Shown here piece after piece: positions 1 through 64,000 of a stretch of 64,000 nt of DNA. Origin of the DNA: Lytechinus pictus (lineage: Eukaryota); the NCBI RefSeq assembly GCF_037042905.1, contig NC_087250.1, positions 21,640,001 through 21,704,000 of the forward strand, written 5' to 3'. The notes beneath the pieces were generated by a model that did not search any database, was not told the DNA's origin, and saw only the letters and a list, made by a program, of their open reading frames with translations. Within the stretch, counting starts at the first letter, position 1. The number at the start of each line of letters is the position of its first letter. The translations under genes were made by a program, and so were the position numbers.

Positions 1-769
1 TAAATGTGAAATTAGATGGTCGAATGTTTATTACCTTGTGTAAGGATATATATCTGACATTCCATATCTGACCAGGGAGGCGCGATAGCTCAGTCGGTAG
101 AGCGGGGAATTGTATTCCGGTGACCCGGGGTCGATTCCCACGTGGTGCGCTAGTGCCCTTTGGTAAGGCATTAATCCTCAGTACCAGGTCCTTCGGAGAG
201 GACCATTAGCCGTCGCTCCTCTGGTTGCTTGCTTACAAGCATTCATGCTTTCTTAGCAATCAGGTAAAAAATCATCACCACCACTAAATATATGACCGCA
301 GAAGGGTATAGTAGCCAGCTCATTTTAAAAATAAATCGCCATTTATGAAGATAACTATGATAGGATCAAATTCATCAACTGAAACATTAAAATAGCCCCA
401 ATTCTTCCGGCAGTCATAAATAGTTCCAAATCATTGAAATATCTTCCCAATTCGGGCAAAGGAAGTTCAGTAGTTACCATTTCTAGATCAGTGTTAGATT
501 TTGAATCATATCCATACACTTTGTCAATCAACAATATCAAATTGAAAAAAAAATCGAATGGGTTGGGTCGAACGAGTTGTTTTAGCCCTCCTGATGTAAT
601 TAGGCTCATGGAACTCTTCGTACTTCATATTAAACTTTTCCACGTATGAACAGCTTCTACTTGACTTGAAACGATGTATAGCCTAAACTTACGATTGTTC
701 AGGCTGGCCAAATATTGATATTTTTAAAAAGAAACTGAGAAATCAAGAAATGATCCAATATCATAAACT
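1..769 (+). repeat. Near-identical direct duplication, copy 1 (left end outside the window)
   Basis: Matches 6862-7630 at offset 6861. Only one substitution noticed (417 T vs 7278 C). Confidence 0.95.
75..285 (+). mobile_element. tRNA-derived SINE (second copy at 6936-7146)
   Basis: A-box TAGCTCAGTCGGTAGAGC, B-box GGGTCGATTCCC, core-like GTGCCCTTTGGTAAGGCATTAATC and a simple-repeat tail. Confidence 0.8.
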
Positions 770-1248
770 TTTTTTTCAAAACCGACCGCTCGCTCGCTAC
801 GCTTTCTGGCAGAAAGGTAAAGCCTAAATCAAAATATCTGTCTTATCAATTAGAAATCACTTTAAAAAGGCTTTCATTTTGACTTATAAATGTATTTTTA
901 GGCTTTGACACCCCCCCCCAAAAAAAAAAAACCATTCTGCCTCCTCTGTCCCAAGGAGTGGAGAAAAACATACGTTGATAATGGGCATGCCAGGATCAGA
1001 TGACCCTGGTAATGATAATTATTGCAATGTAAATCGCCAAAAAAATAATGTATTAAATGTACAAAGGTAACTACATTATTATTTTAATCATGTCTAACTT
1101 TATCATGAAATTATTTTTGTTTTACATGTACAAGGGTCAAAATTTTCGCTCGCTCACACCTTTAATACATTTTGCCCTGTGTGTCATGTCCGCCGCCTAA
1201 GCATTGTTGTCTCATTGTTCTATATACATGTATTGAAAGTTTGAAATG

Positions 1249-1374
1249 CCTTGGCCTTGGCCTTGAGGTTTTCAGGCCTTGGCCTTGGCCTTGGGTTTGC
1301 ATGCCTTGGCCTCGGCCTTGGGTATTGAAGCCTTGGCCTTGGCCTTGGAGGATTGAGCCTTGACTACAACACTG
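1249..1374 (-). repeat. (CCTTGG)n repeat within the end of a CAGTG-terminated MITE
   Basis: ggccttggccttgg repeats end at ccttgactacaacactg. Confidence 0.65.
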
Positions 1375-2684
1375 GTATATTCTCATACTCCGAAAGGTGT
1401 CGACAGAATAAAGTTTCAGTTTCACATTTTTGTCATTATCGTTCCCTTATATGGATGGTCTCAGTTTACCATCGTTTCGGACTTATTTTAAATCGTTGAA
1501 ATTCATAGGAGTGAAAAACTGGCCAGACTTGGCGTATGAAGGAGCCTTTATAAACAGCTCGCAGCTTGGGAGCAAAATATTTTCACTTCAAAAAATACAA
1601 ATAAAAAATACAAAGATGTTATTTTTATATAGGTTTTAAAATACTGATATAATACTCAAATATAATTTAGAATTTCCCGGCGAATTCGCTCAATTTTCAT
1701 TTTAATATTGTTGGCATTTAAATTAGCGTAGATCGGTTTTAACGTGCGAATTGTCATTAAATGTTTTCATTTTTGCATACGATTCAGGATGTTTGTCAAA
1801 GGTTTGTGGGTTATTTTCATTTAAATAAGAAACGAACCAGTTAACATTAAAAATAGTAATTATCGAAGCGTCATTTCTAGCTTCAGCTTTAAAGTTAGCG
1901 ATTGGAATTCTTGTTTTTAAGAGATCAAGTTAAGAATGCAGGGAAATGTTTACAAATCTAAGAATGTGCCGAAAGTGCCTGTTTGACGTTGTGATCTACT
2001 ATGTAATTTCCTATATTAGTTTTCAAGAACGAAGTATCTGGGTCTATTCAGACATTTAGCTAAGAAGGGGAGTAATAAATATACATTCTTTAGAGACATG
2101 TCTATAGCATATTGAGTAAGAAAAGATATATATAAATATTTATATATTTTTGCTTTTAGGGGAGTTTTTGAAATAATTTGTTTATTGATAATCTTAGATG
2201 GATTTTCCTCAAACCTGCAAAAAAATGTGTTTTTTCTGCCATTTTTGTAATAAATGTTTTGTCAGGATAAGCTTTCCATTAATGTTTATTTGAGGTTTCT
2301 TTTTTTAATTATGTAAAATGGTTAGCATCATTATAATCGATTCAATTTGAAAAACCCACACCTAAATTCTGTTATTAATGCCTTTGTTATTGAAATATTA
2401 TCGAGTTTGTGATTTTTTTTTAAATCACAAAATATTAATAAAAACATTATTTTATTCATTTTTGTCACTTAAAATAAAAGGATGAATCGAGAACGATTTT
2501 AATAAGCATCAATAATTTTCTTTATTTAGAAAATTATTTTAAAAATATAAAATTTTATTTTAGACCGTCATCTCAGTAGCGTTTTTAACAATACTGTTAC
2601 GTGATTGGTTATGTTTTTTTGATAGGCTAAAGAACAATCGTCGGCTTCCTTGGCCAAATATTACACAATTATAACGTAATTTAA

Positions 2685-3880
2685 AGGTATGCTCCGGGCT
2701 GAATATTTTAGTGTCTCAATAAAAGGGATGGTCCGGGCTGAAAGTATTTATAGCTTAATAAATAGAGTAGAATTCACTGAGCAAAATGCCGAAAATTCAT
2801 CAAAATCAGATAACAAATAACAAAGTTATTGAATTTTAAAGTTTAGCAATATTTTGTGAAAACAGCCATGAATATTCATTAGGTGGGCTGATGATGTCAC
2901 ATCCCCACTTTGTATTTTATCATATGAAATTAGGTTTATTCAAATTTTTACCTCCAAGAACTAGAAAAATTGGATTGACAACTGATTTAGTGCATTAGAT
3001 ATTTATCGCTGCAACTTATTTCATTATAAGAGAGATACATTATTCACACAAGTGAATAATAAAAAAATATGATTTTATGTAATAACATAAGAAAACGGAA
3101 AGGGGAGATGTGACATCATCAGCCCACCTAATGAATATTCATGACGACTGTTTTCACAAAATATTACTAAATTTTAAACTTCAATAACTTTATTATTTGT
3201 TATCCGATTTTGATGAAGTTTTCTGCATTTTGCTCAGTGAATTCTACTTTATGTATTAAGATATAAATATTTTCAGCCCGGACCATCCCTTTAATACAGT
3301 GAAATTCACAGAGCAAAATGTTGAAATTTGATCAAAATCGGATAACAAATAAGGGAGTAATTTCATTTTAAAGATTTGCATTATTCCGGTTAAACAGGTC
3401 TAGGCAAGACTTCATGAATATTCATTAGGTTGGCTGATGATGTCATATCCCCACTTGGTCTTTTGTATCTTACTATATGAAATTAGGTTCATTCAAGTTT
3501 TTCTACTAGGAATTAAAACAATTGGATTGACAACTAATTATTTTTTAAATTGATTTTATCATTTTATTATTTAATTTATAACATCAGTCATTTCTTGCTG
3601 CAACTTATTACATCATAATGGAGACACACCATTTACATATATATAAAACAATTATGATTTCATGCAATGACACAAGAAAAGGGAAAGTGGGGATATGACA
3701 TCATCAGCCCAACTAATGCATACTCATGAGACCTGTCTAGAACTGTTTCACCGGAATAATGCAAATCTTTAAAATTAAATTTGTCATTTATTAACCGATT
3801 TTGATGAAATTTCCGCACTTTGCTCAGTGAACTTTAATCTATTTATTGAGATATAAATATCTTCAGCCCGGAGCATTTGT
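2685..3880. mobile_element. Kolobok-like MITE family A, with a younger same-family copy nested at 2724-3290
   Basis: Outer copy TTAA|AGGTATGCTCCGGGCTG...CAGCCCGGAGCATTTGT|TTAA. Inner copy AGGGATGGTCCGGGCTG...CAGCCCGGACCATCCCT|TTAA. Long inverted arms. Confidence 0.82.
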
Positions 3881-4259
3881 TTAAAATCATATGAGCCTTT
3901 AACAATTAAAAGAACAATGCCACATTTATTATGAATTTAATATTAAAAATTAAACTCTTTTGTATAAGATTTAAACACTAGTTCAAAACGTCTCAGTAAC
4001 TCCTTGACGGTTCATAATAGTATTAATCAATGTTGTTTAAAACAGTTCTGTTCTAACTCATTTTTAAATCGTTACCACAACTGGTATTTATCTTAAAGGC
4101 CTGGTTCACTGCACTTACAGATGCAGATAGGATGTAAAACGAAAAAGATCTTGCCATCCGTTGGAAATCATTTAATATTGTATCAGTTGCGTACTCTTTG
4201 CATAGTGTTTTATACGCTCTACATCCATCGAGCATGCGTCCACTGTGATTTCATTGCGC

Positions 4260-4782
4260 ATACATTCGTAATTCCGAAGCTTCGTTATTCCGAAGGTTCG
4301 GATATTTCGAAAGTTCGTTAGTCCGAAAACGAAATGAGGTTCGTAATTCCGAAGGTTCGTTAGTCCGAAAATGAAGTGAGGTTCGTAATTCCGAAGGTTC
4401 GTTAATCCGAAAACGAAATGAGGTTCGTAATTCCGAAGGTTCGTTAGTCCGAAAACGAAATGATTAACAAACCTTATTTCGTTTTCGGACTAACGAACCT
4501 TCGGATCAACGAATCTTATTTCGTTTTCGGATTAACGAACCTTCGGAACAACGAACCTTATTTCGTTTTCGGATTAACGAACCTTCGGAACATCGAACCT
4601 TATTTCGTTTTCGGATTATCGAACCTTCGGAATAACGCCACAAATGTTCGGATTAACAATCCCTTTTACGTTTTCGGATTAACGAACATCGAGGTATAGG
4701 CAATTTACGTGTTTCGGAATTACGAACCTTCGGAATAAAGAACCTTCGGAATTACGAACCTTCAGAATTACGAAGTGTAACC
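4260..4782. mobile_element. Foldback-type element built from inverted arrays of ~42-bp TTCCGAAGGTTCG units
   Basis: Left half reads (cgtaattccgaaggttcgttagtccgaaaacgaaatgaggtt)n and the right half is its reverse complement. A decayed relative lies at about 51800-52190. Confidence 0.75.
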
Positions 4783-5984
4783 ATTTCATTATTTACCCAT
4801 TTTGTCCATTATCTGGAGTGGATGAAAACGGATAAGGCCGCCCCGAAATGTTGCTTGTCTGTTGTATCCGTTAATGTGAATACGTCTTGTGTCCGTCGGC
4901 AAGTACAGTGAGACTACACACGTAGCCCAATCAAAATACAATGAAGCTTGTCAGAATTGATTTCTTTTTTAAAGATAACTTTCCGTTGTCCATTTGAAAG
5001 AAAATCTTATATAAGAATATAATCTAGAAAGTTAAAGATTATATCTATTATCCGTTTATTTTTTAAAGCATCATGGCATAATTTTCCTTACAAAAAATAT
5101 GTATATACTTTTAATAATGAGGGGAAAATACATAATTATATAATTATAAAACCAGTATTCTACCAACTGTAATACCTAAATGTCTTATTAACTGTTCTAA
5201 TGAAATCGGTTATTATATTTACTTTTTAAGGGAAGTTCACCCTGAGACATGCAAAAGTAATTATCGACGCATGGTTCGCTATCATGCATCCGGTAAATTT
5301 GCCATGCATAAGTAATTAGACGCATGGAAAATTTACCGGATGCATGGCTGCCCATGCGTCAATAATCACTTATGCGTGATACGCACTCTACATTCTTTAA
5401 CCATTGATTGCATCGACTATATTAAATGTACAATCAATCGTGACAATCAAGCATGCGATTAATCGCTAACCTTTGTGTTACGGGCCCTTTGTAATTGTAG
5501 GTTAATCCTTGTGTAGATTAAGAAAACAGATACAAGGACATAAAGGTACGTTTTGTTCTCACATATTATAGAAATACGAGACAAATAATATATTTATATC
5601 ATTATTAATATTAAAGAAGTTTCTACATTGATGAAAAATCCGAACATAAACATTTTGATTTGGGAAATTTCAGAAGTACTGCTGTCCGATGAATTATTCG
5701 AAAAAATTGATAGAGTGCATACTTGACCCCACATCAAACACATTGGGGCTTGTCAAAATAGTTATATTTTGTTTGAAGAAAAATCGGGCCTAAAATATTG
5801 TGACAGAAAATTTTTATATACATAAAAAAATATTTAACTTACAAAGTTAACGAATATAAATAATCCGTTTTCAAGACTTTTTTAAGCAACAATATATGCT
5901 TGTATAAAATTTTATTATATTTCACTTAGAGGATCTACCCGACAAACAAAAAAAACCCTACTATTGTACATGAACCTGAATACT

Positions 5985-6635
5985 TTTTCTATTTTATTGA
6001 AATACATTTAATCAGGAAACACACAAGATCAGTATAAAACACTGTAACAGTTTTACATCAAGGTCCTGAAAAGGTTAAAAAGTTACATCAAAATTAAAAA
6101 ATCAAAACTGATATAACAATACGACCAGCTCAAAACGATAAGTTGTAAAAATAGAAAAACGACAATGGCTTTTCATACTTATGCAATTTATTAAAAATTA
6201 GTAGGTACAGGTTGAAATGAGAAAGAGAAGAGGGACCCATTTGAAGAGTACACACTACGCATCCATCCATCAAACCTATCACCCAACACACATTCACCCA
6301 CAACCAATCAACCCCACCCAGATTCATTCATTAACTATCAATGAACAATCACGGTATACAGATCATCATGCAATAACACATGAATAAAAACAGTCCACAC
6401 ACGACTCATTCTTATTGGGTCAACAATTAGAAAAGGGGGTAATGAAACGTATGGGAATTATTTGAACAGATAGGTTTTTTATTTAAGTTTGAACGTTTCT
6501 ACTGATAGGATCTTATTACGCACGGCAAACCATTCCATAATTTTGGGGCTGCACAGGCAAAACCACGATCTCCCAAAGTTATCTTTGTATTATGAGTGGG
6601 GATATGAAGGCGCAAATTATCATGAGAAGTAAATT
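5985..6635 (-). mobile_element. CR1/L2-group LINE 3' end
   Basis: Minus translation ...TKITLGDRGFACAAPKLWNGLP...ETFKLK*KTYLF is the typical CR1/L2 ORF2 C-terminus, followed by a 3' UTR with AATAAA. Confidence 0.8.
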
Positions 6636-6861
6636 ATTAAGAGAATTAGCATATTACATATTGTTACGTATGCTAATTAGATCATTGTGCTAATTAGGCA
6701 TAAAACGCTCAAGGCCGCCAAGGTGGCATATTATGCAACCAAGCTAGATTAACCTCAGTACCGATTTAGAACATTAATCAACTAAATTGGTGTCACGCGT
6801 GTAAAACATTCCCCATAGACTTGTGTGTTAAAATGGCACTTTTGAAAAATTCATAAAAAAA

Positions 6862-7630
6862 TAAATGTGAAATTAGATGGTCGAATGTTTATTACCTTGT
6901 GTAAGGATATATATCTGACATTCCATATCTGACCAGGGAGGCGCGATAGCTCAGTCGGTAGAGCGGGGAATTGTATTCCGGTGACCCGGGGTCGATTCCC
7001 ACGTGGTGCGCTAGTGCCCTTTGGTAAGGCATTAATCCTCAGTACCAGGTCCTTCGGAGAGGACCATTAGCCGTCGCTCCTCTGGTTGCTTGCTTACAAG
7101 CATTCATGCTTTCTTAGCAATCAGGTAAAAAATCATCACCACCACTAAATATATGACCGCAGAAGGGTATAGTAGCCAGCTCATTTTAAAAATAAATCGC
7201 CATTTATGAAGATAACTATGATAGGATCAAATTCATCAACTGAAACATTAAAATAGCCCCAATTCTTCCGGCAGTCACAAATAGTTCCAAATCATTGAAA
7301 TATCTTCCCAATTCGGGCAAAGGAAGTTCAGTAGTTACCATTTCTAGATCAGTGTTAGATTTTGAATCATATCCATACACTTTGTCAATCAACAATATCA
7401 AATTGAAAAAAAAATCGAATGGGTTGGGTCGAACGAGTTGTTTTAGCCCTCCTGATGTAATTAGGCTCATGGAACTCTTCGTACTTCATATTAAACTTTT
7501 CCACGTATGAACAGCTTCTACTTGACTTGAAACGATGTATAGCCTAAACTTACGATTGTTCAGGCTGGCCAAATATTGATATTTTTAAAAAGAAACTGAG
7601 AAATCAAGAAATGATCCAATATCATAAACT
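6862..7630 (+). repeat. Near-identical direct duplication, copy 2
   Basis: Same sequence as 1-769. Duplicated ORFs appear in the ORF track (355/7216, 434/7295). Confidence 0.95.
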
Positions 7631-10600
7631 GCAGGAAACAATTAGTTAATATTAGAAGATATAATTTACAAAGTTAGTATTATATGATTGCTTTAAAATA
7701 TTTTTTCATAAGCAAAAGAAATAATTTGAAAAAGTATTTAGAACGAAAATAAATATATATATATTTTTTTTACTAAAAATCTCAAATGAATAATAGGCAT
7801 TTTTCCTACTGAATATTTTTTTTTTATTATATATTGGGTAAACCCTTGATTAAGATCGATTATCACCCGTATCAGACATCTGAGCTGGTCATTTACAAAA
7901 CCGTATTTCCCTGTATTTTATTATTATCAGGAAGGGATAGGTATATTATTTGTATTTTCCTCGGTCTCAATGCGCGTATTGACTTTGCATGCAGAGACGA
8001 CGCAAAATATACCTTTGTATTTTGGTCTCACATCCGGGCCTTTGAGGATGCGAATGAAGTGATACGCTTCATAATGTTCCGCGCACCAACGATCTACGTC
8101 ATAATAAAGACAACGCTGGATCTGGGCGCTTGCAAGTACGTCATAATGGTAAAGTGCAGAGCCTAGACACTGATATTATCATGACACAACATAACTCTAT
8201 TCTTAAAAGATATCACTGTTATCATGATTTTTGCTCTAGATATCTGATTTGGATGATAATAAAAATATTGACTGCCCTTCTTTCGGGGAACATCAAATAT
8301 ATTGCCCTTAAAAGACCCATATTGCCCTCGTCTAAAGACTCGGCCAATATGATTCTTTTGCTGGCAATATATTTGATGTTCCCCTCAAGACCAGTCAATA
8401 TTATATAATTATTACATTTAGTTATTAATACGTACACCGGGTGCCCATCCAATACTAATTTTTAAAGTTACATGTCATTTGTGATAATGATTTTTTAAAA
8501 TGGTGATGGCATGGTGATCCCCGTGTAGATTCTGGAAACAAATACGGGGAATTTTTTGTCCATCATATCCCGAAAAAGGGATAAAACTTGATAAATGACT
8601 GAGCTACTAAAATGAGGCCTATATCAACTTTATTTTCAATGAACAAATAGATTGTAAACACTCTGATATCAGTTTGATCCGAGTCACAGCAGGAGACGTT
8701 TATTCTATACAGGGGACTTGCCGAAGTCTTTTTTAAGATCTGTATGAACTAAGATGATAAGTCGACCACCCCCCCCCCCCCCCCCAAAAAAAAAAAAAAA
8801 AAAAAGACGCTAATATAGATTAATAGATACAAATCCGACAAACATAAACTGAAAATTTCATCAAAATTGAGTTTGGAATAAGAAAGTTAAGAAATTCGTA
8901 TGTTTCGCTTAATTTCACAAAACATTTATATGCACAGAAATATGTAAATGATGGGACTGGTGACGTCACACACTCACTATGTGCTTTGTGTTTCATTTTG
9001 TGAAATATGAGAAAAATAACTTTCTCCCCGTTTTCATGTGAGAGAGTGATTAGATTTAGATTCATTTATTTTCGTTCAACAATTTTTTTCAAAGTATAAT
9101 CAAAGTAACGATACACATTCAATATAATACAGACAGATCAATGAAATTTCGTAACAAATGTTGAATATAAATTAAACAAAACTACAATGTGTTGCAATAA
9201 TTTCATCTATGAAAAGAAACAAGAAATGAACGGAGGGACTTGCCAAGAAAAGCAAAAGCTTGTAGAGAAGGCAAGCCCCTAAACTTAGTTTCAATGCTAA
9301 TTATGAACAACTATATACAAAATCGAGACGGACACAGAAGACAAGCTTAAAACAAGTAATCCGCAAAAATCAAAATAAAACGAATAAGCGACAACAAAAA
9401 TAAGAGAAAATAGTTCAAATAATAATAATTACACTGATAACAAAAAAATTAATACTTATATATAACTGAAAATGTCTAATTCCATTGGTTCAATGAAGCT
9501 GCCCATTATTGTCGATCAGTCCAGGATAGACCCCATACAAAATGGACCAAACTTTGGTTTTTGATTTATTTCTTGATGGTTTCTTGTCAATTTAGAAACA
9601 GAAATAGAAAATCCAGGGTACTGATTCCAAATCTGAATGTTGCCGCTCACGTAAATTTGAGAAATCTGCATATCAATCAGAACGTGCAGATTATATGTTT
9701 TGTCAAATTAAGAGATGGCTTTATAATTGTCTTATTTTACATTTGATTTTGATGGAATTTTCAGTGCAATGATTGTTGGAGTGTTCATAATTATTTATTT
9801 GTTTATTTATTATTCATTTATTATCTATTTATTTATTCATTTAGTTAATCATTTATTAAATTACTAATTTTTTTTCATTCATTTATGTACAGATTTATAT
9901 ATCATTTATTCAGAAATTTTCTTATGAATTTATTGATTATTTTATTTATCTATATATGTATTTAATTACTTTTATTTATCTATTTATTTATCATTTTATT
10001 CATTCATTTATTTATTTGAACAAAACCTCTTTATATCAAAGGCACTCACAAGACTTGGTGCGTTCATACTGATAAAAAATAATACAAGCAATGCGAACAA
10101 TAAAAACAGCATAAAAACGTTAATCCTTTTACATCACAAAACTACTGTGTTCGCTTAACATGACAAAAGGAATTAATATTACTCAAGAATTATTTAATAT
10201 ATTATCATTATTTTTGATATGGTGGAGTGATCCTTTAAAAGAAGACTTTAGAATTGATATTTGAGACTTATAAGGTCGTCGGCTTGCCACAATAAGGGAC
10301 TCAGGGTATTATTTTTAGATTATTTTTTTAAATTGATAGATTGAATCGTAGATGAATCAATGAGCCAAGAAATTATTTCAAATTCAAAAGTAGAACTCAA
10401 AATTTCCGAAAATCAAGACGGACATAACAAGAAACACTAATTATCGTAAAAAATACTCCCAAGTATCTTCATGCGGACGCCAGCGCGCGGCGTGCAGTGT
10501 ATCATACCGACATCTTTTTTTCCGTCAGAATGTGATTGTTAATAAAACGCTCATTCTCGAGGTAGAACGGCGCTGGCCAAAAAGAAGCAAAATTTGAAAA

Positions 10601-11052
10601 AGTTTGCGCGAAATATTTTCCGCCACACATTTGATAAAAAGGTATTAAAATATACACAATATAGTATTTTTTTTAAATAGTTGATAAAAAGTATTTTCCC
10701 TCTTAGCATAATATTAAAGTAATCAAAGTGTTATATCTTAAATTTAAGCAAGAAACAACAAAAACATATCGTCAAAAATCTATCAGATATGTTACCTTTT
10801 CTTGAATTTTGTAAAAAAATTATGTCCTTGGTAAACTTTATAATCGATTCTCGAATTCTGTTTTATTCGTTTTACTTTTTTGGTATGCTGATAGAAGAGT
10901 GTTTCTCAGGACAGTGTTTCCAAAAAACAAATTTCCAGAAACTGAATCACAAATTCCCCGAAATTCCTAGAAATTTCCTGTAATTTTCAAGCTTGATTTT
11001 TAACAAGAATCGGGCAATAATACAGCTGGCCTAACAAGGAATTTAACCATTT

Positions 11053-12548
11053 TTATCGCATCCGGCCCGAAGGGCAAGATGAGCAGGTGAGCATATGCCG
11101 TGGGGTGGCGTCCGTCGTCTGTCGTCTGTCGCCGTCTACAATTTCAAAATGCTTCTTCTTCGCCATTTCAAGTCCAATTTCAATTCTGTTTGCTTTATAT
11201 GATAGCACTAGGTTGGGGATTCAAAACTTCTTCACTGAATTTTGAAATTCATTAAATATGCTAATTTATGCGCATTTATCAAAATTCACAAAAAATGCTT
11301 CTTCTTCTTTATTTGTGGACCGATTTTGAATTTTTTGCTTGCATCTGGTAGAGCTTCATGAGGTTCACCAAACTCCTACAAAGAGTTTTAAAAATTATGA
11401 CTAGAACCATTCTTATGCTAATTTATGCATATTTTTTAAAATTCACATAAAATGCTTCTTCTTTATTTGTTGACCGATTTTGATTTTTTCTTGCATCTGG
11501 TAGAGCTTCACGAGGTTCACCAAACATCTACACAGAATTTTTACATTTGGAGTAGAAAATTAATTATGCTAATTCATACGAAATTCATACATCACAGAAA
11601 ATGCCTCTTCTTTATATGTTGACTGAATTTCAAAATGCTTCTTCTTCGTCATTTCAAGTCTGATTTCAATTCTGTTTGCTTTATACATGTATGATAGCAC
11701 TACTTGGGGGATTAAAAACATCTACACAGAATTTCGAAACTCGTTAAATATGCTAATTTATGCGTATTTTTAAAATTCACATAAAATGCTTCTTCTACTT
11801 TAATTGTTGATCGATTTTGATCTTTTCCATCTGGTAGAACTTCATGAGGTTCACCAAACTTCTACACAGAATTTTGAAATTTATAAGTAGAAAATAATTT
11901 ATGCTAATTTATGCGAAATGTATTCGTAAATCACAGAAAATGCCTATTCTTTATTTGTTGACCGATTTTGATTTTTTCTGCTTCAATCTGGTAGAGCTGG
12001 ATGAGGTTTACCAAACTTGTACACAAAATTTTTAAAATTTTCTTTAGAAAATTATTTATGCTAATTTATGCAAAATTTATTCATTAATCAGAAAAATATT
12101 TTTTCTTCATCATTTGTTGATCAATTTCAATTTTGTTTGCTTTATATGATAGCTCGAGGTGGTGATACAAAATTTCAACACAGAATTTTGAAACTCATTA
12201 AATATGCTAATTTATTCATATATTTTCAAAACTCACAAAAAATAATTATTTATTTGTTGATTGATTTTGATTATTTTTGTTCCATCTGAGAGCTACATGA
12301 AGTTCACCAAGGTTCTACATAGAGTTTAGACATTTTGACGAGAAAATTATTTATGCTTAATTTATATGAAATTTATTTATAGATCACAAAAAATGCTTCT
12401 ATGTCATTTCTTCATCAATTTCAATTCTATATCCTCAATTCATGTCACCAATATAATTCACTCCTGTGTCAACTGGACTGAAATTAAAATTGTGTTCAAT
12501 TTCGTTGCGAGATGCCGGATGAGCTCCACATCATTGATGTGCTAGGTT
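11053..12548 (+). mobile_element. HINE/DINE-1-like element with internal tandem repeats
   Basis: T-run insertion. CATCCGGC / GCCGGATG subterminal IR, (GTCGTCT)n microsatellite and 3' hairpin CACATCATTGATGTG followed by CTAG. Confidence 0.65.
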
Positions 12549-14387
12549 TTTCGTTCACTTCCTCTTTAGAAATTGGAATAAAATTCGAAATGCGAGTGCA
12601 GAGAACGAGCGCATTTTTTTTCGATACGTATGGAGGTGAACAGTTCTTAAAATATAACATGAATATTAAAAAATGAAAAAATTTATTGTTGTTTTATTGT
12701 AATTTTCGGATTACCCGGAATTACCTGAAAATGATCTCGGGTAATTTTCTTGATATAGGAAACACTGGAGGAAAAAAAACTAACACGGTCAAGTATTTCT
12801 TCCTCCTTCATATCAAAATAATTTACAATATTTATTTTATCCTAAATTTGACTTTTTTTGCTTTATTTTTATATTTGATACGATACAATTTTTAGAAACC
12901 TTTGCGACCATGAAGAGTTTAAAAGTTCGATATCCATGGTAGAGATGCCCCCCCCCAAAAAAAAAAAAATGAAGTAGTGTGTTATGTATGAAAGGAATGT
13001 GTCTTTGTTTGTCATTTGTATTATATCTTCTTAATTGCTATATCTATCAATGAATTGGATTCAGATTCAGACCTTCTTCGGAATCTATTTCTGTTTTTTT
13101 TTTTTTGGTTCGGTTTCATTTTTTAGATATAGAAGAGATAAATTGGATCGATTTCTTTCATTAAAATTCAGTAAATATTTTCGAAATAATTGTTTTAGCC
13201 CCCGTAATATTACATCTCTTGAATGAGAGTGGATTCAGATTCGCACGCGATATTCTCCGCAATTTCTTCTTTTCTTTTTTACATTTGAGCTAATGTCAGT
13301 GTTCCCAGCTCTTCAGGGAAAATTATTTTACTTTTTTCCAGTCAGAGATAAAAAAGGGATTTGATTTTTAAAAATGCCTCCTATCAAGGAAAAATGTCTC
13401 AAATGAGGGAAAATTCAGGGAATTTTGATCGGCCCAAAAGACGATAGCACGGTAGTCAGTCAGACTCTGTTATATTGTGTTGTATATCATTTGTCCTGTC
13501 TTGTCCAAGTGATTGTCTGTTCACACACTCCTGAACTCATGTTTTTTTATACAGCAGGGGTATATATGATATAATATTTTTTGTTAATTGTAACATAGTA
13601 GGCATAAAAAGCTTGACCCCACTAGTATTCTTTTTCATTGTACAAACCTTTTTAATTTACGATTTGAATTTCATTGATCAAAGATATACATTAATTAACT
13701 ATTTATTGCAGGGAACCCATACTAACAAGCTTTGCTTTCCAGTGGGTTCCCTTTTTTTCATTTCTGTATATTATATTTTTGTGTTTTGCTATACATTGTA
13801 ACTTTTGTTAAATTTTGGAATGAAAAAGAATAAATGCAATCAATCAACAACAAAAAAACATCCATTGAATGACTGGTTATGGTGGTACTAATTAGTTCTA
13901 CATTATTTGATTTTTTTTTCTTGACAATACATGTAATTCACTGCAACAACGTAGAAATCGTGCGAAATTGGTAATGGGTTTAAATAATTATCAGGGTTTT
14001 TTATTTTATCAGGGAAAAATCAGGTAATTTTACTTCCGTGAAAAGCTGGGAGTGAAGGAGGTTCAGAAAACCAGCGCAACTTTTCGTAAGACATAGGGTG
14101 GTCTGTGATATTATAGTAGGTAAACTGACACTCATTCTAAACACAGAATGGTGCGCTTCAAAACTTTGGGATTATTATAATTCGTGAATGAAAATGCTTA
14201 CTGTACGATGGACAATGATATTGATACACATTTAAGTCTTAAATAAAAAAAAAGTTAATTTGAATATTTTCTTATTTGCATGATGAAAAAGCAGTTTTTC
14301 GAAAAAATCAATATTATTTGAAAATACATAAAATTAATTATTAAAAATATGAAGTAATGCAATGGATGTTATGTGACCGCTTGTTAA

Positions 14388-14968
14388 AGGGATGGTCCAG
14401 GCTGAAAATATCTATATCTTAATACAAAGAGTAGAATTCACTGAGCAAAATGCCGAAAATTTCATCAAAATTGGATAACAAATAATAAAGTTATTGAAGT
14501 TTAAAGTTTAGCGATATTTTGTGAAAACAGTCGTCATGAATATTCATTAGGTGGGCTGATGATGTCACATCCCCACTTTCCGTTTTCTTATGTTATCACA
14601 TAAAATCATAATTTTTTCATTATTTCATACTTGTGTGAATAAAATGTTTCCCTTCTAATGAAATAAGTTGCAGCAACAAATATCTAATGCACTAAATCAG
14701 TTGTCAATCCAATTTTTCTAGTTCTTGGAGGAAAAAATTGAATAAACCTAATTTCATATAATAAAATACAAAAGAACAAGTGGAGATGTGACATCATCAG
14801 CCCACCTAATGAATATTCATGACGACTGTTATCACAAAATATTGCTAAACTTTAAAATTCAATAACTTTGTTATTTTTTATCCGATTTTGATGAAATTTT
14901 CGGCATTTTGCTCAGTGAATTCTATTCTATTTATTAAGCTATAAACATGTTCAGCCCGGATCATCCCT
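14388..14968. mobile_element. Kolobok-like MITE family A (other copies at about 28823-29408 and partial at 60682-60860)
   Basis: TTAA TSD at 14384-14387 and 14969-14972. The empty site is visible in the paralogous segment at 16444-16447. Confidence 0.88.
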
Positions 14969-16477
14969 TTAAATTTGGGATAACTAATATTGCTTGAGCT
15001 TGAGGAAAATGCTTGTGATCGATTCTCTAATTTTGTTCGTCTACTTTTCTATTGGATACCAAGAGTTAGGCGCTTTGAGCAGTCGTAGATTGTTTTTACG
15101 CGTAATTCTAAAGCAAATTATTATTTTTGAGCTAGTTTACCATGAATGAAATCATAGGAAAACTTCATAATATCTATATTACTCAATGCTAGGTCAAGTC
15201 TTGTGTTATACTCCTAATAATTATGTATGAGTGAGAATAGAAGTATCATATAATACAGTCTAAGGATAGAATTTTTGAGAAATTTAAGATGAACTACATT
15301 CTTGATTATAATTATATTTTACTTTCGTGTGATGTAGCACTTACTCTCAAGTGAGATCTGTGCTGGCCAAAAAGTACTTATTAATGTACAAAATCCTATG
15401 GCGACAACAGCCGTCAACGTAGAAGGTGCTAACACATACATACATACATCAATCTATCAATTAAAAATAGTGATTTTGTTTAATTTACATGAAGATGAAA
15501 TACTTTTTAAAAACAATTTCCAATATATGTTTTACCATCTTTTTTTAATAGAAATATATATGTTTTTAATTGATAAACAGATTTTCATCGAAACGCCGTC
15601 TTGTTTTTTTTTCTAAATTCATGTGTAAAATCTTATAATCGATTCTCCCATTCTACTCAATTGTTCCGTTGCCAGACGGTGGGATCGGAGGGGGGGGGGT
15701 GAAACCATTCGCTGGGTTACCGGGGGGGTGGAACTGATTAGCTCAAGTGTTTCATCCATCGCAATTTACAATATTTCATTTATTTTTTCGGCTAAAGGGC
15801 CCTTTTTTCTTTCAATAATTTTATTCATCAAAATATCAACATATATACAATATTTACATACTCTCAGTACATGTAATACATATACCATGCATACAGTATA
15901 ATACTACACTCCAAACGCTTATATATAACAGAAAACTTCTACTAAGAACATCAAGAAAAGTAAAAAGTCAAGTGTAAAACCACCACGGTAATAAGTTGGC
16001 ACCTTATATTCTATTTCCATGATATTGTTGTGATATATCTATAGTTTGTGAACATGAACATCGGAACAAATAGAGGAATGAAGTAGTGTAGGAAAGGGAT
16101 GTCTAATCATTTCTATTGCAGCAAACCAGCGCAATCTTCCAAAGAATTGAGAAAGACTGAGAATTTCAAGTAGGTCATCTGGCATTCACTCTAAACACAG
16201 GATGGTGCGTTTCAAAATTTTGTTAGACTGATACAATCGCTGTATGAAGTGTAACTTCTACACCGTAGAGGACATCAATATATCAATACACATCAAAGTG
16301 TTCAATAAAAATAGTTTAATTGAAAATTTCTCATTGAGCATAAAGATAAAGTAATTTTTCGAAAAAAAATAAATAGAATTAAAAATCTATAAAATTAAGT
16401 AAAGAAATATTAAATGATGCAATGGGTATTATGTGATCCCTTGTTAAATTTGGAACAACTAAATTGCTTTCAAGGAT

Positions 16478-17009
16478 TTTTTTTCGTATTAAGAAGTTTT
16501 TATTTGTCAACAACTTCAATTCATACATGTGATATACAAAATAAAATACATACGTCAATACAATATATCTTTACAAATTAATATATGAATACATTGTAAA
16601 CTCATATAGTTAACACTTTACATTTTCTCTTTTTTCCTTTAGTGTTACTATAAAACCTAATAAAACTCAACGTACTCAATTTTTTTTCTAGTGTCAAAAT
16701 ATTCACAACATAACAAATTTTCCAAATACACAAAGCCAATCATTAATACAACCTAGTCGAATTGAAGCCATTAACAAGGATTTTCCATACCCCCCCCCCC
16801 CCCTCCCCACCTTGGCCTCATTTCATATCCTCTAACAACATCAGCATCTGGCCCTGAAACCTACCTACCTACCACCCCCCCCCCCCCCCCCGACCCTACG
16901 TTGTTTACATAAAGGAGTTTGAAAATAGCCAAGAGGCAAAACAAAAAGAAAAAAGAAAAAAAGGAAATAAAAAACACGGAAGCAAAACATTACCAACCCC
17001 CTTCCAACC
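16478..17009 (-). mobile_element. 5'-truncated non-LTR retroelement insertion with poly(A) and 7-bp TSD
   Basis: Flanked by CAAGGAT at 16471-16477 and 17010-17016. Starts with poly-T and TTTATT. Absent from the paralogous copy at about 15000. Confidence 0.7.
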
Positions 17010-17746
17010 CAAGGATAATGCGTATGATCGATTCTCAAGTTTTATTTTATTCGTCTACTGTTCTATTGGGTATCAACAGTGAAGCGTTTTGAGCAGTCGT
17101 CTATTGATAAAGCGTAATTTGAAAGCAAATTATTATTTTTTAATATTGAGTTAGTTTAACATAAATGAAATTAATATGATCAAGTATTTCTTAATCATTC
17201 GAAAAAAAATCATAATATTTCTATTACATTATGCTAGGTCAAGTATTGTATTGTACTCTTCATAATATGTATGAGTGAAAATAGAAGTATTATAGAATAC
17301 AGTCTTAGGATTGAATTTTTGAGAGTTTTAAGATTATTATAACCACTAAATCCTTTTCGTCATCACCATGTTGCAATTCCTACCTTTTAAGAAAAACCTA
17401 ATAAGAGAATATATTATACGGAAAGAGCGCAAAGAGTAGCAAGTTATAACAAGGTGTGTCATAAAAAAGTTACTTTCTGTAAAAAAAGTTACTTTCTGAT
17501 TTGTGTTATAACGTGTAATATAGTTTTAATGCCATTTTTACCTTACAAATTTTTCTTCTCAAGGGGGGAGGGCACGGGCCGACAGTGCCCCCCCCCCCCC
17601 CCCGTATCCACCAGTGAGAAAGGGTACTCATACCACATACATAATGGTATCAACTAATTTGGGAAAACACACTCTTTCAGGCCATTATGTATTCATGACG
17701 CATAAAGTGGGTGTATCTTTTTTTTTACACACGCGGTAGAGTTATT

Positions 17747-18058
17747 GGCCCATATTCTGAAGTCAGTTTTAACTAAGACCATGGTCCAGCTCTGTGTTAA
17801 AATTATGGGAAGCCAAAAGTGTCAAAATTTCTATTAAGTTGTACGTTTCTTATATGTACTGTGCTCTTTCCTGATTCATCGATGGTGAAGACAATCATCT
17901 TTTTTATACTTCCTAGACAATTATGAATGGTTTGAGAGTCAAATGAGCTGAAATATGATATCTCTACCGTTAGTGATTTATGTAACAATTGGCTATCCAT
18001 ACCTAAACCACAACTTTAAACCTGAGTTTAAGTTAAACCCAACTTGTGAATACGGGCC
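17747..18058. mobile_element. Harbinger-like ~300-bp MITE (other copies at 40077-40360, 46183-46485, and 58221-59029 with a nested insertion at about 58275-58766)
   Basis: TIR GGCCCGTATTCTGAAGT. TSDs ATT/ATT and ATA/ATA. Confidence 0.8.
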
Positions 18059-18775
18059 ATTGGGTTGGTTGTCTGCGTCAGGGGAGAACTTTAAGATCAG
18101 ATGAAAAAATATCTGAGCAGGTGCTGCAACTTCTTATAGACATGTTGTTGATTCTTTTTAATCTTTTTAACATGATTGCAGTGTCGTACCTAGGATTTTC
18201 CAAAGGGGGGGGGGGGCAAATTCCTCCGCCAAAAAATTTGACAAGCAAAAAAAAGAAAGAAAAAAAGGTCTCCAAACACAAGGATTTCGTACCAGAAAAA
18301 AATTTGACAAGCAAAAAAAAAAGGTCTTCAAATTCAAGGGAGCCACTTGTGGCTCGTCAGGGATCAGTTGTAACTCGTCAGGGGGGGCAGGGATACGTCC
18401 CTTGCATGGTTTGTGACTCGTCAGGGGGGCAGTCTGCCCCTCTGCCCCCCCCCCCCCCCCCCCCCCCCCGTCCGTAGGTACGCTAGTGCATGACTGTGAT
18501 CAACACTGGATATTCTTTGTAAATTAGTGTGATTGGAAAGTAAAATTGAAACTTCTTGAATAAGTTTGTCAGCAACACAGGGGCTTGTCCAATGAATGAA
18601 TTAAAAACAATCTTATAATATTAGTATGAATTTTAGTCATCATTGATATTGCACCACCGATCATAGCGGGGGAAACGCACATTTCTTTTATCATGATTTT
18701 CTTTGTATTTCATAAGAACTGAATATAAAGGTTTTTTTTTTTCTTTTTTGGTATGCATCACCAGCGACCTATTCC

Positions 18776-19075
18776 ACCACGATCATCATCATCATCGTCA
18801 CCACCATCTTCACCATCACCATCATCATCACCATCATCATCATCAGCAGCATCATCATCACCATCATCATCATCACCATCATCATCACCATCATCACCAT
18901 CATCATCATCATCTTCACCATCATCATCTTCACCATCATCATCATCAGCATCATCATCACCATCATCATCATCACCATCATCATCATCAGCAGCATCATC
19001 ATCACCACCATCTTCACCATCATCATCATTATTATCACCATCATCATCATTATTATCACAATCACCATCATCACT
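18776..19075. repeat. (CAT/CAC)n microsatellite
   Basis: About 300 bp of trinucleotide repeat. Confidence 0.97.
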
Positions 19076-19779
19076 CACTATAATTAGATTCAGATATTCT
19101 AATTATTCATAATGCAATCAGGTACAAATGGATATTCAATTCAATTAAATTTACTTTACATTCTTCAACATAATACAATAAATACAAGACAAATCAATAC
19201 AATTTAAAATAAAAGTATGAACAAAATTAAACATTGAATAAAATGATATGATATACATATTTAATAAGTAATTTATCATGAACACAAAATATTACATGAT
19301 ACACGTGACGGATCCGGGGGGGGGGGCACATCCTGCCCATAAACAAAATTGTAATGTAAATATGCCGTTCTTACACAAGTGTGCCCCCCCCCCCCTTGGA
19401 AGTCACAGCATGTTGACTGAATGACCGTCACGTTTGGTTGAAAACTTTTGTTTGTATTGGTTGTTTGTCTTTTTTTTTGGGGGGGGGAATGTGCTCCCCC
19501 TTTAAAAAATCCGCCTTGATTATACATTTTCGTAAACATTATACAAATTATCAAATATAATCATTATCATCATCATCATTATCGCCATCATTATTGGGGG
19601 CGTTTTATAATTTATCAAAACTATATGTTTGTCTCATTAAAAAGAAATCTCTTCTCATTGATATTATTTATCTTTATTTATATCATCATTATTATCATTT
19701 TGGTTTTTATGCCAGAGCTCCTCTTCATAATGAGGTACTGTATGTCTTTGAACACACACAAAAAATGTTGTTAGAGAAA

Positions 19780-20640
19780 TAGCGCCCTCTCGTGATCGTA
19801 ATGGTACATGTGTACGTGTCACGCCTTCTTTCTGGGTTGTGAACTTGTGTTGTTGAGGAAGCCGGGTTCATTAGAAACACCAACACTGCTCAGATTTAAG
19901 GAGTTCTTTGGCAACATTTGTTTGATTGATCTACAGGGTACGTATGATATGATATGCCGTAATCTGTGATGTATTGTGATTTATCAAAAGATTTGCATTT
20001 GAGAATTTAGAGGATCGGTAGCAGCCATAGCGCGCAGCGGTGATACTTTAGCGTAATTTGTAAGCCGAAACTGCTGGGGTGGGTGGGCTACCACAGGCAC
20101 AGCCAGCGTGATGCGTTTTGACGGTGTGTTTCTGATGATCGTCTATTGTACATATGCACTGTACATGCGAATAATGACCGAGTCAGTGCACTCGTCATCC
20201 CCGACCATTTGCCATACAGCAAAAGGTAGGGGATGGGACTAGAGGTATGTGAGGCGTACTCAGTCATAGACAAAATTTGTTATAAAAATGTAAAAGTAAG
20301 AGAGTTTGACTTAATACCAGTCTCCCCCGAACCAAACGTTGATCTTCCTTCCGTTGCTGTAATTTATCTTGGAATCAACGATATATTGTCATTTGAAGAT
20401 TCTTCGAGAAATCGTCGGAATGTGTGATGAAATTTGTCATGATCCTCAGCAGCGCATAGACTTCTACGTAGAGGATGTAACGCGCCCTCTTGTGCTCAAT
20501 TAAAGAAAGCTAACGGAAGCGACCACACCACTGACCTCTACAGAGCTGTATAAAAATGCTTCTCACCACAGTGCACAGATACCTGTTTCCGGTGATGCTT
20601 CTATTTCGGATCTCCGAGATCCAGCGATAGTAGTCTCTTT
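19780..20640 (+). promoter_or_regulatory. Candidate UAP1 promoter and non-coding first exon (about 19810-19937)
   Basis: Locally CpG-richer and non-repetitive. CTCF-like motifs at 19780-19797 and 20481-20497, ETS-like TTTCCGG at about 20586, donor AGG|GTACGT at 19938. The ATG exon begins at a splice acceptor, so an upstream UTR exon is required. The link to UAP1 is inference. Confidence 0.45.
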
Positions 20641-22262
20641 CTCCCCTGACACAATATTTTTTTAAATTATTTTATACACAAAAATAATTGTTGTAGCACC
20701 ATCAGCTTAGTCTATTCTATAATGAACTGTATCTTGTCGTATGGTGAAAGGAAATATGATGCCTTTTTTGGGGGGAGGGGGGGTTATTGCTTCTTCTCTC
20801 GATCCCCCGATCCCTCTCTTGATGAGTACTATCATTGTAAGGGTTAATCATTAATATTATTTTGGTTTTCTATTATTTTTCATATTGTTGTTGAATATTC
20901 ATTTTCATCATCATATCACTTTTGTAAGCCCACATTTTGTACCATCCTGGAATTAATATGGGTAAAGGGTGAAATGTGAAAAGAATGAAAGGGGCAAGGA
21001 ACTCAAAACAAAGTGATAAAACAGAACATAATTACGTTCCATTTTTTTAAATGAGTTTCTTTTATTTATCCAGGATGGGGAGCACATCAGGCTCGTGCCC
21101 ACCCTCTCGAAAGCCATAGAACAGATTTATTTTGCATCCATTTTGTTTGATAAATTTGATAAATTGTTAATTTCATTTGATTGTAATCCTTTATGTTGTT
21201 TGGATTTGAAATCAATTAAATTAACTTGAAACTTAATTTCCTGCCCTCCCCCTTGAAAATTTTGATCTGCCCCTAAATAGGCCTTTGTGGTAAGAGATTT
21301 TTTATTTCATTTATTTTTTAATGAAAATCCTTTAGGTTTGGATTTTAAATCAATGAAAACAAGCTCGGGAAATTAAATGATTTTGACTTTGTATCAATAC
21401 GAAACAAAATTGAAAATTTGTCTTGATTGAGGCTAACAAGACTTCCTTACCAGAATGCATTACGAGCAAAGTTTCATCGAAACCTCAACGGTCAGTGGTG
21501 CAAACGGGTTGATGAGCCTCTATGGTTTCGTGAGATCTTTTTTCTTTTTCGATTTGTCACTGTTGAACACCATAGACGTAATGGAGGCAGTTGGATGAGG
21601 TTCACATAGAGAAATCGGTGATTTTTTATATTATATTTATTAATTTAAAGTCATTTCCGTCAAAATAACAGTTTTTAACAATGGAGCAGTTCAAGTATGA
21701 ACTGATTCGCGGGGGGAAAATGAGCAATGTATATTTTGACAATTGAGAGGTATACAGCCAAAAAAGAGGTTATATTATATAACCTCGTTCGTAGGATGAG
21801 TGAGTCAGTGAGTGATGAAAGCGCCTAACCGAGTGCAGTGCGAGCGTTTAGATCAATAAATTGTACATCGAGGCCGATTTTAGTTAAATTTGCCAGTATT
21901 GACATTTATGTGAGGGTGTGTTTGTGTTCTATTTTCAGCATTGAAAATGAGAGAATGTTAAACTAAAAGTAAAGCGGCCAAATCGTGGTTTCGGGAACCA
22001 GCTCGTCAAATTGCATGTACGCGCACTTGTGTACAAAGTGAATGGAGGTGGAAATAGGGAACCGTGCGTGTGAATGAATAAAGCGCTGCTGTATGAAGTG
22101 AACGGTGGTTTCTAATATCACGATATATAATGCCAGTAATAAAGCAGAAGATTGTGAAAATAAATTATAGCATTAAAATATATTGATGAAGCCAGGTTTG
22201 AAAAAGTTCGAGAAAAATCCAGATGAAGATTAAGATAGTCAGAAAATCTATTGGAATTTTAA

Positions 22263-22849
22263 AGGTCAAGTCCACCCCAGGAAAATGCTGACTTGAATAA
22301 ATAAAGAAAAATCAAACTAGCATAGTGCTGAAAATTTCATCAAAATAGGATGTAAAATAAGAAAGTTATGACATTTTAAAGTTTCGCTTATTTTTCACAA
22401 AACAGTGATATGCACATCTAGGTGAGTCAGTCGATGATGTCCATCACTATTTCTTTTGTTTTTTATTGTTTGAATTATACAATATTTCATTTTTTTGAGA
22501 TTTGACAATAAGGACCAACTTGACTGAAACATATAGTATTAAACAATGCTAATGCCACATGTTCAAGGAGGAATTAATCGTTGTATCACTTGCCAATGAG
22601 GAGAAAATTAGAATATTTCATATTTGACATAATGAAATACAAAAGAAAGAGTGAGTGGATGACGTCATAGTCTCCTCATTTGCATACCAGCCAGGATGTG
22701 CATATAACTGTTTTGTGAAATTCAGCGAAACTTTAAAATGTCATAACTTCCTTATTTCACATCCGATTTTGCTGAAATTTTCAGTGTTATGTTTGTTGGA
22801 TTTTTCTCTTTTTATTCAAATCAACTTTTTATTGGGGTGGACTTGTCCT
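22263..22849. mobile_element. Kolobok-like MITE family B (second copy split into about 26614-26904 and 34425-34722)
   Basis: TTAA|AGGTCAAGTCCACCCC...GGGGTGGACTTGTCCT|TTAA. Confidence 0.85.
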
Positions 22850-23046
22850 TTAAGTTTTTGAATTGTCACATATCTTTTATTAGTCTACGAGCAACTGGCC
22901 CATTAATTCTTTATTTTTTAATTGTTCATGTCATCACAACTAAAAAATTTCTCCTTTTTGGAGCGGGTGTGAAATGAATTGTCTGTTGATAAAGCCAAGG
23001 TAGAACTCTAGATCTAGATTGGATTTGCCGAACTCATTTTTTTTTT

Positions 23047-23830
23047 GTCTCACCTGCATAGCAGAGTGAGACTATAGGCGCCGCTTTTCCGACGGCGGCG
23101 GCGGCGTCAACACCAAATCTTAACCTGAGGTTAAGTTTTTGAAATGACAGCATAACTTAGAAAGTATATGGACCTAGTTCATGAAACTTGGCCATAAGGT
23201 TAATCAAGTATTACTGAAGATACTGCCTGAGTTTCATGTCACATGACCAAGGTCAAAGGTCATTTAGGGTCAATGAACTTAGACCATGTTGTGGGAATCA
23301 ACATCAAAATCTTAACCTAAGGTTAAGTTTTTGAAATGTCATCATAACTTAGAAAATATATGGACCTAGTTCATGAAACTTATACATAAGGTTAATCAAG
23401 TATCACTGAACATCCTGCATGAGTTTCACGTCACATGACCAAGGTCAAAGGTCATTTAGGGTCAATTAACTTTGGACGAATTGGGGGGTATCTGTTGAAT
23501 TACCATCATAACTTTGAAAGTTTATGGATCTGATTCATGAAACTTGGACATAATAGTAATCAAGTATTACTGAACATCCTGTGCAAGTTTCAGGTCACAT
23601 GATCAAGGTCAAAGGTCATTTAGGGTCAATGAACTTTGGCCAAATTGGGGTATTGTTGAATTACAGCCATAAATTTGAAAGTGTGTTGGTCTAGTTCATA
23701 AAACGTGGAAATAAGAGTAACCAAGTATCACTGAACATCTTGTGCGAGTTATAGTAGTTTTCAAAATCAGCACTGCTGCTATATTGAATCGCGTGATGCA
23801 GGTGAGACGGCCAGAGGCATTCCACTTGTT
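23047..23830 (+). mobile_element. Helentron-associated (HINE/DINE-1-like) non-autonomous element; second copy from 63604 to beyond 64000
   Basis: Sits in a T-run. Subterminal IR GTCTCACCTGCAT/ATGCAGGTGAGAC, (GGC)n microsatellite, internal tandem repeats, short 3' hairpin and no TSD. Confidence 0.7.
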
Positions 23831-26800
23831 TGTTTTTTTGAAAATGATATTTCAAAGGTAATCCTGCTTACCTTGGTTGTTGAGAGACATCACCGATGTC
23901 CGACGACTGAGTTCATGTTGCTCACAATCTCTGGTATAAAACTATAATCTCACTCTGGTTTCTGGTATGGTCTCTGGTATAAAATGGTCTCTACCGTGGC
24001 CCGGCGTGGCAGCTCTTTAATACGTGGCTGCCGGGCCTACGGTTGACTGCGCAGCAAGGGCTGTTGATCGGGGGAAACCAGGGGAATCAGGGGCAGGGTC
24101 TCCTGCCTTACATTGTAATCTCACCGATTACTATATTTCATTATTTTTAAAAATTGAATTCATGATATAGATCTACATGTGAAGCTGCTTGCATGTGATG
24201 TGACAAATGAAAAATTTGAATTCTAATAACGTATTAAAACTTTGAATGGGTTTTCCTCAAACCTTCACCAATATTTCAAATTATTTGTTTACAATAAAGG
24301 TTTGTCAGGGTTAAATTTCCCTTTTTATTGAGTTTTGTTGAATCATGATCACCCCACCCCCAAGCCTAATGTTAGTCTTGAGATGCATGGATGGATAGAG
24401 TAAAAAAATCAGTTTGATCTTTAGTGTAACTAATTCTAACTAAATAATGGCAAGTAAAGTAGAACCTATTTAAAAAAGAAAAATGAAATAAAAACAGGGT
24501 CACCAAAATTTTGCAAGAAATTCAGAAAATTGTGGTTTTAAATGTTGATTTTTCATAGCTCTCTTCATGTTCTTGCAAGAGACAAGGATTTTATCATGAA
24601 AATAACAAATAAAAAAAGCAGGCGAGGGAAATAATCAACCTCATTGAATTCCTGTGTAAATCCACTCAGGAAACATGTCAACATAACCAGATTTAAAAAC
24701 TTTGATTGAATTGAAATATTGTTTTGTGAAAAGAAACACTTGTTTAGAATAAAAAAATTGCAGAAAAGTTCAGATTATACCTTGGGCATTTTACTAAAGG
24801 GGCATGTTGCATAAAAGAAACACTCTGAAAATATTTTGTAATTAATGTCATTGGCATAATTTTGTTTGCCAGAATACATGGCAAAGCTTTAATTGTTTAG
24901 GCATAACGTCTAGTCAAAGACAAGAAAGGTCCTACAATGTACAATGTGCATGTATCATGAAAATGGAATCCTGAGTATTCAAATTTGATATTTTGGCTAC
25001 CTCTTCATCTCTTTACATTTCGTTATTCTTCCCTCTTTCTCTCTCCTCTCTTCCCTCCGCTCCTATTTTCTTTACTTCATCTATGTTTAATTCTTGGTTT
25101 CTAGTTGATTTTATTAAAGAATATATTTTCTGTTCGATGTTATGCTCTACCATTCCAGTTAGCGTTCTTTAGACAGTAGATTGCACTTGACCACTCGGAG
25201 CCGGAACAATGAAATGGTCAAGTTACTTCATTGTTCTGGCCCTGAGTGTTTGGTCGGGTGGGTTGCTGTCATAGATCGCTGACTTTCAATGTAACTTCCA
25301 ATTATACTTTGTTTAAAATCTTGACAATTTTCTCATCATGAACAAATCTATTTCTGCTGTTTTACAGTAGGTTATTTTCTCAATTTTTAAATGAAATCAA
25401 TCATACAGTGTATCCCAATATTTTTCTTCGGTCATTCTACATACATGTATTTTGCCTTTATTTACCCCCCTTATATTTCTGTAATGTGTATGAAGCTCAA
25501 GTGCATAATTTAACTCTTATGTTCTTTATATTTGATTATCTTTGTTAATCCGTAGGTATATAATTTCATGTATTTTCCCTTTTTTTCTGTTAATTTTGTA
25601 TGTAGTTAATAGTCTTTGGACTGTTTTTACATTGTATTCATATATTAAACCGAATTGAATCGAAAAAACAATTGAAATTGACAAGAAAAATTAAATGTAC
25701 AGTACATGTAGATCAGAGGGTGTTTTACGATTGAGTTTGTGTGGCTTCAAATGCTTATTATGCTGATGGGCACATGATGTAGCGTGCAAATTATAGTTTT
25801 TAAATACCAGTTTGATAACATCCTCAAAATGAGTTCGAAAAGAATCCGATGAAGTTACCACCCAAGTATTATGTATTTAAATAAAAAATATGTGCCAAAT
25901 GACTCTTGAAAAAAATGTGTAATTGTTGAGAAATGAGTAAAATAAGCACGGAATTCCGTCAAATGTTGGGTATATTTCCCAAGCAATATTAATACACTGT
26001 CCCACGACCCACATGTACACGATGTACTTATGCTTATTACGTGTAAGTCAAAATGGTCATCAGAATGATCAGTTTCGGGGCAAAAATTATTTTCATGATT
26101 ACACAAAGATAAGTTTACACTGTATCAGATCTAAATCTATGGTGACAATGATTAAAGATGTCCATTTTATACCGCAAAAAACTGGGAATTTAATGTCAAT
26201 AAGTGTGACTTTAACCGCCGTTTCACATGGTAAAAAAATGTAGTTTGAATGATGATTCCAGTGAAAAATAACGCTAATGAAAATATTAAGCACGTGTGAA
26301 ACCAAACTAGAACGTGATTAGTATCACGAACGCTAATCACAATTAGATTACAATCAAAATCATTATATTACAATGATGATTCTAGATTCATGTGTGAAAA
26401 GGCCCTTAGTCACACTTAAATCTTTGTGAAACACCCCCAGGATATTAAACAAAATTGAGTGCAGAGGAGCATTTCATTCACATTTTCCATCTGACGAGCT
26501 CTCTTGGTTTTGATTGGCTGTGAAGCATGGTTTCTATGGCAACTGTCGGATAAATTGAACTCGTTGGAAAAAAAATGTCCAACAAGTCCTTTTATGATAA
26601 GGCAGTGGTAATAACAAGTCCACCCCAACAAAAAGTTGATTTGAATAAAAGAGAAAAATCCAACAATTATAACACTCAACATTTCTTCAAAATTGAATGT
26701 AAAATTTAAGAAAGTTATGACATTTTAAAGTTTTGTGTACATTTAATTTTACATATATATGCACATCCTGGATAGTATGCAAATGAGAAGACTGATCTGA

Positions 26801-26918
26801 TGTCATCCACTCACTATTTCTTTTGTTCATGTACATGTATTTTCTCCTCATTGTCAAAGTGAAACAACGTTTAATTCCTCCCTGAACATGTACAGTATTG
26901 GTTTCCCAGGTCAAAAAA

Positions 26919-27475
26919 CCAGTTAAGGACCAGTTCATCCAACTGGTACTGGTACCAGTTGATTCCAGTTAGCGAACTGGATTCAATATGGAAATTGGAA
27001 TACTGGAATCAACTGGATTCCAGTTGATTCCAATACTGGAATCAACTGGAATCCAGTTGACAAATTGTAACTGGTACCAGTTGGAAATACCAGTTGGCAA
27101 CTGGTCCTAACTGGTACCAGTTAGCAACTGGTACCAGTTGACAACTGGTCCTAACTGGTACCAGTTAGGACCAGTTGGAAACATGAGTTGTCAACTGGTG
27201 CCAGTTAAAACCAGTTGGAAACAAAAATTGTCAACTGGTGCCAGTTAGGACCAGTTGGAAACATGAGGTGTCAACTGGTGCCAGTTAAAACCAGTTGGAA
27301 ACACCAATTGTCAACTGGTGCCAGTTAGGACCAGTTGGAAACATGAGTTGTCAACTGGTGCCAGTTAAAACCAGTTGGAAACACCAGTTGTCAACTGGTG
27401 CCAGTTAGAACAAGTTGGAAGCACCAGTTAGGACCAGTTGGAAACATAAATTGTCAAGTGGTACCAGTTAGAAAC
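26919..27475. repeat. Left subterminal array, 40-bp unit (80-bp dimer)
   Basis: tcaactggtgccagtt recurs at 27191, 27231, 27271, 27311, 27351 and 27391, alternating ttaaaa/ttagga. Confidence 0.92.
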
Positions 27476-28139
27476 ACCCTGCAATGTATAGCATAAACAA
27501 AAATGAATCATGTGGATATGTACATTCCCGATCTTTTACTCTTCTCATATAATTACTCCTTCGTTTTCCTTGCGCACACACACATTAGAATATTGGTACC
27601 AACACCCCCCCCCCCCCTCTCAGGCGGTTATTTCAATTATAAATTATCTTCAATTATCTTTACATTGAATGTCCACTCCTGTTATAACAATGTGCATGGA
27701 CAAGTGAAATAATTATCCTTGCACATAGGACTGATGAAATGAATCAAGGTAAATTTGTAGCATTGTATTGAAACCTTGTTAATTTCCACATGCACAATAT
27801 AACAGGATTGGACTGTAAACTTGCTCTGGTAAATCAATCCCTCAGTCTCTTGAAATCTGTACCAAAAAACATCAGAGAATGACAAAAGTCACAAAAAACA
27901 TCTATATGGTATTTAAACTAGGAATTTAATGAAAGAAAATTATGTTACAAACTGTAACATGCTGTGTATAATTCTTGTATTATGTGTCAACAAAGATCAT
28001 TAACTTACACAGTAAATATGTAGTCAATCCAATTTTTACATGCTAGCTTGGAGACAAAATTTGAATATAATGCATCTAAGCATTTACCTTCAATAAATAA
28101 TATGTACTATTTTTAAAGGAATGATAAAGGAGTCTTTTT

Positions 28140-30822
28140 TTAATGATTATTTATTGAGATCTTGGGGCCCTCACTGGCTCTGAAGAGGAAACGTGAAACA
28201 GGTACCTTCCTTTCCTGTAGTGGCACTTTGCTGGTAGATGCGATGTATCTGAAGATTAGAAAAAAAAAACCAATGGAATGAAAAATAATAAGTACAGTGA
28301 ATACCGTAATACAAAATTTCAGTGGTGTAAAATTATATCTGCACATAAAGAAAATACATGGGATAGTGAAACTTCTCTAAGTTCCATATTTCAATGATTC
28401 AATTATAAATGATAGACAGCACATCATCATTTTTATTACAACATGTATAGTAAGTTCACATGGTCTTGGGAATACTTCTGAAATTGACATCGCAGAGATG
28501 AAATTGCCTCAACCTTATACCTATACATTTATTTTAATAATAAAGACTTAGACTATGTATGTTTGCATATATGTATCTAGGAGTCTATGTTGCACATTAT
28601 CTGCTAACATCTGATGGGTATTTCATGATTGTCAGTGCCGACTATTTCAGTGAAATCATTGCTTTTGATTGGCTGAGAAGCACTGGCCTCTGACTGTTAC
28701 TATGGTAACTGTCGGAAAAAGACAACTTGTTGATGCTGACAACTTTCAAAAAGCAGTTCCCAGAACATGTTTAAAAACGCAAGACAAAGCAAAAAAAAAA
28801 ATGAAATACAAAATTTTATCCGAGGATGGTCATGGCCGAAAATATTTACATCTAAATAATACTTGAGTAAAATTCACAGAGCAAAATGATGAAAATTTCA
28901 TCAAAATAGGATAACAAGAAGTTATTGAATTTTAAAGTTTATCAATATTTTGTGAAAACAGTTGTATGCACTTCGTCATGAATATTCATTAGGTGGGCTG
29001 ATGTCACATCTCCACTTTCCTTTTTTTTATGTTACTAGATGAAATCATAAATGTTTGATTTTTTCATACATGTGTAAATGATGCGTCTCCATTGTAATGA
29101 AATAAGTTGCGTCAATAACTAATGCACCTAATCAGTTGTCAATCCAATTGTCAATAGTTCTTGGTTAAAAATATCTTCATAAACCTAATCTCATATAATA
29201 AAATACAAAAGGGCAATTGGGATATGACATCATCAGCCAACCTAATGAATATTCATAAAGACATGCCTAGAACTATTTCACCGGAATAATGCAAATCTTT
29301 AAAATTCAAAACCTTAATTAATTATCAAATTTTGATCAAGTTTTCAGCATTTTGCTTTGTGAATTTTACTCTATTTATTGAGATATGTTTCCAGCCTGGA
29401 CCATCCCTTTAATTCTACTTCTACGGTACCCCCACACATACTGGTAAGTCAGAGGTAAAAAACAACGAGAACCAATTTAATTTCAAAGATAAAAAAATAC
29501 TCCAGCCTCCAGATTTAAGAAAAAATTCAGGAAATGTTATTTTAGTTCAGACTAATTGTGCACGTTTCATTTCGGAGGTCAATCTGAAATTATACTTCCA
29601 GTTCCAAATTCACGCCATTTGGTTATGCAAAAGCATGAATTAAAATTGATGGGCATGGGCCCATGTCACTGGCTAGCCTAGAGGACTCCATGAAGATAAT
29701 TTTATCATTTTTACATTGTATTTTCATCACGGAGCCTAGACAAGCCTCCTATAAGGTTGCTCGTACAACTGTGTAAACAAAGATAGATTTCCCTCGGAAA
29801 TCCACCTTTCCCATAATGATTTTTGGGCAAACATTAAATTTTTACATTTTGTAAGCCTTGATACTCTAAATGTGTACAAAGGCTTAAAAAAAAAATAATT
29901 GTAAAATGTACAAATTGGAAATTTTCTTACAAAAAGGATCACTTGCTTGCAGATCTTGTCCTCACTGCCTCTGAAGAGTTCACGTGCGACAGGTACATTC
30001 CTTCCCTGTACTGGCACACGTTCTTTGCTGGTAGATGCGATGTATCTGAATAACAATGGAGAGAAAAATAATCAGTACAGTGAACAGTGAATAAAAATAC
30101 GTCTATATTACAGTGAATAGCAATACATGTCTACACCTAAGGCGGGCAAGGGTTACTACAGAGTGTTGTAAAATTCCATTTGAACATTAAGAAAAATACA
30201 TGGGATTGTGAATCAATGATTCAACTATAATGATAAACAGCACATCATCATATTTATTTTAAAAAATGAGTAAGTTCACTTGGTCTTGGGAATACTTCTG
30301 AAATCGATGTCGCAGAGATCAGTCCTTCATGTTTATAATTCCATGGAGCTCAATAAATGGCTCTCCTTATGCCTCCGAATTTGCTTTCCTAGACACACTC
30401 AATTTTATAAAATGCTCAATTGTTGTAGATTGTTATTAAAATTGTAAATGCAACAGCTGTGTAGCTATTAATTAATCTGTGGTGAAACTAGGCTTGGGTC
30501 ATGTACAAAAATATCGCGCTCCTCAAAAAAAAAATTATAAGTAGGGTGTCCGAACTCATATTAGGCCTAAAAAAAGTGCTAGAATTTCATATTTTACATC
30601 TTTAAAACCATTAAATCACCATCTCTTTTCCATAATTCTCATAATAGAAGATACACAAAGACCCCAAAAGAAAACTTGACATCTGAATTACCTAACTTAC
30701 AGCCTCCTCATATGGAGGGCAGCAACGAAGTATTCGGATCTCCACTCCTGAGTCCTGGCGGTTCTGAGCTGGGCCTTCTTCTGGAAACTACCGGTACCCC
30801 AGGTCATGTTCACTGACTTCAT
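28140..30822 (-). CDS. Putative spliced 109-aa ORF of unknown function, complement(join(28140-28248,29947-30045,30701-30822))
   Basis: Acceptors tttcAG (before 30874), attcAG (before 30045) and cttcAG (before 28248). Donors GTAAGT (30700) and non-canonical GCAAGT (29946). The frame stays open across both junctions. No expression evidence. Confidence 0.35.
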
Positions 30823-30874
30823 CTCCTCCTCGAGGCTCAGTATGACTCCAGGTGGTTTTGGGTCTCCCTCTCTC
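30690..30874 (-). mobile_element. 3' terminal fragment of an RTE-clade LINE
   Basis: Frameshifted translation ERGRPKTTW.../EEEMKSVNMTWG..QKKAQ...EWRS..FVAAL resembles the RTE ORF2 C-terminus (RGRPKxTW...W...AQDRxxWRxxVxAL). Confidence 0.7.
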
Positions 30875-31589
30875 CTGAAATACACAGTCAAAAAGTGATA
30901 AACAGCTATTCATGAAAAAATCAGACTCTTAAAATGGTGGAAAAAATAATGAATTTCGATTTTCGGCATTTCAAAATCTCATCAAAATCCTCAAATCGTG
31001 TGTAAAGTGATTGGTGCGCAGACACGAGGCGCTGGCCACTATCATAATGTTAAATCTGAAATTGAAAATCATAACTGGCTGAGTCTCAGATTTTTTCCAA
31101 GACCAAGAAAATCAGTTTCACATTCGATCACATATCTCTCTCATTTACTTATAACAATATATGGAACAATATCAACTGAAAGATTTTGTGAAATAAAAAG
31201 AAATTCATGTTAAATCTTAACACAAATCGTAAGGTCAATATGATGTATGTGCGCAGACTTGAACCGGCATGGCAGCCACACATCCACGCCCGGCTAGTCC
31301 CGGCCGGCAGGCAGCGCTGAGGGGCAGTAACAGGATGTCCTGACGAACAGCTAACGTTACAGCTAGCCCCGCAGCTAGCTGCGAGCCGCGCCATTTAACA
31401 AACTACGAAAAGAAAATCATAGAAAATTGTTAACTTACCTGTAGAGCCTACTGCGAATGTCTTAGCTTTCAAGTCATTGTCCAAATCTGGTCCGTGTGAT
31501 TTCAGTGGTTGAATTATTATTAAAACGGCCTTCTTTACCCTTCTTTATCGCACTAGCACTCGATAAAAGTGCGGTGCAAATTAACGGCG

Positions 31590-31750
31590 CGGCGAAGATG
31601 GCTCTTTCAAATTCAAATTAGATTGGCGGTTTGCGTTTTGGCGGCGCTGGTTAATTTGCATAATTATACGGACGATAGCGATCAGTGGCACTCAGTGCGC
31701 ATGCGCAGGCCCGCCCGCGCCCGGTGATTGAAGGAAGATCTGCTGAGTCA
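31590..31750 (-). promoter_or_regulatory. Pol II promoter-like motif cluster inside the transposon
   Basis: Perfect NRF1-type TGCGCATGCGCA 31696-31707, GC box 31710-31716, octamer ATTTGCAT 31654-31661, E2F-like TTTGGCGG, CCAAT on the minus strand (about 31622-31626), TTTGAA twice, and YY1-like GCCATCTT. CpG-rich over 31250-31730. Minus-strand donor CAG|GTAAGT at 31438. Confidence 0.65.
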
Positions 31751-33064
31751 GGAATAACGAAGGGGGGGGGGGTCTAAAGCAAGAAAGAAGTTTTAAAATA
31801 GAAATACGAACTTCTTAACATACAAATTTCTTCTTGTTTGGTTTTGGTTGGCAACCAGTCAAGAAATGACGATTTTTGCCTCTGCTTTTGGAGCTTTTTT
31901 TTTTCTTTGAAAGTTTAAGAATGAATTAGCTTAATATTTGTTCTTTATTTCTATTTTATTTATTTTCTTTTTATTTGAAAGATAAAGATAGCCTTGCTTA
32001 ACATGGCAAGGTTGTAAACTAGCAATAAATATGCGCGATATAAATAGAAAAAAAATAGCTATTCTATTCACCTTCAAAAATATTTTTAAAATATCAGTGA
32101 GTTAAAAAAAGAAAAATACATTAATTTTTATGTGATTTGTAAAAATAGTGTAAAATAGTCCTCTTTAACTTAAATTAAAAAAAAGGGATTAAATAGGAAG
32201 AATTTTTTTTTCTCGCAACAAATATCTAGGATAACAATTTTTTTAATGTAAACTAGAAAATTTCACTGAGAATAACATGTTTCGATTTAAGTTATATGGT
32301 AATATCGAACCACATACTTTAATGAAATTTTTCAAGGTGGAAATATTAAAATTAACATAAAGAATAATTAAGTTAGTTATTATGTAGATATTTTTTTCCT
32401 CTTATCCTCAATCGAGCTGTGTATAGGATGGATAAATGCATGGCATTTATTGTGGTAAAAGGCTGAATTACATGAATTTGTACAGAGCAAAATTTCAGTA
32501 AACAAATAAGCAAAAAAAAAATAACAAAGTAAACTAATGTATAATATTGGAAAGGGGATACAAAAAGAAAAGTATACAGGGAGGGGGGGGGGAGTAATGT
32601 CAAAAGCAGGAACGGGCAAAGGTTGGGAGTAGGCTAAATGTATATACCTTTAACATAATGAACATTTTCACATAAATATATATTTAACCAATGTTGAATG
32701 AATAACAATACATGTAGATTAAAGAAAAGATTGTATGAAATAATACTTGCTTTTTTTTAAGAAAAGTAACGCTTTGTTGATGGTAACAATAATAATAGTT
32801 ATAGGAAACACATTCATGAATGATAATCATAAAGAATTATCTCAAAAGGAATTAAAAACAAAGATAAGAGGACTTTGAAGTAATATGATCTGTACAAAAA
32901 ATATAAATATTAATGTAAAGTGGGTTACAGCTATATTGAGCCAGTGACTTGTCGGATAAGAAATTTGAATGATTACTGCAGATATCAACAATTACAAAAA
33001 TATTTCAAAAGTCAGTTTAAGAGAAGCGACAAATAAAACAACAAAGGTATGAAAACATAGTTCT

Positions 33065-33095
<31 letters not shown>

Positions 33096-33180
33096 AACTC
33101 TGTTGGAAATAAGTACAATGCATTACCACTATGCCTCTAATATACATATATATATATGTATATATTATATATGTATACAC

Positions 33181-34410
33181 GGGTTCTTACTAGAATCAGC
33201 TGGTAAGTCCTATTGGTTCTAACTGGTATCATTTGGTTTGATATTCCAGTATGGTTAATGGGTTTCAAGTGGGTTATGGGTGGCCTATGGGTTCCAACTG
33301 GTATAATCTGTTCCAGTTTGGTTTATGGGTTTTAACTGAAATCAGCTGGTAGATATATACTGGTAATGCCTATTGGTTCTAACTGGTATCAATTGGTTTG
33401 ATATTCCAGTATGGTAAATGGGTTTCAAGTGGGTTATGGGAGGTCTATGGGTTCCAACTGGTAAAATATGTCCCAGTTTAATTGATTTATGGGTTTTAAC
33501 TGGAATCAACTGGTAGTATACCAGTAATGTATGTTGATTTTAACTGGTATCAATTGGTTTGATATTCCAGTATGGTTAATGGGTTTCAAGTGGGTTATGG
33601 GAGGTCTATGGGTTCCAACTGGTAAAATATGTTCCAGTTTGGTTTATGGGTTTTAACTGGAATCAACTGGTAGTATACCAGTAATGTATGCTGGTTTAAC
33701 TGGTATCAATGGGTTTGAAATTCCAGTATGGTTAATGGGTTTCAAGTGGGTTATGGGAGGTCTATGGGTTCCAACTGGTATAATCTGCTCCAGTATGGTT
33801 TATGGCTTTTAACTGGAATCAGCTGGTAGATATGCCAGTAATGCCTATATTGGTTCTAACTGGTATCCATTGGTTTGATATTCCAGTATGGTTAATGGGT
33901 TTCAAGTGGGGTTATGGGAGGTCTATGGGTTCCAACTGGAACACTCTGATCCAGTTTGGTTTATGGGTTTTAACTGGAATCAACTGGTAGGTATACCAGT
34001 AATGCATGTTGGTTCTAACTGGTATCAATTGGTTTAATGATATACCAGTATGGTTTATGGGTTTAAGGTGGCATTAACTGGTATATACACCCATTGGGTT
34101 TCTATGGGTTCCAACTGGCATCAAATGGTCCAGTTTGGCTAATGGGTTTTAAACTGGAATCTATTGGTAGATAAACCAGAAAGGCCTATTGGTTTTAACT
34201 GGTATTAACTGGTGTACTAATTTATACCAGTATAGTTAATTGGTTTCAACTGGAATAAACTTGTATGTTTTCAGCATGTCCAGTTGAGACAATGGGTTTC
34301 AACTGGAATATACTGGCATGGTGGGAGTTTACCAGTTGTGCCAATTGGTTTCAACTGGTACCAGTTGACTCCAGTTGAAACCAGTTAAAATTTCAACTGG
34401 TTTCAACTGG
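33181..34410. repeat. Right subterminal array, ~160-bp unit (~6-7 copies), AACTGG-rich
   Basis: gatattccagtatgg or close variants recur near 33240, 33400, 33561, 33718, 33878 and 34040. Confidence 0.92.
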
Positions 34411-36249
34411 TTTTTTTACCTGGGTTAATGCTGTATGGTTCAGTCAAGTTGGCCTAATCATCAAATCTGTAAAAAGAGGAATAGTGTATAATTCAAACAA
34501 TAAAAAACAAAAGAATTGGTGATTGAGGGATGTCATCGACAGTCTCATTTGCTTATTTTGTATATTTGCTGAGTTGTGCATATCACTTTTTTTTGTGAAA
34601 AATAAGCGAAGCTTTAGAATATTACAACTTCGATGAAATTTTCAGCATTATACTACATGTAGTTTGGTTTTTCTCTAGATAAAGTTTTTGAAATCAACAT
34701 TTTTCTTGGGTGGACTTGACCTTTGAATACAGAACACTCGCTCTACACTCAGTAGGCCTACAGTATGTTGCATTGACAAATTTTATAATGACTGTGAAAT
34801 ACTGTACAGTGTACACAGGTTCGTCAAACATACATGTGAAGCTAATATTGGATAATTGATCAGCCACCAATGTAAACAGGATGCTTGGCACAGGTGTCTA
34901 AAAATTACACTAGGGCCGTCTGCACCAGCCTGAGTTTTCAAATTAGTGTGGTATTTCTGATCTGGCAGATCATCCCGATCCAAACAATATCAAGATTATT
35001 TGCAATGGAGACGCAATTATCGCGCTAGTTCACTGGATTAATCTCGAGATTGCAATCCCAAGTCAACTTAGGATTGCAAAATAGCACGCTATTTTACAAA
35101 AAAATCATGCTAATTCGCACTTCACAGGTGCAGACGCACTCAGGATTATTTGTGCGATGCGTCTGCCGTCACACCTTAATGCATCGATTCCTCGCTGGAG
35201 CAGGAATCACTCTTCTTGCGATGGTGGAGACAGGGTTTCTTGAATCTCGAGATTAATCACGAAGAGGCCCAATCAGGCTAAAATCTCGAGATTGAGCAAA
35301 CTCGGGCTGGTGCCGCACCGCCTACTGACTCAATGTAGGGTTGGTGGGGGTTGGATATCCACTCACTTTCTTTTATCTGATTTCAAAAATGAAACAAAAT
35401 AAATGAAATAAAAATAGCACATATTTTTATTGTTTGATGTTTCCATTTGTATCTCATTATCAAATTATAAAAGTTGAAATACGTGTCCCGCCTGCAAAAT
35501 TCTGTATATATCGCCGTCCTGGAATCATGTGTCTCAGAGACAGGCAATGTATTGGTCAACGAATAAATCACGCATACATTGTCGAGGACATGGGGCAAAT
35601 TTCCCTTCAGAAAAGCCAAAGAGAGCCTTGGAAATTCATATAATCCAATGTAAATTGCCTACATTATATGGCTGGTTAGCTAAAAAGGTATCAAAGTCTC
35701 TGAAAATTTTGTGTTAATTTTTCGTGTAATTGGCATGTTACTGCTTTTAATTAATGCCTGTTTTTCAAGCCACTTGCTTGCTGATCTAATGATTATTTCA
35801 TGTATTCATAACATTTTTTTGTGAGGGAGTTATTCAATCAGAAAGTGGGAGGCATGGTCCCGAATCTATATCATTAGGGAGCAATATATATACAATACAT
35901 GTTTTTGTAAAATTATTTTCCTGACCAACACACCCCCTTGGCTTTCATTTTTTTTCTTGCCAAAAGCCCATTTCATCTTGGAGTAATATTGCCATTTTTT
36001 TTTTACTAAAACCCTGAAAATACTCAGCACCCCCTCTTTAAAAGACGTTCCCAGGGCCCCGGTGGGAGGTGGCACATTTGCAATGATACATTTCCCATGC
36101 CTCCAAGTAGGAATACACAATAAAGTTACATAGCTACTTACCTTGACCTTAATTTGACTTTGGAAAGGGTCAGGTGATCGATGTCAATTTGTCATGTGAC
36201 AGGGGAGTGTCTGATGATTTATCTTGTCAGCGATAATTGCCACTGACTA

Positions 36250-37280
36250 ATTTGTTCTTCAGGAGGAAATAGGATGTCGGGATTTTAGTAGCTTATATCA
36301 GTCAGTAAAAATCATTGACTATAGATCTGTAAAGTGCTCCCCAGATGTCAAATAATTCACAACATGCTAAATTATTTACAGTAGCCAATCAGATGCCCGA
36401 GTTTCAGTAGCTTTTAACAAGATTTTAGTAGCTTAAAACAGTGAGTGAAAATCATTGATTATAGATCTGTAACGTGCTCCCCAGATATATCAAATAATTC
36501 ACAACATGATAAATAATTCACAGTAGCCAATCAAATTTAAGAGTTTCAGTAGCTTTTAATAGCCTTGAGTGTAAATCCTGACCACAGGTATTAATGCTGT
36601 TTGTCATGAAATGCTCCTCAAATGTCAAATATATATATGTCACACCATACCAAATTAATTGAGCCAATCAGATGCCAGAGCTTCAGTAGCTTTAAACAGT
36701 TGTCAGTGAAAATCACTCACTATTTGATTCGTGAAATCCCCTGGGTGGTATCCAGATGTCAATTATTCACAGTAGCCAATCAGATTTTAGAGTTTCAGTA
36801 GCTTTTAACCGTTGTAGTATTTGTTGCATGAATCCAGATGTCAATTATTCACAGTAGCCAATCAGATTTTAGAGTTTCAGTAGCTTTTAACAGTTGTAGT
36901 ATTTGTTGCATGAATCCAGATGTCAATTATTCACAGTAGCCAATCAGATTTTAGAGTTTCAGTAGCTTTTAACAGTTGTAGTATTTGTTTCATGAATCCA
37001 GGGGGGCGTTTCATCAATATTTTTGTCCGACAAGTTGTCAGATCTGACAACTTTCCTGGATTCTGATTGGTTGAGAAGCACTGTTACTATAGTAACTGTC
37101 GGATTAAACAGGACTTGTCGGATAAAACGTCCGACAGGTCCTTTCATGAAACGCTCCCCAGATGTCAATTATTCACAGTAGCCAATCAGATTTAAGAGCT
37201 TCAGTAGCTTTTAACTGTTGTGAGTGACAATCACTGAATTTGTTTCATGAATCCAGATGTCAAATTATTCACACTACATT
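36250..37280. repeat. Degenerate tandem array (82-bp unit in its best part) containing AGCCAATCAG
   Basis: ccagatgtcaattattcacagtagccaatcagattttagagtttcagtagcttttaac is repeated, at 82-bp spacing between about 36752 and 37000. Confidence 0.85.
37002..37158. mobile_element. Small Harbinger-like MITE (related remnants at about 26430-26605, 28610-28765 and 63348-63465)
   Basis: GGGGGCGTTTCAT...ATGAAACGCTCCC with a CAG TSD, inserted in a tandem array. Confidence 0.75.
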
Positions 37281-37574
37281 GGATTCTCATGCCATGTCTT
37301 TTGGGGTACCGTATCACATGATATTACATGTAGGGATATGATTTATTATACAGATCAATAGGCAGAGGAAAGTTTCTCTTACTATATATACATTTCATTC
37401 CTTTGTAAAGCCATTTGATTTTCTCATTCAACATTAAGTTGAGATTATTAAAGGAACTTAATTTTACTCAAAGTTGCACTGTAGGACTGGTGTACATGTA
37501 CATGTACTTCTAGCACCTGAAACTACATCATTTAAACACTTTGAGGCAAGGTCTGTTCAGAATGCAAAATAATT

Positions 37575-37833
37575 AATACCAGTTAACATGGTCATAGCGC
37601 ATCACTGCCAAATGCTTCCCTATGCGCTCAATGGGATATTACATGTAGTACTATCACCCTGGCTTTAGCCTCGCTGCCCTTTACAGCACGGTGGCATTTC
37701 AATCTCACCTGAGTTGAGTGCAGCACAATGTGGATAAATTTCTAGCTGGAGGAAATTACACCATGGCCTGAATTCAAACCCACAACCCTCTGTTTCAAAA
37801 TCAGAAGACTAATCCACTGGGCCACAATGCTCC
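37575..37833 (-). mobile_element. tRNA-derived SINE (decayed)
   Basis: Minus strand reads GGAGCATTGTGGCCCAGTGGATTAGTC...GTGGGTTTGAATTC, followed by SINE body. Confidence 0.6.
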
Positions 37834-37845
37834 AAATATATGGTA

Positions 37846-38323
37846 AGGTGGTTTCAGACCGCCTCAAAGTTCGCCAGTTCCAGGTATTCTCTGATCGGGA
37901 AATTTACCCCGATCAGAAAATACCAGGTATTTTGGCGGTGTGAAAGCAAACTATGTGTAATATCCCCGAAAGAAAATACCCGATAAATAGTAGGTACTTG
38001 GCGAAATTACGAGAACTTTCGCGGGGATTTTTCCAAGGTCGTGGGTATTTTGGCGGTCTGAAAGCAAATTACGGGAACTTTTAGCTCAGCGTGTCGTTGG
38101 GTGCGGCGCCGTGCATGGGTTGCTGCTGGGCTAGTGATTTTGAATTTCGCACCTTGCTGTTTATCAGACCATACTGCGCATGCTCGTAACTTCAGGAACT
38201 TATCCCGAAGGGTATGTTTCAGGGCGGTGTGAATGCAGGAATAATTAATGGGTATTTTTCAGCCTAAAAAAGTTCTCGTAATTTAACGGGGATTCTTGTG
38301 ATCGAGGCGGTTTGAAACCACCT
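37846..38323. mobile_element. PIF/Harbinger-like MITE (second copy at 53710-54185)
   Basis: TIR AGGTGGTTTCAGACCGCC. 3-bp TSDs GTA/GTA here and ATT/ATT at the second copy. Confidence 0.85.
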
Positions 38324-39330
38324 GTAGAGTCCTCAGAAATACCCCCCCCCCCCAAAAGGTAACTTTTTAAAATAATGACCTTAACTTTCACTTCCCATCA
38401 ACAAACATGTCATTCACATGCCAAGGATAATGAGGGGCAAACCTGCCACGTTGCAAATAAAAATTCAGTTTGTTCTTGTACCAGTACATAGCATTTAATA
38501 TACCACTTTCTTGTACCAGTACATAGCATTTAATATTCCACTTTCTTGTACCATTCAATATACCTCTCTCTTGTACCAGTACATAATTTGCAGTAATTAA
38601 TACCATGAGGGTACCAGTTATTATTTGATAGTTGTTTATGAAGACCATGTCTTAAAATATGCAAGATGTGATTGACCCTATCACTTTCAACTATGGAAAG
38701 CCAGTGTAATTCTTTGCGTAATGTTATCCCCTTGTGTTACAAGAAGGATGGAGCTGTATCAAACCAAACAATGATTTTGCTTAAGTTTTATTTTATCATT
38801 TTATGAGCTACATGTATATCAAGACAGTGATGGCTTAACTTTATCGTGCCCTTTGTAAGACAGGTCCCAGTTATTTCATTCCAACAGGGAGCTTTCTAAC
38901 TTGGCTGATTAGAATGAAGCCTTGGACTGCACAATTATGATAATAATAATAATGTCATATTTTACCCATGGTAGGCACTTCAGTTCTGAAAACTGTTCTC
39001 CCAGCAGACACTGCTGTTTACCCCGGCTTTAGCATGGCTACCTTGATCGGGTAATGGAGTATTTGATCAATTTCTTCCTACCCATTCACCTTACCTGGGT
39101 TGAATCATTCTTGTTGAGATCTTTCATATGACCAAATGCTAATCAAAGTTAGTTCCTGGGAGTGGGAATACATGTCAAAATAAACAACTCATGTGACATT
39201 TATCGATTGATCTTTGTATGTTGACTTGTTGTACATGCCAATTTTCACCCTTTCCCCCATGAAGTTTAACAACTTTTGTTTGCTTAATTCATGTTGGTTC
39301 TTTCTTCTCATTCTCTGAACAGTCTAAATC

Positions 39331-39607
39331 ATGGACGTGACGGCTCTACGCAACAAGCTCTCTCAACTCGGCCAAGATCATCTCCTAGAATTCTGGGATG
39401 ACCCCGACCTGACTGATGACCTCCGGAGGTCACTCTATACTGATATCACTGGCACCAACGTCGAGGAGGTTTTGAAGTTCTTTGAGACGTCGACAGCAAA
39501 CATGAATAACAGTGAGAAGGTGGATGAGAGGATGGAGCCGATCCCGTCAGAACTCTTCGGCTCCGTAACAAGGTCTGGAAAGAACCTGGATAGATGGTAC
39601 AAGGATG
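39331..39607 (+). CDS. UAP1: UAP1 coding exon 1 (MDVTALRNKL...DRWYKD/G)
   Basis: Acceptor ttctctgaacAG ends at 39322, ATG at 39331, donor G|GTAAG at 39608 (phase 1). GQDHLLEFW resembles the UAP1 N-terminal motif. Confidence 0.93.
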
Positions 39608-39649
39608 GTAAGAAAAGGTTCTACATTGGAATGTAATAATGCAAATTGT

Positions 39650-39855
39650 AATGATGATGGTGTGGTGATTATTGTTATGCTATAAATTACTGATGATGAT
39701 GATGATGACGATGATAATGATTACGGGTTTGATTAGGATCATGATTATGATACTACTACTACTAGTACTGGTGATGTTGATGATGATGAGCATAATTATG
39801 ATGAGCATGATGATGAGCATGATGATGATGAGCATGATGATGATGAGCATGATCA
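39650..39855. repeat. (GAT)n-rich microsatellite
   Basis: Degenerate GAT repeat in the intron after UAP1 coding exon 1. Confidence 0.9.
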
Positions 39856-40634
39856 CTAAATCACTAAATCCTTTCTGTAGAGTGCTCAAGGCGCATATAA
39901 CTGTTCTATTTCAATTTTCATAACTTCTTTATACTACATATATATATGTAGTATTAAGAAGTTATGAAAATTGAAATAGAACAGTTATTACGCACATTCT
40001 AATCAATTCGTAATCACAGTTTTTTTGTGTGAAAAATCCTCTGGTGTACTGTTGAAATAGGTTTAAAAAATACATAGGCCCGTATTCTTAACGCTGGTTT
40101 GAATTAAACTCTGATTTAAAGTTGTAGTTTAACTATGGAGAGCCATTTTGGGCACAAATCCCTATAAACAATACACATCAAATTTATTAGCTCATTTGAC
40201 ACTCATACTGTCCATAAATGATTGCTGAAGTATTTTTCTTCATTATGAAAGCAAAAGGAAACAAAATAGTTAACATATTAAGAGATATACAATATGAAAA
40301 TAATTTTTTGGCTCCCCATAATTCTAGTGCAGAATTAAACCTGACTTCAGAATAAGGGCCATAGTCTACAACTCTCACAAACATTGTAAAGGAACCACTC
40401 GATTCTTGTAGCCAATAGGTTACAGGGAATAATTGTGCTTCACAAATTTGAATAGCTTTTTTTGGTCAAAAGAGAAAAGCTCTCAACTATAAAAGTAGTG
40501 TACAGTCCTATGTGAACATTTGCTATACAAAAGACTGTATGTGTAGCATTCTTTAAAAATTGTGGAGCAAATTGTGATGCGACACCAGGAAATTTATTCC
40601 CTGGGTTAATAACTCCCGTTTCTCTATCTCCCAG

Positions 40635-40839
40635 GTTTAAAACAGATTTCCCAAGGCAAGGTCGGTGTTCTCCTTTTAGCCGGGGGTCAAGGTACGCGCC
40701 TAGGGGTCAAGTATCCCAAGGGAATGTTCAATGTGGGCCTGCCTTCAGAGAAGACCCTCTATCAGCTACAGGCTGAACGGATCCTAAAAGCGCAGGAACT
40801 TGCCCTGGAGTTAACAGGAGAGAAGGGGGTTATACCATG
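40635..40839 (+). CDS. UAP1: UAP1 coding exon 2 ([30 protein letters not shown]...GVIPW)
   Basis: ctcccAG acceptor and TG|GTAAG donor. Contains the [17 protein letters not shown] nucleotide-binding signature of UDP-sugar pyrophosphorylases. Confidence 0.97.
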
Positions 40840-40856
40840 GTAAGACAGGAGCCCTG

Positions 40857-41119
40857 GGCCCCATCTTACAAAGAGTTGCAAGATCCGATCGATCGCAACT
40901 ATGGACGGCCAGCAATATCAACATCTATTTGTTTGTTCAAAATATTTTCTAGCTATGATGTATATTCATGCATTCATCGTTGTCGTGAAAATTCATTGTG
41001 CTTCTCTTTGTTTGCAAAGGACATTGTGCACATTTCCTGTAGAGAAAATTATGACACTGATGGATTTCCATAGAGTTACGATTGATTGGATCAATAGTAA
41101 CTCTTTGTAAGACGGGGCC
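40857..41119. mobile_element. Harbinger-like ~265-bp MITE (other copies at about 41870-42112, 43065-43337 and 51175-51442)
   Basis: TIR GGCCCCGTCTTACAAAGAGTTAC with CWG 3-bp flanks. Confidence 0.8.
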
Positions 41120-42427
41120 CTGGAGTAAGGAATTGGTCTATGTAATGATACTAAGGTGTGTTTGCTCATTGAAATAAGGTGGGTGTTTCACAGAGCTGGT
41201 CGTAAGTTACGAGCAACTTTACGAACGACTGGTGATCCTTTCTTGTGGAAAATGATACACACCACATTTTCTTTGATGTTTGTTCAGCGCCTTAGAAAGG
41301 ATCACCAGTACTTTGTAAAGTCTCTCGTAAATTACAGTATAACATTAACAGCTTTATAAAACACAGGTCTTACAAAGTATTCTGATAATTAAACTGAGGT
41401 TTAATCCCTGTGTGTGTTAATAAAAGGTATTACTCTATGTATTATCTATACATATATATATTATATGAGTACATGTAAAATTTATAAAACAAAAGATTGT
41501 TGCTTTACATGTACCAATATATTAGGCCATTAACAAACGTGCAGTACATGTATGTACTCTTGTGATTTGAGAAAATACATTTATGCATGCAGTAAAACCA
41601 AACAAGGTCCATGCTCCTTGCATCTCTCCTTCAGGAATCAGAAAGCATCTTTTCATGATCAATCCACACATTATTCTTTTTGACAGTACAATGGGGAAAG
41701 CGGGAAGCCGCTATGGAAAAGACACACAGTGCCTTTATACTCTATAGCAGGATTCGTGACTGAAATGCATGACACAGAATTTTCAGAAGTTGCATTGAAA
41801 TGAATCAAGGTGCAATAAACACTGATCTCGTGAGAAAGCCTGCGAACCCAAGGTTAATTGTCATTACAGGGCTATGTCTTTACAAAGAGTTGTGATTGAT
41901 CTGATCAACCACAACTATGGAAAGCTGGCAATGCCATCATTTAAAATGCATGCTTGTTCAAAATTAAATATCTTCTAGATATGATGTATATTCATACATT
42001 CATAGTTTTCTTGAAAATTCGCTGTGCTTCTCGTAGTTTTCAAAGGACATTAATTGATTTCCACATACTTGAGGTTAATCAGATCAATCGTAGATCTTTG
42101 CAAGATGGGACCCAGATCTAGATCTGGTACACTCACATGAATTCAACTTTGTGAAATCACACAAAAAATCTAAGCTGAAAAATTATCAAACTGTATATCA
42201 CCAACACAGGTTAGCACAAATGGGACTTGCTTAGAAAAAGATCCAATATTTTGGCTGGAATACCGTAACTTTATATTGCTAATTCCTTAGCAATTACACA
42301 ATTTCTTGCAGAATACTTTGGCACATATATCAGACAGACACTTGGCTGGTACTTGTGATTCTGTACAAACTCATTCTGAAATTGTTACCACAACTGGCAT
42401 TTATCTTTATTTGTTTAATTTGTGTAG

Positions 42428-42603
42428 GTACATCATGACGAGTGAGCACACGAAGGGGCCAACAAGGGAGTTCTTCAAGCAGCACGACCACTTTGGTATC
42501 GGGGAAGACGATCTGGTTCTCTTTGAGCAGGAGATGCTTCCGTGTGTCTCCTTTGAGGGAAAGATCATCCTCGATCAGAAACACAAGATATCCAGAGCAC
42601 CAG
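42428..42603 (+). CDS. UAP1: UAP1 coding exon 3 (YIMTSEHT...FEQEMLPC...ISRAP)
   Basis: tgtgtAG acceptor and G|GTAAAT donor. WYIMTS and FEQxxLP motifs. Phases match neighbouring exons. Confidence 0.96.
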
Positions 42604-43462
42604 GTAAATCAAGGCAGAGACCAAATGAAATGGCCTATCAAGACCATCGTTGCATGCGCATTTTGCTCATTGGACTGTCTAGGAACCAATCAGAATTGTT
42701 CTTTCAAATGATTGATCAGTCACTAACCTTTGTGTTACGGGGCACAAATAAAGTAGCCTTTAATCTAGGTGGGGGCTGCAGCTATATTTTAATTGTTCTG
42801 TTAAACGTAAGCGATGTGGCGAGACTAACAGTGCAAAGTAACCACCACCTTTACTCTCTCATTGTGCTGTTAGTTTTTATTTATTGACTATGACACGGTT
42901 CAGAGTTTTCATTTTTTTTTAATGCCACCAGAAATTTGGTCTTTTTTTCGAAGCAATTATAATACACTGCTCCACATGTGCTCATCGGTGTTGGTGATCA
43001 TCAGTGGGGTCATTTTTGTTAGAGCGATCTCATGATTTCAGATAGTTTGATGTAAATGCACCTGGGCCCCGTCTTACAAAGAGTTACGATTGATCCGATC
43101 AATCATAACTCTATGGAAGTCCATCAGCGTCATAATTTTTTCTCCAGGATATTTCACAATGTCCTTTGTATAAACAAAGAGAAGAACAGTGAATTTTCAA
43201 GAAAACAATGAATGCCTGAAATATGCATCATAATTAGAAAATATTTTGAACAAAAATGCATAATAGATGTTGACGTTGCTGGCCGTCCATAGTTGCGATT
43301 GATCAGAACAATCGTAACTCTTTGTAAGACGGGGGCCCAGATCTAGTGCTACCATGTTTTAAAACTTTCTCATGAAATCACTGTTTACTGCAGCTATTTT
43401 CCTATCACTTTAACAAGTATGCTCTTTTTAATTATTATTATTATTGCTGTTATTATTACATT

Positions 43463-43559
43463 GGAAGGGAGGTCTTTACCGTGCTTTTAAAAGGGAACTC
43501 TAAGATCCTGGATGATATAGAGAGACGAGGCATCACGTACGCTCATATCTACTGCATTG
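43463..43559 (+). pseudogene. Decayed partial duplicate of UAP1 exon 4
   Basis: ggaggtctttaccgtgc...taagatcctggatgatatagagagacgaggcatcacgtacgctcatatctactgcattg aligns to the first ~95 nt of exon 4 with an indel. No AG acceptor. Confidence 0.88.
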
Positions 43560-43605
43560 TTACCATTGTTATTGTTGTTGTTACTCTTATTTTTATTGTT
43601 ATAAG

Positions 43606-43778
43606 ACGGGAATGGAGGTCTTTACCGTGCCTTGGGTAACTGTAAGATCCTGGATGACATGGAGAGACGAGGTGTCACCTACGTTCATGTCTACTGCGTT
43701 GATAACATCCTTGTCAAAATGGCCGATCCTACCTTCATCGGATTCTGTATTGACAAAGGGGCCAACTGTGGAGCCAAG
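43606..43778 (+). CDS. UAP1: UAP1 coding exon 4 ([10 protein letters not shown]...[21 protein letters not shown]...CGAK)
   Basis: taAG acceptor and AAG|GTAAG donor. PDGNGG and YCVDN motifs. Confidence 0.97.
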
Positions 43779-43829
43779 GTAAGAAATTATAATTTGTTTC
43801 ATTTATGTTTTGTTTCCGTTTTGCAGGAA

Positions 43830-44054
43830 GCAGGCATGGTGGTTCAGTGGTAGAGCTTCCTCCTCATGAACGTGGGTTCGTTCCCCGGCTGACTTGTTCT
43901 ATAGATTTTTGAAAATGGGATCTTCTGCCTTCCTGCTAGGGGCTCAGCATTTAAATTGGAGAAGGGTAATAATAACATATTATGCAGGGTCCGCTGGTAG
44001 AGCAGTTTCCTAAATGAAGTGGCTATCCTCAGCCAATAAAAATTTATTATTATT
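43830..44054 (+). mobile_element. tRNA-derived SINE with (ATT)n tail
   Basis: TGGTTCAGTGGTAGAGC A-box and GGTTCGTTCCCC B-box. A related tail lies in reverse orientation at about 38940-39040. Confidence 0.65.
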
Positions 44055-44366
44055 CAGGGTTCCTGAAGTCATGGAAAATCCTTGAATCATATGGAAAGTC
44101 AGGGAATTCGGAAAATTTGTGAAAAGTCATGGAATTGCATTTACCTCTTGGCTCTGGCAGCTTTCCAGATTGTCGTGTCTCGCAACTCTCGTATTCTGTG
44201 ATCATACTCTGCTATTATAATTGGTGTTCATGATTGCCATTTTCCCAGTTTTGTGACATCCCAAACTCTACATAACTCCCGGGACGTCATTGGAAGTCAT
44301 GGAAAGCAGCAATTTAGTCATGGAAAAGTCATGGAATTCTGTTTTCAAATTTCTGTGGGAACCCTG
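44055..44366. mobile_element. hAT-like MITE (copy at about 62045-62337; related family at about 13297-14053 and 55270-55621)
   Basis: CAGGGTTCC...GGAACCCTG termini and internal GTCATGGAA repeats. Confidence 0.65.
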
Positions 44367-44645
44367 ATTATTATTTGTTGTATTTTCATCATCATGCCAT
44401 GGATTTGTCAATAATTTTGTTTTTTGCATCGTTTGATGCTACAGGCTGGGATGTTTCATCATCATCTGCTGTAATCTTCAAAGGGCTCTGCAGCCTATCT
44501 CGAAGATGTTTAAAAATATTATTTACAGCCATCTTACAATTTCTAGTGTTGGACATCAACATGTCAGAAGAGAAGCGAAGATGGGTCTTTAAAATTGTAT
44601 GGGCAGCTGCTGTAGATCTGAAACTTTAATCTCTTTCTTTGTTAG

Positions 44646-44764
44646 GTCATCAAGAAGGCCTACCCAACTGAGCCTGTGGGGACTGATTTTAGGGTTGACG
44701 GACCGAATGGGGGGAGATTGAGTTTAGTGAGATCACGCTACCATCGGCAGAGAAGAGAAGTGAG
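44646..44764 (+). pseudogene. Decayed partial duplicate of UAP1 exon 5 with intact acceptor
   Basis: ctttctttgttAG|GTCATCAAGAAGGCCTACCCAACTGAGCCTGTGGGG...AGTGAGATCACGCTACCATCGGCAGAGAAGAGAAGTGA aligns to exon 5, with a frameshift mid-way. Confidence 0.9.
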
Positions 44765-44950
44765 AAAAGTTGATAATAGGGTAATACTATCCAAGTCGTT
44801 TGGAAGCGCATAGGGACGTTATTAAATAATGTGATATGCGGTATACAAGAACTGCGTTTTTATTATTGGCTGACATTCTAGGTGTGACAGCCACTTCATA
44901 TCTAAAACTTCCTCTTTTTCTAATTCATTCTTTATCTGTGTGTTTGTTAG

Positions 44951-45144
44951 GTCGTTGAGAAGGCCTACCCAACCGAACCTGTCGGGGTTGTTTGTAGGGT
45001 CGATGGGCAGTACCAGGTCGTCGAGTACAGTGAGATCACGCTACCAACGGCTGAGAAGAGAAGTGAAGATGGTCGACTGACGTTCAGCGCCGGTAACATC
45101 TGCAATCATTTCTTCACCATCGAATTCCTCAAGTCTGTAGTCAA
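44951..45144 (+). CDS. UAP1: UAP1 coding exon 5 ([15 protein letters not shown]...VVEYSEI...AGNICNHFF...)
   Basis: tttgttAG acceptor and AA|GTAAGT donor. EPVGV, VEYSE and GNICNHFF motifs. Confidence 0.97.
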
Positions 45145-45191
45145 GTAAGTGTGTTGATCATTCTCAAAGTGATATAAATATTCCTCTTTAA

Positions 45192-45957
45192 CCGTGTAGG
45201 CCGGGGTATTTTGGGAGTTCATATGGCTGCGGGGGGCTCCCAGGACCTCCTTGAGATCTCGGCTGGTGACAGCGCGATCGCGCCAAAAATCGGCACGCAG
45301 GTTGTCTGGGACATAATCTACAAAACTGTATAGTAATTTATTCATGTGAATTGCTATTAAGTGATTATGCTAATTTATGCATAATTAGTATGCGAAATCA
45401 TTCTTTTCCCTCTATCTCCCTAAATAAAGTTCCAAATGTTCTAATTTTTGGTACAAAAACTCTTTCTGGTGTTCTTAGCAAGTATACCGGTACATGAAAA
45501 AAAATTGCGATATTGGATCAATTTCTTATGTATTATATTGTTTTTTGCAATTTCTTTAAATGTGTTTCTTCGTTTTTTTTTCACCTTTTGTTTTTCATTT
45601 TATTTTCAATGGAATTTGTTTGGGACTCTTCTTAGATCATAAACAGCATAAAATAAATACATTTAGACCAGTAAAACTAAAAATAATCATACATTTATGA
45701 TATTTAATTGAAAAAACAATTTGCATTGACTTTGTACATGAAATCACGTTTTTGAGCAATTTTTGGTCCAACATGCACTTTTATAATATTGCGTAATTTA
45801 GGAACCGTGTACCCGGGTGACGCAAAATTGGTCTCAATAGTTGCGCAAGACTTGAAAGTAAAAAGTCAGCGAGTTGTGCGGTAAACAAATTAAGCGTGGC
45901 GAAAATATTGCGTGAAGCGATGAGGGGGGCCTCCAAGGCCCCCCGTCCTGGATAGGG
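45192..45957. mobile_element. piggyBac-like MITE
   Basis: TTAA|CC...GGG|TTAA. A related inverted copy lies at 60007-60677. Confidence 0.72.
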
Positions 45958-46783
45958 TTAATGTATAGCCCTTAATATATTGGAACAACCCGTCTAAGCT
46001 CTTACCAGATAATGCTATTTGCCCCATTGGATCCTGACTTGCACTATCTCCACTCTTGAAGGAGCAGTTCAGCAAGAGTTTCAAGACTCCGTTTCTAGGC
46101 AAACTGCATTGACGTTCCCATGTATTAACTCCTGGGTGGAGAGAGGCAAAGTGCACATTTATGCCTTGCCAAAGAACACATAGGCCCGTATTCTGAAGTT
46201 AGGTTTAACTTAGACCACGGTCTAACTCTGCTAAAATTATGGGAAGCCAAAAGTGTCAAAATTTTTATCAAGTTCTATGTTTCTTATGTTTACTGTGCTC
46301 TTTCCTGATCCATCCATGGTGAAGGCAATAATCTTTTTATACTTCCTAGACAATTATGAATGATTTGAGAGCCAGATGAGCTGAAATATGATATATCTAC
46401 TGTTAGTGATTTATGTTACAATCGGCTATTCGTACCACAACTTTAAACCTGAGTTTAAGTTAAACCCGACTTCAGAATACGGGCCAAAATTTGTTGTGGA
46501 AGGGATAAAAACAAAAAAAAAGATTTTGACCATTAAATTTTGTTATGATAGTTAGGATTATTTACTTGAGAAAAATATTAAATTTTTATTTTAGTTATTA
46601 TTTTATCATAAGTCATAAATTCCCATGTTTAGGGTGTTATATAATGGAAAAAAATATGATGATAAATGTGCTTTTTACCTTCAAGAGAGTTCATATTTCT
46701 GTGTTTGTATGCTATCCCTGTGTATTTCCCCCTTCCCCCTTTTCATTCTGCTATTAATTGGTTTTTAATCTTGTTTTTAATAG

Positions 46784-46924
46784 TGAGAATGAATCAAGAC
46801 TACGACATCATGTGGCCAAGAAGAAGATTCCATTCATCGATGGGGAAGGCAAGCGCATCACACCGGAGAAGCCAAACGGGATTAAGATGGAGAAGTTTGT
46901 TTTTGATGTCTTCAGATTTTCAAA
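46784..46924 (+). CDS. UAP1: UAP1 coding exon 6 ([17 protein letters not shown]...[17 protein letters not shown])
   Basis: ttaatAG acceptor and AA|GTAAT donor. HVAKKKIP and [13 protein letters not shown] motifs. Confidence 0.96.
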
Positions 46925-48279
46925 GTAATACTTGATAATATTCATGATGTCTTTCCATGTACTTTGTTTCATATTATATGCACCACTAATATTCGTTATA
47001 ATTGTGGGCTATGTTATGTGAGTCAACCAACTCTTACATGCTAGTTGTGGTAACGATCTCAAAATGACTTTTTACAGAATCCAATATAATGACCACCCAA
47101 GTGTCTGTTTGTATGAATAAAAAATGTGCTAAAGGATTCTGGAAGAAATTATGTAATTGCTGAGAAATAAGCAAAATAAACGCGGATTCGGGCACTTCCG
47201 TCTGGTCTGTTTTCCAATGGCAAAAAGAAGCTGCTGAAAACTGCTTATCTAATAAAAGAGAGCCAATGGAGTAAATTAGAAAGTCAAATAATAGTATACA
47301 CTGTCCCACATGTGCCTATCTGTGTTAGCGATCTTCAGTGTGATCGTTTTTTGGCTTAGATTTTATGATTTCACAAAGTTCAGTTTATGTAACTGTACCA
47401 GATCTAGATCCACGATGATATCGTAATACTTAATCTTGGTTTTACAGACTTTCTCACAAAATCAGTGTTTTAATGCAACTACTTTCATTTAGCTTTAAGT
47501 GTAATAGATACCCAACTTGCTATTTCCTGTAACACACACCACGAGTGAGAATTGAAAAATTAAATAAGTATTGAACGGAATAGTGAATCCAAGCGCGGGT
47601 AAAAATAAGGTTTAGTCAGTAGACCTTTAAGTCTGATCCCAAGAAAACTTGTGTGTAAATGAGACATTAATAGTAGTTTCTGGGTCCCGTAACGCAAAGC
47701 TTAGCAATGATCGTAGAACATTTTTCTATGATTGAATGCTATTACGACAATATATAATCAATCGTAAAATCAAGTGTACGATTAATCGCTAACCTTTGTC
47801 TTATGGAGCCCTAGTGTTGAAAGACAAAGTGCCATTTTAATTGGTGCTTATTCCAATAAATTTCCTGTTATTGAAAGTCTGAAAAAATCTGAAACATGTT
47901 TAAGTGAAGGAAAGACTGATGACTACAAATATTTTTTTTAAAGTAGATTTTTCACCTCTAGCTAGTTATTCTTTCAGACTAACAAATATTATTGTTGCCT
48001 TCCCGCACAAAGGCTGTTAGCGCGTAGTGTTCATTGCACGATAACGGCCCTTTCGCAGGAAGGCGACGTTATATTCCTGCCTTAAGATTATTGCATTGAG
48101 AGTATCAACAAGGATACCAAGAAATACTAAGAATTCAAACATTTCCCATGAAATAAATAATTTTCCTTGCTGACATCAATCATAATTATTTTTTCCCTTT
48201 AGAAAAAGTGAACTATTCGATTTTCTGACCCCAGTGCTTCATATTAAGTCTTTAAAGTCTTTTTGGTCGTTTTCCTCAG

Positions 48280-48465
48280 TAATTTTGCAGTTTTTGAGGT
48301 CTTGAGGGAGGACGAGTTCTCTCCACTGAAGAACAGCACAAAGTCAGAAAAGGACAACCCAACCACGGCTAGACACGCCCTCCTATCCTTACACCATAGA
48401 TGGGTGTTAAACGCCGGCGGTAACTTCATCGACTCTGACGGGACACCCATCCCGGCTATTCCAAG
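48280..48465 (+). CDS. UAP1: UAP1 coding exon 7 ([18 protein letters not shown]...GTPIPAIP)
   Basis: ttcctcAG acceptor and AG|GTAAT donor. [10 protein letters not shown] motif. Confidence 0.96.
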
Positions 48466-50280
48466 GTAATTCTGTGAGCTTAAATATTCCTAAATTAATC
48501 CTTGAGCGATTGGATTGCTTAAAGCTGTTGGAAGCTTTTATGAGAGTATGTTTTTCTCCGAACTAATTTTGTCATTACACATCCCTAAGTGTTCCTTGCG
48601 CAGCCCACCTGTTAAAAACCATTGTTAGCTCTTGAACCTGTTGGACATTCGAGCCCTCATATTGTGTATACAGGCTCAGTCTCCCAAGGGTCAAGTTATG
48701 ATGGTATATTTTCCTTCAAACTAATGTCATCATTTTACTTCCTAAAGTGTTCCCTGTGCAACTTGCCTGTTCAAAGCTTGTGGTATCTCTCTGAATGAGT
48801 TGAGTATGACTTATACCCTGTTTAGATCTACCACCAAACGCAAAGTAACCTACATGTAGGAGGCTAACGTAGGATGTCCTTTGTCCACAGGAGATCTTAA
48901 CGTTCTCGGCACAAAGCACGAATCTTAGGTAATTGCATGGTAAATATTACCCCAGAAAGTCTAGCACAATCGCAAGGTCACATGGCGTGATCCACTGTTG
49001 GACTGTAGATCTAAACAGTGTCAGTGCAAACTCTACATAGAAAACGGATGTCCTTTAATATCTGAGCGATCGTTGTGCAGCGCGTGCTTTCCCCCTTGAT
49101 TGACATTTTACCATGACAACGCAATCTGCGAGTCCAAAGGGAGACGATGTACCTCGCGATTACCGCACATGATCTAAACGACCCGAATGTGCACCTCGTG
49201 TTTTGATAAGGAATTTTTTTCGTGTTCGCTCCAGACAATTGTCTGGTGAGACACCAGAGAGAGATCTAAATTGGGTATTAGAGTCATGCTAAACCACTGG
49301 CGCACATGCCCTGTCTTGTCTATACTGCACCAACCCTGTCGCAACTGGGCTTTAGACGTGCAGTCCTCTTATGGGCAATTCCATAAAATATGTACGTCCG
49401 CCCCCTGTATGTGGGACCTTCATGAAATTTTCTGTCTCTGATTTCTGGTTCTTTTGACAGTCCGCAATGTTCTCAAAGGACCATGACTTGGGTCAGTTTA
49501 TGAAGTGAAGTAAATCAAGTAAGACTTGACAGAAATGGGGGTCGGATGTACAAAAAGGGTGATCGTTTTATGGAATTGCCCTCATGCATGCATTTGCAAT
49601 TAAAATTTGGTGGCTGATTAGCAGGACTTAAAGGTCTTACTGGCAGATGAAGATTAGAAGGCAGTAAATTCCAGGCGGGTATCATTCTTTGGTGTAGTGA
49701 GTTCCTTATTGATCAGTACGCAGTAACATGTGTCCTAGCATAATTACTTGACCAATGTGGTGTTTCATTTTATACCTCATGAAACTTGAAATTAAAGTGC
49801 AAATCTAAGCCTAAATAATCTCTTTGTGTAGAACACTCCCTCCCCCTTCCCCTGGTACGGCAGTCCCTTCATGTTAACATATTGTAGATAAATGCAATGA
49901 TAACACAATATACATGTAGGACTCTGTGATCCGGCTTCATGTCTCACCCTGATCCAGCGGGTAGCATATGTTCATATTTTCTCTTTTTTTTAAAAACCTT
50001 ATCCTATATGTGATTGCTGGCTGAGACTCAGTCCTTGATGGGCTAATCTTGCCAATCTTTGGGTGACACAACATTTACTCTTGCGACATTTGCTCTGATC
50101 TTAATATCTCGGAGGGCAGAGGGCTAGAGCTAGGATTGTAATAGAGTTTTGGGGTTCAGAATAATGTAAAGATAAGGAGTAGGGTTTATATAGTTTTGGA
50201 GGTTAGGTTTTATGTTTGGCTTAACGCGCAGATTCTCCATCGGTGCAATTGTCTGCGGAGCAAATTTCATTGGAACCAAT

Positions 50281-50712
50281 GGCCCGAATTCACAAAGGTG
50301 GTTTTGAAATCCCAAGGTTGAATCCATGGTTTGTGCAGATATCCTGTATAAATTACGCTTAATTTAGCACGTATTGAGCGCTTGTATAAAAATGTCCAAT
50401 GTTGATGCACGCTTTTGTCACATTGCGCCAAATTGATGCCTGTTACCATAGTTAGATACGCTATTTTATTCATGAGTCCACTGTTGAAGAGTGGACTCAT
50501 TAATAAAAACAGTGGATTCATGAATAAAATATCGTGGATAACCACAGCAACAAGCGTCAATTTGGCGCACTGTGACAAAAGCGCGCATCAGCATTGGAAA
50601 TTTTTATACACGCACCCGATACGCGCTAAATTAAGCGTAATTTATTTAGGAAATCTGCATAAACCATGGACTCAACAGTGGGTTTTCAAAACCACCTTCG
50701 TGAATTCGGGCC
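50281..50712. mobile_element. Palindromic Harbinger-like MITE nested within an older inverted-repeat element (about 50041-50839)
   Basis: AAT|GGCCCGAATTCAC...GTGAATTCGGGCC|AAT. Almost the entire element is self-complementary. Outer arms at 50041-50133 and 50745-50839. Confidence 0.85.
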
Positions 50713-53134
50713 AATCTTTTCCTATCTTATTTCAAGTCTCCACACTAGCTCTAGCCCTGTGCCCTCTGAGATATTATGATCAAAGCATTTGTCGCAAGAG
50801 TATATGTCGTGTCATCCAAAGATTGGATAGATTAACCCATTTCTTGGTGGCCAGATTAGTCCACCAAATTCATCTATTTCATATTCTTGGTGGCCCGCAA
50901 AGCAATAGAAAACATTACAATTTATCAAAAGTTTGGTAGCCCGACCGGGCCACCAAGTGTGGGCTTTAACAGAATTTTGGTTGCCAGACTCTCATTTTTG
51001 GTTGCCCTGGACCGCTGCTAATGTCAAGCCTTGCATTTTAATGTTAAATCCTTTTGTTAAATTGCTGTATGTATAAACAGGTATTCCCGTGTTATAGAGG
51101 ACCATATGAATGCTAAGTATGTGTTTTCCCTTTACCATATATCATCCATTGCAATATCTTAATATTCATACCTGGGCCTGTTTTACAAACAGTTACGATT
51201 GATTCAATCAACCACAACTAGGAAAGCCAGCAACGTCAACACCTAAAATACAAATTTGTTTAGAATATTTGCTAAATATGATGTATATTCATGCATTCAT
51301 ATTTTTCTTGAAAATTCAGTGTGCTTTTCTTTGTTTACAAAAGACATTGTGCAAATTTCCTGAAGAAAAAATTATGACATTGATGGATTTCCATATACTT
51401 GTGGTTGATCGGATCATTCATAACTCTTTGTAAGACAGGGCCCTGCTTATACCTTATATCGTGGCTAGGCTGATAAAACCTTGTATTTCAAAAAAAAAAA
51501 ATATTGAGGGCAGCTTAAGAAAAGGTTGTATTTTGAAATGATAGCAATGGTGCCAGTCTCATATTGTCAAAAAACAGTCTCCTGATACCTGTGAAGAACT
51601 CTTTCAAGGCAAATGAAGGTTGTTGCCCCTGTTATGAATCTGTAATCTGGCTTATTCCGAGCTGTCATCAAAATATTTTCACTTTGAGATACGAGGTTTT
51701 ATTAGCCCAACTACCTTGGGGTTTCTGTCGGTAGATTATCATATTAGACGGCTGTTTGCTCTGATTACTTAAAATCATTCATTGGGTTAGTACAGCAGGT
51801 TATTCTAATTGGTTTTTCGCTTGTTATTCTGAAGGTTTAGTTTTCCGAAGGCTCAATAGTTACTCAAAATGTTGATTGATCCAGAGGTTTGTTGTACTGA
51901 AAGTTGAAAGTTGGTTACTCTGACCACAGACAATGTGTGTTATCAGATTTATTAGAGGTTTAATAGTTTAAAAATGAAGTAATGTATACTTCATAAAATT
52001 CACCGGTGATATTACAATAAACAATCTTTTTTTTATTGGCTAATAAACATAGTTTTCCCATGTTTTTTTCATGTTCAGACTCACTAATGCTATAGAATGA
52101 TGAAGCGTATTTTATTGAACCTCTGGAATAACAAACCCCTTTTTCTCGGAATAATAAGCCTTTGGAGTATTGGAATCTTTAGAATAGCAAACATCTGCCA
52201 TTCATTAAAACAATTAAACAAAAGATAGAAATTGGGGAAAATATAAAAAGAAGACTACGTGGAAATACATGTATTGGCATCTCTTTTGTTATAAAAATTT
52301 TAATTCATCACAAAGATTTCAAGATATAAATCCAAGGGTGTAGGGTATTCATTATCTTTGTGAGTTGCCTAACTCTTTTCTAAATTTGAATACGTGCATT
52401 AGAGTTAGGCAAATTCACAACTTTTGTCTATGGTGTATAATATCATTTATAGAGTTAGGCAAACTTCTTTAAACGCGGGATGTCCACGGTAAGAATTAGC
52501 ATTCATTGTTCAATGGGTATAGTACAGTATATCCCAGCAACATTTTTTTATTGTGTTTATTTATGATGTAGCGATATCATGCTACATATGTATTTAATGA
52601 TGGAGAATTCTGAAGTTTTGCAAAGGAAAATCATTTCGCAAGATGGAAATATAGAATGGGTAGCATATTTTAACATGTTGATCGTATACACACACACACA
52701 AAAAAAAGTGTTGTTGAGCTTTGTCGGTTTTGTGTCTTATACCATTTTCTAAATCTATGCAGCTTGAGTGTTTAGCCAGTCTACAATGGTTTATTAAAAC
52801 AAACTTTCTTGCTCTTTATTTTATTTATTCTGTTTTATTTTCTCTCTCTTCCTTTCTCTCTTGGTGAGGGCTTTAAGACTGACCTTGTTACTATGTACAC
52901 TGTATATATTCTTTGAACTCAGTAAGCTGGGCCATATGGATTATTAGAACATTAGTATTGGTGTTGGTGATAAAAGCTATTAGACTTGTTGAATAACTAT
53001 GCTTGGTTAACAAAAAGGCTGTTTAAAAGCTCACTAAATGCTTGCTAGAGAATAGACATAGCAACATGCAAATTATGTCCTGAGCTAACTGGGTTACAGT
53101 TTGGTTGCACAAGTTCTCCATGCAGATATGGTTT

Positions 53135-53550
53135 ATTTCCAATTAGTCTAATGCCAATTCATCCAATTGCCCACTAGTCTAATACCATTTGGTCCATCAT
53201 CAGTTTGTCTACTCACCACATGGTCTACTTTCATTTAGTCTAATGCCATTCCGTCTAATAACCAGTTGGTCCAATAGTAATTTAGTCTGTATACCATTTG
53301 TTCTAATTAAACTAAAGTGTGCAAAATGAATAAAAGCAAATGGGTATTAGACTAGGCCTATATTAGACCAACTGGTTATTGGATGAAATGGTAATAGACT
53401 AAATGGTGATTAGACGAAGTGATGATTGAACCAAATGGTTATTGGACAAAATGGTTGTTAGATGAAATGTTGATGGATGGAATGGCATTAGAATCAATGA
53501 AGGTAGACCATGTGGTGAGTGGACGAGTTGGCAGTCGACGAATTGGCAGT
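53135..53550. mobile_element. Foldback-type element with short internal repeats
   Basis: Left-arm units (gtctaat/gtccaat, ccatttgg) are mirrored by attagac/attggac and ccaaatgg on the right. Confidence 0.6.
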
Positions 53551-55744
53551 GAATTTTAATGTAGAATGTGCATATTACTTATAGACAGGTGGAGTAATTG
53601 TGAAGTTATCAGTACAATCAATATGCCAGGTTCAGTGATGCACAATAGAGGGTCTGATGTTGAAAGACTACAAGCTATTCACAGTGACTGTGGTCGGCAA
53701 AAAGTAATTAGGTGGTTTCAGACCGCCGCGAAGTTCGTCAGTTCCAGGTATTTCCTGATCGGGAAATTTACCCGATCAGAAAATACCAGGTAATATTGGC
53801 AATGTGAAAGCAAATTACACGTAATATCCCTGAAAGAAAATACCCAATAAATAGTAGGTACTTGGCAAAATTACGAGAACTTTTGTGGGGATTTTTCCAA
53901 GGTCACAGGTATTTTGGCAATGTGAAGCAATTTACGGGAACTTTTAGCCCAGCGTGTAGTTGGGCGCGGGCGCCGTGGGTGGCTGCTGAGCTAGTGGTTT
54001 TAAATCTCGCGCCTTGCCTGCTTATCAGACCATACTGCGCATGCTCCTAACTTCAGGAATAATATCCCGAAGGGTATGTTTTGGGGCGGTGTGAATGCAG
54101 GAATAATTAATGGGTATTTTTTAGCCTAAAAAAGTTCTTGTAATTTAACGGGGATTCTTATGATCGAGGCGGTTTGAAACCACCTATTGATTCCTCATGA
54201 ATGTTGATGTCCATCAGACTTTAACAATGGACAATGTGGAGGGTGGGAGGCCCCCTCATTTTGTTGAATTTTCGTAAGAAATCTAAAGGACCATTCTCAT
54301 TAAGACGGTGATGATCTGATTTCCGAGCTCATCGCGATATTTCCTCCTCTTGATTCACGCTGGAGCAAAACATTGCAATCTTTCCAGCCCTGTAAAAATG
54401 TTGCGGTCTTTTGGATATGAATGCACTTTCGATATGGATTGATTTCAATACCTACACCCAGCTTGCTTTGCGAATTGGCACCATGTGCAAATTCTAAAAT
54501 GAAAACATCGCAGAGTTTTAGATCATTGGAATCACGGTAGTATGATCACGAGTAAAATCATGAGTAATTTACTTGTGATTATAGGATATACATGTACACC
54601 GCAAGATGACTTGTGATATTCCACAGTTCAGTGGCGTATCTAGGACAAACGACGCCTAGGGCAAGCTCTGAAATCACGCCCCTTTCAAAGTGTATTTATG
54701 CAAGAATCTGATCATTATCTAAATGTGTTGGAAAAACTGCATTACCATGGTAATAGCATAGGGCGGGGATATTAATCACCTTCTGTGGTATTCCTTTTCT
54801 GCGTGTTATTCCTTATCCTTTCCCTTTTTTTCTTTTCCTTTTATTTATTTGTGCCCCCTCTCCCTTTTTTGCGTCCCGCTTAAAGTGTCGCCTTGGGCAT
54901 GTGCCAAAAAAACTTGTTTTAGGGGGTTATTTTGCACACACAGAAAAAAAAATCATCTTTTAAGGGGGTGTTTGGAAATAATTTGGTCATGCATGTGTTC
55001 AGCAATACATGTGACTGCCCCCCACTCGGGTAATTTTAAAGGTTTGCCATTCTGTATATTACACAATCGTTCCATCACATCAAATTCCGAATTCACTCAC
55101 CCCACCCATCTCAAAGTGTTTTTCACTCATATCACACAACTCTCGGCTCCATTTTCACTAACCTTTTCACTCACATTAGACAACTTTCCCCTTTTCATCC
55201 ACTTATTCACTAATATTAATCATCCCTCACTTTCCACCAAGAAATCTGTCAGTCAATCTTGTTATGTTAGGGGTTCCCAGCCCATCAGGGAAATCGGAGA
55301 AAATAAATTTACTTTTTTTCCAGTCAGGGGAAAAAATCGGGGAATTTGATAAAATAATTACCTCAAATCAGGGGGAAATGCCTGAAATGAGGGAAAAATC
55401 AGGGAATTTTGATCATCCCAAAAGTCGAAAGCACGATAGTCAGTCAGACTGTTATATTTTGTTGCATATCAAAACAACATCCGTTGAACGACTGGTTATG
55501 GTGGTACTAATTAGTTTTACATTGTTGCGAAACTGGGAGTGGGATTAAATAATTATCAGGGAATTGTTAAACTTCAGGGATAATCAAGGAATTTTGTTTT
55601 CTTGAAAAGCTGGGAACCCTGATGTTACACATCCCTCCATTTTCACTAACCTATTCGCTGTGTAATCTTCTCAGTTCATTTTCAAAGGTGTTGTACATGT
55701 ATATCACAACCCTCTAATTTCATCTCAACTTTGAAATCCCTTAT

Positions 55745-56650
55745 GTTGCACAACCCCCATCGCCTTTTCATCAACACATTCACTCACATTGCACAACCCT
55801 ACCCTACACTACAAATGTGTGTAATCTTGTCTGTTCAATATCAAAGCTATTACACAACTTTCATAATTTAATCTCAAGTTTGCAATTATATTGCACAACC
55901 CCCATTTCCTTTTCATCAACACATTGCACAACCCCACCCTGCACTACAAATGTGTGTAATCTTGTCTCTTCAATATCAAAGCTATTACACAACTCTCATA
56001 ATTTCATCTCAAGTTTGCAATTATATTGCACAACCCCCATTTCCTTTTCATCAACACATTGCACAACCCTACCCTGCACTACAAATGTGTGTAATCTTGT
56101 CTCTTCAATATCAAAGCTATTACACAACTCTCATAATTTCATCTCAAGTTTGCAATTATATTGCACAACCCTCATTTCCTTTTCATCAACACATTGCACA
56201 ACCCTACCCTACACTACAAATGTGTGTAATCTTGTCTCTTCAATATCAAAGCTATTACACAACTCTCATAATTTCATCTCAAGTTTGCAATTATATTGCA
56301 CGACCCCCATTTCCTTTTCATCAACACATTACACAACCCTACCCTACACTACAAATGTGTGTAATCTATCTGTTCCATATCAAAGCTATTACACAACTCT
56401 CATAATTTCATCTCAAGTTTGCAATTATATTGCACAACCCCCATTTCCTTTTCATCAACACATTGCACAACCCTACCCTACACTACAAATGTGTGTAATC
56501 TTGTCTGTTCAATATCAAAGCTATTACACAACTCTCATAATTTCATCTCAAGTTTGCAATTATATTGCACAACCCCCATTTCCTTTTCATCAACACATTG
56601 CACAACCCTACCCTACACTACAAATGTGTGTAAATCTTGTCTGTTCACTT
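55745..56650. repeat. 135-bp minisatellite, ~6.5 highly similar copies
   Basis: acaaatgtgtgtaa recurs at 55811, 55946, 56081, 56216, 56351, 56485 and 56620. Confidence 0.95.
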
Positions 56651-59271
56651 TCCAAAGGTGTTTTAACACTCCAATTCGACGCACCAAGCACACACATAGA
56701 ATAGTACCTTATGAAACACACCCCATCCCCACTCATAGGGAGAGCAGGTAGGTACAATGAATGTATTCTAAAAATTGATAATGCTAGGAGTCCATTGGAC
56801 TGGGACCAGTTTGCTCTAGTTGGTACCAGTTCACGCCAATGCAAAGCTGCTGTGGTGCCTTGTGTCGCCAATAAGGTACCTATTGGCCTGCAGTGGCTCA
56901 AACTGCCTCCCAACTGGCGCGTAGTGGCGTCAAAAATTGAATTTGGCAAGGGAAAAATTTAATTTGTCTAATTGAATTTAGCGCGATGAGAATTTTGATC
57001 ATCACGTGCCAGTTGGGGGGTCAGATTGAGCCGCTACATGCGACTAGGCAACCTTATTGGCGATACTAGGCGCCAGAACCGCTTGCTAATTTCGTAAACT
57101 GGTGCCGCCCAGTGGACTCTTAGTATAAACTACACTCCAGGCCTACAGTACATCTTTATATACATGTATTATTTGAAACTTTTAGCAATTAATGTAAAAC
57201 TTTATTATAAACTACCGTACATTTGATTTAGATTTTCACACAACCAACCACAGATTCTCCTGTTGGGAAAAAATTAATAATGCATGATTAATTCATGCTC
57301 CACACAAGGATTTGGTGAATCTGCTTAATATGTAAAGTAAAATATTTTGGAGACCACCCCAAAATTTTTTGATTGAAGTGCAATATAACTTTTGAAGATA
57401 ACAAAGTGCATGTCTTGCATGTTCTGGGTCCCGTAACACAGAGGTTAGCAATTAATCGTACACTCGTAGTCTATGCAATCAATCGTAGAAAAATGTTCTA
57501 CGATCATTGCTAAGCTTTGTGTTACGGGCCCCTGGACTGAATAATTGCTTCTTTAACTATATACATGTAGTTCTGGGTGTGGATCAGGGATTTTGAAACA
57601 GAATGGGGTGCAAATAGCAAAATTTAGAGATAGAGGGGGACACAAATGACAATTTTCTTAGATTTAAATCAATTTATTAATATGTGATTCAAATGGACAA
57701 TCTTGGAATATGGACAGGGCGTGTACCTCTTGCCGCCCCCCCCCCCTCATGTTGAACTGTAGGGAGATGCATGTAGGTTGCATGAATAGGCCAACTTTAT
57801 ACTCTGTAATGTTTATTCTTGAATTCAAGTACTTTAGCAGATTACATTCAGATATTTAGATACTCAAAATTTGTTGTCATGCTCAAAATAAAAAAGAAAT
57901 TACATTGGCATAAAAATCATATTCTGGCTGTTGGTATACAAAGAACAATATATAATAAATAATTACAAAAATAATGGCATTGAATATACAATGCAAAATT
58001 ACAGTGACATAATACTAACCCCAAACAATTTAATAGTATGCTATTAGGAATTCATTACCATTTGCTATATAAAAAAAGGAGAAAAAACATCCCACTGCCC
58101 TAGCAATATTTAATTCATATGGATCGATATCAAATTAAACGGTGCAAACTAGTAGTTGCATGATGGCCTGCTTGAATGTGAATAGCAATGTTAGGCATTT
58201 TGATATGTGCACTACATACAGGCCCGTATTCTGAAGTTGAGTTAAACTTTAATTTTATAACCTATTATCTATCCGCCCTTTGACACGGTAAAAAAAAAGT
58301 ACATGTAATTTGCATTCATGATGATTCCAGTGAAAAATAAGGCTGATGACAAATTTTTAGCAGGTGTGAAAAAAACTAGAACATGATTACCGGTAGAATC
58401 ACGAACACTAATTACAATCACGTATTCAAATTCTACTCCGGAAGTGAATTCCAGTTAAGTTTCACTCAAATTACTGTACAAATTTTGAGTGTGAAAGGCT
58501 TGATCTCCAAAACATCTTTGGGGCGGAGCTTACGTGACCTTTTAAGCACTTCCGTAGATAATACAATTGTCATGCACTCATTGTAGTTTGTATTTGCAAT
58601 GCAGTGCTTTGATTGACAAGTCACCAAGGACACATACCGTCTTCGCTCAGGAATTTGAATTTAAATCACAATTTTCGAGTGAGCGTGTGAAATGTCCGAT
58701 GATTCTATAGACGAATTGCAATCATCATTACAAAGATGATTCAAGATTCACGTTTGAAAAGGCCCTAAGTCTGTGATGAAAGAAGGGGAAGTCGAAAAGG
58801 ACAAATTTTGTGGATATTGTGTTTTTATGTGTACTATTTTGTTTACTCATTCTGATTTAGTGATGAAGAAATTTATTTTCGTTCTTACTCCCAGAGAGTT
58901 TTGAATGATTTTAGTGTCATATACCTCTGCCGTAATGGATTTGTGGTGAACCTGCCTCTCCATATTAAAGTAAACCACAACCTAATTCAGACCAAAATTT
59001 AGATAAAACTCGAGTTCAGAATAGGGGCCATAGGTATTAAAGACATTATGTTGCAGTCCGAGGATACACTCTAGAATAAATATAGTAAACAAAATATACC
59101 AAGTCTACCCAAACAAACAGATGATTTGAATAAATGGAGATAAAGCAAACAAGCAAAACACTGATAATTGTATTAAAATTGGATGTAATGTTGTATTAGA
59201 TAATTATTTTCTCAGGTCATACTGTATAAACACCCTGCTTGTATGCAAATGAGCAAGCTGGTAATATAGAG

Positions 59272-59452
59272 CAGGGGCCGCGGAACCGGGGGGGGCTGGG
59301 GGGGCTTCAGCCCCCCCCCCCCCACTTTTTTCCAAAACCGTGTACAAAAATGTAAAAATGACCATATGATTGTGATTTTTAGCATGGTCAGCCCCCCCCA
59401 CTTTTGGCTCAGCCCCCCCCCCCCCACTTTGAAAACCGTTCCGCGGCCCCTG
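59272..59452. mobile_element. GC-rich MITE inserted in the end of a palindromic element (about 59265-59693)
   Basis: CAGGGGCCGCGGAAC...GTTCCGCGGCCCCTG with TAGAG duplicated. Host element TIR TATAGAGTACC/GGTACTCTATA. Confidence 0.7.
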
Positions 59453-60006
59453 TAGAGTACCAAAGAGTGACGTCAGTTGCCATGGTGTCATGGTGGGCTG
59501 TTCCTAGACAGAGCCGCAGCTGACGGTCATCTGTACATATTGGCTTGTCTGAAAAATAGGTAGCAAGCGATCAAATTCCGATGGAAGCCATTTTCTCCTA
59601 TGAGAAACACCCGCTTTCATTTGGCAGGTTCATTTTAGAACCAGGCCGCCATGACACCATGGCAACTCTGACGTCATTGCTTCGGTACTCTATAAACATA
59701 CACTCTTTGTAGTATGAAGCTGTGTTACTTCCATTGTGTATTGCATGGTTATACTAAAAGCATGAGCATGCTGATAACTAATACAAACTGCTTTAAATTT
59801 GTTAGCCTCTAGCACAGGTCCTTTTAATTAATTTTATAGACCACATTTTTCTGGTGTAACATTTACTTATTAACAAATTCACCAAGTACAGTGAATCCCG
59901 AGCTTGCAGTACGATCCCCCCCCCCCCCACTCCCCACTAGAACAAATTAAATCTTGAAGTATTTCATAGAAGTGTGGACATTATTCTTACTTGGTGTAGA
60001 CTTTAA

Positions 60007-60677
60007 CCCTAAGAAGACGGGGGGGCTGATTCAGCCCCCCCTCGAAATGTTTTGCGATAAATCCGCCGCGTCGCGTCGCTTGCTGACTTTTTACTTTCAA
60101 GTCTCGCGCAACTTTTGAGACCAAAATTGTGACCCCCGGGTATGCGGTTCCGAAATTTCGCAACATTTTGTAAGTGCATGCAGACCCAAAATTGCTCCAA
60201 AACGTGAATTTGTGTACAAATCCAATGCAAATAGTGTTTTTAGCTTAAATTCATAAATATATCATTATTTTCCCTTTCACTGATTAAAATCAATAAATTC
60301 CATCTTATTTATGGTCAAAATAAACTCCTTGACGATTTTCATTGAAAAAACAATAAAGAACAAAAAGTCAAAAAACAACGAAATACATAAGAAATTTAGA
60401 AAACAATGAAATAAATAAGTAAACAAAGGTGATGTTGAATTTTTTTAAAGTACATTTTAGATCCCAATGAAGAGTTCCTGTACCAAAAATTAGCATTTTA
60501 GGGGCATTATTTAGTTAATTAGAGCAAAATTTTGATTTTATGCATAAATTAGCATAATTAATTAGCAATGAGAATTTTCGTCGCGATCACGCAATCGACA
60601 GACGAGATCATAAGGGGGGGGCTGAATCAGCCCCCCTCAGTCTTCTTAGTGGTCAAAATAGCCCAGTCTATTTAGGG
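60007..60677. mobile_element. piggyBac-like MITE
   Basis: TTAA|CCCTAAGAAGAC...GTCTATTTAGGG|TTAA, with internal GGGGGGCTGATTCAGCCCCCC palindromes. Confidence 0.78.
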
Positions 60678-61400
60678 TTAAAGGGGATACTCTGGGCTGG
60701 AGATGTTTATATCTAAATAAATGAATAAAATTCACAGTGCAAAATGCTGAAAATTTCATCAACACCAGATAACAAATAACAAAGTTATTGACTTTTAAAT
60801 GTTCATATTATTCCTTATTCATGTGAAACATTTCTAGGCAAGTCTTCATGAATATTTATTGTATCTCACTCAACATCTTCAAAACAACCTTGCACTCGCT
60901 TGTGTTGTAAATAACGTGATACCTTTCTTTTGTTAAAGATTGGGTCTGACTATTAAAGAATTTCACTTATAATTCACTGTTATACATATTTATAGTTCAT
61001 CATGGGTTTATCAGATCAGTCATTTCATAAAATCAGGATACGTCCCCCCCCCCCCACCATCTCTCTCCCTCTCTCTATTTCACCTCTTTTTTTTCTCTCT
61101 CTGTTGAGATCTATTCAAATTTTTTGTTCTAAAAGCTTTTTCATTGCATTTCATCATATTTGTTATTCTTTATATGCAGACTAGATTTTTCTGTTTTGCT
61201 TGAAAACTCTTAAAATGTACCTTCCAGTTTTGCAAGTAGTTATTGTTACGTTGAGACTAATTTTTGAAAATGCTCTTTTTTGTCAAAAATACTATTTTTT
61301 TCCTTCTAAGAATACTTTTTGTTGTTGTAGAAGTTTGGCAGGTCTGTATACATATAGTTCTTGATCCTTGACAATGCAGAGCTTCTCAGTATTATGAGTA

Positions 61401-61645
61401 CACTGTAAAAACTCTGGTGTTGATTTAACACCAGCCCGGAATCTATATCTGTCCACACCAGAGAAGTGTTAAACAACACCAATTTGGTTTTGGTCTCACA
61501 CCAGGTATGTGTTTATACTACTACACCAATTAGTATTAAAACAGCATCGGTTTGATTCCAAACTGGTGTTATTTCAATACTTCTCTGCTGTGGACAGATA
61601 TAGATTCCGGGCTGGTGTTAAATCAAGACTGGAGTTTTTGCAGTG
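61401..61645. mobile_element. CACTG-terminated (EnSpm-like) palindromic MITE
   Basis: CACTGTAAAAACTC...GAGTTTTTGCAGTG with ~60-bp inverted arms. Confidence 0.7.
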
Positions 61646-62484
61646 TGGTTGAGTGTTTAGTCTGCAAGGCATTTTATCTACATATGCCACTCTCCACCCA
61701 AGGGGGTGTTTCACAAAGATTTCAGTATGACTTAGAGTTGATATGCAACGCGCAATCTTATTGATCAATACGCAGTTTTGCGCGTCCTCTTCGCATGATC
61801 TGACCAATGTGGTGATGCCTTTTATACTTCACGCCACTAGACATTTAAGTGTGTTTAGACCATTGATATATAAGAACTGGATAGAGCTTGTATGCTGCTT
61901 CACGCACACGACCTTGAAGCGACAGGAAAAGTACTCCATGACACAGTTATCATGGGACCATGCCTACCTGTATGAAACAGCAAGCACACACAAGAAAAAC
62001 ATGTGTGGAACTTTGTGTGCGCTTGACCATTTGGAGTACATTCTCGGTTCCCACAGTCATTGAAAATCCTGGAAAAAATTTGTGGTCATGGAAAGTCAGG
62101 GAATATGGAAAATTTGTGAAAACTCATGGAATTGCATTTACCTCTTGGTTATGGGAGCTTTCCAGTTTGCTGTGTCTCGCAAGACGCAACTCTCATACTC
62201 TGCTATTATAATTGGTGTTCATGATATTTATTTTTCCCAGTTTTGTGACTTCCCAAATTCTACATAACTCCCGGGAAGTCATGGAAAGCAGCAATTTAGT
62301 CATGGAATTCTGTTTTCGAATTTCTGTGGGACCCCTGACATTTAAGACCATGTAGCTATTGCTATCAAGCTGTTGATGTCGGTGGTACACACCAGGAAAA
62401 AAATATTTCTACAGGTGCCATTCGGCTGTATTCTTGTACGGACACATATGTCCAACCATAATAGGAAACAAATAAAAATATTAG

Positions 62485-63071
62485 AGGAGAATGAAACCCT
62501 TGAAACCAGCTGAATCCATATCAAAGAGAAAAATCAAAGAAACATATTGTTGAAAGTTTGAGGAAGATTGAATGAATAATAAGAAAGTTATGAGCATTTG
62601 AATATTGAGATCACTAATGCCATGTAGTTCCTCCCATTGGCAATGCGACCAAGATATGTGATGTCACACACGTACAACTCCCTCATTACTTTAGTACTTA
62701 TTTCACTTATATTCTCACTTTTATAGAGTCTATCACAAGGTGAGGTGTTCTCTTTATGAGAGGACAAGTACAGAGGTTTCACAACATTATATCATTGATG
62801 AATCGTTTGTCATATGATTAGAATGATGAGCAAAAAGAGATGTTTTTGGGTATATTTTCAGTGTCCAAAAGGGGAGAGTTTTTCATCTGTGACATCATAG
62901 ATCTTGGTCGCATTGCCAATGGGAGGATCTCTATAGCATTAGTGATCTCCACATTCAAATGCTCATAACTCTTTTATTGCTAGTCCTATTTTACTCAAAC
63001 TTTTGTTGATCTTATTCTTTGATTTTTCTGCTTTCACAAAAGCTAACTTGCTCCAAGAGTTTCATTCTCCT
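62485..63071. mobile_element. Kolobok-like MITE family C
   Basis: AGGAGAATGAAAC...GTTTCATTCTCCT|TTAA with long internal inverted arms. Confidence 0.75.
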
Positions 63072-63186
63072 TTAAGATGCAATTTACTCATGGCTCACTC
63101 CAGTGTCAAAATCTTTACAATTTATTTTCCTGTTTCCAGTAACTTCTCTCAAAATTGTAATTGTGTATTTTTACTTCTATTTTCAG

Positions 63187-63259
63187 TCGACGAGCCCACG
63201 ATCCTGACTGCTACCCAGTGACGTGTGAGGTGTCGCCTTTATTATCTTACGCAGGAGAG
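63187..63259 (+). CDS. UAP1: UAP1 coding exon 8 (SRRAHDPDCYPVTCEVSPLLSYAGE); final exon lies beyond the window
   Basis: ttttcAG acceptor and GAG|GTAAAA donor. CEVSPLLSYAGE matches the conserved UAP1 C-terminal motif. Phase 2 matches exon 7 across a 14.7-kb intron. Confidence 0.93.
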
Positions 63260-64000
63260 GTAAAATCACTTGTATGATGGTGTGCTTGTATCAAATATGG
63301 CATGGTTAAGGGTTGCTTTCTGTTTGCAAAACAGTTGTATGCTGAACAGGGGGGGGGGGGGGCTTTTCGTCAACATTTTTCGTCCGACAATTTGTTAGAT
63401 CTGACAATTTTCCTTGATTTTAATTGGCTGAGAAGCAGTCCCTATTGTTAACTCTTGGATAAAATCGTGAGTCATTTCACTGCATGAACTAACCTATCAT
63501 GATATAAAACAAATATTGACTGCAAATATTATACTCATGCACCAGAAAAATCTGTCAAATTTTGACTAGATAAGGGAAGAGTTTACCTCATGGTTTTATT
63601 TTTGTCTCACCTGCATAGCAGAGTGAGACTATAGGCGCCGCTTTTCCGACGGCGGCGGCGACGGCGGCGGCGACGGCGACGGCGGCGGCGGCGTCAACAC
63701 CAAATCTTAACCTGAGGTTAAGTTTTTGAAATGACAGCATAATTTAGAAAGTATATGGACCTAGTTCATGAAACTTGGCCATAAGGTTAATCAAGTATTA
63801 CTGAACATCCTGCCTGAGTTTCATGTGACATGACCAAGGTCAAAGGTCATTTAGGGTCAATGAACTTAGACCATGTTGGGGGAATCAACATCAAAATCTT
63901 AACCTAAGGTTAAGTTTTTGAAATGTCATCATAACTTAGAAAATATATGGACCTAGTTCATGAAACTTATACATAAGGTTAATCAAGTATCACTGAACAT

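Follow-up and report, generated by a model that had tools for sequence, protein, structure and literature searches.

The maize transposon En/Spm carries subterminal repeats that are bound by TnpA, and dSpm derivatives of it are known. In animals, CCC ends and 2-bp TSDs are given as the marks of TRC elements, in the sections of their description used here (PMC1636069). For Pack-CACTA elements, the model summarised in PMC6379663 proposes that hybrid elements form through closely spaced insertions and terminal deletions. Here, we analysed a window of 64,000 nucleotides from the sea urchin Lytechinus pictus (NC_087250.1, positions 21,640,001 to 21,704,000 of the forward strand; coordinates below count from the first nucleotide of this stretch), in which an earlier note, made from the letters alone, had described a CACTA/EnSpm-like element carrying its own promoter and a spliced cargo gene. 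We consider it rather probable that this element is a young transposase-less CACTA/EnSpm copy, moved by a related transposase, and that its old non-coding interior was gained through end replacement.

The element spans 7.5 kb with exact boundaries at 26905 and 34424, and its ends and surroundings comprise the following features:

26614..26904, minus strand: left half of the split host MITE
26903..26904, unstranded: left TSD copy (TT)
26905..26924, plus strand: left TIR, CCCAG-start, 19/20 identical to the right TIR
26925..27475, unstranded: left subterminal array, ACCAGT/ACTGGT, 40-bp period
33181..34404, unstranded: right subterminal array, about 160-bp period
34405..34424, minus strand: right TIR
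34425..34426, unstranded: right TSD copy (TT)
34425..34727, minus strand: right half of the split host MITE
39331..39608, plus strand: UAP1, first coding exon, lying 4.9 kb beyond the element and given for context

The single mismatch between the two TIRs falls at base 8. The left 571 bp contain 32 ACCAGT/ACTGGT hexamers, the right 1244 bp 28 and the interior 2, for an expectation of about 1 and a maximum of 5 in 500 Markov samples. The two MITE halves rejoin with a single TT, and a whole copy of this MITE lies at 22258-22853 in the window. The 20-bp TIRs, the asymmetric arrays, the exact boundaries and the insertion splitting a MITE with a TT 2-bp TSD, all put forward by the earlier note, are borne out by these observations. 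With its CCC-start TIRs, 2-bp TSD and subterminal arrays, the element is a non-autonomous animal CACTA/EnSpm (TRC) type. No encoded DDE transposase and no ORF of 112 aa or more were found in it, in agreement with the initial description of a CACTA/EnSpm-like element devoid of any transposase-like frame.

The neighbouring gene had been presumed to be UAP1, which is confirmed by the match of the exon at 39331-39606 to residues 1-91 of solved AGX1/UAP1 chains. The search revealed no UAP1 exon further upstream, and the CpG profile makes it plausible that the element sits inside the first UAP1 intron. The internal promoter of the element is antisense to UAP1 and near it.

The exact 20-bp TIR matches the 812-Mb genome 109 times (control, 0), which corresponds to about 55 copies of a family hereafter called family A. 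Among the 37 family A loci taken, the left end could be recognised in 36, and 30 were closed. A matching 2-bp TSD of 8 different kinds flanks 29 of these 30 closed copies, only one of the 30 also matching at 3 bp, and both of two further closed copies have a matching TSD (31/32 in total, besides the copy at 26905-34424). The usual length is about 8.15 kb, the copy described here being single for an internal 510-bp duplication. Most aligned copies (21/26) lie 0.36-0.63% from the consensus, and older, decayed copies (76-93%) also exist. Family A is young and has been repeatedly inserted by cut-and-paste, as reflected by its varied 2-bp TSDs. The other full-length copies with different TSDs that the earlier note had called for do exist, and ends and interior recur together, contrary to a scenario in which the two ends would be independent repeats never paired around this interior. 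Long copies (9-22 kb), considered as potential autonomous partners, were rejected: what they contain is nested LINE and other inserts, not transposases.

Many Transposase_21 genes were detected in the genome. Partners were sought within 10 kb on either side of 10 transposase loci and within 10 kb 3' of 20 others, among which A-like arrays occurred only in the C19/C2 family. The C19 element is 24.1 kb long, has a GA TSD and contains a 774-aa open frame in which Transposase_21 and CMC motifs are present (the latter as outlined in PMC12730594). It carries the same hexamer arrays as family A and a TIR matching that of family A at 15/20 positions, and its ends show no alignment with those of family A beyond these motifs. 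A relaxed CCCAGGT pattern yielded no second family, and neither this nor the transposase-locus search returned the autonomous partner with the same TIR that had been anticipated. Since no transposase-bearing element with family A's own TIR was found, C19 is retained as a candidate helper only. A related transposase, acting on the TIRs and the subterminal arrays, likely moves family A, and the 24-kb C19-type element would be the best candidate. As a side observation, short C19-type elements reach up to 444 TIR matches, most of the listed pairs being about 1.3 kb apart.

The interior contains the following features (B to E denote four related families presented below):

28140..28248, minus strand: predicted last exon of the internal transcript, with acceptor at 28248 and AATAAA at 28150-28155, beyond which RNA depth falls off; putative exon
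28157..28499, minus strand: copy of the duplicated module close to the 3' end, 69% to 29951-30319, with a homologous block in families D and E
28824..29414, unstranded: nested MITE, fixed in family A; relatives at 2718-3295 and 14384-14972
29707..30217, unstranded: unit of about 510 bp, single here, tandemly doubled in most other copies
29951..30319, minus strand: duplicated module, with predicted acceptor at 30045
30701..30874, minus strand: predicted exon 2, common to families B and C
31439..31575, minus strand: first exon with its GTAAGT donor, core of all five families; start, as judged by read depth, at around 31575
31590..31750, minus strand: CpG-rich promoter region

It is a mosaic of the nested MITE, the duplicated module and exon 2, with GT/AG signals on its minus strand. 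The promoter-like motifs are located at 31595-31716, and we take them to be YY1-, CCAAT-, octamer-, NRF1- and GC-box-like. Exon 2 presumably resembles the frameshifted 3' end of an RTE-type LINE; no RTE/LINE relative of it was found in the protein database, the atlas or the genome search, and matches initially read as a free LINE proved to be family B.

Three RNA runs (X9, X10 and X11), all from one study, were available to follow the activity of this interior. RNA from one strand covers 29616-31535 at depths of 37-54 in X9 and 21-46 in X11, and run X10 shows depths of 0.2-1.3 over 29616-31151. Coverage falls from about 47 to about 3 across the promoter region, is about 3 in 31536-31900 and fades below about 28100; no reads span the right third of the element, its right junction or the empty site. 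The minus-strand assignment assumes the usual library orientation; with this orientation, the minus-strand RNA begins at around 31575, immediately below the promoter motifs, and terminates close to the AATAAA at 28150. Alleles dividing family A are mixed in the reads, indicating that several copies contribute to the RNA, and private alleles of the copy described here are absent or nearly so (e.g. 0/65 and 0/81 reads at 31300). The family A interior is transcribed from the internal promoter, in copies other than the one here. The internal promoter of the earlier note is consequently upheld by its motifs and by transcription in two of the three runs, originating from other copies. Its claim of a spliced minus-strand unit stands for the GT/AG signals and does not for splice joints in RNA: none of the 15 joints listed out of 524 belongs to the element, all 15 lying in flanking repeats. 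Introns are moreover covered about as deeply as exons, so that splicing of the internal transcript is predicted from its signals.

When exon 2 and exon 1 were used as queries, four further families with CCC ends and 2-bp TSDs emerged, so that a homologous promoter/first-exon interior is now known from five families with different ends and roughly 300 copies. Family B is about 7.4 kb long, with 175 TIR matches and a matching TSD in all 10 closed copies. Family C (11.4 kb or more, roughly 40 copies) has a matching TSD in 3/3 closed copies, and family D (about 10.5 kb, 44 left and 42 right TIR matches) in 6/7. Family E is 11.3 kb long, with about 80 copies estimated by subtraction and a matching TSD in its one closed copy; it also has a 27.6-kb relative. 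The core common to all five families, exon 1 with its GTAAGT donor, measures about 130 bp, and a 19-mer of this core has 249 genome matches (control, 0). Families A, B and C additionally have in common exon 2 and, behind it, a block that A carries in inverted orientation, and the module block is common to A, D and E. By contrast with these shared interiors, A, B, C and D do not align with one another over their terminal 700 bp; the arrays of A, C and D have a TGGTA core in common.

Ends and interiors of these families tell different histories. The interiors of B and C are 87-91% alike without gaps, and their TIRs match at 8-10 of 20 positions. The interiors of older copies with B ends are roughly equidistant from C and from young B, and at one locus (L127) an inverted C-like interior is joined to an old A half. 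When compared with the TIR of the autonomous C8 element, those of C and E match at 15-20 of 20 positions, those of D at 12-14 and that of A at 9-11. Both ends of family E further align, at 67-83%, with C8, which is devoid of the core. Identity between the C8 and C19 transposases amounts to 39%. The families thus group differently according to whether ends or interiors are compared, which points to end replacement. Array turnover can be fast, and part of the end divergence may be vertical; a tree of the core leaves the order among families unresolved. It is likely that the interior was passed between transposon lineages, not freshly captured from a host gene. Under our preferred reading, the interior would be an old non-coding transcription unit that came under A ends when these replaced the ends of another EnSpm element. 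The simplest history would involve an ancestor with C8-type ends, kept in C, D and E, A and B having each gained new ends. Such swaps may have proceeded by the nesting of one element in another, with subsequent loss of the inner or outer ends.

It may be supposed that the promoter cassette parasitises transposons: it would have hopped between EnSpm ends, kept its carriers open or unmethylated in the germ line and favoured their mobilisation, the carriers out-replicating other elements through about 300 recent insertions by several transposases. We regard this as unlikely. The cassette is indeed carried by all five families, its promoter is active and sample-specific, and it is the only block kept throughout, GTAAGT donor included. 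As it was the core that led to families C, D and E, its presence there is given by construction; family B was reached through exon 2 and still had it. However, core identity ranges from 75 to 86% over the 10 family pairs, against 77-91% for the other shared blocks. With no excess conservation of the core across these 10 pairs, selection on the promoter is not supported. Two other large elements are without the core, and the spacing of most listed pairs of the abundant short C19-type elements is too short for such an interior. The promoter is most likely a hitch-hiker.

The search for coding content and for a host donor bears on the next reading, also improbable in our view, in which the clan ancestor would have captured a host promoter and first exons in a Pack-type event, the donor having since diverged, been lost or been missed by the searches. 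The promoter does resemble a housekeeping CpG promoter followed by a CpG-poor body. The core is absent from the stretches examined at eight transposase loci, which comprise the C8 and C19 elements in full, and animal Pack-TIRs carrying a promoter and exons exist, such as Ssk-FB4 in the part of its description considered here (PMC8277862). On the other hand, no protein relatives of the interior emerged: nothing usable was found in Pfam, the protein database, the atlas or the HMMER library, and none of the 33 interior frames tested (of 65 listed) reached the Pfam cut-off. Across the 25 isoforms enumerated, no ORF exceeds 68 aa, and the one of this length is partly intronic; this enumeration missed the exon-2 acceptor, and exon 2 has a 35-aa ATG frame in the consensus. 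Three other leads were discarded, namely a snoRNA or structured RNA cargo (13 Rfam matches, all in the arrays and far below the gathering score), a family D exon peptide (three matches inflated by repeats, no atlas match) and a likeness of a small exon to the EnSpm transposase N-terminus, which was not supported. Donor candidates were scored for exon 1 (119/119) and for the module exon (150/231), some weak matches being left unfetched, and no host donor appeared: the non-self exon matches fetched and placed are transposon copies or remnants of family A and the four related families. The DNA searches for a donor scored 40 candidates, which the roughly 300 copies crowd, and translated searches are weak for non-coding DNA. 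The core pattern had no match (0) in metagenome contigs. In view of the missing ORF and host donor, the Pack element with a cargo gene, and the capture of a host gene that the earlier note had inferred, are not supported. The element acts like a Pack element in moving a transcription unit, and the same composite was found at several sites with distinct TSDs, a Pack-TYPE feature; as no host origin was found, we do not file it as Pack-TYPE.

The least likely of the three alternatives, a vertically inherited and decayed remnant of the promoter and 5' exons that once served an accessory (TnpA/BEN-like) gene in a now extinct autonomous EnSpm lineage, the five end types having drifted without any swap, agrees with the central CpG-rich region found in C8 and C19 between divergent transposase and second-gene frames, with the family E transcript pointing the same way as the C8 second gene, with the TGGTA core of the A, C and D arrays and with the spliced transcripts known, in the portion of the report cited, from truncated TRC copies (PMC1636069), but is distinctly improbable given an interior without DNA or protein similarity to autonomous loci, B and C interiors that differ by about 10% under unalignable ends, and A and E ends matching two lineages with such divergent transposases. 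An accessory-gene origin of the interior can nevertheless be compatible with end swapping.

Taken alone, the element is an ordinary non-autonomous EnSpm copy; its clan is less so. By exchanging its ends, a long non-autonomous body seems able to persist after its helper is gone, which to our knowledge is usually assumed impossible. The clan also offers a testable case of whether an internal promoter aids DNA transposition, and its about 300 young insertions of an active, sample-specific promoter constitute a ready source of regulatory variation in the sea urchin.

Finally, these features can be compared with the known systems, as far as the cited sections of their descriptions go. With maize En/Spm, family A shares TIRs with asymmetric subterminal arrays and would probably share mobilisation in trans (PMC8978399; bioRxiv 10.64898/2026.08.24.746577); it differs by its animal-type CCC ends and 2-bp TSD. 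Ssk-FB4, an animal Pack-TIR, is similarly a multicopy TIR element whose copies have distinct TSDs and in which a transcribed unit travels together with its promoter, but it is protein-coding and MULE-like, has an identified parental gene and occupies four loci with one set of ends (PMC8277862). Arabidopsis Pack-CACTA elements are likewise non-autonomous CACTA elements with an internal promoter, and their hybrid-element model fits the end replacement proposed here; they have, in contrast, 3-bp TSDs and interiors traced to host genes, whereas neither a host donor nor a coding fragment was found for family A (PMC6379663). The animal TRC element SmTRC1 and its truncated derivatives resemble family A in their CCC termini, short TIRs, 2-bp direct repeats, terminal tandem repeats and transcriptionally active transposase-less copies (PMC1636069). 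In the literature consulted, with Repbase and Dfam outside the comparison, no report of family A or of shared interiors under different EnSpm ends was found. SmTRC1d1 is a plain deletion of its autonomous parent (PMC1636069), whereas the interior of family A has no match in the autonomous elements analysed and occurs with five types of ends. What is new here is that five different sets of termini enclose a single non-coding interior.

Within intron 1, the predicted intron behind the first exon of the family A transcript, RNA reads accumulated over window positions 31233-31427, with depths of 65-81 at 31300 against 17-30 at 30929-30941. Many of the molecules in this pile shared one exact start at 31233 (14 of 51 in run X9 and 10 of 30 in run X11), and Rfam gave no match here. 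The pile could represent a discrete RNA of ~195 nt lying in the intron, or a bias of the libraries.

A CpG observed/expected ratio of ~1 at 19500-22500, falling mostly to 0.4-0.6 further downstream, makes this region compatible with the location of the UAP1 promoter; RNA depth there was too low for exon placement in the three runs (X9, X10 and X11). Separately, a repeat at 23042-23830 displayed one-strand RNA depths of ~2000-2900 in all three runs. The window also harbors two direct copies, at 1-769 and 6862-7630, that are 99.9% identical and may represent the LTR pair of a young element.

Family alignments revealed that the family A lineages are set apart by many tandem duplications of 3-20 bp and by indels, in addition to substitutions, and these short duplications and indels look like repair footprints. 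At one locus (L127, C8:18840500-18850400), an old copy of family A is represented by its left half, which directly adjoins an inverted interior resembling that of family C; this arrangement could be an intermediate stage of nesting. In family B, an antisense piece (~4570-5020 of the fetched stretch L156) resembles the 5' end of a LINE ORF1.

Elsewhere in the L. pictus genome (G000), two EnSpm elements of autonomous type were recovered:

C19:508574-532683 (L083, L084, L067, L068), EnSpm element of 24.1 kb, TSD GA
C8:25607893-25635502 (L073, L074, L214, L215), EnSpm element of 27.6 kb, TSD TT

In the C19 element, a transposase frame of 774 aa is accompanied by a second gene encoded on the other strand. 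The genome contains 444 matches to the TIR type of this element, spaced by ~1.3 kb in most of the pairs listed. The C8 element combines an 836-aa transposase frame with divergent frames of BEN-like appearance, and its TIR is identical at 19-20 of 20 positions to that of family E, one of the families bearing the promoter/first-exon core of family A under different ends.

Follow-up and report, generated by a model that had tools for sequence, protein, structure and literature searches.

A predicted spliced transcription unit with a LINE-derived exon lies inside a CMC-like DNA transposon of Lytechinus pictus

We analyzed a window of 64,000 nucleotides from Lytechinus pictus (contig NC_087250.1, positions 21,640,001 to 21,704,000), in which a multi-exon transcript on the minus strand had been predicted. 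The exon layout of that original prediction could be found in the sequence, including the borders of exons 1 to 4, an acceptor at 27856, and an ATG at 30822. Exon 1 (31439..31600, minus strand, 5' end approximate) is non-coding, contains a single upstream ORF of two codons, and ends in a perfect donor (CAG/GTAAGT) after 31439; we infer its use as an exon, because the database proteins begin in exon 2. Exon 2 (30701..30874, minus strand, 174 nt), an exonised LINE 3' tail, has a CAG acceptor and a GCT/GTAAGT donor and carries the ATG. Exon 3, as given in the database models (29931..30045, minus strand, 115 nt), ends at a GT donor after 29931, and an alternative GC site after 29947 would give an exon of 99 nt. 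Exon 4 (28088..28248, minus strand), a duplicate of exon 3, has its acceptor at 28248 and an optional donor after 28088, and a possible exon 5 (27600..27856, minus strand) is marked by the acceptor at 27856 only, with no database support seen. When the 111 YAG sites between 27500 and 31800 were ranked by pyrimidine count, a measure with many ties, the four acceptors came 3rd, 4th, 11th, and 16th.

The join of exons 2, 3, and 4 through the GT donor is identical at 104 of 104 residues to XP_063957255.1 (LOC135154559; P0003 in our searches), an uncharacterized L. pictus protein at NCBI. Three donors of exon 3 were tried, matching the consensus at 5/9, 5/9, and 7/9 positions, and the GT after 29931 alone reproduced this protein. 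The 109-aa ORF proposed originally does follow from the GC-donor join, which yields 109 codons, but we found no database record of that form, and all three database models bypass the GC donor at 29947 for the GT donor at 29931. Similarly, the proposal that both internal exons are multiples of three holds for exon 2 and fails for the 115-nt exon 3 of the models. With this length, exon 4 is read in a different frame, and P0003 has only its first 74 residues in common with the 109-aa peptide. In the database frame, the stop codon ends at 28171 and an AATAAA starts 16 nt further, at 28155.

Near-identical products are annotated at two further L. pictus loci, LOC135156335 and LOC129274355, both uncharacterized, and the database models at the three loci agree on the exon 2-3-4 chain. 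P0003 was found at one locus and a second form, P0005, under two accessions on two contigs; the two are distinguished solely by in-frame indels of 1 and 2 residues, and no residue is substituted. The database peptides are 104–107 aa long and basic (pI ~10.3–10.5, 17 K+R versus 7 D+E). A protein search with exon-3 residues, restricted to proteins of 61–195 aa, returned a single candidate cluster, and the protein searches as a whole gave 1/1, 2/8, and 1/3 candidates, the third being a query with the tail of P0008 that matched nothing beyond itself. The splicing considered here is that of the database gene models rather than of reads mapped to the locus.

All predicted exons, and thus the whole transcription unit, are enclosed by a 7,520-bp non-autonomous DNA transposon (26905..34424), a container overlooked in the original prediction, although its alternative of a "transposon-borne" transcript proved apt. 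The element has CCCAGG...CCTGGG ends flanked by TT on each side, and 19 of the 20 terminal nucleotides of its terminal inverted repeats (TIRs) are complementary. The element interrupts an older repeat, for its flanks, once rejoined, match an intact twin at 22261-22846 over the junction (E 8e-111). The target duplication is TT, the longest exact duplication being 2 nt, and the flanks fitted the intact paralog best when 2 nt were removed, if narrowly (695.0; 694.5 with 1 nt removed, 693.0 with 3 nt). Both ends carry subterminal arrays of the motif AACTGG/CCAGTT. The left array (26905..27500, 43 copies) combines 40/80-nt tandem units, spanning 27153-27420, with palindromes and inverted repeats, and the right one (33150..34424, 38 copies) consists of 161-nt tandem units spanning 33213-34071. 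Together, the two ends hold 81 of the element's 83 copies; the 5.6-kb interior has the other 2, and the 56 kb outside the element has 30. A foldback MITE of ~590 nt (28824..29414), with relatives at 14390, 2718, and 3288, is inserted in intron 3.

The TIRs, the 2-bp duplication (2–3 bp in this group), and the subterminal arrays in two orientations are those of CMC/EnSpm transposons. The termini, however, are CCCAG rather than the usual 5'-CAC/CA, and we therefore class the element as CMC-like and not as a proven member of CMC/EnSpm. Animal EnSpm families with CCC ends exist, and mobilization in this superfamily depends on a partner with the same ends that provides a DDE transposase (motifs C(2)C and H(3-4)H). 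Among 57 peptides scanned with Pfam (P0001-P0005 and 52 frames of the element, all but one of those in its interior), no transposase was found and no match exceeded the curated cut-off; the strongest was RVT_1 in the unrelated C-terminal part of P0004 (E 1e-4), and the rest had E 0.002 or weaker. For CACTA elements, the termini 5'-CAC/CA are reported "in most cases" (PMC12730594). A piggyBac assignment, for which the available text of bioRxiv 2024.04.01.587621 gives TTAA duplications and CCCTT termini, was rejected: TTAA occurs on the right flank only, a 4-nt duplication matches at 1 of 4 positions, removing 4 nt fits the paralog worse (686), and the termini are CCCAG. The family may already be listed in the repeat libraries supplied with sea-urchin genome papers as supplements.

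The LINE tail that the original prediction placed in the chimera is indeed present. Exon 2 is a decayed, 5'-truncated LINE 3' tail, aligning over ~190 nt to the 3' end of an element bearing reverse transcriptase (L002). Outside the seed motif, this alignment scores 64, a value reached by none of 1000 shuffles, and the RVT_1 fragment upstream in L002 has E 1.8e-5 and 25 bits, under the Pfam curated cut-off of 29.6. A blastn comparison of all of L002 with the window gave no match at E 1e-3. L001 is like L002 across the LINE, and the two were counted as one source. From its tail signature, the LINE may belong to the RTE clade. The insertion (30683..30883, minus strand) is bounded by a 9-nt target duplication with an 8/9 match, equaled at 156 of 20,000 random positions. 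Its upstream copy ends in the CAG acceptor of exon 2, directly after a T run, and the exon 2 donor overlaps the LINE stop codon. The tail carries small insertions, which in net preserve the LINE frame after the ATG; a shift of the LINE frame lies just before the ATG at 30822, by a few codons, and P0004, a related tail copy, changes frame within the same stretch.

The claim of a duplicated exon was also borne out, as part of something larger: exons 3 and 4 belong to a tandem duplication of ~370 nt comprising the end of an intron and the exon (28157..30319, minus strand; copies 29951-30319 and 28157-28499). Between the copies, the exon is no more conserved than the intron (122/146 versus 228/266 identical, Fisher p 0.57), and pN/pS is 1.9–2.1 in all three frames, a small sample of 27–28 codons and 9–10 differences between old duplicates. 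These tests, which are weak, lend no support to the functional microprotein considered originally, and selection is probably not acting on the peptide. In the database form, the twin exons do not share a reading frame, and the frame used in exon 4 has stops in exon 3. Given the 41 LINE-derived codons of exon 2, chance yields a frame of 100 aa or more with P = 0.08, or 0.18 when the duplication and the three donors are allowed for; the length of the ORF is thus not far beyond chance once those codons are given.

No Pfam family was found for the database protein or the element frames (57 peptides), and no credible relative outside L. pictus was found among 1.84 billion representatives, which gave four matches: P0003 and P0008, both from L. 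pictus, and P0006 and P0007, repetitive proteins with 10–11 short matches that we dropped as chance. The Atlas held no match for P0003 and only unnamed clusters for the tail of P0008. Viral contigs gave no pattern matches, and one 10-residue match in a viral contig (L003) was regarded as chance. An AlphaFold model of P0003 from the single sequence had a mean pLDDT of 44 and no residue at or above 70, which is uninformative without an alignment. At the RNA level, none of 48 Rfam matches reached the gathering score, the best being hairpins of the end arrays, and a C/D snoRNA matched the conserved intronic block no better than chance (E 8.7); a reading of the unit as a snoRNA or miRNA host was rejected. 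In a run search by sequence words, no RNA dataset was among the matches listed; eight contig sets of uncertain kind contain 62–69% of the words, and three raw RNA runs have the same species label, but neither is expression evidence.

We interpret the exons as a spliced passenger RNA made from the transposon's own promoter, with a 104-codon frame that probably arose by accident when the LINE tail inserted into the first intron, and we assign this reading a probability of roughly 0.68. The putative promoter (31251..31750, minus strand), proposed from motifs and CpG content, is the strongest CpG-rich 500-nt stretch in the 64 kb (o/e 1.16, GC 0.51). It includes what we take to be a GC box at 31711, an NRF1-type palindrome at 31696, the sole one in the window, and YY1-like motifs at 31595 and 31389. 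In the scenario we propose, a CACTA/EnSpm-type element would have lost its coding genes and retained its ends, along with the CpG promoter, exon 1, and one exon further downstream. This exon would then have been duplicated with ~270 nt of intron, the upstream copy losing its original donor and adopting a cryptic one. A 5'-truncated LINE may have landed at an existing acceptor just past a T run, where the target duplication would have preserved the acceptor, while the LINE stop codon and GTAA-type tail could have supplied a donor, so that a cassette exon containing an ATG would have been ready at once. Finally, a transposase acting in trans would have copied the element, and the unit would thereby have reached three or more loci; the other two annotated loci are presumably whole transposon copies. 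The passenger RNA may be ribosome-loaded.

Several observations nevertheless count against an incidental ORF: indels that are in frame only and frame-preserving insertions in exon 2 are as expected from selection on a peptide, and a stop 16 nt before the AATAAA is an ordinary mRNA layout. They could fit a young, translated basic microprotein of 104–107 aa, born in the transposon and selected, for example because it binds RNA or DNA and regulates the family of its own element. The annotation of the same frame at three loci without substitutions, the strong promoter and exon 1 donor, and the basic composition agree with such a peptide, yet a copy presumably gets annotated only if its frame reaches about 100 aa, so that in-frame differences are pre-selected. 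Together with the pN/pS of about 2, the equally conserved intron, the lack of homologs, Pfam family, and Atlas neighbors, and the 8–18% of null trials that produce a frame of 100 aa or more, this makes the microprotein quite unlikely. Its fullest version, a gene birth in which the LINE tail gave the start codon, compensating insertions held the frame, and the transposon now spreads a selected 104–107-aa basic microprotein, possibly acting on its own family, appears very unlikely.

Other readings concern the unit's surroundings and its activity. The label "antisense" could not be established, as no plus-strand exon is known to overlap; the nearest plus-strand coding exon starts at 39323 and belongs to a gene of the Pfam UDPGP family with its ATG at 39331. 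This ATG exon begins at an acceptor, and the gene therefore needs an upstream first exon; the CpG-rich region inside the element might serve this gene as a promoter if it also fired on the plus strand. Alternatively, the element could act as a gene trap within a minus-strand transcript of the host whose start lies upstream of the element, with a donor at 36143 or 39096, or that continues to an exon near 23873; strong minus-strand AG/GTAAG sites flank the element at all three positions. The same exon chain modeled at three loci fits a self-contained unit instead, as do an exon 1 with its own promoter motifs and perfect donor and the AATAAA in exon 4, and we consider involvement of host transcripts or genes unlikely. 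The unit might also be a silent or near-silent relic of a TnpA-like helper gene or of exons captured from the host, its database models being predictions without real splicing, and the imperfect exon 3 donors are consistent with this. Against it stand the intact promoter motifs, the perfect exon 1 donor, and the strong acceptors; no recognizable sequence of a helper protein (TnpA or TnpD) remains in the retained transcript, and Pfam found no trace of one. Moreover, the models at three loci arose without protein homology as a guide, which usually implies transcript support. We regard a silent relic as quite unlikely, too.

The passenger RNA we favor resembles several known systems. Non-autonomous En/Spm elements (CACTA, CMC), such as maize dSpm and, among animals, CMC elements with duplications of 2 bp (ENS1_Cis), likewise have short TIRs, a short target duplication, no transposase, subterminal arrays that are asymmetric and mix direct with inverted motifs, and, near one end, an internal promoter directed inward, but their ends are CAC (PMC12730594 and the available part of PMC6004678), whereas those of the present element are CCC. 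Subterminal arrays and movement in trans are described for En/Spm in the accessible portion of PMC2613891, and duplications of 2 bp are reported for a CACTA element from a tunicate in that of PMC6004678. The available part of PMC8615465 mentions neither EnSpm nor RTE. Rice Pack-MULEs are also non-autonomous TIR elements with a spliced chimeric unit; ~40% are transcribed and 9% have translation evidence, according to the text available from PMC5861414. No captured host gene was identified in the present element; its only assigned exon stems from a different transposon, and no known source was found for exons 3-5.

Most likely, then, the unit is a by-product of an ordinary kind: a spliced RNA carried by a transposon and filed by automatic annotation as three "uncharacterized proteins", and XP_063957255.1 was named without transposon context or function. 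This is a warning for sea-urchin gene counts. At the same time, a recently moved, multi-copy unit permits a direct test of de novo gene birth, by comparing frames across copies and alleles.

Retroposon exonisation and transposon-derived lncRNAs are well established (Alu, MIR, and LINE exons), and here, too, an internal exon derives from a retroelement fragment. In contrast to the usual case, both borders of exon 2 are insertion ends, the target duplication containing the acceptor and the LINE stop and tail the donor, and the host of the LINE fragment is itself a mobile element. In the literature searched, from which subscription papers were mostly absent, we found nothing on this locus or on truncated LINE tails as pre-formed exons. 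The accessible part of PMC6007223 describes a T run ~10 nt before the target duplication in RTE-related retroposons and a (GTAA)n tail in one RTE, features that would favor exons like exon 2. The case of exon 2 suggests that RTE-type tails, when truncated, can act as pre-formed exons, a T-rich target giving the acceptor and the stop with the tail giving the donor, an idea that can be tested genome-wide.

The minus-strand unit is laid out as originally predicted: exon 1 (about 31600-31439), exon 2 (30874-30701, 174 nt, with an ATG at 30822), exons beginning at 30045 and 28248, and a possible fifth from 27856 are all present, with their donors and acceptors as proposed. When the region's 111 YAG sites are ordered by pyrimidine count, a crude measure, the acceptors come 3rd, 4th, 11th, and 16th, ties included. 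Upstream of the unit lies the most CpG-rich 500-nt stretch of the 64 kb (observed/expected 1.16), in a region holding what we take to be a GC box, an NRF1-type palindrome (the only one in the window), and YY1-like motifs, and the promoter looks strong. Since these signals and the CpG-rich upstream region are in place, the gene-like anatomy is, at the level of sequence, real.

The whole unit is enclosed in a 7,520-bp element (26905-34424) whose ends are complementary at 19 of 20 nt, start with CCCAGG, and are flanked on both sides by TT. Of the motif AACTGG/CCAGTT there are 43 copies below one end and 38 below the other, against 2 in the interior and 30 in the remaining 56 kb. When rejoined, the flanks align across the junction to a repeat of 590 nt that is intact at 22261-22846 (E 8e-111), demonstrating an insertion with these borders and bearing out the earlier suggestion that the unit is transposon-borne. 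The best-fitting target duplication is 2 nt, by a narrow margin; a 4-nt TTAA duplication does not fit. No transposase or other Pfam family scored above cut-off in the element frames scanned. The element shares its short inverted ends, 2-bp duplication, and subterminal arrays with En/Spm-CACTA elements as described in excerpts of two papers (PMC2613891, PMC6004678). Unlike the CAC or CA termini published for CACTA elements in a further excerpt (PMC12730594), ours begins with CCC, which leads us to file it as CMC/EnSpm-like and apparently non-autonomous. The older ~590-nt repeat is split by the element (26605-26904 and 34425-34724), its paralog at 22261-22846 representing an in-window empty site. 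A foldback MITE family of ~590 nt is found at 28824-29414, within intron 3 of the unit, at 14384-14972, and as an adjacent pair at 2718-3295 and 3293-3876.

The proposed origin of exon 2 in a LINE tail, presumably of RTE type, is upheld by an alignment to a metagenome contig, a 9-nt duplication, and a decayed reverse transcriptase in that contig. The 3' end of this contig (L002), recovered by motif scan, aligns along exon 2 and continues through its donor, and a second contig (L001) reads alike. Outside the seed motif, which matches by construction, 110 nt score 64 versus a shuffle maximum of 56 (0/1000); two results count against this origin, as blastn of the whole contig L002 against the window gave no match at E 1e-3 and the reverse transcriptase, ~700 nt upstream of the aligned part, scores below the Pfam cut-off. 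The duplication brackets the LINE fragment with an 8/9 match, equaled by chance at 156 of 20,000 random positions; its upstream copy is preceded by a T run and ends in the exon 2 acceptor, and the exon 2 donor overlaps the LINE stop codon. In an excerpt of PMC6007223, T runs precede the target duplications of RTE-type elements by ~10 nt, and one RTE carries a (GTAA)n tail, so a tail of this kind could act as a ready-made exon. Relative to L002, exon 2 shows gaps of 4, 8, 12, and 6 nt, and the LINE frame shifts just upstream of the ATG, so that an internal methionine opens the ORF. The same tail occurs in two other L. pictus models, of which XP_054757228.1 lacks two of the insertions and XP_054755266.1 changes frame in the same stretch; small indels are thus common in this tail family, and some of them break the frame. 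Both models read the tail as coding, the former with the tail closing a MINDY-2-like model and the latter with it joined to a reverse transcriptase fragment, as would be expected if predictors, or the spliceosome, easily accept this tail as an exon. Directly after the downstream copy of the duplication, an ATG at 30682 (minus strand) opens a short frame (~23 codons, by eye); because it abuts the duplication, the pre-LINE acceptor would have had an ATG immediately after it.

Exons 3 and 4 indeed lie in a tandem duplication, which includes ~270 nt of intron. The duplicates are identical at 122/146 positions from the acceptor onward versus 228/266 in the intron (p 0.57). Over 27-28 codons, pN/pS is 1.9-2.1 in every frame of the transcript strand; the changes to judge by are few, but they give no hint of purifying selection between the duplicates. 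A weak alignment extends to exon 4's optional donor, and its counterpart behind exon 3 lacks the GT, which suggests an ancestral exon of 161 nt; at that length, exon 4 has stops in all three frames. A ~110-nt block of the duplicated intron (30210-30320 and 28390-28500) is near 90% identical, with a plus-strand GTAAGT in both copies; as a snoRNA, it gave only a chance-level C/D match (E 8.7).

Searching with exon-3 and exon-2 residues found XP_063957255.1 ("uncharacterized protein LOC135154559", Lytechinus pictus, 104 aa), whose cluster has one further member, a 107-aa protein that has two accessions, each on its own contig (LOC135156335, LOC129274355). Three donors were tried for exon 3, and an exact copy of the 104-aa protein came only from the GT site after 29931. 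With this site, exon 3 is 115 nt long and exon 4 changes frame; the database form gives the twin exons different frames, unlike a duplicated protein module. The original prediction had used a GC donor after 29947, and while that join, with its 99-nt exon 3 and 109 codons, exists in the sequence, no database model employs it. The 109-aa peptide and the 104-aa protein agree over the first 74 residues only, and both database proteins carry the extension diagnostic of the GT donor; the exon-3 residue search, over 61-195 aa and with one candidate, had no 109-aa form on record. By itself the GC donor would not be implausible: 7/9 of its positions agree with the consensus, versus 5/9 for the GT site, and GC donors, though weaker, are otherwise usually closer to consensus (PMC3167603, in excerpt). 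Splicing and donor choice are predictions resting on NCBI gene models.

The unit is thus a gene-like one, annotated at three loci, that includes an exonised LINE tail and lies within a non-autonomous CMC/EnSpm-like transposon; most likely (probability about 0.68) it yields a passenger RNA whose ORF is incidental. A frame of at least 100 aa arises in 8% of shuffles given exon 2's 41 inherited codons, and in 18% once the duplication and the choice of three donors are taken into account (1.4% for fully random 570-nt RNA). These frequencies argue against a selected microprotein, which we consider quite unlikely, even though the annotated copies show no substitutions between them and only indels of one and two residues, AATAAA follows the stop of the database frame by 16 nt, and the promoter is strong-looking. 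Annotation was probably limited to copies above ~100 aa, and the protein has no relatives outside L. pictus among 1.84 billion representatives, no Pfam family, and no Atlas neighbour. Were exon 4 spliced to exon 5, the stop would precede the last junction by 83 nt, which would make the RNA a target of decay. That the unit is a silent relic seems just as improbable as the microprotein.

It is also unlikely that the exons act as a host gene trap or that the promoter is shared. On the plus strand, a multi-exon UDPGP-family gene (39323-48465), presumably UAP1-like, is coding from 39331, and an acceptor lies directly before the exon concerned. Outside the element, the minus strand has strong donors at 23873, 36143, and 39096, which hint at another transcript of that strand. 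Given this setting, the unit can be called antisense only tentatively. Together with a possible small exon at ~20585-20645, these donors could be part of a further minus-strand gene; the exon at 23873 ends in a short ATG-started frame. A 769-nt direct repeat (1-769 and 6862-7630, 99.9% identity) runs off the window start; it may reflect duplication in the very recent past, or be a long terminal repeat or an artefact of assembly. Within the UDPGP-family gene, ~43470-43550 and 44647-44760 look, by eye, like decayed duplicates of neighbouring coding-exon starts.
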